Assembly (NCBI GenBank): GCA_964057225.1
Contig: OZ059896.1
Span: 11,532,001-11,596,000 of the forward strand
Source of the DNA: Auanema rhodensis
Taxonomy: Eukaryota; Animalia; Nematoda
Direction: 5' to 3'
Length of the DNA stretch: 64,000 nt
The notes under the pieces are model-generated. The model did not search any database. It was not told the DNA's origin and saw nothing but the letters and a program-made list of their open reading frames with translations. Shown one piece after another: positions 1 to 64,000 of this stretch; within the stretch, counting starts at the first letter, position 1, and each line of letters begins with the position of its first letter. Both the position numbers and the translations under genes were made by a program.

Positions 1-375
1 GGGAGTTTTTTCTTTTTTCGGTGTTACAGCCAAGTGTGTTGGCGTTTTTTCGTCGTCCGATGGACTTAAATCGTTGTCAAACGAGTCGTCACTATCGGGA
101 AAAGGAAATCGAGAAATACGATTTCTCTTGTCTCTTAATCTTTGAGAGGTACGGAAAGGCGTATCCGTATAATTATTCTTGGAGGTTGCCGTTTTGGAAA
201 AGGAGAAAAGTCAGAACAATCTACAATGTAAAATAGTGGAATAAGTTAGTAAACAAGATAAGAATATGAATAGTTAATAGTGAATAAATTAGTGAATAAC
301 ATGAAAAAAAAATCGAAGAAAAAAAAAGATATATAATAATATGGGTTGAAGATTAATTAATTAATGAATTCAGTT

Positions 376-1366
376 AATGGAACACATATCGAAGGTTAAT
401 TCGATAAGATCGTTAAAACAGGTGCACTGAACCACACAAGAACCACATGGCAAACGTTTTGTTCATAAAAATATGATAAATAGCTGTACACCACATGTAC
501 CAAGTTGTCTAATATTTTCAAATTACATGAAAGAATAGTTTAAAGAACCTTTTTTTTAATTTTATATTAATATATTCTAATATACTAACTCAATAAAACA
601 CATATCGAAGGTTAACTCGATAGGATTCACAAACAATTGTGTTGTTTCCAATGGAACACATATCGAAGATTAATTCGATAAGATCGTTAAAACAGGTGCA
701 CTGAACAACACAAGAACCACATGGCAAACGTTTTGTTCATAAAAATATGATAAATAGCTGTACACCACATGTACCAAGTTGTCTAATATTTTCAAATTAC
801 ATGAAAGAATAGTTTAAAAAACCTTTTTTTTAATTTTATATTAATATATTCTAATATACTAACTCAATAAAACACATATCGAAGGTTAATTCGATAGGAT
901 TCACAAACAATTGTGTTGTTTCCAATGGAACACATATCGAAGATTAATTCGATAAGATCGTTAAAACAGGTGCGCTGACCCACACATGTACCACATGGCA
1001 ATAGTTTTGTTCATAAAAATATGATAAATAGCTGTACAGCACAAGTATCCATAACGCTAAAGAATACTTACTATGCCAAGGGGTCATGGGTATATACTTT
1101 TTAGTATCAAAAATGTTAATGGAACACATATCGAATATCAATTCGATAAGATTGGTGAAACAGATACGTTGACCTACAATGAACCAAATGGCAAAGCACT
1201 TGTTCATTAAAGTATAACAAATAGCTGTATAGCATATGCATCAAGATTTCTAATATTCTCAAATTACGTGGAAAGAAGAGTATATAGAAAAAGTTTTAGT
1301 GTGTATATTACTAATATTCTAATACCCTAACTCAAAGAACACATATCGAAGATTAATTCGATAAGA
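376..1366 (+). repeat. Maverick subterminal repeat block: ~274-bp units carrying the palindromic motif AATGGAACACATATCGAA-N6-TTCGATAAG
   Basis: Motif copies start near 376, 592, 650, 866, 924, 1118 and 1333. The spacings 376->650->924 are each 274 bp. Confidence 0.9.
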
Positions 1367-2059
1367 TTGTTGAAACAGGTGCGCTGACCACAACAATACA
1401 TGCGTATTTATTAACAGCGGATTGGCAACTGCCACTGTTGACAGCTGTAATATGATACAATGTTGAGTGTTGGCAACATTGTTACGTGACAATAAAACAA
1501 CTGACTGTTCTTGCAATGAAGTGTAATATAAATGTGTAAAATGAAATATGGATAACTACCTCTCAGAGTTTGCATAATTTTATTCTAACAAGATACAATG
1601 GCTGCTAACAGGTTGTGTTTTTTCTTATCTTTTTTTAAATTAAAATATTTATTTTCAGTTATAAGCGTGTATGTGAAGAGTTGGGGTTCGATTATGAGGA
1701 AATTTATCAACTCAGGTAATTTAACCATATTTTTAAAATATACATCTTTGTTTTTTTTTAGTAAGCGCATAAAGCTTACCGAGAGTGGTGGTGCTGAGCT
1801 CTGTGACCCCGCAATAACCACTTCCAATAGTGGTCCCTCGTCATCAAGGGTTATTGAAGTTATCACCTTGGATGACAGCGATAATGAGTAAGCTATCGTA
1901 TAATGAAAAAGCATGAAATTTTTTTTTCAGAGAATGGAATCCCGAGATGCCATCAACTAGTGGAGAACAATTAGGAGGCGGTTCATCCTTCAACGATATT
2001 TGTCAAATAAAGGTACGAGCTTTTAACTTTTTTTTTTTCATGTTACAATTCTTTTCACT

Positions 2060-2798
2060 CTATATCTTTTATTTGATTACATATCTTGAACAATTTTGAA
2101 TTCTGCCATCTATTTTTAAACAAATCATCATACATTTGGAGGCTTTTTGAAAAATTAAATTAAATCTTACCCCAAATCCATGCCATAATATCATTTATTA
2201 AATTTTTAATCATTAAATTACACTTAAATTTAAATATTTTGATGCTCAAAAACTGACACATTTAAATATTTTGTATTTTCTAAACCATTTCACTCCATCT
2301 CTTTTATTTAATCCCATATTTTAAACAGTTTTATAAGTCTACTATTATTTAATTTTGATTTATTAAATTTTTAATCATTAAATTACACTTAAATTTAAAT
2401 ATTTTGATGCGCAAAAACAGAAACATTTAAATATTTTGTTTTTTCTAAACCATTTCACTCCATCTATTTTAAACAATTTTATATTTCTACCACTATTTCA
2501 TAATTTCATTTTTTAAATTTTTAATCATTAAAAAACATTTAAATTTCAATATTGTGATGCTCAAAAACCGAAACATTTGAATATTTTGTATTTTCTAAAC
2601 CATTTCACTCCATCTCTTTTATTTAATTCCATATTTTAAACAAATTTAAATTTCTTTCACTTTTTCATAATTTCGTTTATTAAATTTTTAATCATTAAAA
2701 AACATTTAAATTTCAATATTGTGATGCTCAAAAACTGAAACATTTAAATATTTTGTATTTTCTAAACCATTTCACTTCATCTCTTTTATTTATATATA
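2060..2798 (+). repeat. Diverged monomers of the 167-bp satellite inside polB intron 4 (intron 2013-4614)
   Basis: The TGATGC(T/G)CAAAAAC..AAACATTT core recurs near 2240, 2405, 2555 and 2722, with a fifth partial copy near 4419 beyond the Tc1 insertion. Confidence 0.9.
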
Positions 2799-4379
2799 CA
2801 GTACCGGCCAAAAAGATATAGCCTCCATTGTTTTCAGATATATCATGAAATTAAGGATTTTCAAAAATATTTTTTTAAAAGAGATAATAATAATTTAAAA
2901 GTGCTTGTCAAATAGCTGCTGGTTACTAAGAAATTTAAAATATTTAATAAACAAGAAGGACATATCTGTACTTTGTTACGTTTTTCATCTCAAATTTTTC
3001 AATGCTTCTCAAATATTTAGTGTTTTTTTTGCATAGTTTTTGTTTTAAAGAAGTTTCAATTCTCAATCTAGATCATGCCACGTACAAGAGGAGCCAAAAA
3101 TATTCCTGAAGATGTCCAAAAAAGCATAGTAAATGGGCGTACTATGGGTTTGACTCATCGTCAACTTTCGCAGCAGTTCAACATCAGCAGAAAAGCTGTG
3201 ACCAACATGTTAACAAGATGGAGGGTCAACCAAGGATTCGTTCACAAGAAAAGCACCGGAAGACCAAGAATCACTACTGAAATATGTGATAGGAACATTG
3301 TGCGTATCAGTCGCAATGATCCAAGGAAGACGGATACACAAGTTCTAGAAGAATTAGAAGGCTTGAACTCAGTAAAACCTTCGTTACGGACTATCAGAAG
3401 AAGGTTAGGACAAGCTGGATTGAATGGACGTAGGCCTGTAAAAAAACCACTAATCTCTGAGAAGAACAGAAGACTGAGAGTACAGTGGGCGAAAGAGCAT
3501 GTTCAATGGACAAGAGAACAATGGAATAAAGTTTTATTCTCAGATGAATTAAAGTTCTCGTTGATGGGATCCGATGGCATACATTGGATACGAAGGCCAA
3601 TCAATCGAAGATTTGATCCAAAATACCAGATACCCACAATCAAGCATGGTGGTGGCTCATGCATTGTGTGGGGCTGTTTTAGCTCTCAAGGAACAGGGCC
3701 TCTTCACCACATAAAGACGATTATGGACCGTCAAGTCTACAAGGATATTTTACAGAACGTCATGTTCCCATATGCAAAGGATGCAATTGGTTCAAGCTTC
3801 ATTTTTCAAGAAGATAACGATCCAAAACATCGGGCGCAGGAAGTTAGAATGTGGCAGCGTGAACAAAATATTGAGCGTTTGGATTGGCCTAGCCAAAGCC
3901 CAGACTTAAATCCCATTGAACACCTTTGGGAAGAGTTGGCACGTCGGCTAATAGGAAAAACAGCAAGAAACATCAATGAAAAATTTTCTCAATTGCAGGA
4001 GGAATGGGAGAAAATCCCTATAGATAAAATCAATACACTCCTTGACTCAATGAAAACAAGATGCCAGCGAGTAATAGAAGCGAGAGGGTACGCTACGAAG
4101 TATTAACTTTTGTTCAAGTTGTATAAAATAACTATATTTGTTTATTAATTTTTTCATCATTTTGTGAGAGTTGGTGCAGTAGTTGCATTTGAAGAAAACA
4201 AACGTGTTAATGAATAAAAGTCTAAAAAACATTTTTTTTCTTAGTTTACGAGAAAATTTATACCCGAACACTAAAAAGTTGTTATGTTTCGCATAATTAT
4301 GAAAAAGTAATGTCTAATAACAGCAAACACAAAAAAAATTCAAAAAATATCAAAATGCTATATCTTTTTGGCCGGTACT
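2799..4379 (+). mobile_element. Tc1-family DNA transposon inserted at a TA in the polB intron
   Basis: Left TIR CAGTACCGGCCAAAAAGATATAGC at 2799, preceded by TA. The inverted copy at 4357-4379 lacks the terminal G. The empty site is visible in copy B near 54405-54455. Confidence 0.95.
3075..4106 (+). CDS. Tc1 DD34E transposase, 343 aa, intact and intronless
   Basis: N-terminal HTH, GRPR linker, [13 protein letters not shown] and [12 protein letters not shown] count 34 residues between the second catalytic D and the E. Confidence 0.95.
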
Positions 4380-7300
4380 TAATTTTTATTTATTAAATTT
4401 TTAATCATTAAAAAAAATGATGCTCAAAAACTGAAACATTTAAATATTTTGTATTTTTCTAATCGTTTTGAAACAAACTAAACATATATTTGAAACCATT
4501 TCGGTTAAATAAAAAATAACGACTATAACAAACAAAGAGACATAATAATTATAAGCAAAAGATGAAACAATTCATATATATTTTTAAAACTGTTATAAAT
4601 GTTGTTTATTATAGTGGTCACACCGGCGCATAAAACGCACCGGTCGTTTTACCAACGTGGTCGTTCGATCGCTCACGTTCCCACACTTGGAAAATGTTGA
4701 TGAACCAATGCATGTTATCATGTTATTCAACAAATTCCTTGATCGTTGTCTTGCTGAAAGCGGTGTGCCTGATAAGCAAAAAGCCTTATTTTGTTTATCA
4801 ATTGAGCACCCTTCCTTTGAAAAGGGCTCCATATTTATGGACTTTCGTAGAAGGGAGCATCTGGATGGCGTAGCCATTATGAATGCCATCAGAAAGGTGC
4901 AGCAATCAAAACTGTAATCAGCCAGGCAATGAATATTGAGATGCATGTGTTTGATGAAAGGCCAGCGCAGCCAAGTCTGATGCCTGGTGAAGATAGAGTC
5001 GGGTTTTATTTTGACCCCGAACTCAAAATACCTGGAACCATTGCCAACACTGACTCACATTGTCTGGCTAGATCAGCAGTTGTGGGAATGTGGGAAGCTG
5101 ACGAGCTGGCCACTGAAGATGGCGATAAGAAGCGAAGGCTGCAAAACCTTCGTCGCAATTACATCTTATTGCCAAATCAGCCACACCATATCAATTTATT
5201 AACTAGGTGTGGCATTTCCGAAAATTTGCCAAATTATAATTTAATTCATTTAAACATTATTGCCAGCTGTAATACAAACTATAAGTTTGTAGTATATGCT
5301 AGACCGCCTGGACAGCGTATGTACACTATCCAGAAAATATTTAATGAAGCGGCTAGCAAATTGGTAACACTAGGTTACCGAAATAATCATTATGATTGTA
5401 TTACAGCTGGTAGTCGTTCAAAAATTTTTGACGGTATTATATGTCAACACTGTAAGTTATCTTACAACACAGTGTTGCATAGATGTAAAGCCAAATGTAA
5501 AAAATGCCCCACCTATAATTGTAATGCGATGGGGAATGTGGTTGAGAGTAGCGTGAGGTGTGATAGTTGTAGAGTTTTGTTTGAAACTCAACAATGCTTC
5601 GATAGGCATTTGCGAAAAGCCTGCCGAAAATTCAAGGTATTTTGTGAAAATTTAAAGTTGTACATAACAAGCTTAAATTCAGACATGTGTGGCGTGTGAT
5701 CACTATCACATGGTCCGTGCTGATAGACCGCACAATTGCAATGAAAAATTTTGCAAAAAGTGCGGTCAGACAAAGCCTGAAGAGCACTCTTGTTGTTGGG
5801 TTCCACCTAACGACAAGAAGAAGGCTCAGCTAAAAAAGAAGCACGAAAAGTTCAAGGTTTGTAGTTGTTATCTTTACAAATGTAATGCTTTCTTGTTTAA
5901 GCTCATATTTTATGACTTTGAAACAGTTGTGTTAAAAAACGGCACAAATGTTCATGAATATGCAGATGAACAATGGCCCAATATGGTTGTGTATAACAAA
6001 TTTTGTGAAAGTTGTATAGATGCCAATTCCTGTGAAAAATGCACAACCAAGGAGGGCCATTTTGGGTACCAACAAGGTGATAGTGAATGGTCTGTAACAG
6101 ATCGTTTCCTTGATTGGTTACTCAACTTTTCTGAGAATGATAATGCAATTTTGATTGCGCACAACGGGTCGCGCTTTGACATACATTTCTTGGTGTCTAG
6201 GCTGATAAACCGTGGAATATATCCTGACCCCATTTTAAATAGGACCAAGATTATTAGCATGGTTGTCAAGCCTTTAAGAGGTTAAAACATTAATCATTTA
6301 TGTTTTAAAGATAGTTATTTACTAGTGCCTTTACCCTTATCAGCGTTACCCAAGGCATTTGGTGTACCTGATATGAGTAAAGGACAATTTCCATACCTCT
6401 ATAATCACCCAATAAATTATGGCAAAGTGCTACCATCCTTGCCACCAAAGCATTACTATTGTACTGCTAGAATGAAAGCAGAAGACCTAGCTTCATTCAA
6501 TGCTTGGTATGAGGAGCGTAATCAAAGTGTGTTTGATTTTGATGAGGAGCTTCTGGAATATTGTAGGACAGTTGTCCGTATTTTAACCAACTGTATGAAA
6601 GTGTACATGAAGTTGGCCACCGCCACCACTGGAATCCTGTCATACAATGCATGACATTTGCAAGTTTTTCTTTATTCCAGGCAAGTTTTCAAAAATGCAA
6701 GCATTGTTTAAAGCAATTGTGTTTCAGTTGAAGATGAACCACATTAAAGAAAATCAAGTGGGTATTCTGCCTGAGACTGGTTATTATGCCGGCCAGAAGC
6801 AGAGTATAATTGCCATAAAATACATAAAATGGCTAGAACAAGGATTAGGCCGCCCATTAATGCATAAGCTTAATGGTGGTGAATTTGTTGTGAGAGTAGA
6901 TGGCCAACGCTATCTACTTGATGCTTATGACAGTGTGGCTAATCACGGCTATGAGGTGAGTAATTTGTAATAAATGTAAAAAATGAAAATTTTTGTAGTT
7001 TAATGGCTATATCTATCATGGTTGCCCCCAGTGCACCAACAAGACTGCTATTGCACCAGGCAGAAATGGTGAAACAATGGAAGAGGTAACCAATACTTTT
7101 TTTTAATCATTTTAAGCTGAAACATTTAGGTTTATGAAAAAACCATGAAAAGGTTTGAAGCTATTCAAAGCCAGGGCATTAGTGTAACTACTGTGTGGGA
7201 ACAGGAAATTACTGCTCAAATGTCATCAAATGAGCAAATGGCAAATTTTATGAAGGACACTGAGGTTGTAACTCGATTGGCACCTCGAGATGCCTTCACC

Positions 7301-8283
7301 GGCGGCCGAACTCAAACATATAAGCTTCTGGCCCAAGCTTCGGATAGATACTCACTAGAGTATGTGGACTTTTGTTCACTTTATCCATATGTAACAGCAT
7401 TTGATGCCTATTACCCTGTAGGTAATACCCACAAATTTGTTGTATCCTGTATTAGGAACACGCATAGGCGGTAAATTAATTTTTACAAACTGCCGCACAT
7501 GTGCAAACAGAGGCAAAAATGTAACATGCCCGCACCAAGATGATGAAGACGCTCGAAAGCTGCATCTGACTGTAACGCATGTAGAGCTCGAATGTGCCAT
7601 ACAGCGTGGCTACAAAGTGCTTCATGTTTATGAGGTTTGGCACTGGGATGAATGGCAGCAAGGAGGCTTATTCAAGGATTTTGTACAAAAGTACATAAAA
7701 ATTAAGCAAGAGGCATCGGGCTGGCCTAAGCTAAATATGACAGAGGCTGAAAAGGTATGTTTCATAAAAAGTATGGCATTAAATAACATTTTACAGCTAA
7801 ATTATCTCCAAGAGCACGAGAAGAACACTGGTGTTGCTCTGGAGAGCAACAAAATTGAAAAGAATGCGGCCATACGTAGCATTGCCAAACTACAGCTGAA
7901 TAGGTATGTAAACTTTTAAAAATAAAAATTTACAAATTTGCTTATAGTGTAAGGGGTAAAATGGGTCAAAGACCGGATAAAGCCCAAACCAAGATTATTG
8001 GTGTTGAGGATCCTGAAATTGGTAGGATCATAACTGATCCTGCAAGGGAGCTCACGGGCTTCAAAATTGTGGACGATGTGGCGTACTGTACAACAGTGCC
8101 AGAAGACTCACACTTGGCACCAGCGCCATTTACAAATGTAGCCATAGCGGCTTATACAACCGCTCATGCAAGGCTACTATTGTATAAGGCAATGGAAAAA
8201 ATTGGAAAGAACTTGGTGTATACAGGTAATTTTATACTTTGTATACAATTTAAACGTACATCATTTAGACACCGATTCTCTAA

Positions 8284-10043
8284 CGGTCACCGCTATTCGT
8301 TCATTCCTTGGAATGACAAATTATTTTCGGCGATTCATCAGAGACTACGCCAAAATAGCCGAACCGTTGTATCAACTCACACACAAGGATCAAGATTTCG
8401 AATGGACGGAAGAACGTGAAAAAGCATTCGAGACTCTCAAGAAAGCTCTATGCACAGCACCAGTTCTGAAGCCACCAACAAATGGAGCACCTTTTGTTAT
8501 TGAAAGTGACGCTAGTACTATTGCAATTGGAGCAGTCTTACTACAAGATACAGGAAATGGATTACACCCTGTTGCGTTCGCAAGTAGGAAGCTCTCACCT
8601 ACAGAAAGAAAATACCCACCTATCGAATTAGAAGCTTTGGCACTCGTCTACGCATTACAACAATTTCGCACATATGTTTTAGGCACGTCAACTAAGCTAA
8701 TAACGGATCATCGACCACTAACCAGTCTAATGAGTAGAAGAGATCTTATTGGAAGACTAGCGAAATATCAGTTAATGATCCAGGAATATGATATTGTGAT
8801 TATGTACCGTCCAGGACGTATGAATAGTGTATGTGATGCACTATCCAGATACATAGGCAACGAAGCTAACGATGGTCCTAAACCGAAGCTACAGAAGACA
8901 ACGCCAACAACAAGTTTAACGGATATCCAAGAAACCATCAACTATCTCATAAATGTAACCAATGTGGAAACTCTGGATACCGACAAACTAATTCAGTTAC
9001 AACAAGGAACACCATGGATTAAGGAAACTATTGCTGATATGTTAACGGAACAACCTAAAGTTGCATTATCAAGAAGATTCCATTGGACAAATATGATGGA
9101 AGATGCGAAAGAGATCGTCAGCCAATGCCTGATATGCGCAAAAAGGAAAATAAATCAACATGATACAACGAGAGAACCATATGGAAAGTTTGTTACCCCA
9201 CAAAAACCATTTGATAGGATTCATATGGATGTGACAGGACCTTTTTCCCCTAGCACTAATGGATTTAAATATATTCTTTCTATTCAAGATGCTTTTTCGA
9301 AATGGATAACGAGCATACCTTTACGCACACAGAATGCCGAAGAAACAGTCCGAAAGTTCCTGACGAATTTCGTCTTCATTTTTGGACCACCAGTGAGCAT
9401 CGTGTCTGACAATGGAGGAAATTTTAAATCTAAAGAATTCAAGTTAATGTGCAACGAATTTGGAATTGTACAAACCTTCTCTCTGCCATATCACAAAAAT
9501 ACAAACGGTCAAGTGGAACGACTACATCGAACCATCCAGGAATGTTTATCCACTTGTGCTGAAAACCGTGTCTCTCAATGGGCCTCACAATTACCTAAAA
9601 TCACATTCGCGTTAAATACAATCCCAAGTACAACTACCGGAATCAGCCCATACATTGCTTTATTTGGAAGAGACGCACGCCTACCTATGGACCGTCAATT
9701 ACCAGGACAACCTCATCTAAATTCTCCTGAAGATGACGAATTATTGGAAAGAAATGAGAACCGGAAAAATACCTGGGATTCTATTCAAGAAAAAATTCAA
9801 TTAAAATCAATTGAACAACAAAATCGGCTGAATAATAGTAACCGAATAGCATCACGTATATTTGAAATAGGTGAAATGGTACTATTGAAGGATATGACGG
9901 TTCACGGCAAATTGCGACCCACTTATAATGGACCGTTCAAAATTACAGGCGTATACAACTCATATGTGGAATTGGAAATGAGTCAAGGAAAGATGAGAAA
10001 AGTACATAAGGATCTCATCAAAAAGCTTGCTGCAACATTATGA
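8284..10043 (+). pseudogene. pol: Gypsy pol fragment: RNase H and integrase
   Basis: RNase H motifs ESDAST..IGAVL, ELEALA and TDHRPL. Integrase motifs HMDVTGP, SDNG, NGQVER and GPF. The 5' part is missing. Confidence 0.9.
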
Positions 10044-10100
10044 AAATTTTGGAAACCTTATGCATACCTGTGAGGACACAGGACTTCAAGAGCGGTAGCA

Positions 10101-10499
10101 TGTTATACTTTATAATTATGTACTTTATTCTTTCTATAATTTTTATGTATTTCTTTATTCTGTGTTTTATATTTTATATTTTATAATTCTAGTTTCTTGT
10201 CTTAGTGTATTATGTTATCAGTTATATTTTGCAGCTTCAGCATTTTCCGAGATAGTTATAATTGTCATTGACAACTTATAACCTTTCGTGGAAAATGCTG
10301 ATAACATTCGCTATATAAGCTTGCCATTCAACTGAATCTTCAGTTGGCGGACTTATCTTTATCTTTATTTGTTTATTGTTTAAATGTTTTTTATTTATAA
10401 TAAATCTTTCTCTCTTCCTCAAATCTTATTGTTTCTTTTACAACACATCAATCTAAGGGTCAATCATGGAATATTAATATCCAACTTAAGGATATTACA
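10101..10499 (+). repeat. Gypsy 3' LTR, 399 bp
   Basis: TGTTAT...ATTACA termini, a TATATAA near 10313 and AATAAA near 10399. Matches 14939-15337 in reverse, with different flanks beyond the CA end. Confidence 0.9.
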
Positions 10500-10552
10500 A
10501 TACCACCACTATCCTTCTGGTGTGATGTTTTTCAGCAAACTCTCGTAACATC

Positions 10553-10900
10553 TTAACCGGTAGCCAATTTTTGATATCGGCTCGAACCATCTTTGGTAAG
10601 GCGTTCGCTGGTATCATTTCCATCACCATCTTTACCATTCGTTCCATTACTATTATGAAGACGCCGAATATGACGCTGACAATTGAATCTTGTTCCAAAA
10701 GTTTCACTACAATAAGGGCACAAACGTCTACGAACACCATCCAAATGTCCATATTTTTGAATAAAGTCAGCATTGCTGATATAATTGTTACATACGGGTT
10801 GAATCCCGTCATGTCTTTTCAATACGTGATCACTAAAATGCTTGGCTGATGAAAATATTTCCTGGCACGTAACACAATACTTGTTACATAAAAGTTCCAT
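10553..10900 (-). CDS. Two-C2H2 zinc-finger protein (copy A), overlapped by a hydrophobic ORF at 10495-10812
   Basis: CVTC-x12-H-x4-H and CPYC-x12-H-x4-H. Homologue at 46758-47222. Confidence 0.65.
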   Translation of the reverse strand: MELLCNKYCVTCQEIFSSAKHFSDHVLKRHDGIQPVCNNYISNADFIQKYGHLDGVRRRLCPYCSETFGTRFNCQRHIRRLHNSNGTNGKDGDGNDTSERLTKDGSSRYQKLATG

Positions 10901-11158
10901 TAGAGGAAAATAAAAAACAACCACACACAGTCAACTCACTTTTATATAATGATTGGAATAATGACTAGTGTTGTACAAAAGCCTAGTCCCAGAGATATTC
11001 CTTTAATGAATGGCACTGAAATACGTTACAAAATCTTTTTGTACAGGGGTGTTGGCACAGATTGTTCCAACGTGTATCTTATACATAATTCACAGTGACA
11101 GGGAATATTCATAACTGACCACCTAATGTAGCAGGTGACGTTTTAATGGCAAAGTTGA

Positions 11159-11614
11159 TCATATGCTAGATAATTTATAGTCGAATACTTTATGCATAAA
11201 CGCTTTAATAAAGACATCATCGTTTTGTAATAGTTTAAAAAATGAACAGATGCTTTCAAATGTATTACCAGCTGACAACATTAGTATTACAAATATTGCA
11301 TAACTACCACAAGTGTATTCAATTATGCGTTGTGGTTTGCAAGTATTAACTTTTACATTTTTATATTTAGCCAAATAATGACGAATGTACTTGTTCATTT
11401 TATAACCCAAGCTACAGAAAAAGTAGGCTTGATCATTACGTACAAAGATGACTTGCTAATGTGTGCCCGGTTTATCGTGTGTGTCAGTATTTACAACAAG
11501 TGCAAAATTCTTTCGACGTGTTTTGGGTAGGGCCTCGGCGCTAAATACACCGAGGAATAGTTTTCGAGTGATGCGGACAGATCGCAAAAGTGACGCTATT
11601 TCAGACGAATACAT
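11159..11614 (-). pseudogene. Adenain-type cysteine protease with a premature stop
   Basis: Homologous to 47476-47931. The W of the catalytic HW motif is replaced by TAG near 11456. Confidence 0.85.
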
Positions 11615-11664
11615 TTAGTAAAATGATCTAGTGTAACTTTTGTATTGCGCACGTGCGGTTCAAT

Positions 11665-12117
11665 ATGCCACACCTCCTTCTAGACTTGAACTCAATTCAA
11701 TGGACAACACTTTTGAATCAAGAAATGGGTGGGGCGCCATTTAGTGGAATGATGTTTCAACGTGGTATGCAGAGAGGTCATGGCCTGGGTGGTATACTGG
11801 TAACTTTGGCATCGTTTTTACCACGCATTATTCAATCACCTATAGCCCAAAATCTCATCAATGCTGGAAGGAATGCATTATCCAGTGCTGTAAGCAATAG
11901 TCCAGTTGTAAATTCACCTCTTGGCGGCCAGTTGCTAAAAACTAGCAATGAAATTGTTGATGGGGTGCTCAAGGGCAATAATATCAAGCAAACTCTTGAA
12001 ACAGCCGGCCGGCAGGCTATACGAGATCTTACCGGTTTGGGCAAGCGGCGACGACGCAAAACCACAAAACCTCATAAGCGTCTGTGCATAACTCGTGAGC
12101 GGTCGTATCGTATTTAA
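11665..12117 (+). CDS. Maverick core/membrane-active precursor protein (copy A)
   Basis: QEMGG, QRGHGLGG, an amphipathic segment and a basic tail. Homologue at 47983-48435. Confidence 0.7.
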   Translation: MPHLLLDLNSIQWTTLLNQEMGGAPFSGMMFQRGMQRGHGLGGILVTLASFLPRIIQSPIAQNLINAGRNALSSAVSNSPVVNSPLGGQLLKTSNEIVDGVLKGNNIKQTLETAGRQAIRDLTGLGKRRRRKTTKPHKRLCITRERSYRI

Positions 12118-13517
12118 ATGGCTAAATTGATAGATTCAAAATCACCACAAGCACTTTTACCTAATATTAATTATAGTGACATACCGGCGTCGGCATTAGG
12201 TGTTGAATCCACTCGTACTGTACAAGTTCCTTCAAAAAATACTTTTCTTCCTCAAGGACCATGGGAATTTGTTATAGCACAAAATTCCAAATCATTTCTT
12301 AATCTGAGAAGGTGTTGGTTGAATGTAAAATTCAAAATTGTAACCACAAACGGCGATCCAGTACCAGACAACCTTGTTTTTGCACCATGCCAACAATTTG
12401 CAGCCAGTTTGATACACTCGTATCATTTAAAAATTGGTGATGTTAGCGTGTATGACTCTACCGTAAATCATGCCTACAAAACATATATTGAGAATATTCT
12501 AATGTATAGCAACGATGTTAAAGAGAGCAAACTTGCCATAGCAGGCTATTATGCGGATAGATATATAGATAATGCAGCCAGTCCTGGATTTAGAGCGCGA
12601 AAGCTTGTTAAAAAAAAAAAAAAAAAAAAAGGGCTTGTTAAAAATGGCATATTGTGTGAGATGGCTGCTCCCATCAGTATCGACTTATTCAATCAGGAAC
12701 GACTGTTTGTAAACTATTCAAAAATGGAGCTAACTGCATATCCAAACCGTGATAATTTCTTAATTGACACACTTGGATGGAATAATGAAAGCAAAGATGC
12801 TGCAATGAAGGAGGAGTTTCCAAACCTGAAAATAGATATCAACGATGTACACTTGCTTATTCAAGAGTTTGATCTAAACGCTGGATTAGCTATGGCTATA
12901 GAAGATAAACTTGTGAAGGAACGAAAACACTACCCCATGACGTCAGTGAAAATGCGATCTTATTTCATAGAAGGAGGCCGTTTGGATTCACCCAATAACA
13001 TATTATTCACGTCGCATACACCGAAACGTGAGTAGAGAGCCATGCCGAATTTACTAACCACGCCCCCAAACAGTTGCTAAAAACATACTTTTGAGGGCGT
13101 CAGCTGCTAAAAACATACTTTTGGGGTCGTCAGCTGTCAAAATCATATTTTCGGCGTCAGCTGTCAAAAATACACTTTTCCTCCCGAGGCAGGCTCTCGA
13201 GCGTGCGCATGGATCAAAATGCATGATTTTTTTTAATCTTTTTTAAAATTATTTTTTAATGTATTTTTAAATGAATTTTTAGAGTTCAGTCACCAGCAAT
13301 GTATAAAACCGGCTTCACATTTTTTGTATTTGATATTTCACCGACTGTACACTCGTCCGAGTTATTTGATGTTATACGACAAGGTAATGTGGCCCTGAAA
13401 TTGGAATTTGGCCAACAAACGCCGCAAGAGGGTTTATATGCTATTGTTTATGCAGAATATGACTCTATTCTTTCAATTGACAACAATCGTGCTCCATATA
13501 TTGATACCAGTTTGTAA
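12118..13517 (+). pseudogene. Major capsid protein, interrupted
   Basis: Homologous to 48436-49770. Carries a 30-nt insertion at ~12603-12632, and ~230 nt are replaced by a Maverick terminal fragment at 13031-~13288. Confidence 0.9.
13031..13288 (+). mobile_element. Isolated Maverick terminus (TIR fragment) nested in the MCP gene
   Basis: Begins exactly AGTAGAGAGCCATGCCGAATTT, as at 33109 and 36897. Confidence 0.88.
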
Positions 13518-13651
13518 TGTATGTAATAAACTCTTTAAAACATTTGATGAGAAGAATAAAATTTATTAATACAACTATACATAAAAATCTATAAAACCAA
13601 ATACAAATATACACGCAATAATAAAATTTATAAATTCAAATATATTGAAAA

Positions 13652-14938
13652 TTATTCACAATAACCATAGGGTAAAGTACTAAAATCGTCTAGATAACAA
13701 AGTTCATTCATTACGACCTTGGTACTCTTTGTCATGTCCATCGTGGATATGGAACCAAGCTGTCTCTTTAATAACGTTGTTTTGGTTTTTAAAACCAATT
13801 TTTCTCCATCCATCACGAGTCCTCGAACCAATCGCTCCATACTTTGATAGTTTACCACGGTGGCTGCCGTGTGGTCCAGCGTCTGTAATTTTAAAAAGTT
13901 TCTCAATAATATATTTTTATACTTACCACTCCCTTTGCCTTGGTGATATACTTGACCTGACCAGCTGCATTTACTAGCTCATAACTATAAACTTTTGCAG
14001 CTGGTGAAACAAATTTGGTCATTGACCAACCATCGGGTATTTCTGAGGTTAGTTTACCTAACCATTCACACTTCATATCCTCAATTGGATCAGGCTGATC
14101 GAGGCATTTTAAATAAATTAGAGAATCGGTGTCTAAATGATGTACGTTTAAATTGTATACAAAGTATAAAATTACCTGTATACACCAAGTTCTTTCCAAT
14201 TTTTTCCATTGCCTTATACAATAGTAGCCTTGCATGAGCGGTTGTATAAGCCGCTATGGCTACATTTGTAAATGGCGCTGGTGCCAAGTGTGAGTCTTCT
14301 GGCACTGTTGTACAGTACGCCACATCGTCCACAATTTTGAAGCCCGTGAGCTCCCTTGCAGGATCAGTTATGATCCTACCAATTTCAGGATCCTCAACAC
14401 CAATAATCTTGGTTTGGGCTTTATCCGGTCTTTGACCCATTTTACCCCTTACACTATAAGCAAATTTGTAAATTTTTATTTTTAAAAGTTTACATACCTA
14501 TTCAGCTGTAGTTTGGCAATGCTACGTATGGCCGCATTCTTTTCAATTTTGTTGCTCTCCAGAGCAACACCAGTGTTCTTCTCGTGCTCTTGGAGATAAT
14601 TTAGCTGTAAAATGTTATTTAATGCCATACTTTTTATGAAACATACCTTTTCAGCCTCTGTCATATTTAGCTTAGGCCAGCCCGATGCCTCTTGCTTAAT
14701 TTTTATGTACTTTTGTACAAAATCCTTGAATAAGCCTCCTTGCTGCCATTCATCCCAGTGCCAAACCTCATAAACATGAAGCACTTTGTAGCCACGCTGT
14801 ATGGCACATTCGAGCTCTACATGCGTTACAGTCAGATGCAGCTTTCGAGCGTCTTCATCATCTTGGTGCGGGCATGTTACATTTTTGCCTCTGTTTGCAC
14901 ATGTGCGGCAGTTTGTAAAAATTAATTTACCGCCTATG
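13652..14938 (-). pseudogene. polB: pPolB 3' portion (motifs B and C and the C-terminus), cut by a Gypsy insertion
   Basis: 14118-14938 is essentially the reverse complement of 7463-8283. Contains YTDTDS, SPAAKVYSY, KAKG and the terminal TLPYGY. Confidence 0.9.
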
Positions 14939-15337
14939 TGTAATATCCTTAAGTTGGATATTAATATTCCATGATTGACCCTTAGATTGATGTGTTGTAA
15001 AAGAAACAATAAGATTTGAGGAAGAGAGAAAGATTTATTATAAATAAAAAACATTTAAACAATAAACAAATAAAGATAAAGATAAGTCCGCCAACTGAAG
15101 ATTCAGTTGAATGGCAAGCTTATATAGCGAATGTTATCAGCATTTTCCACGAAAGGTTATAAGTTGTCAATGACAATTATAACTATCTCGGAAAATGCTG
15201 AAGCTGCAAAATATAACTGATAACATAATACACTAAGACAAGAAACTAGAATTATAAAATATAAAATATAAAACACAGAATAAAGAAATACATAAAAATT
15301 ATAGAAAGAATAAAGTACATAATTATAAAGTATAACA
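14939..15337 (-). repeat. Gypsy 3' LTR, 399 bp
   Basis: Reverse complement of 10101-10499. Abuts polB sequence at CATAG. Confidence 0.9.
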
Positions 15338-15394
15338 TGCTACCGCTCTTGAAGTCCTGTGTCCTCACAGGTATGCATAAGGTTTCCAAAATTT

Positions 15395-17895
15395 TCATAA
15401 TGTTGCAGCAAGCTTTTTGATGAGATCCTTATGTACTTTTCTCATCTTTCCTTGACTCATTTCCAATTCCACATATGAGTTGTATACGCCTGTAATTTTG
15501 AACGGTCCATTATAAGTGGGTCGCAATTTGCCGTGAACCGTCATATCCTTCAATAGTACCATTTCACCTATTTCAAATATACGTGATGCTATTCGGTTAC
15601 TATTATTCAGCCGATTTTGTTGTTCAATTGATTTTAATTGAATTTTTTCTTGAATAGAATCCCAGGTATTTTTCCGGTTCTCATTTCTTTCCAATAATTC
15701 GTCATCTTCAGGAGAATTTAGATGAGGTTGTCCTGGTAATTGACGGTCCATAGGTAGGCGTGCGTCTCTTCCAAATAAAGCAATGTATGGGCTGATTCCG
15801 GTAGTTGTACTTGGGATTGTATTTAACGCGAATGTGATTTTAGGTAATTGTGAGGCCCATTGAGAGACACGGTTTTCAGCACAAGTGGATAAACATTCCT
15901 GGATGGTTCGATGTAGTCGTTCCACTTGACCGTTTGTATTTTTGTGATATGGCAGAGAGAAGGTTTGTACAATTCCAAATTCGTTGCACATTAACTTGAA
16001 TTCTTTAGATATAAAATTTCCTCCATTGTCAGACACGATGCTCACTGGTGGTCCAAAAATGAAGACGAAATTCGTCAGGAACTTTCGGACTGTTTCTTCG
16101 GCATTCTGTGTGCGTAAAGGTATGCTCGTTATCCATTTCGAAAAAGCATCTTGAATAGAAAGAATATATTTAAATCCATTAGTGCTAGGGGAAAAAGGTC
16201 CTGTCACATCCATATGAATCCTATCAAATGGTTTTTGTGGGGTAACAAACTTTCCATATGGTTCTCTCGTTGTATCATGTTGATTTATTTTCCTTTTTGC
16301 GCATGAGGCATTGGCTGACGATCTCTTTCGCATCTTCCATCATATTTGTCCAATGGAATCTTCTTGATAATGCTGCATGTGTTCTTTTGATTCCTTGATG
16401 CGCTCCAATTCTTGCGTCTTCATGAAAAAGTTTCGCAAGTACTTGATTCAATGTCTTTTGTTTTGGAATCATAATCCTTGGAGAAAGATATTGTTTGTTA
16501 GGTCGAGCATGCAAAACTCCGTCGATAACAATATATCTATCGCTATTAATCTGTTTAGGTTGTTCCGTTAACATATCAGCAATAGTTTCCTTAATCCATG
16601 GTGTTCCTTGTTGTAACTGAATTAGTTTGTCGGTATCCAGAGTTTCCACATTGGTTACATTTATGAGATAGTTGATGGTTTCTTGGATATCCGTTAAACT
16701 TGTTGTTGGCGTTGTCTTCTGTAGCTTCGGTTTAGGACCATCGTTAGCTTCGTTGCCTATGTATCTGGATAGTGCATCACATACACTATTCATACGTCCT
16801 GGACGGTACATAATCACAATATCATATTCCTGGATCATTAACTGATATTTCGCTAGTCTTCCAATAAGATCTCTTCTACTCATTAGACTGGTTAGTGGTC
16901 GATGATCCGTTATTAGCTTAGTTGACGTGCCTAAAACATATGTGCGAAATTGTTGTAATGCGTAGACGAGTGCCAAAGCTTCTAATTCGATAGGTGGGTA
17001 TTTTCTTTCTGTAGGTGAGAGCTTCCTACTTGCGAACGCAACAGGGTGTAATCCATTTCCTGTATCTTGTAGTAAGACTGCTCCAATTGCAATAGTACTA
17101 GCGTCACTTTCAATAACAAAAGGTGCTCCATTTGTTGGTGGCTTCAGAACTGGTGCTGTGCATAGAGCTTTCTTGAGAGTCTCGAATGCTTTTTCACGTT
17201 CTTCCGTCCATTCGAAATCTTGATCCTTGTGTGTGAGTTGATACAACGGTTCGGCTATTTTGGCGTAGTCTCTGATGAATCGCCGAAAATAATTTGTCAT
17301 TCCAAGGAATGAACGAATAGCGGTGACCGTTTTGGGAGTTGGAAATTTCTTAACGGCTGTAATTTTTGATGGATCAGGTTGTATTCCATCACGACCAATT
17401 ATAAATCCAAGAAATTTAACTTGTGTAGCTGCAAATTTGCATTTACTTAGTTTTGCTTTCATTCCTAATCCTTGTAAAGCTTGTAACACTTCTTCTATAT
17501 CCTCCAGATGTTGTTCAGCTGTGTTTGATATAATGAGTAGATCATCCAGATAAACAAAAAGTCGACATTTTACTTGATTTTGCAAATAGCGAACAGCTGA
17601 TTGAAATGTATGTGGAGCTCCACAGAGACCCATCGGCATTCTGCAATATTGATAAACTCTTGATGAGGTCACAAATGCAGTGAGGTGACGGTCTTCTTCA
17701 CGTAAAGGAATTTGAAAAAATCCCGATACGAGATCGATGTTTGTGAAGTATCGAGCTCCTGCAGTGCTGTCGATTATTTCTGGTATATGCGGAATAGAAT
17801 AAGTCTGTTTCTGTGTGACACTATTGAGTGCACGGAAGTCCGTTACAAAGCGGAATGAGTTGTCTTTCTTCTTGACTAAGACGACTGGACTTGTA
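15395..17895 (-). pseudogene. pol: Gypsy RT-RNase H-integrase, frameshifted
   Basis: The frame SPVVLVKKKD...YLDD...RNase H...HHCC...DDE is broken by a 2-nt loss near 16305 (intact in the + copy) and by a deletion/frameshift near 17895. Confidence 0.92.
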
Positions 17896-20800
17896 AAACT
17901 TGGGCAGGTCCATATCGGTTCTCAAAGTGATTGAATGTTCTATTGGTCCTTTGAATAATCCAATGTTCCGATCTTCGTTAAAAAAAGCATTTTTGAATCT
18001 TCTCAACATAGTTTTGAGATTTTGACGTTGATTTTTAGATAGATCCGTTGATTCGAATTTTAAGTTATCGAAAGGATTCTTCTCAAAAATAGGCAATTTA
18101 TCTGACCAATCAGCTTCTGGTGGAATATGGTCCGGTATATGTGGGATTCCAATTTCTTCTGCTATTTTTCCTTTTCCAATAATGGTGTTTCCTGTTAACT
18201 TCACCTCATAATTTGCTGTATTGATGGCGAATATTGTGAGTGGTGAAGTCTTGATAGCAGTAGGTGTGAATTGAATAGGTCCATTTCCACATCGTATAAG
18301 AGCGTATTGTTTTGGTTGTAGTTCTTTTGCCAATTGTAGACGAATCATAGCTTTAGTTCGGGGTGGAATAATAGATTCTCTAATGTTTATAATTGAAACG
18401 GTGTCTGAACTGATGCGAAAGCTCTTCTGGTTAGCGGATAATAATGGTAGAAAATGGTTTCCAACTATTAATTGCTTGCGTAGAGCTTGTAGAGAAGTTG
18501 TTATTCCTTTTTCTTCTAATGCTTTCATGATGTCCAAACCAAGTAACATTTCAGTAGGACAATGTTTATCCTCAGAGATTAAAAATGTGTGTGAAAGATG
18601 GTATCCAGCAATAACAATGTCCAACGTTATTGTACCCAGAAAGTTGAATATTGATCCATTTGCTGCGGTGGCAGAGATTTTAGTTGAGTTGAAATTCTCT
18701 TTTCCTAAATAGCGTACTGATGATTCCTTCAAATATGAAACAGATGCTCCGCTATCCCATAAAGCTACGAGTCCTCTGCCTTCTGCTTCGATTCTTATAT
18801 ATGGGAGTTCTCTTTTGTTTGTTGCACAGCATCCAACAAAAGGTATAATAATAGGAATAAAAGTGATGACAGTAGGAAAATATCTTCGAATAGTTTCGTC
18901 GTCGGCTGGAACATCGATGTCAGCGTTGAGTAGTTCGTGTTGTTCAACTGCATTCACATTTAAGATAGGAACTTTCTCTTTGATATAAGATACAACAATA
19001 ATGTATAATGCTGATCCAAAGATTAATATAACTATCATAACACCTGCAGAGATAAACATTCTGTTGAGGGATCCAGCAAAGAAATCAACTCCTCGTTCCC
19101 ATAGTGATGATGCAATATTTTGAGTAGAACTAAAAAGTTCGTTACTTTTTGTAAACCATTCTGATAAGCCTGGCAAATTCGCTTGATTCGTGATAACTCG
19201 TAGAAAATTTCTATGAGGATTGGTAGCGAAAATGTGTCCATATGTTAAGCTTATTGTTCTAACTAAGTTTTCATCGGTGATATTTTCATAAAGATTTCTT
19301 TGTGAAAATCGAATGGCTGCTAGATCGGGATACTGATCTGAACCAATGTTTAAAGCAGTTACGTTTGTAACTCCGTTGAGGGATTTCCATTCTCCATCCT
19401 CTTTCCATATATCATTTTCTACTGTTTCACATGGAATTTCAGTTCCATATGCTTCCAAATCTGCTGAATCTTGAGGTGCAAAGTAGAGGCGGTCATCATC
19501 CGTGATGACGGGTGTTTCTAAATAACACTTATCTTTGTATGTGTGGTTGCGATAAATGTGAATTGGTTCTATTGGCTGACAGGTTGAAACCCGAATAAGA
19601 TTCCGTCCAATTATTCGAGCCACTACATCATCTCGTTGCATAATAGATCGGATAGCAATCGTAGGATTGATATTAAATATAGCTTGCCATGTCTTAATAA
19701 GTTCAAGTTGAGCATGACATATGCTGTGATGTTGATGATGAAATTCTTCGACCAGTATGGTTCTCATTCGTTCAAATCCATAGTTGAGTTTGTTGATGGT
19801 AGTTAATGCATCTCGATGTCGAAGTATAGTATTCTGGTGATCAGTTAAGTGAGTGCCGAATAATTCTTGAGCTTTCTCTATGCTTCCAATCATGGGTTGC
19901 ATTGATGTCATCCCTTGAATAGTACTAATTGTTTGTTTTGTAGTAGATGATGTATTTACAACAGGTTTTGAGGTAGCACTAAGAAATCGTGCAGTTGGCG
20001 TAGTTTTAGTGGTGATAGAGCGACTGAATACTCTTTTTGTAATCTCTTCAGGTGCTGGTTTTGAAAACCATGACATTAAATCAGTTAATTGTTTAGCGTC
20101 AATATTGATGTTACGGCTGTAGAGATCTTCTTTATTCGAAGGCATCGGTATTCCAAAATTGGTTTCTCGGTTTCTGAGTGTCCAGTTATCCAACAGCTTT
20201 AATTTCATTTCATATACTTGATCTTTCACTTGTCGTTGCATAAAATGATTATGAAAGAACAGTTTCATTCGATAATATTCTATCAGTTGAGGTTGAGAAT
20301 ACTGATAGCGTAGTTCACGAAGTAATTCTTTTGCTTTATATACCACAGAACGTGGATCTCCAAATGTGAAGTTGAGATGGTTTTGATATACTGTGAATAT
20401 CAAAAATTCGAGTGGTGGCACATATTCTGTTTCGGATAAGATTGCAGGTATTTGTATCAATTCCCATAATTTATCTCTTGCAACCGAAATTGTAGAATTG
20501 CCTGGTTTAACTATTCTTTTTATATAATTGATAGGAAGTCGGTGTGCTAGTTGACCGACGACAAAACTAGGCTCCATTTGTTCGATCCACATTTTTGTAA
20601 TCATCTTGCTTTCTTCTCCTCCTAGAGCATGTAGTAAGAGAATATTCGGATCGCGGAAGTCTTTTAAATTTGCCCAGTAATCTATAGTATGATCAGTAAT
20701 GTTCAAAATATGGACAGCTGACAGCAAAAATTGATGATATCGAGCAATAACAGTCAGGTTCTGATATTCGTTGCTAACTGATTGATAGTGATACCAGTTA

Positions 20801-21190
20801 TGAATATATCGTATGGTATTTCCGCCAAACGTGACAGTATATCTAGCAAACGGTAGATCCAATATTTGAATAGGAGTTAACTTATATTCCATTTCTGAGC
20901 GAAATGACGCAATTAAGGATGAATTTGTTGAACGTTTATAGCGTTGGCGTGAAGGATCCATTTGATAATCCAAATAACTTGTTAGATCCAGTAGAGAATA
21001 TGCATGCGGATAATCAATAAACGAGACAAGAGTCTCAGTAGTGGATTCAAAAATTGGTGAAGAAAAACAAGATTGAGTTGTAGTAGATGCTGAGGTGTTG
21101 GCTAAGACAAGTGCTGTTTCTAGACTTGATATTAGCAGTGTTTGATCTCCAAGTATTCCATACAGAGGTCCAATACGTGTGTATTGGCGT
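17896..21190 (-). CDS. Env-like (gB/class III fusogen-like) glycoprotein fused in frame to the aspartic protease and RT start; 5'-truncated
   Basis: The frame stays open from ~21190. Furin site RYKR (~20935); ICHAQ..NPT..IR....RDDVVARIIG..VSTC..CYLETPV..IPC (~19720-19430); transmembrane segment (~19060-18985); LWDSGASVS (~18755). Confidence 0.8.
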
Positions 21191-21890
21191 TTTGTTCATT
21201 AAAATATGATAAATAGCTGTACACCACATGTACCAAGTTGTCTAATATTTTCAAATTACATGAAAGAATAGTTTAAAGAACCTTTTTTTTTAAATTTTAT
21301 ATTAGTATATTCTAATATACTAACTCAATAAAACACATATCGAAGGTTAATTCGATAGGATTCACAAACAATTGTGTTGTTTCCAATGGAACACATATCG
21401 AAGATTAATTCGATAAGATCGTTAAAACAGGTGCGCTGACCCACACATGTACCACATGGCAAAAGTTTTGTTCATTAAAATATGATAAATAGCTGTACAG
21501 CACAAGTACCCATAACGCTAAAAAGAATACTTACCATGCCAAGGGGTCATGGGTATATACGAATATTTTCAAACTTTTTAGTATCAAAAATGTTATTGGA
21601 ACACATATCGAATATTAATTCGATAAGATTGGTGAAACAGATACGTTGACCTACAATGAACCAAATGGCAAAGCACTTGTTCATTGAAGTATAACAATTA
21701 GCTGTATAGCATATGCATCAAGATTTCTAATATTCTCAAATTACGTGGAAAGAAGAGTATATAGAAAAAGTTTTAGTGTGTATATTACTAATATTCTAAT
21801 ACACTAACTCAATGGAACACATATCGAAGATTAATTCGATAAGATCGATAAGAAGAAACAGGTGCGCTGACCACAACAATTCATGCGTAT
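21188..21890 (+). repeat. Maverick subterminal repeat block joined directly to the satellite
   Basis: Matches ~728-1408 and 33956-34655. Confidence 0.9.
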
Positions 21891-24800
21891 TTTTAATCAT
21901 TGAAAAACATTTAAATTTCAATATTGTGATGCTCAAAAACTGAAACATTTAAATATTTTGTATTTTCTAAACCATTTCATTCCATCTCTTTTTTTTAATC
22001 CCATATTTCAAACAACTTTATATTTCTACCACAATTTCATAATTTCATTTTTTAAATTTTTAATCATTAAAAAACATTTAAATTTCAATATTGTGATGCT
22101 CAAAAACTGAAACATTTAAATATTTTATATTTTCTATAATTTCATTCTTTAAATTTTTAATCATTAAAAAACATATAAATTTCAATATTGTGATGCTCAA
22201 AAACTGAAACATTTAAATATTTTGTATTTTCTAAACCATTTCATTCCATCTCTTTTTTTTAATCCCATATTTCAAACAACTTTATATTTCTATCACAATT
22301 TCATAATTTCATTTTTTAAATTTTTAATCATTAAGAAACATTTACATTTCAATATTGTGATGCTCAAAAACTGAAACATTTAAATATTTTGTATTTTCTA
22401 AACCATTTCACTAAATCTATTTTATTTAATTCCATATTTTAAACAATTTTATAATTCTACCACTATTTCATAATTTCATTCTTTAAATTTTTAATCATTA
22501 AAAAACATTTAAATTTCAATATTGTGATGCTCAAAAACTGAAACATTTAAATATTTTATATTTTCTATAATTTCATTCTTTAAATTTTTAATCATTAAAA
22601 AACATATAAATTTCAATATTGTGATGCTCAAAAACTGAAACATTTAAATATTTTGTATTTTCTAAACCATTTCATTCCATCTCTTTTTTTTAATCCCATA
22701 TTTCAAACAACTTTATATTTCTACCACAATTTCATAATTTCATTTTTTAAATTTTTAATCATTAAAAAACATTTAAATTTCAATATTGTGATGCTGAAAA
22801 ACTGAAACATTTAAATATTTTGTATTTTCTAAACCATTTCACTAAATCTATTTTATTTAATCCCATATTTTAAACAATTTTATAATTCTACCACTATTTC
22901 ATAATTTCATTCTTTAAATTTTTAATCATTAAAAAACATATAAATTTCAATATTGTGATACTCAAAAACTGAAACATTTGAATATTTTATATTTTCTAAA
23001 CCATTTCACTCCATCTCTTTTATTTAATTCCATTTTTTAAACAATTTTATATTTCTACGACTATTTCATAATTTCATTTTTTAAATTTTTAATCATTAAA
23101 AAACATATAAATTTCAATATTGTGATGCTCAAAAACTGAAACTTTAAATATTTTGTATTTTCTTAACCATTTCACTAAATCTATATTATTTAATCCCATA
23201 TTTTGAACAATTTTATAATTCTACCACTATTTCATAATTTCATTCTTTAAATTTTTAATCATTAAAAAACATATAAATTTCAATATTGTGATGCTCAAAA
23301 ACTGAAACATTTAAATATTTTGTATTTTCTAAACCATTTCACTAAATCTATTTTATTTAATTCCATATTTTAAACAATTTTATAATTCTACGACTATTTG
23401 ATAATTTCATTTTTTAAATTTTCAATCATTAAAAAACATTTAAATTTCAATATTGTGATGCTCAAAAACTGAAACATTTAAATATTTTGTATTTTCTAAA
23501 CCATTTCACTAAATCTATTTCATTTAATCCCATATTTTAAACTATTTTATAATTCTACCACTATTTCATAATTTCATTCTTTAAATTTTTAATCATTAAA
23601 AAACATATAAATTTCAATATTGTGATGATCAAAAACTGAAACATTTAAATATTTTGTATTTTCTAAACCATTTCACTAAATCTATTTTATTTAATCCCAT
23701 ATTTAGAACAACTTCATATTTCTACCACAATTTCATAATTTCATTTTTTAAATTTCTAATCATTAAAAAACTTTTAAATTTCAATATTGTGATGCTCAAA
23801 AACTGAAACATTTAAATATTTTGTATTTTCTAAACCATTTCACTAAATCTATTTTATTTAATCCCATATTTTAAACAATTTTATAATTCTACCACTATTT
23901 CATAATTTCATTCTTTAAATTTTTAATCATTAAGAAACATTTACATTTCAATATTGTGATGCTCAAAAACTGAAACATTTAAATATTTTGTATTTTCTAA
24001 ACCATTTCACTAAATCTATATTATTTAATCCCATATTTTGAACAATTCTATAATTCTACCACTATTTCATAATTTCATTCTTTAAATTTTTAATCATTAA
24101 AAAACATATAAATTTCAATATTGTGATGATCAAAAACTGAAACATTTAAATATTTTGTATTTTCTAAACCATTTCACTAAATCTATTTTATTTAATTCCA
24201 TATTTTAAACAATTTTATAATTCTACGACTATTTGATAATTTCATTTTTTAAATTTTCAATCATTAAAAAACATTTAAATTTCAATATTGTGATGCTCAA
24301 AAACTGAAACATTTAAATATTTTGTATTTTCTAAACCATTTCACTAAATCTATTTTATTTAATCCCATATTTTAAACTATTTTATAATTCTACCACTATT
24401 TCATAATTTCATTCTTTAAATTTTTAATCATTAAAAAACATATAAATTTCAATATTGTGATGATCAAAAACTGAAACATTTAAATATTTTGTATTTTCTA
24501 AACCATTTCACTAAATCTATTTTATTTAATCCCATATTTTAAACAATTTTATAATTCTACGACTATTTGATAATTTCATTTTTTAAATTTTCAATCATTA
24601 AAAAACATTTAAATTTCAATATTGTGATGCTCAAAAACTGAAACATTTAAATATTTTGTATTTTCTAAACCATTTCACTAAATCTATTTCATTTAATCCC
24701 ATATTTTAAACTATTTTATAATTCTACCACTATTTCATAATTTCATTCTTTAAATTTTTAATCATTAAAAAACATATAAATTTCAATATTGTGATGATCA

Positions 24801-27800
24801 AAAACTGAAACATTTAAATATTTTGTATTTTCTAAACCATTTCACTAAATCTATTTTATTTAATCCCATATTTAGAACAACTTCATATTTCTACCACAAT
24901 TTCATAATTTCATTTTTTAAATTTCTAATCATTAAAAAACTTTTAAATTTCAATATTGTGATGCTCAAAAACTGAAACATTTAAATATTTTGTATTTTCT
25001 AAACCATTTCACTAAATCTATTTTATTTAATCCCATATTTTAAACAATTTTATAATTCTACCACTATTTCATAATTTCATTCTTTAAATTTTTAATCATT
25101 AAGAAACATTTACATTTCAATATTGTGATGCTCAAAAACTGAAACATTTAAATATTTTGTATTTTCTAAACCATTTCACTAAATCTATATTATTTAATCC
25201 CATATTTTGAACAATTTTATAATTCTACCACTATTTCATAATTTCATTCTTTAAATTTTTAATCATTAAAAAACATATAAATTTCAATATTGTGATGATC
25301 AAAAACTGAAACATTTAAATATTTTGTATTTTCTAAACCATTTCACTAAATCTATTTTATTTAATTCCATATTTTAAACAATTTTATAATTCTACGACTA
25401 TTTGATAATTTCATTTTTTAAATTTTCAATCATTAAAAAACATTTAAATTTCAATATTGTGATGCTCAAAAACTGAAACATTTAAATATTTTGTATTTTC
25501 TAAACCATTTCACTAAATCTATTTTATTTAATCCCATATTTTAAACTATTTTATAATTCTACCACTATTTCATAATTTCATTCTTTAAATTTTTAATCAT
25601 TAAAAAACATATAAATTTCAATATTGTGATGATCAAAAACTGAAACATTTAAATATTTTGTATTTTCTAAACCATTTCACTAAATCTATTTTATTTAATC
25701 CCATATTTTAAACAACTTCATATTTCTACCACAATTTCATAATTTCATTTTTTAAATTTCTAATCATTAAAAAACATTTAAATTTCAATATTGTGATGCT
25801 CAAAAACTGAAACATTTAAATATTTTGTATTTTCTAAACCATTTCACTAAATCTATTTTATTTAATTCCATATTTTTCACCAAATCTATTTTATTTAATT
25901 CCATATTTTAAACAATTTTATAATTCTACCACTATTTCATAATTTCATTCTTTAAATTTTTAATCATTAAAAAACATATAAATTTCAATATTGTGATGAT
26001 CAAAACTGAAACATTTAAATATTTTGTATTTTCTAAACCATTTCACTAAATCTATTTTATTTAATCCCATATTTTAAACAATTTTATAATTCTACCACTA
26101 TTTCATAATTTCCTTTTTTAAATTTTTAATCATTAAAAAACATTTAAATTTCAATATTGTGATGATCAAAACTGAAACATTTAAATATTTTGTATTTTCT
26201 AAACCATTTCACTAAATCTATTTTATTTAATCCCATATTTTAAACAATTTTATAATTCTACCACTATTTCATAATTTCATTCTTTAAATTTTTAATCATT
26301 AAAAAACATATAAATTTCAATATTGTGATACTCAAAAACTGAAACATTTGAATATTTTATATTTTCTAAACCATTTCACTCCATCTCTTTTATTTAATTC
26401 CATTTTTTAAACAATTTTATATTTCTACGACTATTTCATAATTTCATTTTTTAAATTTTTAATCATTAAAAAACATATAAATTTCAATATTGTGATGCTA
26501 AAAAACTGAAACATTTAAATATTTTGTATTTTCTTAACCATTTCACCAAATCTATTTTATTTAATTCCATATTTTAAACAATTTTATAATTCTACCACTA
26601 TTTCATAATTTCATTCTTTAAAATTTTAATCATTAAAAAACATATAAATTTAAATATTGTGATGATCAAAACTGAAACATTTAAATATTTTGTATTTTCT
26701 AAACCATTTCACTAAATCTATATTATTTAATCCCATATTTTGAACAATTTTATAATTCTACCACTATTTCATAATTTCATTCTTTAAATTTTTAATCATT
26801 AAAAAACATATAAATTTCAATATTGTGATGATCAAAAACTGAAACATTTAAATATTTTGTATTTTCTAAACCATTTCACTAAATCTATTTTATTTAATTC
26901 CATATTTTAAACAATTTTATAATTCTACGACTATTTGATAATTTCATTTTTTAAATTTTCAATCATTAAAAAACATTTAAATTTCAATATTGTGATGCTC
27001 AAAAACTGAAACATTTAAATATTTTGTATTTTCTAAACCATTTCACTAAATCTATTTTATTTAATCCCATATTTTAAACTATTTTATAATTCTACCACTA
27101 TTTCATAATTTCATTCTTTAAATTTTTAATCATTAAAAAACATATAAATTTCAATATTGTGATGATCAAAAACTGAAACATTTAAATATTTTGTATTTTC
27201 TAAACCATTTCACTAAATCTATTTTATTTAATCCCATATTTTAAACAACTTCATATTTCTACCACAATTTCATAATTTCATTTTTTAAATTTCTAATCAT
27301 TAAAAAACATTTAAATTTCAATATTGTGATGCTCAAAAACTGAAACATTTAAATATTTTGTATTTTCTAAACCATTTCACTAAATCTATTTTATTTAATC
27401 CCATATTTTAAACAATTTTATAATTCTACCACTATTTCATAATTTCATTCTTTAAAATTTTAATCATTAAAAAACATATAAATTTAAATATTGTGATGAT
27501 CAAAACTGAAACATTTAAATATTTTGTATTTTCTAAACCATTTCACTAAATCTATTTTATTTAATCCCATATTTTACACCAAATCTATTTTATTTAATTC
27601 CATATTTTAAACAATTTTATAATTCTACCACTATTTCATAATTTCATTCTTTAAATTTTTAATCATTAAAAAACATATAAATTTCAATATTGTGATGATC
27701 AAAACTGAAACATTTAAATATTTTGTATTTTCTAAACCATTTCACTAAATCTATTTTATTTAATTCCATTTTTTAAACAATTTTATAATTCTACCACTAT

Positions 27801-30800
27801 TTCATAATTTCATTCTTTAAATTTTTAATCATTAAAAAACATTTAAATTTCAATATTGTGATGCTCAAAAACTGAAACATTTAAATATTTTGTATTTTCT
27901 AAACCATTTCACTAAATCTATTTTATTTAATCCCATATTTTAAACAATTTTATAATTCTACCACTGTTTCATAATTTCATTCTTTAAAATTTTAATCATT
28001 AAAAAACATATAAATTTAAATATTGTGATGATCAAAACTGAAACATTTAAATATTTTGTATTTTCTAAACCATTTCACTAAATCTATTTTATTTAATCCC
28101 ATATTTTAAACAATTTTATAATTCTACCACTATTTCATAATTTCATTCTTTAAATTTTTAATCATTAAAAAACATATAAATTTCAATATTGTGATGATCA
28201 AAAACTGAAACATTTAAATATTTTGTATTTTCTAAACCATTTCACTAAATCTATTTTATTTAATTCCATATTTTAAACAATTTTATAATTCTACGACTAT
28301 TTGATAATTTCATTTTTTAAATTTTCAATCATTAAAAAACATTTAAATTTCAATATTGTGATGCTCAAAAACTGAAACATTTAAATATTTTGTATTTTCT
28401 AAACCATTTCACTAAATCTATTTTATTTAATCCCATATTTTAAACTATTTTATAATTCTACCACTATTTCATAATTTCATTCTTTAAATTTTTAATCATT
28501 AAAAAACATATAAATTTCAATATTGTGATGATCAAAAACTGAAACATTTAAATATTTTGTATTTTCTAAACCATTTCACTAAATCTATTTTATTTAATCC
28601 CATATTTTAAACAACTTCATATTTCTACCACAATTTCATAATTTCATTTTTTAAATTTCTAATCATTAAAAAACTTTTAAATTTCAATATTGTGATGCTC
28701 AAAAACTGAAACATTTAAATATTTTGTATTTTCTAAACCATTTCACTAAATCTATTTTATTTAATCCCATATTTTAAACAATTTTATAATTCTACCACTA
28801 TTTCATAATTTCATTCTTTAAATTTTTAATCATTAAGAAACATTTACATTTCAATATTGTGATGCTCAAAAACTGAAACATTTAAATATTTTGTATTTTC
28901 CAAACCATTTCACTAAATCTATTTTATTTAATCCCATATTTTAAACAATTTTATAATTCTACCACTATTTCATAATTTCATTCTTTAAATGTTTAATCAT
29001 TAAGAAACATTTACATTTCAATATTGTGATGCTCAAAAACTGAAACATTTAAATATTTTGTATTTTCTAAACCATTTCACTAAATCTATATTATTTAATC
29101 CCATATTTTGAACAATTTTATAATTCTACCACTATTTCATAATTTCATTCTTTAAATTTTTAATCATTAAAAAACATATAAATTTCAATATTGTGATGAT
29201 CAAAAACTGAAACATTTAAATATTTTGTATTTTCTAAACCATTTCACTAAATCTATTTTATTTAATTCCATATTTTAAACAATTTTATAATTCTACGACT
29301 ATTTGATAATTTCATTTTTTAAATTTTCAATCATTAAAAAACATTTAAATTTCAATATTGTGATGCTCAAAAACTGAAACATTTAAATATTTTGTATTTT
29401 CTAAACCATTTCACTAAATCTATTTTATTTAATCCCATATTTTAAACTATTTTATAATTCTACCACTATTTCATAATTTCATTCTTTAAATTTTTAATCA
29501 TTAAAAAACATATAAATTTCAATATTGTGATGATCAAAAACTGAAACATTTAAATATTTTGTATTTTCTAAACCATTTCACTAAATCTATTTTATTTAAT
29601 CCCATATTTTAAACAACTTCATATTTCTACCACAATTTCATAATTTCATTTTTTAAATTTCTAATCATTAAAAAACATTTAAATTTCAATATTGTGATGC
29701 TCAAAAACTGAAACATTTAAATATTTTGTATTTTCTAAACCATTTCACTAAATCTATTTTATTTAATTCCATATTTTACACCAAATCTATTTTATTTAAT
29801 TCCATATTTTAAACAATTTTATAATTCTACCACTATTTCATAATTTCATTCTTTAAATTTTTAATCATTAAAAAACATTTAAATTTCAATATTGTGATGA
29901 TCAAAACTGAAACATTTAAATATTTTGTATTTTCTAAACCATTTCACTAAATCTATTTTATTTTATTCCATATTTTAAACAATTTTATAATTCTACGACT
30001 ATTTGATAATTTCATTTTTTAAATTTTTAATCATTAAAAAACATATAAATTTCAATATTGTGATGATCAAAAACTGAAACATTTAAATATTTTGTATTTT
30101 CTAAACCATTTCACTAAATCTATATTATTTAATCCCATATTTTGAACAATTTTATAATTCTACCACTATTTCATAATTTCATTTTTTAAATTTTCAATCA
30201 TTAAAAAACATTTAAATTTCAATATTGTGATGATCAAAAACTGAAACATTTAAATATTTTGTATTTTCTAAACCATTTCACTAAATCTATTTTATTTAAT
30301 TCCATATTTTAAACAATTTTATAATTCTACGACTATTTGATAATTTCATTTTTTAAATTTTTAATCATTAAAAAACATATAAATTTCAATATTGTGATGA
30401 TCAAAAACTGAAACATTTAAATATTTTGTATTTTCTAAACCATTTCACTCCATCTCTTTTAATTAATTCCATATTTTAACAATTTCATATTTCTACCACG
30501 AATTCATAACTTCATTTTTTAAATTTTTAATCATTAAAAAACATTTAAATTTCAATATTGTGATGCTCAAAAACTGAAACATTTAAATATTTTGTATTTT
30601 CTAAACCATTTCACTCCATCTCTTTTAATTAATTCCATATTTTAACAATTTCATATTTCTACCACGAATTCATAACTTCATTTTTTAAATTTTTAATCAT
30701 TAAAAAACATATAAATTTCAATATTGTGATGCTCAAAAACTGAAACATTTAAATATTTTGTATTTTCTAAACCATTTCACTAAATCTATTTTATTTAATT

Positions 30801-33108
30801 CCATATTTTAAACAATTTTATAATTCTACGACTATTTGATAATTTCATTTTTTAAATTTTTAATCATTAAAAAACATATAAATTTCAATATTGTGATGAT
30901 CAAAAACTGAAACATTTAAATATTTTGTATTTTCTAAACCATTTCACTAAATCTATTTTATTTAATTCCATATTTTAAACAATTTTATAATTCTACGACT
31001 ATTTCATAATTTCATTCTTTAAATTTTTAATCATTAAAAAACATATAAATTTCAATATTGTGATGATCAAAAACTGAAACATTTAAATATTTTGTATTTT
31101 CTAAACCATTTCACTAAATCTATTTTATTTAATTCCATATTTTAAACAATTTTATAATTCTACGACTATTTGATAATTTCATTTTTTAAATTTTCAATCA
31201 TTAAAAAACATATAAATTTCAATATTGTGATGATCAAAAACTGAAACATTCAAATATTTTGTATTTTCTAAACCATTTCACTAAATCTATTTTATTTAAT
31301 CCCATATTTGAAACAACTTCATATTTCTACCACAATTTCATAATTTCATTTTTTAAATTTCTAATCATTAAAAAACTTTTAAATTTCAATATTGTGATGC
31401 TCAAAAAATGAAACATTTAAATATTTTGTATTTTCTAAACCATTTCACTAAATCTATTTTATTTAATCCCATATTTTAAACAATTTTATAATTCTACCAC
31501 TATATCATAATTTCATTCTTTAAATTTTTAATCATTAAGAAACATTTACATTTCAATATTGTGATGCTCAAAAACTGAAACATTTAAATATTTTGTATTT
31601 TCTAAACCATTTCACTAAATCTATATTATTTAATCCCATATTTTGAACAATTTTATAATTCTACCACTATTTCATAATTTCATTCTTTAAATTTTTAATC
31701 ATTAAAAAACATATAAATTTCAATATTGTGATGATCAAAAACTGAAACATTTAAATATTTTGTATTTTCTAAACCATTTCACTAAATCTATTTTATTAAA
31801 TTCCATATTTTAAACAATTTTATAATTCTACGACTATTTGATAATTTCATTTTTTAAATTTTTAATCATTAAAAAACATTTAAATTTCAATATTGTGATG
31901 CTCAAAAACTGAAACATTTAAATATTTTGTATTTTCTAAACCATTTCACTAAATCTATTTTATTTAATCCCATATTTTAAACTATTTTATAATTCTACCA
32001 CTATTTCATAATTTCATTCTTTAAATTTTTAATCATTAAAAAACATATAAATTTCAATATTGTGATGATCAAAAACTGAAACATTTAAATATTTTGTATT
32101 TTCTAAACCATTTCACTAAATCTATTTTATTTAATCCCATATTTTAAACAACTTCATATTTCTACCACAATTTCATAATTTCATTTTTTAAATTTCTAAT
32201 CATTAAAAAACATTTAAATTTCAATATTGTGATGCTCAAAAACTGAAACATTTAAATGTTTTGTATTTTCTAAACCATTTCACTAAGTCTATTTTATTTA
32301 ATTCCATATTTTTCACCAAATCTATTTTATTTAATTCCATATTTTAAACAATTTTATAATTCTACCACTATTTCATAATTTCATTCATTAAATTTTTAAT
32401 CATTAAAAAACATATAAATTTCAATATTGTGATGATCAAAACTGAAACATTTAAATATTTTGTATTTTCTAAACCATTTCACTAAATCTATTTTATTTAA
32501 TTCCATTTTTTAAACAATTTTATAATTCTACCACTATTTCATAATTTCATTCTTTAAATTTTTAATCATTAAAAAACATTTAAATTTCAATATTGTGATG
32601 CTCAAAAACTGAAACATTTAAATATTTTGTATTTTCTAAACCATTTCACTAAATCTATTTTATTTAATTCCATATTTTTCACTAAATCTATTTTATTTAA
32701 TTCCATATTTTAAACAATTTTATAATTCTACCACGAATTCATAACTTCATTTTTTAAATTTTTAATCATTAAAAAACATTTAAATTTCAATATTGCGATG
32801 CTCAAAAACTAAAACATTTAAATATTTTGTATTTTCTAAACCATTTCACTCCATCTCTTTTATTTAATTCCATATTTTAAACAATTTTATATTTCTACCA
32901 CAATTTCATAATTTCATTTTTTAAATTTTTAATCATTAAAAAACATTTAAATTTCGATATTGTGATGCTCAAAAACTGAAACATTTAAATATTTTGTATT
33001 TTCTAAACCATTTCACTCTATCTATTTTATTTAATTCCATATTTTAAATAATTTTATATTTCTACCACTATTTCATAATTTCATTTTTTAAATTTCAATA
33101 TTGTGATG
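21890..33108 (+). repeat. 167-bp AT-rich satellite array 1 (about 67 monomers) with higher-order structure
   Basis: The GTGAT core lies at 22788, 22955, 23122, 23288 and 23455. Rare variants recur 1169 bp (7 x 167) apart. Confidence 0.97.
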
Positions 33109-34655
33109 AGTAGAGAGCCATGCCGAATTTACTAACCACGACCAACAGTTGCTAAAAACATACTTTTGAGGGCGTCAGCTGCTAAAAGCATACTTTTTGG
33201 GGCGTCAGCTGTCAAAATCATATTTTCGGCGTCAGCTGTCAAAAATATACTTTTCCTCCCGAGGCAGGCTCTCGAGCCTGCGCATGGATCAAAATGCATG
33301 ATTTTTTTCAAATCATTTTTAAAATTATTTTTTTAATGTTTTTTTAAGGAATTTTTATTATTTATATATTTGTTAATTGTATTTGTAGATATTTTTTAAA
33401 ATTATTTCTTTTTAAATGTATTTTTAATATTTTTATATGTTTTAAATATTATTATTTAATTATTTCTTTTTAAATGTATTTTAATATTTATATATTTTTT
33501 GATTGTTTTTATAATATTTATACATTTGAATAAACTTTTTAATATATATTATTTTTTTTATATTAGTTTTAATTTATAAAATTTGAATATATATGAAAGC
33601 TAATTAATATGTTCACCGTACCTCTTATGGGTTAATCAATGGAACTCATATCGAAGGTTAATTCGATAAGATATATTTTATATATTTATTTTTTAATTTT
33701 ATTTGTTTACATTGTTTATAGTTTGTGCTTATTATAGTTTATAATTATTTATTTAACTTCTAAAAAGTTTGTTGTTTTTCTAGGCGAACCATTTTGTTCA
33801 CCGTACCTGATATGGGTAAATCAATGGAACACATATCGAAAGTTAATTCGATAAGAACGATATGAAATACAAAAGTTAATGAAACACATATCGAAGGTTA
33901 ATTCGATAAGATCGTTAAAACAGGTGCACTGACCCACACAAGAACCACATGGCAAACGTTTTGTTCATTAAAATATGATAAATAGCTGTACACCACATGT
34001 ACCAAGTTGTCTAATATTTTCAAATTACATGAAAGAATAGTTTAAAGAAATTGTTTTAAATTTTATATTAGTATATTCTAATATACTAACTCAATAAAAC
34101 ACATATCGAAGGTTAATTCGATAGGATTCACAAACAATTGTGTTGTTTCCAATGGAATACATATCGAAGATTAATTCGATAAGATCGTTAAAACAGGTGC
34201 GCTGACCCACACATGTACCACATGGCAAAAGTTTTGTTCATTAAAATATGATAAATAGCTGTACAGCACAAGTACCCATAACGCTAAAAAGAATACTTAC
34301 CATGCCAAGGGGTCATGGGTATATACGAATATTTTCAAACTTTTTAGTATCAAAAATGTTATTGGAACACATATCGAATATTAATTCGATAAGATTGGTG
34401 AAACAGATACGTTGACCTACAATGAACCAAATGGCAAAGCACTTGTTCATTAAAGTATAACAATTAGCTGTATAGCATATGCATCAAGATTTCTAATATT
34501 CTCAAATTACGTGGAAAGAAGAGTATATAGAAAAAGTTTTAGTGTGTATATTACTAATATTCTAATACACTAACTCAATGGAACACATATCGAAGATTAA
34601 TTCGATAAGATCGATAAGAAGAAACAGGTGCGCTGACCACAACAATTCATGCGTA
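33109..34655 (+). mobile_element. Maverick end (polB-side TIR plus subterminal repeats), non-autonomous derivative
   Basis: AGTAGAGAG start, GGCGTCAGCTG repeats, an AT-rich spacer and the palindromic motif array. Confidence 0.88.
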
Positions 34656-36896
34656 TTTTTAATCATTGAAAAACATTTAAATTTCAATATTGTGATGCTC
34701 AAAAACTGAAACATTTAAATATTTTGTATTTTCTAAACCATTTCATTCCATCTCTTTTTTTTAATCCCATATTTCAAACAACTTTATATTTCTACCACAA
34801 TTTCATAATTTCATTTTTTAAATTTTTAATCATTAAAAAACATTTAAATTTCAATATTGTGATGCTCAAAAACTGAAACATTTAAATATTTTGTATTTTC
34901 TAAACCATTTCATTCCATCTCTTTTTTTTAATCCCATATTTCAAACAACTTTATATTTCTACCACAATTTCATAATTTCATTTTTTAAATTTTTAATCAT
35001 TAAAAAACATTTAAATTTCAATATTGTGATGCTCAAAAACTGAAACATTTAAATATTTTATATTTTCTATAATTTCATTCTTTAAATTTTTAATCATTAA
35101 AAAACATATAAATTTCAATATTGTGATGCTCAAAAACTGAAACATTTAAATATTTTGTATTTTCTAAACCATTTCATTCCATCTCTTTTTTTTAATCCCA
35201 TATTTTTCATATTTAATAAAAATAGTTTTAAGAATATATATGAATTGTTTCATCTTTTGCTTAAAATTATTATGTCTCTTTGTTTGTTATAGTCGTTATT
35301 TTTTATTTAATTGAAATGTTTTCAAATATATGTTTAGTTTGTTTCAAAACGATTAGAAAAATACAAAATATTTAAATGTTTCAGTTTTTGAGCATCATTT
35401 TTTTTAATGATTAAAAATTTAATAAATAAAAATTAAATAATAGTAGAATTATAAAATTGTTTAAAATATATATAAATAAAAGAGATGAAGTGAAATGGTT
35501 TAGAAAATACAAAATATTTAAATGTTTCAGTTTTTGAGCATCACAATATTGAAATTTAAATGTTTTTTAGTGATTAAAAATTTAATAAACGAAATTATGA
35601 AAAAGTGATAGAAATTTAAATTTGTTCAAGATATGTGATTAAATAAAAGAGATGAAGTGAAATGGCTTAGAAAATATAAATCAATTTCATGTTTCAGTTT
35701 TTGAGCATCACAATATTGAAATTTAAATGTTTTTTTTTTTAATGATTAAAAATTTAAAAAATGAAATTATGAAATAGTGGTAGAAATATAAAATTGTTTA
35801 AAATAGATGGAGTGAAATGGTTTAGAAAAAACAAAATATTTAAATGTTTCTGTTTTTGCGCATCAAAATATTTAAATTTAAGTGTAATTTAATGATTAAA
35901 AAGTTTAATAAATAAAAATTATAAAGTAGTGGTAAATATTTAAAATTGTTTAAAATATGAAATTAAATAAAAGAGATGAAGTGAAATGGTTTAGAAAATA
36001 CAAAATATTTAAATGTGTCAGTTTTTGAGCATCAAAATATTTAAATTTAAGTGTATTTTAATGAATAAAAATTTAATAAATGATATTATGGCATGGATTT
36101 GGGATAAGATTTTATTTTATTTTTCAAAAAGTCACCAAATGTATGATGATTTGTTTAAAAATAGATGGCAGAATTTAAAATTGCTCAAGATATGTAATCA
36201 AATAAAAGATATAGAGTGAAAAGAATTGTAACATGAAAAAAAAAAAAAGTAATAGTAAAAAGTAACGAATATTAATTCGATAAGATTGGTGAAACAGATA
36301 CGTTGACCTACAATGAACCAAATGGCAAAGCACTTGTTCATTAAAGTATAACAATTAGCTGTATAGCATATGCATCAAGATTTCTAATATTCTCAAATTA
36401 CGTGGAAAGAAGAGTATATAGAAAAAGTTTTAGTGTGTATATTACTAATATTCTAATACACTAACTCAATGGAACACATATCGAAGATTAATTCGATAAG
36501 ATCGATAAGAAGAAACAGGTGCGCTGACCACAACAATTCATGCGTATTTTTAATCATTGAAAAACATTTAAATTTCAATATTGTGATGCTCAAAAACTGA
36601 AACATTTAAATATTTTGTATTTTCTAAACCATTTCACTCCATCTCTTTTATTTAATTCCATATTTTAAACAATTTTATATTTCTACCACAATTTCATAAT
36701 TTCATTTTTTAAATTTTTAATCATTAAAAAACATTTAAATTTCGATATTGTGATGCTCAAAAACTGAAACATTTAAATATTTTGTATTTTCTAAACCATT
36801 TCACTCTATCTATTTTATTTAATTCCATATTTTAAATAATTTTATATTTCTACCACTATTTCATAATTTCATTTTTTAAATTTCAATATTGTGATG

Positions 36897-38443
36897 AGTA
36901 GAGAGCCATGCCGAATTTACTAACCACGACCAACAGTTGCTAAAAACATACTTTTGAGGGCGTCAGCTGCTAAAAGCATACTTTTTGGGGCGTCAGCTGT
37001 CAAAATCATATTTTCGGCGTCAGCTGTCAAAAATATACTTTTCCTCCCGAGGCAGGCTCTCGAGCCTGCGCATGGATCAAAATGCATGATTTTTTTCAAA
37101 TCATTTTTAAAATTATTTTTTTAATGTTTTTTTAAGGAATTTTTATTATTTATATATTTGTTAATTGTATTTGTAGATATTTTTTAAAATTATTTCTTTT
37201 TAAATGTATTTTTAATATTTTTATATGTTTTAAATATTATTATTTAATTATTTCTTTTTAAATGTATTTTAATATTTATATATTTTTTGATTGTTTTTAT
37301 AATATTTATACATTTGAATAAACTTTTTAATATATATTATTTTTTTTATATTAGTTTTAATTTATAAAATTTGAATATATATGAAAGCTAATTAATATGT
37401 TCACCGTACCTCTTATGGGTTAATCAATGGAACTCATATCGAAGGTTAATTCGATAAGATATATTTTATATATTTATTTTTTAATTTTATTTGTTTACAT
37501 TGTTTATAGTTTGTGCTTATTATAGTTTATAATTATTTATTTAACTTCTAAAAAGTTTGTTGTTTTTCTAGGCGAACCATTTTGTTCACCGTACCTGATA
37601 TGGGTAAATCAATGGAACACATATCGAAAGTTAATTCGATAAGAACGATATGAAATACAAAAGTTAATGAAACACATATCGAAGGTTAATTCGATAAGAT
37701 CGTTAAAACAGGTGCACTGACCCACACAAGAACCACATGGCAAACGTTTTGTTCATTAAAATATGATAAATAGCTGTACACCACATGTACCAAGTTGTCT
37801 AATATTTTCAAATTACATGAAAGAATAGTTTAAAGAAATTGTTTTAAATTTTATATTAGTATATTCTAATATACTAACTCAATAAAACACATATCGAAGG
37901 TTAATTCGATAGGATTCACAAACAATTGTGTTGTTTCCAATGGAATACATATCGAAGATTAATTCGATAAGATCGTTAAAACAGGTGCGCTGACCCACAC
38001 ATGTACCACATGGCAAAAGTTTTGTTCATTAAAATATGATAAATAGCTGTACAGCACAAGTACCCATAACGCTAAAAAGAATACTTACCATGCCAAGGGG
38101 TCATGGGTATATACGAATATTTTCAAACTTTTTAGTATCAAAAATGTTATTGGAACACATATCGAATATTAATTCGATAAGATTGGTGAAACAGATACGT
38201 TGACCTACAATGAACCAAATGGCAAAGCACTTGTTCATTAAAGTATAACAATTAGCTGTATAGCATATGCATCAAGATTTCTAATATTCTCAAATTACGT
38301 GGAAAGAAGAGTATATAGAAAAAGTTTTAGTGTGTATATTACTAATATTCTAATACACTAACTCAATGGAACACATATCGAAGATTAATTCGATAAGATC
38401 GATAAGAAGAAACAGGTGCGCTGACCACAACAATTCATGCGTA
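36897..38443 (+). mobile_element. Duplicate Maverick end
   Basis: Copy of 33109-34655 shifted by 3788 bp. Confidence 0.88.
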
Positions 38444-40596
38444 TTTTTAATCATTGAAAAACATTTAAATTTCAATATTGTGATGCTCAAAAACTGAAAC
38501 ATTTAAATATTTTGTATTTTCTAAACCATTTCATTCCATCTCTTTTTTTTAATCCCATATTTCAAACAACTTTATATTTCTACCACAATTTCATAATTTC
38601 ATTTTTTAAATTTTTAATCATTAAAAAACATTTAAATTTCAATATTGTGATGCTCAAAAACTGAAACATTTAAATATTTTGTATTTTCTAAACCATTTCA
38701 TTCCATCTCTTTTTTTTAATCCCATATTTCAAACAACTTTATATTTCTACCACAATTTCATAATTTCATTTTTTAAATTTTTAATCATTAAAAAACATTT
38801 AAATTTCAATATTGTGATGCTCAAAAACTGAAACATTTAAATATTTTATATTTTCTATAATTTCATTCTTTAAATTTTTAATCATTAAAAAACATATAAA
38901 TTTCAATATTGTGATGCTCAAAAACTGAAACATTTAAATATTTTGTATTTTCTAAACCATTTCATTCCATCTCTTTTTTTTAATCCCATATTTTTCATAT
39001 TTAATAAAAATAGTTTTAAGAATATATATGAATTGTTTCATCTTTTGCTTAAAATTATTATGTCTCTTTGTTTGTTATAGTCGTTATTTTTTATTTAATT
39101 GAAATGTTTTCAAATATATGTTTAGTTTGTTTCAAAACGATTAGAAAAATACAAAATATTTAAATGTTTCAGTTTTTGAGCATCATTTTTTTTAATGATT
39201 AAAAATTTAATAAATAAAAATTAAATAATAGTAGAATTATAAAATTGTTTAAAATATATATAAATAAAAGAGATGAAGTGAAATGGTTTAGAAAATACAA
39301 AATATTTAAATGTTTCAGTTTTTGAGCATCACAATATTGAAATTTAAATGTTTTTTAGTGATTAAAAATTTAATAAACGAAATTATGAAAAAGTGATAGA
39401 AATTTAAATTTGTTCAAGATATGTGATTAAATAAAAGAGATGAAGTGAAATGGCTTAGAAAATATAAATCAATTTCATGTTTCAGTTTTTGAGCATCACA
39501 ATATTGAAATTTAAATGTTTTTTTTTTTAATGATTAAAAATTTAAAAAATGAAATTATGAAATAGTGGTAGAAATATAAAATTGTTTAAAATAGATGGAG
39601 TGAAATGGTTTAGAAAAAACAAAATATTTAAATGTTTCTGTTTTTGCGCATCAAAATATTTAAATTTAAGTGTAATTTAATGATTAAAAAGTTTAATAAA
39701 TAAAAATTATAAAGTAGTGGTAAATATTTAAAATTGTTTAAAATATGAAATTAAATAAAAGAGATGAAGTGAAATGGTTTAGAAAATACAAAATATTTAA
39801 ATGTGTCAGTTTTTGAGCATCAAAATATTTAAATTTAAGTGTATTTTAATGAATAAAAATTTAATAAATGATATTATGGCATGGATTTGGGATAAGATTT
39901 TATTTTATTTTTCAAAAAGTCACCAAATGTATGATGATTTGTTTAAAAATAGATGGCAGAATTTAAAATTGCTCAAGATATGTAATCAAATAAAAGATAT
40001 AGAGTGAAAAGAATTGTAACATGAAAAAAAAAAAAAGTAATAGTAAAAAGTAACGAATATTAATTCGATAAGATTGGTGAAACAGATACGTTGACCTACA
40101 ATGAACCAAATGGCAAAGCACTTGTTCATTAAAGTATAACAATTAGCTGTATAGCATATGCATCAAGATTTCTAATATTCTCAAATTACGTGGAAAGAAG
40201 AGTATATAGAAAAAGTTTTAGTGTGTATATTACTAATATTCTAATACACTAACTCAATGGAACACATATCGAAGATTAATTCGATAAGATCGATAAGAAG
40301 AAACAGGTGCGCTGACCACAACAATTCATGCGTATTTTTAATCATTGAAAAACATTTAAATTTCAATATTGTGATGCTCAAAAACTGAAACATTTAAATA
40401 TTTTGTATTTTCTAAACCATTTCATTCCATCTCTTTTTTTTAATCCCATATTTCAAACAACTTTATATTTCTACCACAATTTCATAATTTCATTTTTTAA
40501 ATTTTTAATCATTAAAAAACATTTAAATTTCAATATTGTGATGCTCAAAAACTGAAACATTTAAATATTTTGTATTTTCTAAACCATTTCATTCCA

Positions 40597-41405
40597 AGTA
40601 GAGAGCCGTGCAAAATTTACTAACCACGCCCCCAAACAGCTGTCAAAAACATACTTTTGGGGGCGTCAGCTGCTAAAAACATACTTTTGGGGCGCGTGAG
40701 CTGTCAAAAACATATTTTTGAGCGTCAGCTGTTAAAATCATATTTTAGGATCATGGTTCATGGATTTTCCTTTTTTAAATATAAAAGTCATGATTTAAAG
40801 CATGATTTTTTTTTTTTTGATTTTTTTTTTTTAAATTTTTTTTTTTTAAATCAAATTTAAATATGTTTTTTCAAATGTATGTATATATTTTCAATTATTT
40901 TTAAATATATTAAGTAAAAATAAAAATCTTAATTTTAAATATTTAAATTATATTTAAATTTTATATATATATATAAATTTTATTTAAACTTTAAATATTT
41001 AAATTATATTTAAATTTTATATATATAAATTATATTTAAACTTTAAATTTTATATATAAATTATATTTAAATTTTAAATATATAAATTTGTTTTTAAATT
41101 TTATTTATTTCTTTATTTCTTTATTATATTTATTAATAATGTTTGTTTACTTGATTTGTTTATTTTTTATTGTATTGTGTTTGTATTGTTTTTATTTTAA
41201 AGATCAATAAAATTTTTGCATGTAGATAATTTTGTTCACCGTACTTGTTATGGGTAATTCAATGGAACACATATCGAAGGTTAATTCGATAAGAACGATA
41301 TGAAATACAAAATTCAATGGAACACATATCGAAGGTTAATTCGATAAGAACGATATGAAATACAAAATTCAATGGAACACATATCGAAGGTTAATTCGAT
41401 AAGAA
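40597..41405 (+). repeat. Left terminal repeat of copy B, including ~29-bp CAGCTG repeats and three 53-bp-period palindromic repeats (41261-41404)
   Basis: Similar to 33109-33910 at both ends of the segment, then diverges. Confidence 0.85.
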
Positions 41406-42225
41406 CGACATTAAATTATTAATTTTTGAAATTACAAATTGTTATTAATTATATTTATTCTAACAAGTAAAAGTTTCAAATTAAAAGAAAAGACTAGTTT
41501 TAAACTTTATTTTACTAATATAACAATACAATAACTCTATAGAGCACACATTGAAGGTAAATACGACGGGATTAACAAACAGTTGCGCTGACCTCAACGC
41601 ACATCGATGGTTAATAAACACTAATAACTGCACTGTGGGGGTTTAAATATAGTATAATCATTTTAACATTTCAAAAGTTTTAGTTTCGTAATATAATCAT
41701 TATTAAATATTCAAGAATGAAATATTTTTACATATAAAACGTTGGCAGTCATATGTTTTGTGCTACAATATGGGTGTAAAAGTATACTATGAATAATATA
41801 TGAGCTATTAAGCAAAGTTTAAAAAGCCTAAATGTTTTACAGAGATGGCTGTTGTTTATGGCACAAACGGTAAACAATAATGTTTAAAGAGATGTAAAAA
41901 CTAATTAATATGCAGATTGTTTACAGGTTCAGAGTGCGCCAACTGCTGGCAACTGTCGACGAGATGAGTATATCTGCATAAATATGCTGTAAAATCTAAT
42001 TAATAAAAGAATTTCATCAGCAAACTTGATTGTAACACAATTGGTTGTACTTTACAAAAATCTTTGTATAAAAGGTTGGCAATTTTGCTACATTTACATT
42101 TCAGCTCTGCCAACTATCCGAGGATCCGACGTTTCACCATCTCCTGCCACTCTTTGCCAATCGCCATAGACTACTCCTCTCTGCAAGTTTGCCTTATATT
42201 TTAGAAAGTTGGATCTTTAGCGGAA

Positions 42226-42810
42226 ATGAAGCGTGCTGTACTTGCTGATGTGACAAATGTTGTGCTCAAATCGCCTGAACCTGAAGTACCACGACCACCC
42301 ACACCAGCTCCAAATTTTACAAATTTTGGTATGAACCTTAACTTGTATTTATTAAATCTTTAATTTAGATTCACCAATAAAGCAGATGGAGATTCTGAGA
42401 GAGAGCACTCCACCAAGGAGTGTATTAATGAGACCAATTTGTCTCTGCAAAACTTGTAGGGAATCATTGCAGGTTATAGACGAGTATCACTGTTTCAGCC
42501 TCTGTATAAAGTGTAGAGGAAGGAATGATGCGTTGGGTCTTTTGAAGGAATTTCGTCACTATAAGCCCGAAAAGTTCTCTATTAATGTAAGCTTGCATAT
42601 TTATTTATTTTCAATTTTATCATTTTTTAGATGCGCTCTTATAACACCATGACGTGCAAGCAATTGTTGAACAATATGGGCTATATTGTTATATATGCAG
42701 ATGAGGCTACTGTAAAGACTTTTGGTTATAAGCAGAATGTATTCTACTTTAAACTAAGTCCAGAAGCACTCAACCTGAACATGTTTATCCGCTTTGATCC
42801 TTCATTTTGA
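42226..42810 (+). CDS. Spliced 166-aa Maverick cargo protein with an N-terminal D-box, CDK consensus sites and a Cys cluster
   Basis: Exons 42226-42328, 42369-42586 and 42631-42810 (GT-AG introns of 40 and 44 nt) join into a 501-nt open frame, MKRAVLADVTN...IRFDPSF*. Confidence 0.75.
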
Positions 42811-43109
42811 CTACAACAAGCACAAATAGTACAATTGGCGTTTTATTCTTGTTTTGTTATGTGGCATTTTTATATTCTCAGCCGTAACATTTTTTTTTTT
42901 CCAGCTCTTGCGAATATCCATCAATGGCTCATCAATTGAGGACGAATGATCAACCAACTGGTAAGAATTTGAAAATTTGAATAGTCTACATTTTTTTTTT
43001 GCAGGTTGAATTGTTGTTGTTTGTATTTTGCTGGTTTTTTATTGTTACATTATTCGATATATCAAATAAATCATTTATTATAATTACAATTGTTTATAAC
43101 ATTGAAAAA

Positions 43110-44177
43110 TTATACATTTAAATTTTCTGCATCTATCCATTCGTTAAAGTTGTCGGGATATCCACTCCATTTTACAAATACTTGACGTTTACCGCTTCGA
43201 GTACGCTCTTTTAAAACTTTTTCTATATAGTACTTGTTACTTTTATTAGTAGCCAAGACAAGTTCAGGTTCGTAGAATATTCCCTTTATACGTTCACCAT
43301 TATAATCTACAAGTTTATACACGGTTGGGTTTCCGGTTACAACCTCATCAATTGTGAATAGCTCCATTGTATATCCAGACTCGTAGCTTTTTTCAAAAGT
43401 ACGCCTATTTTTGCTTATGCGAACAGTATCACCAATTTCAAAGCGGCTTTTAACAGCTGGTGCATATTCTTCAATGAATATATTTGCTTTAACATCAATG
43501 GGCCGCATTTTAATTGACCGATTATAAGATTTATTTATTCCTTCAACCAAGTCATCTAGGATATCAATCCATCGATGATTATTCTTGTAATAGAGATATT
43601 TCATCATGCGTGTTTTTAAAGTTCTATTTGCTCGCTCCACCATTGCAGCCTTTTGTGGTGAACTTGTAGATCCGTGCAGTATGGCAAACTTTTTGAATAG
43701 TTTTTCACAATGACTATTATAAAACTCTGTGCCATTATCAGTAATCAACTGAATTGGTATAAAATTCTTGAATAAATTTTCAAATGCACTAGCAACCTCT
43801 ATACCACCTTTAGTTTTCAAAGGCCTAACATATAACATGCGTGTATAAACATCAATCATGGTCAACATGTAAGCATAGCCGTCGTTTAATTTTTTATATT
43901 TTTGCATATCAACCAAATCTGCTTGCACTGTTAGAAATCGACCACATCCTCTAGTCTTTCTAGTCTGCATACGCATTCTGGTTGGTTTATGCCGTGTAAA
44001 AGTTTCAGAATCTTGCAAAAAATCATCAACTTGTACCTTTGAAATGCCATGTTTTCGTGCTTGCGATAATAAATTCTTGGCTGATGTATATGAAGCTGGA
44101 TGTTTTATATCGTAATAAATGCTCGCCAAAATATCATTTCCATAATCTAATGTAGAACCTTTTACGACCTTGGCCAT
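43110..44177 (-). CDS. int: Retroviral-like (c-) integrase with C-terminal chromodomain
   Basis: QADLVDM, ITDNGTEF and VERANRT form the DDE triad. The chromodomain reads YYIEKVL...FVKWSGYP..FNEWI. Start placed at MAKVV. Confidence 0.95.
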   Translation of the reverse strand: MAKVVKGSTLDYGNDILASIYYDIKHPASYTSAKNLLSQARKHGISKVQVDDFLQDSETFTRHKPTRMRMQTRKTRGCGRFLTVQADLVDMQKYKKLNDGYAYMLTMIDVYTRMLYVRPLKTKGGIEVASAFENLFKNFIPIQLITDNGTEFYNSHCEKLFKKFAILHGSTSSPQKAAMVERANRTLKTRMMKYLYYKNNHRWIDILDDLVEGINKSYNRSIKMRPIDVKANIFIEEYAPAVKSRFEIGDTVRISKNRRTFEKSYESGYTMELFTIDEVVTGNPTVYKLVDYNGERIKGIFYEPELVLATNKSNKYYIEKVLKERTRSGKRQVFVKWSGYPDNFNEWIDAENLNV

Positions 44178-44850
44178 TCTGTGAGTCTCCTTCTTGTGGT
44201 GTGTAATATGATTCGGCGGCAGTATCAAAAGTCTTTGACCTTTTACTTTTGAGTGTACGAACCGGTGATGGTGAATATCGAATAACAGCTTTACGATGAC
44301 GAGGCGTTCTAGGTAATATAGTAGAGTCCAAGTCTGTAACAGCCGGTTCAGCTCTAGTTACAACGTCAACTGAATCATTGTCAGCCGACTCTCTTCTAGT
44401 TTGTTTCTTGTTAGAACTAGGTACGCCTTTACTGGCTAAAAACTTTGACAAGACTGAAAATCCATTGGGCTCCGTTTTTGTTTTATCCAATACAAAATCT
44501 AAAATTTTTGTAATATTCGTGTTTGGTACAGCCTCATTATTAATCACAAGTTGGTTATTCTTGTTTGTGCGCACCTCTGGAAATTTCTCCCACAAATTGT
44601 TATACTTTCTTGGCAACTTGTATTCTGGCAATAGAGGTGGATCAGCATTTTCCACTTGTACTGATATGGGCGCATCTATACTTTCTCTATAGTTTTTGAG
44701 ACGAGCAATCAAGTCTTCGTATAGTTCAGCCTTTTTATAGTCGGGTATAGCTCTATTTTCTCGTAAAAGCTTGAGCTCTGCATCAAACTTGTCTATATTA
44801 ATTGTTTCCTCGTCGACAGGAATTAGTCGATATTTATGGTTGAGCTTCAT
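44134..44850 (-). CDS. Maverick protein of unknown function, 238 aa, basic Ser/Pro-rich tail
   Basis: Open ORF packed between core genes. Ends QNGQG-RKRF..LWK, a protease-site-like motif. Confidence 0.75.
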   Translation of the reverse strand: MKLNHKYRLIPVDEETINIDKFDAELKLLRENRAIPDYKKAELYEDLIARLKNYRESIDAPISVQVENADPPLLPEYKLPRKYNNLWEKFPEVRTNKNNQLVINNEAVPNTNITKILDFVLDKTKTEPNGFSVLSKFLASKGVPSSNKKQTRRESADNDSVDVVTRAEPAVTDLDSTILPRTPRHRKAVIRYSPSPVRTLKSKRSKTFDTAAESYYTPQEGDSQNGQGRKRFYIRLWK

Positions 44851-45155
44851 GATTTAAAACCAAAATAGGCAATACCACATGTAACTATTGTTTTCAATTG
44901 TTTGTGTGAAATCGTTGCCAATAATGATTTAGCCTTTTCCGGTGTGCGTATCAAAGCTATTTGACGTAATAATGAAGATATGGGCAAGAGGGTTTTATAT
45001 TCCTTGTTAGTTAAAAGAAAATTATTATTTTTCACAATATTAAATACAATTTCAACAATAATTTCAATTTGTGCAAAAGAAAATGAGGAAACAGAACAAG
45101 GAGTTTTGGCGCAAGAAGACAAAAAGTTGAAATTTGACAAAATACGACCACTCAT
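44847..45155 (-). CDS. Small conserved-type Maverick protein, 102 aa
   Basis: The pattern I.EI.FN.....LT......L......LR.IA resembles the small ORF that follows the ATPase in Mavericks. ATGA overlap with the next ORF. Confidence 0.65.
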   Translation of the reverse strand: MSGRILSNFNFLSSCAKTPCSVSSFSFAQIEIIVEIVFNIVKNNNFLLTNKEYKTLLPISSLLRQIALIRTPEKAKSLLATISHKQLKTIVTCGIAYFGFKS

Positions 45156-45167
45156 TGAACAAGCACT

Positions 45168-45815
45168 TTAAACACTAAACACATTTCTGGCAACATAAAC
45201 AATAGGGTTCTCCGCTGTTATATCAGATAGTATACGCTGCTTCTCACTTGTTAAAGGATGATTGTCAATCAGTAAATGACTATAGGGAGTAGACATTGCA
45301 TCATCATACGCCTCTAGAGCATTTTTGAAACGTGGCCCAAATAATTGCTGCAGACAATTACGTATTTGTAATATATCTGAATGACTTTTCATCAGTATTA
45401 TATATGTACTATTGATTCGACTGGTCCTGTCCAGTTGAAATGCCGCTTGCACAAGATTAAACACTGCCAAATTCCAGTGATGAGCCCATACTGTAAAAAT
45501 GTTGTTGAGTAATTCCTTTGCTGCTTTATTCGATGAAAAAAAGTTCATCAAATCATCCAGCACTAGTATAGTATTTACTCCCTTTTGTTCTTTTATCAAA
45601 TCAGGATCAGGAGGCCCTTGAATAATTATTAAACGCTCATCATTTATTGGTACACCTGACGATGACCCACATTGACTGAACCAGAATATTCTATCAATGG
45701 GGACGTTGAAAAACTTTTCAGTATTTTCACATATGTGCTTTATGAGGGTTGTTTTACCGCATTGGGTAGCACCTATTACAGTTGTCTGACTGGGTAGTTT
45801 GAAGCTGAAAACCAT
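45168..45815 (-). CDS. A32/FtsK-like DNA packaging ATPase
   Basis: Walker A GATQCGKT, Walker B ILVLDDL, AHHWN and YSHLLID. Start placed at MVFSF. Confidence 0.95.
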   Translation of the reverse strand: MVFSFKLPSQTTVIGATQCGKTTLIKHICENTEKFFNVPIDRIFWFSQCGSSSGVPINDERLIIIQGPPDPDLIKEQKGVNTILVLDDLMNFFSSNKAAKELLNNIFTVWAHHWNLAVFNLVQAAFQLDRTSRINSTYIILMKSHSDILQIRNCLQQLFGPRFKNALEAYDDAMSTPYSHLLIDNHPLTSEKQRILSDITAENPIVYVARNVFSV

Positions 45816-45894
45816 AATCAACCACTCGTAAATGTACCTAAAATTCAAATGATTTCATTTGCAATAGTGTACACGTATCAAGTGGTGGTTTGTC

Positions 45895-46752
45895 ATGGAT
45901 GATTTTTACATTACTCTTCCATCATCAGTTGACTCTGAAAAAAGTAATACATCATCAGTGTTTCTTACCAGATTACCTGAAACACTAAGGCTACGCAATA
46001 ATAGATATTGCATTGGGCTGACAGACATCATTTTTCCTTGTTCTATATTAAATGTTCAAAAAGATTTATCTTATACACTACGTTTTTCCAATAGAAAGTT
46101 TATTCTGCACTTGCCTAAAGGCAACTATGCAAATGGTGATGAAATAATACGCGGAATCAATGCTGGAAAAGAATCATTTATCGCCAACAATACAAAGCCT
46201 CTTGAAGCTGAGGAAGAAGCACGTATAAAAAGTTTAATAGATAAAGATGAAGATGTAAAAAAATGGTATAATAATCGCCAGGCTGAGGCTAAGCTAGTGG
46301 AGGAAATGCTCGCAGACGCCACATTTCAGTTTAACAAAACATTGCAGCGCATAGAGTTTGTAACAAGCAAGCGACTATTAATGAATGCAACGCTTGGTGA
46401 TGATTTTGCATATTTTCTTGGTTTTGAAAATAAAAACATCAACGATACAATAATAGCCAGGCGTCCCATTGATTTTTCAAATAACATTAATACAATGTAT
46501 ATATATTGTGATATTGTAGAATATTCCATTCTTGGTAATGTGAAAGCTAATTTACTTGCATGTTTACCTGTACCACCTCCTACTGAATTTGGTAAAATGA
46601 TTGCCAAAACATTTAATCCTATTCGTTATGTACCAATCACTAGACAAACACTCGATACCATACGTATTGAAATTTTAGATGAATTTGGTCGTCCTATGCA
46701 ATTTAATTATGGTTCTACAGTTGTTACATTGCATGTTAAAAATATGAAATAA
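45895..46752 (+). CDS. Minor capsid (penton, single jelly-roll) protein
   Basis: N-terminal FYITLPS, YIYCDIV, and a C-terminal YVP..IRIEILDEFGRPMQF..VTLH typical of Polinton PX. Confidence 0.88.
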   Translation: MDDFYITLPSSVDSEKSNTSSVFLTRLPETLRLRNNRYCIGLTDIIFPCSILNVQKDLSYTLRFSNRKFILHLPKGNYANGDEIIRGINAGKESFIANNTKPLEAEEEARIKSLIDKDEDVKKWYNNRQAEAKLVEEMLADATFQFNKTLQRIEFVTSKRLLMNATLGDDFAYFLGFENKNINDTIIARRPIDFSNNINTMYIYCDIVEYSILGNVKANLLACLPVPPPTEFGKMIAKTFNPIRYVPITRQTLDTIRIEILDEFGRPMQFNYGSTVVTLHVKNMK

Positions 46753-46757
46753 ACGTT

Positions 46758-47222
46758 TTATTCAACAGTTAGACAATACCACATTTTTATTTTCGAAGGT
46801 TTAAAAGATAGTTTAGGGCAGTTTTGTTTGTCGCTCGGCTCGTGTTGTGAATGTTCTCCGTCACTATTGCTGCGGCATCTTTTTGATTGGGTTGAATGTA
46901 CAAACTCCTCAGCTTTTTCAAAGGGTTTGCTGGTATCATTTCCATCACCATCTTCACCATTCGTTCCATTATTATTATGAATACGCCGAATATGACGCTC
47001 ACAATTGAATCTTGTTCCAAAAGTTTCACTACAATGAGGGCACAAACGTCTACGAACACCATCCAAATGTCCATATTTTTGAATAAAGTCAGCATTGCTG
47101 ATATAATTGTTACATATGGGTTGAATCCCTGCATGCCTTTTCAAAACGTGATCACTAAAATGCTTGGTTGAAGAAAATATTTCCTTGCATGTACCACAAT
47201 ATTTGTTACATAAAAGTTCCAT
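46758..47222 (-). CDS. Two-C2H2 zinc-finger protein
   Basis: CGTC-x12-H-x4-H and CPHC-x12-H-x4-H with the conserved F. Synonymous differences from copy A lie in its 5' part. Confidence 0.72.
   Translation of the reverse strand: MELLCNKYCGTCKEIFSSTKHFSDHVLKRHAGIQPICNNYISNADFIQKYGHLDGVRRRLCPHCSETFGTRFNCERHIRRIHNNNGTNGEDGDGNDTSKPFEKAEEFVHSTQSKRCRSNSDGEHSQHEPSDKQNCPKLSFKPSKIKMWYCLTVE
46787..47134 (-). CDS. Overprinted hydrophobic (membrane) protein, 115 aa, in the +1 frame of the zinc-finger gene
   Basis: The first 70 aa differ from copy A at only two positions. Five substitutions are silent in this frame but change the zinc-finger protein. Confidence 0.65.
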   Translation of the reverse strand: MQGFNPYVTIISAMLTLFKNMDIWMVFVDVCALIVVKLLEQDSIVSVIFGVFIIIMERMVKMVMEMIPANPLKKLRSLYIQPNQKDAAAIVTENIHNTSRATNKTALNYLLNLRK

Positions 47223-47263
47223 TAGAGGAAAATGAAAAACGACCACACGCAATCAACCCACTT

Positions 47264-47434
47264 TTATATAATGAGCAATAATATGACTAGTGTTGTACAA
47301 AAGCCCAATCCCAATGCTATACCTTTAATAAATGGCACTGAAATACATTTCAACATTCTCCTGTATAAAGGCGCTGGTTTAGATTGCTCCAACGTGTATT
47401 TGACACATAATTCACAGTGACAAGGAATATTCAT
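47264..47434 (-). CDS. Small protein (56 aa) with CxCxxC and a C-terminal hydrophobic anchor
   Basis: MNIPCHCELC...GIALGLGFCTTLVILLLII. A homologous frame in copy A (~10942-11112) has one in-frame stop. Confidence 0.55.
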   Translation of the reverse strand: MNIPCHCELCVKYTLEQSKPAPLYRRMLKCISVPFIKGIALGLGFCTTLVILLLII

Positions 47435-47475
47435 AACTGACCACGTAATGTAGCAGGTTATTAATGACAAATTTC

Positions 47476-47931
47476 TTATATAGTAGCCAATTTATAGTCG
47501 AATACTTTATGCATAAACGCTTTAATAAAGACATCATCATTTTTCAATAGTTTAAAAAATGAACAAATGCTTTCAAATGAATTACCAGCCGACAACATTA
47601 GTATTACAAATACCACATAGCCACCACAAGTGTATTCAATTAAACGTTGTGGTTTGCAAGTATTAATTTTTACCTTTTTATATTTGGCCAGATAATTTTG
47701 AATGTACTTGTTCATTTTATATCCCAAGCTACAGAAAAAATAGGCCTGCTTGTTACGGACAAAGATGACCTGCCAATGTGTGCCTGGCTTATCATGTGTG
47801 TCAGTATTTACGACAAGTGCAAAGTTTTTACGACGTGTTTTTGGTAGAGTATCAGCGCTATATACACCGAGGAATAGTTTCCGAGTGCTGGGGACAGATT
47901 GCAATAGTGATACTATTTCAGACGAATACAT
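47476..47931 (-). CDS. Adenain-type (adenovirus-like) cysteine maturation protease
   Basis: FLGVY..D.LP, VNTD....PGTHW and Q.....TCG.Y. Start placed at MYSSE. Confidence 0.9.
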   Translation of the reverse strand: MYSSEIVSLLQSVPSTRKLFLGVYSADTLPKTRRKNFALVVNTDTHDKPGTHWQVIFVRNKQAYFFCSLGYKMNKYIQNYLAKYKKVKINTCKPQRLIEYTCGGYVVFVILMLSAGNSFESICSFFKLLKNDDVFIKAFMHKVFDYKLATI

Positions 47932-47982
47932 TTTAGTAGAATGATCTAGTGTAACTTTTGTATTGCGCGCGTGCGGTTCGAT

Positions 47983-48435
47983 ATGCCGCACCTCCTTTCG
48001 GATGTCAACTCTATTCAATGGACAACACTTTTAAATCAACAAATGGGTGGCGCCCCCTTTAGCGGAATGATGTTTCAACGTGGAATGCAGAGGGGTCATG
48101 GTTTGGGTGGTATTTTGGCAACTTTGGCATCATTTCTACCACGCATCATTCAATCACCTATAGCCCAAAATCTCATCAATGCCGGACGAAACGCCTTATC
48201 CAGTGCTGTAAGCAATAGTCCAGTTGTAAATTCACCTCTTGGCGGACAGTTGCTGAAAACTGGTAATGAAATTGTCGATGGGGTGCTGAAAGGCGATAAT
48301 ATCAAGGAAACTCTTAAAACAGCCGGCCGACAAGCTATACGAGATCTTACCGGCTTGGGCAAACGGCGACGACGCAAAACCACAAAACCTCATAAGCGGT
48401 TGTGCATCACTCGTGAGCGGTCGTTTCACATTTAA
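47983..48435 (+). CDS. Maverick core/membrane-active precursor protein
   Basis: Gly-rich adenain-like sites QMGG, QRGHG-LGG and TGLG, followed by KRRRRK. The stop codon directly abuts the MCP ATG. Confidence 0.72.
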   Translation: MPHLLSDVNSIQWTTLLNQQMGGAPFSGMMFQRGMQRGHGLGGILATLASFLPRIIQSPIAQNLINAGRNALSSAVSNSPVVNSPLGGQLLKTGNEIVDGVLKGDNIKETLKTAGRQAIRDLTGLGKRRRRKTTKPHKRLCITRERSFHI

Positions 48436-49770
48436 ATGGCTAAATTGATAGATTCAAAATCAGCACAAGCCCTTTTACCTAATATCAATTATGGTGATAT
48501 ACCTGCGTCGGCATTAGGTGTTGAATCCACTCGTACTGTACAAGTCCCTTTGAAAAATACTTTTCTTCCTCAAGGACCATGGGAATTTGTTATAGCTCAA
48601 AATTCCAAATCATTCCTCAATCTGAGAAGATGTTGGTTGAATGTAAAATTTAAAATTGTAACCACAAACGGTGATCCAGTACCAGACAACCTTGTTTTTG
48701 CACCATGTCAACAATTTGCTGCCAGTTTAATACATTCGTATCATTTGAAAATTGGCGATGTTAGCGTGTATGACTCTACCGTGAATCATGCCTATAAAAC
48801 ATATATCGAGAATATTTTAATGTATAGCAACGATGTTAAAGAGAGCAAACTTGCCATATCAGGCTATTATGCTGATAGATATATAGATAATGCATCCAGT
48901 GCTGGATTTAGAACGCGTCAAACGCTTGTAAAAAATGGCATATTGTGTGAGATGGCTGCTCCCGTCAGTATCGACCTATTTAATCAAGAGCGACTGTTTG
49001 TAAACTATTCAAAAATGGAGCTAACTGCATATCCAAACCGTGATAACTTTTTAATTGACACTCTAGGCTGGAATAATGAAAACAAGGATACTACATTAAA
49101 GGAGGAGTTTCCAAATTTGAAAGTAGATATCAGCGATGTACATTTGCTCATTCAAGAGTTTGATCTAAACGCTGGATTAGCTATGGCTATAGAAGATAAA
49201 CTCGCAAAGGATCGAATACACTACCCCATGACATCAGTGAAAATGCGCTCTTATTTCATAGAAGGAGGCCGCTTGGATTCACCTAATAATATATTATTCA
49301 CGTCTCATACACCAAAACGTGTTGTAGTAGGTCTTGTTGGCGCACACGCCTATAATGGTACTTTTAAACATTCGCCATTCAACTTTAAACCGTTTGATTT
49401 GAAAAATATATACTTGACGCTCAACAATAGGGTAATACCTACCCGTCCTTATAATTTAGAATGGCGATCTTCCTATGCCACAGCATATATTGACATGCTC
49501 GAAGGTTTGGGACTTGGTCGTACAGATTCATCCAATGGTATTACAACAGCAATGTATAAAGCTGGTTTCACATTTTTTGTATTTGATATTAGTCCTACTG
49601 TGCATTCGTCAGAGTTATTTGATGTTATACGACAAGGTAATGTAGCCTTGAAATTGGAATTTGGTCAACAAACGCCGCAAGAGGGCTTATATGCAATTGT
49701 TTATGCAGAGTATGACTCTATTCTTTCAATTGACAACAATCGTGCTCCATATATTGATACCAGTTTGTAA
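48436..49770 (+). CDS. Major capsid protein (double jelly-roll), 444 aa, intact
   Basis: Polinton PY-like motifs: YKTYIENIL.YS, PKRVVVGLV...AYNG....SPFNF and F.FDISP...G...L...F......IVYAEYD. Confidence 0.9.
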   Translation: MAKLIDSKSAQALLPNINYGDIPASALGVESTRTVQVPLKNTFLPQGPWEFVIAQNSKSFLNLRRCWLNVKFKIVTTNGDPVPDNLVFAPCQQFAASLIHSYHLKIGDVSVYDSTVNHAYKTYIENILMYSNDVKESKLAISGYYADRYIDNASSAGFRTRQTLVKNGILCEMAAPVSIDLFNQERLFVNYSKMELTAYPNRDNFLIDTLGWNNENKDTTLKEEFPNLKVDISDVHLLIQEFDLNAGLAMAIEDKLAKDRIHYPMTSVKMRSYFIEGGRLDSPNNILFTSHTPKRVVVGLVGAHAYNGTFKHSPFNFKPFDLKNIYLTLNNRVIPTRPYNLEWRSSYATAYIDMLEGLGLGRTDSSNGITTAMYKAGFTFFVFDISPTVHSSELFDVIRQGNVALKLEFGQQTPQEGLYAIVYAEYDSILSIDNNRAPYIDTSL

Positions 49771-49908
49771 TGTATGTAATAAAATTCTTTAAAAGATTTA
49801 AGAATAAAATTTATTAATACAACTATTTTTAAAAATAAATACATGTACAATGATAAAATTTTATAAATACAAATATATACAAGATAAAAATTTATAAATT
49901 CAAATATA

Positions 49909-52900
49909 TTAAACACAATAACCGTAGGGTAAAGTACTATAATCTTGAAGATAACAAAGTTTATCCATTACGACTTTAGTACTTTTTGTCATATCCATTG
50001 TGGATATGGCACCGAGTTGCCTCTTTAACAAGGTTGTGTTGGTTTTTAAAACCAATTTCTCTCCATCCATAACGAGACCGCGAACCAGTCGCTCCATACT
50101 TTCAAAGTTTACCACTGACGCTGCCGTGTGGTCCAACGTCTGTAAATTATAAAATTATTTGAAAAGTCAAAGCTCGTACTTACCACTCCCTTTGCCTTTG
50201 TTACATATTTTACATCACCAGCTGCATTTACAAGTTTATAACTATAAACTTTTGCCGCTGGTGACACAAACTTGGTCATTGACCAACCATCGGGTATTTC
50301 AGAGGTTAGTTTACCTAACCATTCACCCTTCATATCCTCAATTGGATCTGGCTCATCCAGGCACCTTTGATAAATTAGTGAATCCGTGTCTAAATAATGT
50401 AAGTTTAAATTGAATACAAGTATAACATTACCTGTATACACCAAATTCTTTCCAATTTTCTCCATTGCCTTATACAATAGTAGCCTTGCATGAGCGGTTG
50501 TATAGGCCGCAATAGCTACATTTGTAAAAGGCGGTGGCGCCAAATGTGAATCCTCTGGTACTGTTGTGCAGTACGCAACATTATCCACAATTTTGAACCC
50601 AGTGAGTTCCCTTGCAGGATCAGTAATGATCCTACCAATTTCTGGGTCCTCAACACCAATAATCTTGGTTTGGGCTTTATCAGGTCTTTGACCCATTTTA
50701 CCCCAGACACTATAAGCAAATTTGTAATGTATTGTTTTAAAAAGTTTACAAACCTATTTAGCTGCAGTTTGGCAATGCTACGCATGGCAGCATTCTTTTC
50801 AATTTTATTGCTCTCCAGAGCAACACCAGTGTTCTCCTCGTGTTCTTGGAGATAAATCATCTGTAAAATTCTATTTAATGTGATACTTTTATTAAAACAT
50901 ACCTTTTCTTCCTCTGTCATGTTTGGCTTTGGCCAGCCCGACGCCTCTTGTTTAATTTTTATGTACTTTTGTACAAACTCTTTAAACAGGCCGCCTTGTT
51001 GCCATTCTTCCCAGTGCCACACCTCATGCACATTAAGCACTTTATAGCCACGTTGTATGGCACACTCGAGCTCAACATGTGTCACGGTTAGATGCAGCTT
51101 TCTAGCATTTACATCATTCTGGTGCTCACATGTTACATTTTTACTTTTGACTGCACAAGTGCGGCAGTTTGTAAAAATTAATTTACCGCCAATACGTGTG
51201 CCTAATACAGGGTACAGCAAATTTGTGGGTGCAAGCACGTCACATTTTACTAGCCCCTTGTATGGGCAACATGTCTCAAAGCTTTTGAAACCCTCAGTAA
51301 TAACTTTGGGATTACCTACAGGGTAATAGGCATCAAAGGCTGTGACATATGGATATAGTGAACAAAAGTCCACATACTCGAGCGAGTATCTATCCGAAGC
51401 TTGTGCCAAAAGCTTATATGTCTGGGTGCGGCCACCGGTAAAGGCATCTCTAGGTGCCAAGCGTGTAACAACATTTGTTTCACGCATAAATTTCGCCATT
51501 TCTTCATTGGCCGAAATTTGTGCATTAATTTCGTGCTCCCACACTGTGGTAACACTAATGCCTTGGCTTTGAATTGCTTCAAGCCTTTTCATGGTTTTAT
51601 CATAAACCTAAATTTTAAAAATTAAAATGATTAAAAAAGTCACAATTACCTCTTCCATTGTTTCACCATTTCTGCCTGGTGCTATAGCGCTCTTGTTGGT
51701 GCACTGGGGGCAACCATGGTAAATACAACCATTAATCTACAAAAATTTGCACTTTTTACATTTATCACAAATTACTCACCTCATAGCCATGATTGGCAAC
51801 GGGGTCATAAGCATCGAGTAGATAGCGATGGCCATCTACTCTCACTGCAAATTCACCACCATTAAGCTTATGCATTAATGGGCGGCCCAATCCTTGTTCT
51901 AGCCATTTTATATACTTTATGGCTATTATACTCTGCTTTTGACCGGCATAATAACCAGTCTCGGGCAGAATACCCACTTGGTTCTCTTTAATGTGGTTCA
52001 TTTTCAACTGTAATATAATAGTTTTGAAAATGCTTGTATTTTAAAAAACTTGCCTGGAATAAAGAGAAACTGGCAAATGTCATACATTGTATGACAGGGT
52101 TCCAGCCAGTGGTGGCGGTTGCCAACTTCATGTAAACTTTCATACAGTTGGTTAAAATACGGACATCTGTCCTACAATATTCCAAAAGCTCTTCATCAAA
52201 ATCAAACGCTCTTTGATTACGCTCTTCATACCAAATATCGAATGAAGCTAGGTCTTCTGCTTTCATTCTAGCAGTACAATAGTACTGTTTTGGTGGTAAA
52301 GATGGCAACACTTTGCCATAATTTATTGGGTGATTATAGAGGTAAGGAAACTGTCCTTTACTCATATCAGGTACACCAAATGCCTTGGGTAACGCTGATA
52401 GGGGTAAAGGCACTAATAAATAACTATCTTTAAAATATAAATGATTAAATTTTTGACCTCTTAAAGGCTTGACAACCATGCTTATAATCTTGGTCCCATT
52501 TAAAATTGGATCAGGATATATTCCACGGTTTATCAGCCTAGACACCAAGAAATGTATGTCAAAGCGTGAACCATTATGCGCAATCAAAATTGCATTATCA
52601 TTCTCAACAGAGTTGAGTAACCAATCAAGGAAACGATCTGTTACAGACCATTCACTATCACCTTGTTGGTACCCAAAATGGCCCTCCTTGGTTGTGCATT
52701 TTTCGCATGAATTGGCGTCTATACAACTTTCACAAAATTTATTATACACAACCATATTGGGCCATTGTTCATCTGCATATTCATGAACATTTGTACCGCT
52801 TTTTAACACAACCGTTTCAAAGTCATAGAATATAATCTTAAACAAGTAAGTATTACACTTGTAAAGATGTTAAATACAAACCTTGTATTTCTCTTGCCTC

Positions 52901-54124
52901 TTTTTTAACTGATCCTTCTTCTTGTCGTTAGGTGGTACCCAACAACAAGAGTGATCTTCAGGCTTTGTTTGCCCACACTTTTTGCAAAATTTCTCATTGC
53001 AATTGTGCGGTCTATCAGCACGCACCCTGTGATAATGATCACAGTTTTCACATGTCTGAATTTAGTCATGTTAAATTTTATATATATTTTTTAAATTACC
53101 TTAAACATTCGACATGTTTTTCTAATATGCCTGTCAAAGCATTGACGAGTTTTGAACAAAACTCTACAACTATCACATCTTATGCTACTCTCAACCACAT
53201 TTTCCATCGAATTACATTTTAAGGTGTGGCATTTCTTACACTTGGCTTTACATCTATGCAACACTGTTTTGTAAGATAATTTACAGTGTTGGCATATAAT
53301 ACCATCAAAAATCTGTGATCTACTACAAGTTGTAATACAGTCATAATGATTATTTCGGTAGCCTAGTGTTACCACTTTGCTAGCCGTTTCATTAAAGATA
53401 CGCTGAATAGCGTACATACGCTGTCCAGGTGGCCTAGCGTATACTACAAACTTATAGTCTGTATTACAACTTGCAATAATATTTAAATGGTTCAAATTAT
53501 AATTTGGTAAATGTACAGAAATACCACACCTATTCAATAAATTGATATGATGTGGTTGATTTGGCAACAAGATGTAGTTGCGACGAAGATTTTGAATCCT
53601 CCGCTTCTCAACAACATCTTCTGCTGCCTCTTCATCGGCTCTCCACATTCCCACAACTGCTGCTCTAGCCAGGCAATGAGTGTCAGTGTTTTCAATTGTG
53701 CCAGGTATTTTGAGTTCGGCATCAAAATAGAAACCAACTCTACCTTCACCAGGCATCAGGCTTGGCTGCGCTGGCCTTTCATCAAACACATACATCTCAA
53801 TATTCATTGCCTGGCTGATCACAGCCTCTCGTTTTGATTGCTGCACCTTGCTGATGGCATTCATAATGGCTACGCCATCCAGATGCTCCCTTCTACGAAA
53901 GTCCATAAATATGGAGCCCTTTTCAAAGGAAGGGTGCTCAATTGATAAACAGAAAAATTATCAGGCACACCGCTTTCAGCAAGACAACGATCAAGGAATT
54001 CGTTGAATAACCGCGGCATGATAACATGCATTGGTTCATCAACATTTTCCAAGTGTGGGAACGTGAGCGATCGAACGACCACGTTGGTAAAACGACCGGT
54101 GCGTTTTATGCGCCGGTGTGACCA
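49909..54124 (-). pseudogene. polB: Spliced pPolB of copy B; nine short introns, a 10-nt frameshifting deletion near 53957, 5' exons missing
   Basis: All exonuclease and polymerase motifs are present (YDFET, HNGSRFD, YCRTD, DFCSLYP, LNSVWGK, YTDTDS), plus a VSR-like insert (YE.NGC.YHGC...VWEHE). Confidence 0.92.
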
Positions 54125-55222
54125 CTATAATAAACAACATTTATAACAGTTTACATGCTTTTTTTTATTTTTATTTTTAAAAGTTTAAATAAAAATAGTT
54201 TTAAGAATATATATGAATTGTTTCATCTTTTGCTTAAAATTATTATGTCTCTTTGTTTGTTATAGTCGTTATTTTTTATTTAATTGAAATGTTTTCAAAT
54301 ATATGTTTAGTTTGTTTCAAAACGATTAGAAAAATACAAAATATTTAAATGTTTCAGTTTTTGAGCATCATTTTTTTTAATGATTAAAAATTTAATAAAT
54401 AAAAATTAAATAATAGTAGAATTATAAAATTGTTTAAAATATATATAAATAAAAGAGATGAAGTGAAATGGTTTAGAAAATACAAAATATTTAAATGTTT
54501 CAGTTTTTGAGCATCACAATATTGAAATTTAAATGTTTTTTAGTGATTAAAAATTTAATAAACGAAATTATGAAAAAGTGATAGAAATTTAAATTTGTTC
54601 AAGATATGTGATTAAATAAAAGAGATGAAGTGAAATGGCTTAGAAAATATAAATCAATTTCATGTTTCAGTTTTTGAGCATCACAATATTGAAATTTAAA
54701 TGTTTTTTTTTTTAATGATTAAAAATTTAAAAAATGAAATTATGAAATAGTGGTAGAAATATAAAATTGTTTAAAATAGATGGAGTGAAATGGTTTAGAA
54801 AAAACAAAATATTTAAATGTTTCTGTTTTTGCGCATCAAAATATTTAAATTTAAGTGTAATTTAATGATTAAAAAGTTTAATAAATAAAAATTATAAAGT
54901 AGTGGTAAATATTTAAAATTGTTTAAAATATGAAATTAAATAAAAGAGATGAAGTGAAATGGTTTAGAAAATACAAAATATTTAAATGTGTCAGTTTTTG
55001 AGCATCAAAATATTTAAATTTAAGTGTATTTTAATGAATAAAAATTTAATAAATGATATTATGGCATGGATTTGGGATAAGATTTTATTTTATTTTTCAA
55101 AAAGTCACCAAATGTATGATGATTTGTTTAAAAATAGATGGCAGAATTTAAAATTGCTCAAGATATGTAATCAAATAAAAGATATAGAGTGAAAAGAATT
55201 GTAACATGAAAAAAAAAAAAAG
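54125..55222 (-). repeat. polB intron 4 of copy B, containing five diverged satellite monomers and no Tc1
   Basis: GAGCATCA/GCGCATCA cores near 54363, 54509, 54676, 54830 and 55000. Also copied at ~35215-36250 and ~39003-40038. Confidence 0.88.
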
Positions 55223-55519
55223 TAATAGTAAAAAGTAACGAATATTAATTCGATAAGATTGGTGAAACAGATACGTTGACCTACAATGAACCAAATGGCA
55301 AAGCACTTGTTCATTAAAGTATAACAATTAGCTGTATAGCATATGCATCAAGATTTCTAATATTCTCAAATTACGTGGAAAGAAGAGTATATAGAAAAAG
55401 TTTTAGTGTGTATATTACTAATATTCTAATACACTAACTCAATGGAACACATATCAAAGATTAATTCGATAAGATCGATAAGAAGAAACAGGTGCGCTGA
55501 CCACAACAATTCATGCGTA

Positions 55520-58500
55520 TTTTTAATCATTGAAAAACATTTAAATTTCAATATTGTGATGCTCAAAAACTGAAACATTTAAATATTTTGTATTTTCTAA
55601 ACCATTTCATTCCATCTCTTTTTTTTAATCCCATATTTCAAACAACTTTATATTTCTACCACAATTTCATAATTTCATTTTTTAAATTTTTAATCATTAA
55701 GAAACATTTACATTTCAATATTGTGATGCTCAAAAACTGAAACATTTAAATATTTTGTATTTTCTAAACCATTTCACTAAATCTATTTTATTTAATTCCA
55801 TATTTTAAACAATTTTATAATTCTAAAACTATTTCATAATTTCATTCTTTAAATTTTTAATCATTAAAAAACATATAAATTTCAATATTGTGATGATCAA
55901 AAACTGAAACATTTAAATATTTTGTATTTTCTAAACCATTTCACTAAATCTATTTTATTTAATCCCATATTTTAAACAACTTCATATTTCTACCACAATT
56001 TCATAATTTCATTTTTTAAATTTCTAATCATTAAAAAACATTTAAATTTCAATATTGTGATGCTGAAAAACTGAAACATTTAAATATTTTGTATTTTCTA
56101 AACCATTTCACTAAATCTATTTTATTTAATCCCATATTTTAAACAATTTTATAATTCTACCACTATTTCATAATTTCATTCTTTAAATTTTTAATCATTA
56201 AAAAACATATAAATTTCAATATTGTGATACTCAAAAACTGAAACATTTGAATATTTTATATTTTCTAAACCATTTCACTCCATCTCTTTTATTTAATTCC
56301 ATTTTTTAAACAATTTTATAATTCTACGACTATTTCATAATTTCATTTTTTAAATTTTTAATCATTAAAAAACATTTAAATTTCAATATTGTGATGCTCA
56401 AAAACTGAAACATTTAAATATTTTGTATTTTCTAAACCATTTCACTAAATCTATTTTATTTAATTCCATTTTTTAAACAATTTTATAATTCTACGACTAT
56501 TTCATAATTTCATTTTTTAAATTTTTAATCATTAAAAAACATTTAAATTTCAATATTGTGATGCTCAAAAACTGAAACATTTAAATATTTTGTATTTTCT
56601 AAACCATTTCACTAAATCTATTTCATTTAATTCCATTTTTTAAACAATTTTATAATTCTACCACTATTTCATAATTTCATTCTTTAAAATTTTAATCATT
56701 AAAAAACATATAAATTTCAATATTGTGATACTCAAAAACTGAAACATTTGAATATTTTATATTTTCTAAACCATTTCACTCCATCTCTTTTATTTAATTC
56801 CATTTTTTAAACAATTTTATAATTCTACGACTATTTCATAATTTCATTCTTTAAATTTTTAATCATTAAAAAACATTTAAATTTCAATATTGTGATGCTC
56901 AAAAACTGAAACATTTAAATATTTTGTATTTTCTAAACCATTTCACTAAATCTATTTTATTTAATCCCATATTTTAAACAATTTTATAATTCTACCACTA
57001 TTTCATAATTTCATTCTTTAAATTTTTAATCATTAAAAAACATATAAATTTCAATATTGTGATACTCAAAAACTGAAACATTTAAATATTTTGTATTTTC
57101 TTAACCATTTCACCAAATCTTTTTTATTTAATTCCATATTTTAAACAATTTTATAATTCTACCTCTATTTCATAATTTCATTCTTTAAAATTTTAATCAT
57201 TAAAAAACATATAAATTTAAATATTGTGATGATCAAAACTGAAACATTTAAACATTTTGTATTTTCCAAACCATTTCACTAAATCTATTTTATTTAATCC
57301 CATATTTTAAACAATTTTATAATTCTACCACTATTTCATAATTTCATTCTTTAAAATTTTAATCATTAAAAAACATATAAATTTAAATATTGTGATGATC
57401 AAAACTGAAACATTTAAATATTTTGTATTTTCCAAACCATTTCACTAAATCTATTTTATTTAATCCCATATTTTAAACAATTTTATAATTCTACGACTAT
57501 TTCATAACTTCATTTTTTAAGTTTTTAATCATTAAAAAACATTTAAATTTCAATATTGTGATGCTCAAAAACTGAAACATTTAAATATTTTGTATTTTCT
57601 AAACCATTTCACTAAATCTATTTTATTTAATTCCATATTTTAAACAATTTCATAATTCTACGACTATTTCATAACTTCATTTTTTAAGTTTTTAATCATT
57701 AAAAAACATATAAATTTCAATATTGTGATGATCAAAAACTGAAACATTTAAATATTTTGTATTTTCCAAACCATTTCACTAAATCTATTTTATTTAATTC
57801 CATATTATAAACAATTTCATAATTCCACGACTATTTCATAACTTCATTTTTTAAGTTTTTAATCATTAAAAAATATATAAATTTCAATATTGTGATGATC
57901 AAAAACTGAAACATTTAAATATTTTGTATTTTCTAAACCATTTCACTAAATCTATTTTATTTAATCCCATATTTTAAACAACTTCATATTTCTACCACAA
58001 TTTCATAATTTCATTTTTTAAATTTCTAATCATTAAAAAACATTTAAATTTCTATATTGTGATGCTGAAAAACTGAAACATTTAAATATTTTGTATTTTC
58101 TAAACCATTTCACTAAATCTATTTTATTTAATCCCATATTTTAAACAATTTTATAATTCTACCACTATTTCATAATTTCATTCTTTAAATTTTTAATCAT
58201 TAAAAAACATATAAATTTCAATATTGTGATACTCAAAAACTGAAACATTTGAATATTTTATATTTTCTAAACCATTTCACTCCATCTCTTTTATTTAATT
58301 CCATTTTTTAAACAATTTTATAATTCTACGACTATTTCATAATTTCATTTTTTAAATTTTTAATCATTAAAAAACATTTAAATTTCAATATTGTGATGCT
58401 CAAAAACTGAAACATTTAAATATTTTGTATTTTCTAAACCATTTCACTAAATCTATTTTATTTAATTCCATTTTTTAAACAATTTTATAATTCTACCACT

Positions 58501-61500
58501 ATTTCATAATTTCATTCTTTAAAATTTTAATCATTAAAAAACATATAAATTTCAATATTGTGATACTCAAAAACTGAAACATTTGAATATTTTATATTTT
58601 CTAAACCATTTCACTCCATCTCTTTTATTTAATTCCATTTTTTAAACAATTTTATAATTCTACGACTATTTCATAATTTCATTCTTTAAATTTTTAATCA
58701 TTAAAAAACATTTAAATTTCAATATTGTGATGCTCAAAAACTGAAACATTTAAATATTTTGTATTTTCTAAACCATTTCACTAAATCTATTTTATTTAAT
58801 CCCATATTTTAATCAATTTTATAATTCTACCACTATTTCATAATTTCATTCTTTAAATTTTTAATCATTAAAAAACATATAAATTTCAATATTGTGATAC
58901 TCAAAAACTGAAACATTTGAATATTTTATATTTTCTAAACCATTTCACTCCATCTCTTTTATTTAATTCCATTTTTTAAACAATTTTATAATTCTACGAC
59001 TATTTCATAATTTCATTCTTTAAATTTTTAATCATTAAAAAACATATAAATTTCAATATTGTGATGCTCAAAAACTGAAACATTTAAATATTTTGTATTT
59101 TCTTAACCATTTCACCAAATCTTTTTTATTTAATTCCATATTTTAAACAATTTTATAATTCTACCACTATTTCATAATTTCATTCTTTAAAATTTTAATC
59201 ATTAAAAAACATATAAATTTAAATATTGTGATGATCAAAACTGAAACATTTAAATATTTTGTATTTTCCAAACCATTTCACTAAATCTATTTTATTTAAT
59301 CCCATATTTTAAACAATTTTATAATTCTACGACTATTTCATAACTTCATTTTTTAAGTTTTTAATCATTAAAAAACATTTAAATTTCAATATTGTGATGC
59401 TCAAAAACTGAAACATTTAAATATTTTGTATTTTCTAAACCATTTCACTAAATCTATTTTATTTAATTCCATATTTTAAACAATTTCATAATTCTACGAC
59501 TATTTCATAACTTCATTTTTTAAGTTTTTAATCATTAAAAAACATATAAATTTCAATATTGTGATGCTCAAAAACTGAAACATTTAAATATTTTGTATTT
59601 TCTAAACCATTTCACTAAATCTATTTTATTTAATCCCATATTTTAAACAATTTTATAATTCTACGACTATTTCATAACTTCATTTTTTAAGTTTTTAATC
59701 ATTAAAAAACATATAAATTTCAATATTGTGATGATCAAAAACTGAAACATTTAAATATTTTGTATTTTCCAAACCATTTCACTAAATCTATTTTATTTAA
59801 TTCCATATTATAAACAATTTCATAATTCCACGACTATTTCATAACTTCATTTTTTAAGTTTTTAATCATTAAAAAACATTTAAATTTCAATATTGTGATG
59901 CTCAAAAACTGAAACATTTAAATATTTTGTATTTTCCAAACCATTTCACTAAATCTATTTTATTTAATTCCATATTTTAAACAATTTTATAATTCTACCA
60001 CTATTTCATAATTTCATTCTTTAAATTTTTAATCATTAAGAAACATTTACATTTCAATATTGTGATGCTCAAAAACTGAAACATTTAAATATTTTGTATT
60101 TTCTAAACCATTTCACTAAATCTATATTATTTAATCCCATATTTTGAACAATTTTATAATTCTACGACTATTTCATAACTTCATTTTTTAAGTTTTTAAT
60201 CATTAAAAAACATTTAAATTTAAATATTGTGATGCTCAAAAACTGAAACATTTAAATATTTTGTATTTTCCAAACCATTTCACTAAATCTATTTTATTTA
60301 ATTCCATATTATAAACAATTTCATAATTCCACGACTATTTCATAACTTCATTTTTTAAGTTTTTAATCATTAAGAAACATTTACATTTCAATATTGTGAT
60401 GCTCAAAAACTGAAACATTTAAATATTTTGTATTTTCCAAACCATTTCACTAAATCTATTTTATTTAATTCCATATTTTAAACAATTTTATAATTCTACG
60501 ACTATTTCATAACTTCATTTTTTAAGTTTTTAATCATTAAAAAACATTTAAATTTAAATATTGTGATGCTCAAAAACTGAAACATTTAAATATTTTGTAT
60601 TTTCCAAACCATTTCACTAAATCTATTTTATTTAATCCCATATTTTAAACAATTTTATAATTCTACGACTATTTCATAACTTCATTTTTTAAGTTTTTAA
60701 TCATTAAAAAACATTTAAATTTCAATATTGTGATGCTCAAAAACTGAAACATTTAAATATTTTGTATTTTCCAAACCATTTCACTAAATCTATTTTATTT
60801 AATTCCATATTATAAACAATTTCATAATTCCACGACTATTTCATAACTTCATTTTTTAAGTTTTTAATCATTAAAAAACATTTAAATTTCAATATTGTGA
60901 TGCTCAAAAACTGAAACATTTAAATATTTTGTATTTTCCAAACCATTTCACTAAATCTATTTTATTTAATTCCATATTTTAAACAATTTTATAATTCTAC
61001 CACTATTTCATAATTTCATTCTTTAAATTTTTAATCATTAAGAAACATTTACATTTCAATATTGTGATGCTCAAAAACTGAAACATTTAAATATTTTGTA
61101 TTTTCTAAACCATTTCACTAAATCTATATTATTTAATCCCATATTTTGAACAATTTTATAATTCTACCACTATTTCATAATTTCATTCTTTAAATTTCTA
61201 ATCATTGAAAAACATATAAATTTCAATATTGTGATGATCAAAAACTGAAACATTTAAATATTTTGTATTTTCTAAACCATTTCACTAAATCTATTTTATT
61301 TAATTCCATATTTTAAACAATTTTATAATTCTACGACTATTTGATAATTTCATTTTTTAAATTTTCAATCATTAAAAAACATTTAAATTTCAATATTGTG
61401 ATGCTCAAAAACTGAAACATTTAAATATTTTGTATTTTCTAAACCATTTCACTAAATCTATTTTATTTAATCCCATATTTTAAACTATTTTATAATTCTA

Positions 61501-64000
61501 CCACTATTTCATAATTTCATTCTTTAAATTTTTAATCATTAAAAAACATATAAATTTCAATATTGTGATGATCAAAAACTGAAAAATTTAAATATTTTGT
61601 ATTTTCTAAACCATTTCACTAAATCTATTTTATTTAATTCCATTTTTTAAACAATTTTATAATTCTACGACTGTTTCATAATTTCATTTTTTAAATTTTT
61701 AATCATTAAAAAACATTTAAATTTCAATATTGTGATGCTCAAAAACTGAAACATTTAAATATTTTGTATTTTCTAAACCATTTCACTCCATCTCTTTTGA
61801 TTAATTCCATATTTTTAACAATTTCATATTTCTACCACGAATTCATAACTTCATTTTTTAAATTTTTAATCATTAAAAAACATTTAAATTTCAATATTGT
61901 GATGCTCAAAAACTGAAACATTTAAATATTTTGTATTTTCTTAACCATTACACTCCATCTCTTTTATTTAATCCCGTATTTTAAACAATTTCATAATTCT
62001 ACCACTATTTCATAATTTCATTCTTTAAAATTTTATTCATTAAAAAATATTTAAATTTCAATATTGTGATGCTCAAAAACTGAAACATTCAAATATTTTG
62101 TATTTTCTAAACCATTTCACTAAATCCATATTATTTAATCCCGTATTTTAAACAATTTTATAATTCTACGACTATTTGATAATTTCATTTTTTAAATTTT
62201 CAATCATTAAAAAACATTTAAATTTCAATATTGTGATGCTCAAAAACTGAAACATTTAAATATTTTGTATTTTCTAAACCATTTCACTAAATCTATTCTA
62301 TTTAATTCCATATTTTAAACAATTTTATAATTCTACGACTATTTGATAATTTCATTTTTTAAATTTTCAATCATTAAAAAACATTTAAATTTCAATATTG
62401 TGATGCTCAAAAACTGAAACATTTAAATATTTTGTATTTTCTAAACCATTTCACTAAATCTATTCTATTTAATTCCATATTTTAAACAATTTTATAATTC
62501 TACCACTATTTCATAATTTCATTCTTTAAATTTTTAATCATTAAAAAACATTTAAATTTCAATATTGTGATGCTCAAAAACTGAAACATTTAAATATTTT
62601 GTATTTTCTTAACCATTACACTCCATCTCTTTTATTTAATCCCATATTTTAAACAATTTCATAATTCTACCACTATTTCATAATTTCATTCTTTAAATTT
62701 TTAATCATTAAAAAACATTTAAATTTCAATATTGTGATGCTCAAAAACTGAAACATTTAAATATTTTGTATTTTCTAAACCATTTCACTAAATCTATTTT
62801 ATTTAATTCCATATTTTAAACAATTTTATAATTCTACGACTATTTGATAATTTCATTTTTTAAATTTTCAATCATTAAAAAACATTTAAATTTCAATATT
62901 GTGATGCTCAAAAACTGAAACATTTAAATATTTTGTATTTTCTAAACCATTTCACTAAATCTATTTTATTTAATCCCATATTTTAAACTATTTTATAATT
63001 CTACCACTATTTCATAATTTCATTCTTTAAATTTTTAATCATTAAAAAACATATAAATTTCAATATTGTGATGATCAAAAACTGAAACATTTAAATATTT
63101 TGTATTTTCTAAACCATTTCACTAAATCTATTTTATTTAATTCCATTTTTTAAACAATTTTATAATTCTACGACTATTTCATAATTTCATTTTTTAAATT
63201 TTCAATCATTAAAAAACATTTAAATTTCAATATTGTGATGCTCAAAAACTGAAACATTTAAATATTTTGTATTTTCTAAACCATTTCACTAAATCTATTT
63301 TATTTAATCCCATATTTTAAACTATTTTATAATTCTACCACTATTTCATAATTTCATTCTTTAAATTTTTAATCATTAAAAAACATATAAATTTCAATAT
63401 TGTGATGATCAAAAACTGAAAAATTTAAATATTTTGTATTTTCTAAACCATTTCACTAAATCTATTTTATTTAATTCCATTTTTTAAACAATTTTATAAT
63501 TCTACGACTATTTCATAATTTCATTTTTTAAATTTTTAATCATTAAAAAACATTTAAATTTCAATATTGTGATGCTCAAAAACTGAAACATTTAAATATT
63601 TTGTATTTTCTAAACCATTTCACTCCATCTCTTTTGATTAATTCCATATTTTTAACAATTTCATATTTCTACCACGAATTCATAACTTCATTTTTTAAAT
63701 TTTTAATCATTAAAAAACATTTAAATTTCAATATTGTGATGCTCAAAAACTGAAACATTTAAATATTTTGTATTTTCTTAACCATTACACTCCATCTCTT
63801 TTATTTAATCCCATATTTTAAACAATTTCATAATTCTACCACTATTTCATAATTTCATTCTTTAAAATTTTATTCATTAAAAAATATTTAAATTTCAATA
63901 TTGTGATGCTCAAAAACTGAAACATTTAAATATTTTGTATTTTCTTAACCATTACACTCCATTTCTTTTATTTAATCCCATATTTTAAACAATTTCATAA
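55520..64000 (+). repeat. 167-bp satellite array 2 (about 51 monomers, runs off the window)
   Basis: Same monomer and same left junction (TCATGCGTAT|TTTTAATCATTG) as array 1. Confidence 0.97.

Follow-up and report, generated by a model that had tools for sequence, protein, structure and literature searches.

In plants, tandem repeats in the 3' untranslated region of LTR retrotransposons give rise to satellites, a hypervariable internal repeat region acting as the seed; the locus described here involves another element class and another host kingdom, and neither an intron nor a deletion junction features in the plant case. Satellites often seem to arise from nowhere, and a seed block and first junction are rarely both kept; where both are preserved, the early steps of satellite birth become directly readable. 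That transposable elements can give rise to satellites is established from Drosophila virilis, in which the foldback transposon Tetris and the TIR-220 satellite are documented by genome-wide, FISH and two-species evidence (PMC4079207). As in Tetris/TIR-220, a short tandem block lies here inside a DNA transposon and kilobase satellite-like arrays are also present, the TIR-220 arrays being argued to begin inside rearranged element copies in a heterochromatic setting (PMC4079207). In contrast, the Tetris repeats reside in the TIRs of a non-autonomous foldback element, whereas the present block lies in a predicted polymerase-gene intron of a large, virus-like Maverick (PMC4079207), and the present arrays are joined to an element arm by a single deletion-type junction, known from one 64-kb locus. 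Bivalve MITEs such as DTC84 of Donax trunculus reportedly likewise carry satellite-like core units of about 150-170 bp that also occur in arrays; those elements are small, high-copy and non-autonomous and spread their repeats by transposition, unlike the copies described here, which are segmental duplicates (PMC3879986). The elements of this locus resemble nematode Mavericks/Polintons in that they have a protein-primed PolB and a retroviral-type integrase, as well as a candidate protease of adenovirus type, putative terminal repeats and predicted introns in the nematode style, and in that lineages have exchanged segments to form mosaics; neither of the two papers on those elements mentions tandem repeats or satellites within them (10.1101/2022.07.12.499685; 10.1101/2023.08.22.554363). 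A literature search returned no paper tying Mavericks or Polintons to a satellite and no fitting 167-bp nematode satellite. The finding is probably a fresh example of an established route of satellite birth from transposable elements.

In the window, that is, the whole 64-kb stretch of DNA analysed, Tandem Repeats Finder detected two large and four short tandem arrays of a 167-bp unit, all on the + strand, with a total satellite content of ~20 kb:

21889-33103, + strand: array 1, 11.2 kb (Tandem Repeats Finder, nhmmer)
55519-64000, + strand: array 2, 8.5 kb, cut by the window end, its true length being greater (Tandem Repeats Finder, nhmmer)
34655-35206, + strand: short array of about 3.3 units
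38443-38994, + strand: short array, second copy of 34655-35206
36546-36890, + strand: short array of two units
40335-40596, + strand: short array, second copy of the array at 36546-36890

The nhmmer query was one natural monomer, natural units serving as references throughout in place of a consensus, and it identified 72 units in array 1 and 51 in array 2, with mean pairwise unit distances of 0.049 and 0.058, respectively. Of 114 intervals between units, 82 measure 167 bp; an irregular, 431-bp pattern occupies the initial ~1.1 kb of array 1. The 167-bp repeat has the array structure of a satellite DNA, its homogeneous units being joined head to tail over long distances.

The arrays constitute one repeat family, in the same orientation, with a block of units (m0 to m5) inside predicted intron 4 of polB in a Maverick designated copy A:

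372-1409, + strand: terminal and subterminal arm of copy A, with a 31-nt core motif at about 274-bp spacing (Tandem Repeats Finder)
1598-8283, + strand: predicted polB of copy A, broken (exons 1598-1611, 1659-1715, 1762-1887, 1931-2012, then from 4615)
2013-4614, + strand: predicted intron 4 of copy A (GT at 2013, AG at 4613-4614, frame continuity)
2053-2797, + strand: units of the 167-bp repeat, partial m0 followed after a ~68-nt spacer by m1-m4 (nhmmer and local alignment)
2799-4380, + strand: Tc1-like DNA transposon that interrupts m4; its 343-aa transposase (3075-4106) is intact
4381-4468, + strand: rest of m4 and partial m5, the latter 44/44 identical to an array unit

The core motif of the arm matches at 379, 653, 869, 927, 1121 and 1336, and no further copy of positions 1-372 was found in the window. 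Positions 2013-4614 have the GT-AG borders and frame continuity of a spliceosomal intron, as which they are predicted: exons 1-4 (279 nt in total, phase 0) are open and bear GT/AG sites, and from 4615, where exon 5 begins, the open frame is the one to which homologues align. Homology to protein-primed PolB starts at about 4627, with pieces of Pfam DNA_pol_B_2 present, and the polB N-terminal domain has 81 relatives, several of 1260-1430 aa. No homologue of 1409-2013 was detected at E<=1, the closest homologue beginning at about the start of exon 5, and peptides of exon 3, exon 4, exon 5 and the polB N-terminal domain matched no Pfam family; exons 1-4 are predicted exons for which homology to polB was not found. 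The gene is damaged by about 2-3 frame changes unaccompanied by an intron-sized gap and by the transposon nested in its intron, and its 3' part is absent at a boundary with a retroelement piece, around which a search for LTRs found none.

A second Maverick, copy B, and two further intron copies lie on the opposite strand:

41229-55219, - strand: Maverick copy B, without exons 1-4 and polB-side arm (Pfam, A/B homology)
41229-41416, - strand: far arm of copy B
43113-44228, - strand: chromo-integrase (Pfam rve 1.2e-08, chromodomain 3.4e-08)
45171-45848, - strand: P-loop protein, candidate packaging ATPase, weak P-loop matches only
47479-48018, - strand: adenain-like protease (Peptidase_C5, E 0.0014, below the curated cut-off)
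about 50109-54125, - strand: polB of copy B, broken by about 1-2 frame changes
54126-55219, - strand: intron 4 copy of copy B (A/B homology)
35185-36246, - strand: inverted, nearly complete intron 4 with m0-m5, 98.5-99.3% identical to 54158-55219
38973-40034, - strand: inverted intron 4, second copy of 35185-36246

Judged by domain matches, the polymerase is a protein-primed family B enzyme of the Maverick/Polinton type (DNA_pol_B_2 at 9.2e-23 and 2.6e-16 in copy B), and copy B has a predicted retroviral-type (rve) integrase, a region missing from copy A. ORFs of copy B at 45895-46749 and 48436-49767, which are candidates for jelly-roll capsid proteins, gave no Pfam match. The core motif occurs at the polB-side end of A and the far end of B, in the orientation required of a TIR, and no element with both ends, or with a readable TSD, was found in the window. 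In this window polB has its 5' end towards the arm, whereas one C. bovis element is described with the gene turned the other way, its 3' end towards the TIR (10.1101/2022.07.12.499685).

Each of the four intron copies in the window carries about five units. In copy A, units start at 2204, 2369, 2519 and 2685, with a partial fifth at 4418-4468, all on the + strand, and the partial upstream unit m0 (2053-2115) is 52/62 identical, its local alignment scoring 64 as against a shuffled maximum of 45. The same block is present in inverted form at 54320-55041, 35347-36068 and 39135-39856, with a mutual identity of 98.5-99.3%. The blocks at 35347-36068 and 39135-39856 had been missing from the list of the first-pass annotation. 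That annotation placed the block in both Maverick subfamilies, and units are indeed present in the introns of A and B, but the two are not independent: on sequence comparison copy B is a recombinant with an A-like 5' part, 97-99% identical to A across the intron and ~350 bp beyond and 75-94% identical further on. The A-like character of this region means that the block is not proven to predate the subfamily split. Divergence between A and B within the block is patchy (0%, 0.9%, 8.5% and 9.5% per unit), and a windowed comparison of A, B and the arrays revealed patchy differences with clean tracts absent. Where the two differ, the common array state is found in A at 17 sites, in B at 8 and in neither of them at 3, a split too even for a direction of conversion to be read.

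The block starts at a unit phase of about 64-84 and ends at about 84-86 and thus spans about 5.0 units, the phase match being fuzzy by up to about 20 nt on the 5' side. A whole-number block is expected of tandem duplication in situ. An alternative, which we regard as unlikely, is that the repeat is an older host satellite from which an ancestral Maverick acquired a few units in its 5' intron, a junction between arm and array forming later by non-homologous joining, or deletion, between a Maverick and an adjoining array. Chromodomain integrases would target Mavericks to satellite heterochromatin, the copy B integrase has a chromodomain, and repeats and numerous rearrangement junctions make the window a patchwork, all of which suit capture. 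However, a random piece of a long array would seldom start and stop at the same unit phase.

Comparison of individual units bears on both readings. Resemblance to the arrays climbs along the block (m0 84%, m1 and m2 about 89-90%, m3 90-94%, m4 95%, m5 44/44), and in copy A the distances to the arrays are 0.112, 0.101, 0.096 and 0.050 for m1 to m4, respectively. Units m1 and m2 form a subtype with common variant states, and neither this subtype nor the degenerate partial unit of the block is represented among 116 array units, which argues against capture. Conversely, m4 and m5 lie no further from the arrays than one array unit does from another (0.050; 44/44), as expected of capture, an observation that conversion from the arrays would also fit. 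In a monomer phylogeny, a check proposed in the first-pass annotation, neighbour joining clustered the arrays with m3 and m4 against m1 and m2, but bootstrap values were 60-69/100 and the tree is unrooted, which leaves room for capture. Over its first two-thirds the array unit is nearest m3 and m4, but over its last third it is nearest m2 and far from m3 (0.17-0.21); exchange between copies has thus blurred the genealogy. A search for a higher-order period in the arrays, dimeric m3-m4 or other, gave none that was clear, and this test of the origin model is consequently uninformative.

The boundaries of the arrays are formed by Maverick arm sequence on the left and, in part, by an element designated X on the right:

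21188-21888, + strand: Maverick arm fragment before array 1, 94.2% identical to A 729-1414
33791-34654, + strand: Maverick arm from terminus to junction, unit U1 (homology, junction alignment)
37579-38442, + strand: Maverick arm, second copy of 33791-34654
36263-36890, + strand: arm fragment (= A 1129-1409) and two-unit short array (homology, nhmmer)
40051-40596, + strand: arm fragment and short array, second copy of 36263-36890
55236-55518, + strand: arm fragment (= A 1129-1409) before array 2 (homology, junction alignment)
33104-33790, + strand: element X, with 30-bp repeats and an AT-rich tail
36891-37578, + strand: element X, second copy
40597-41228, + strand: element X, diverged copy

Alignment with copy A revealed one identical junction at all six array starts, homology to A continuing until about 1409 and giving way directly to phase 1 of a unit; the joint shows AT-rich microhomology of 4-5 nt, and arms and arrays are oriented as in copy A. 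The earlier proposal that the large arrays begin at one common junction in the orientation of copy A is therefore borne out at six array starts. The junction flanks are 97-99.8% identical among themselves, indicating that a single event, multiplied by segmental duplication, underlies all six junctions. The initial 334 nt of array is 93.6% identical to units 3-4 of A (263/281), equalling the best bulk-array dimer (maximum 93.7%) and exceeding the bulk-array mean of 91.9%, and the arm beside the arrays is 94.0% identical to A, so that arm and initial dimer have diverged from A to the same extent. Beyond these two units, the array edge departs from the intron layout. A junction of this form in an A-related element is what an internal deletion would produce, and its orientation and equal divergence on both sides match that expectation and count against capture. 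They also fit the deletion from ~1409 to ~2500 suggested previously, but the exons 1-4 which it would have removed are those for which homologues were not found.

At the right ends of the arrays, no continuation into the intron tail or polB was found, the unrelated element X or an inverted intron copy being present instead. The edges of the arrays, left and right, lie at phases 1, about 40 and about 96, unlike the phases at which the block ends. Continuity with element sequence is thus confined to the left side, at the arm junction, an arrangement that suits capture.

The same junction could be read differently if a terminal inverted repeat of ~1 kb simply had its inner boundary at ~1409, making the array-side arms the far arms of B-oriented elements. 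Such elements would naturally carry 167-bp units just inside the far arm, where the arrays grew with no deletion of promoter and exons, and the U units would be internally deleted minus-strand elements. The terminal core motif occurs 30 times, always on the + strand, which gives each array-side arm the orientation of the far arm of B, and element X or X' lies outside each of them, as it does outside the far arm of B. The U units consist of arm, units and then intron in B orientation, for which one deletion suffices with no inversion, and elements of this kind usually have TIRs of 100-1500 bp (10.1101/2023.08.22.554363). Nevertheless, we consider this arrangement quite unlikely, as the far arm of B diverges from A as soon as the last core motif is passed, some 40 nt short of 1409, and has no 167-bp units, while the initial array dimer is collinear with units 3-4 of A at an identity like that of the arm; no element in the window has both arms from which the length of an A-type TIR could be seen.

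On balance we give about even weight to the proposition that the 167-bp satellite grew out of the Maverick intronic block via an internally deleted derivative; we infer that the direction ran from element to arrays, that a deletion was the mechanism, and how the units were amplified. The repeat would have been born as a small tandem duplication within a Maverick, in the modelled long 5' intron of polB, where about five units persist. A single microhomology-mediated internal deletion in one A-related element may then have removed the segment from the inner end of the subterminal arm to the third (or fourth) unit, including the putative promoter and exons 1-4, and brought the younger units directly against the arm. 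The units of this dead derivative could have expanded to kilobase arrays by unequal exchange or replication slippage, with the later patchwork produced by segmental duplications (3.8-kb units, 99.8%), deletions, exchange between copies and insertions of Tc1, an LTR retroelement and element X. The first-pass suggestion that a deleted Maverick seeded the arrays thus gains from the whole-number block and the m1/m2 subtype, but it has against it that the junction is one duplicated event at one 64-kb locus, that the right ends of the arrays carry neither polB nor intron tail and that the tree is unrooted.

If this direction is confirmed, Mavericks/Polintons join the transposon classes known to found satellites, and a dead, internally deleted copy can be a satellite founder. 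It is a long shot that a Maverick intron repeat has become a major, chromatin-scale satellite of the nematode host, with arm sequences still marking the birthplace of every array; if true, it might serve as a mark of heterochromatin, of centromere-like domains or of eliminated DNA. The locus also shows that Maverick lineages have recombined into mosaics, and that a repeat-rich region of a nematode has been built up from segmentally duplicated composites of arm, array and element X.

The 3.8-kb tandem duplicate is 99.8% identical, and 7463-10502 and 14118-17331 form an inverted, permuted duplicate with 100% identity. These are structures of the type that assemblers create, and mis-assembly in a satellite-rich region might account for the junctions and duplicated units. 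We find this extremely improbable, as the six junction flanks differ from each other by 0.2-3%, the intronic block occurs in copies differing by about 5% and the satellite units vary naturally, also by about 5%. Within the patchwork, an inverted-repeat search in element X detected AT-rich chance pairs only. The Tc1-like insertion is missing from the B and U copies; its transposase matches Pfam HTH_Tnp_Tc3_2 (1e-20) and DDE_3 (4.9e-12), and its homologues, with at best about 60% identity, are mostly proteins of Caenorhabditis and other rhabditids.

An AT-rich repeat patchwork extends throughout the window, which also has short introns of the GT...TTTCAG type, an indirect sign of a nematode-like genome. 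Two broken Maverick/Polinton copies, A and B, are accompanied by arms (the Maverick terminal and subterminal region) and arm fragments, by arrays of a 167-bp satellite and by element X, which carries 30-bp repeats.

1-372, plus strand: unique flank
372-8283, plus strand: Maverick copy A, with arm, A-only segment 1410-2012, predicted intron 2013-4614, then protein-primed polB
8283-21188: rearranged stretch, with a piece of LTR retroelement, a Maverick segment of opposite orientation (10598-14938) and a retroelement on the minus strand
~14935-21100, minus strand: this LTR-type retroelement, with a 1050-aa ORF followed by RT, RNase H and integrase
21188-21888, plus strand: arm fragment directly before array 1
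21889-33103, plus strand: array 1
33104-40596: two composite units, 99.8% alike, of X, arm, short array, inverted near-whole intron, arm fragment and short array
40597-41228: diverged X
41229-55219, minus strand: Maverick copy B, with chromodomain integrase, P-loop protein, weak match to an adenain-type protease, and polB (Pfam)
55236-55518, plus strand: arm fragment directly before array 2
55519 to window end, plus strand: array 2
33104-33790, 36891-37578 and 40597-41228: element X, the first ~255 bp of which also occur at 13031-13291

The 3788-bp composite unit is tandemly duplicated at 32758-40591 with 99.8% identity, and part of it recurs at 54158-55856 (98.5-99.3% identical). A 31-nt core motif of the arm is present at 30 sites in the whole window, all on the plus strand (e.g. 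379, 21388, 33826, 41264, 55444), with a spacing of ~274 bp in A-type arms versus 55 bp in the far arm of copy B. A search with this motif detected no Maverick arm of opposite orientation within the window.

Both the satellite arrays and the diverged intronic units described in the first-pass annotation are borne out, with 72 units in array 1, 51 in array 2 and, in the predicted intron of copy A, units m1-m4 and a partial m5. Copy A also contains a partial upstream unit, m0, absent from that description. In pairwise comparison, array units lie ~0.05 apart on average, and the arrays show no period of higher order; the match between 167 bp and chromatosome length is only a number. The intronic block is inverted in copy B and in both composite units. 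The junction said to be shared by the arrays is indeed identical at all six of their starts: homology to the A arm stops at ~1409, a unit begins at its first phase, the join has 4-5 nt of microhomology, and the orientation is that seen in copy A. However, the six array-side flanks are 97-99.8% identical to each other, indicating that the junctions are copies of one duplicated event and not six witnesses. An assembly error behind the junction is very improbable, as the copies differ by natural amounts.

Assignment of 2013-4614 as polB intron 4 is a consistent model. The four predicted upstream exons (1598-1611, 1659-1715, 1762-1887 and 1931-2012; 279 nt in total) are open in phase with GT/AG borders, and exon 5 opens at 4615 in the exact frame of the polB homologue matches, which start at ~4627. 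Full-length relatives have 100-200 residues N-terminal to the matched domain, leaving room for exons 1-4. Frame and borders thus fit the earlier proposal, but in the homologue comparison no relative aligns with 1409-2013 and no family match was found for the exon peptides, which makes the intron a model rather than a demonstrated fact. The polB gene seems to be defunct in each copy. In A it contains ~2-3 frame changes that lack an intron-sized gap, a nested transposon sits in its predicted intron, and the 3' part is missing; in B there are ~1-2 frame changes, and exons 1-4 and the polB-side arm are gone. These counts are approximate, since introns and frameshifts are not separable with certainty. 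The nested transposon is Tc1-like (2799-4380), lies within m4 of copy A only, and encodes an intact 343-aa transposase whose best relatives are rhabditid, the nearest in the database being only ~60% identical.

The unit block had been described as lying in both Maverick subfamilies, which is overstated. Over most of polB, copies A and B share 75-94% identity, against 97-99% through the intron and the next ~350 bp, with a sharp step within the coding region: between 4379-8283 (A) and 54409-50375 (B), identity drops from 0.97-0.99 to 0.81 within the polB CDS, then ranges from 0.75 to 0.94. This step indicates recombination between Maverick lineages and, as the 5' module of B is one of three copies 98.5-99.3% alike, B is a recombinant. 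Its intron is therefore no proof that the block predates the subfamily split. For units 1-4 of the block, divergence between the two copies is 8.5%, 0%, 9.5% and 0.9%, a patchiness which points to exchange between repeat copies. Nor is copy A a single collinear element, as an inverted, cyclically permuted pair, 7463-10502 and 14118-17331 (99.7-100% identical), comprises a polB piece and the 3' part of an LTR retroelement; the pair points either to inverted duplication in the very recent past or to a fold-back in the assembly.

Evidence on the direction of transfer, all of it from one locus (the 64-kb window), leads us to give about an even chance to origin of the 167-bp satellite within the element, with arrays seeded by a deletion. 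The intronic block starts at unit phase ~64-84 and stops at ~84-86, giving ~5.0 units, and the arrays stop at differing phases (1, ~40 and ~96). A whole number is what in situ tandem duplication keeps, favouring an origin in the element; a fragment broken from a long array would, given the fuzzy 5' edge, yield this outcome only ~6-25% of the time. Units m1 and m2 have common variant states not in array units and m0 is degenerate, so that the block holds a wider range of unit kinds than do 19 kb of array sequence, which likewise favours origin in the element. Similarity to the arrays climbs along the block, reaching 44/44 in m5, again in favour of that origin. In the monomer phylogeny, expected to nest array units among intronic ones, neighbour-joining clusters the arrays with m3 and m4, although the tree is unrooted. 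The opposite course, in which an older host satellite was taken up by a Maverick, is unlikely in our judgement; conversion from the arrays could render m4 and m5 array-like, and the chromodomain integrase of copy B could bring elements into satellite chromatin.

The first 334 nt past the junction are 93.6% identical to m3-m4 of copy A, equal to the best of the bulk-array dimers (mean 91.9%, maximum 93.7%), and the arm is 94.0% identical to A, the same as the junction dimer to m3-m4. This equal divergence is as would be left by a single deletion in an A-related element, which would set the arm against m3-m4-like units, the derivative then seeding arrays. The internally deleted Maverick proposed earlier thus agrees with junction orientation, equal divergence and the whole-number block, but not with the right side of the arrays: none in the window runs on into the intron tail or polB, the continuation expected of a simple derivative by deletion, and the arrays end against element X. 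In the composite units, plus-strand units adjoin the inverted intron tail ~35-50 nt from the acceptor. Joins between inverted intron and arm fragment (55219/55236, 36246/36263 and 40034/40051) cut within the core motif, at most ~10 nt from the predicted exon-4 donor. In addition, no one pair of intronic units accounts for the array unit, because its final third is nearest m2 and distant from m3.

These structures also bear on a reading in which the array-side arms are far arms of B-oriented elements and ~1409 marks the inner limit of a ~1-kb TIR, the satellite still originating inside the element. The composite units would then be internally deleted minus-strand elements, with no inversion needed, and it is consistent with the plus-strand position of 30/30 core motifs and with the presence of X outside the array-side arms, as outside the far arm of B. 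That far arm, however, departs from A ~40 nt before ~1409 and has no units, which is a mild objection, though B is of another type; we consider this reading improbable.

Seeding of satellites by tandem repeats within transposable elements is an established phenomenon. The nearest case comes from Drosophila virilis, namely the Tetris transposon with its TIR-220 repeats (PMC4079207), which lie inside the element as the intronic block does here; tandem-repeat MITEs of bivalves are another (PMC3879986). Two papers on nematode Mavericks (10.1101/2022.07.12.499685; 10.1101/2023.08.22.554363) do not mention tandem repeats or satellites, and no report of a Maverick-derived satellite was found in the literature searched. 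The appeal of this neat and testable case of a known phenomenon, with evidence from one locus, is that seed block and first junction are both kept.

Element X begins at the identical base in three unrelated left contexts. In one of these it lies within an ORF of Maverick copy A and replaces 223 bp kept open in B. Its place is in every case immediately beyond a Maverick terminus; a mobile element, an outer part of the arm and a shared flank are candidate identities. A chromodomain (Pfam Chromo, 3.4e-08) forms the end of the integrase of copy B (43113-44228, minus strand); it could direct integration to methylated heterochromatin and so could account for Mavericks and satellites lying together. 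No LTR pair was found on searching around the retroelement. Its 1050-aa ORF matches Monjiviricetes_fusion (2.9e-12), a class-III viral fusion glycoprotein, and an aspartyl protease, the match to the herpes gB ectodomain being weaker than that to Monjiviricetes_fusion.
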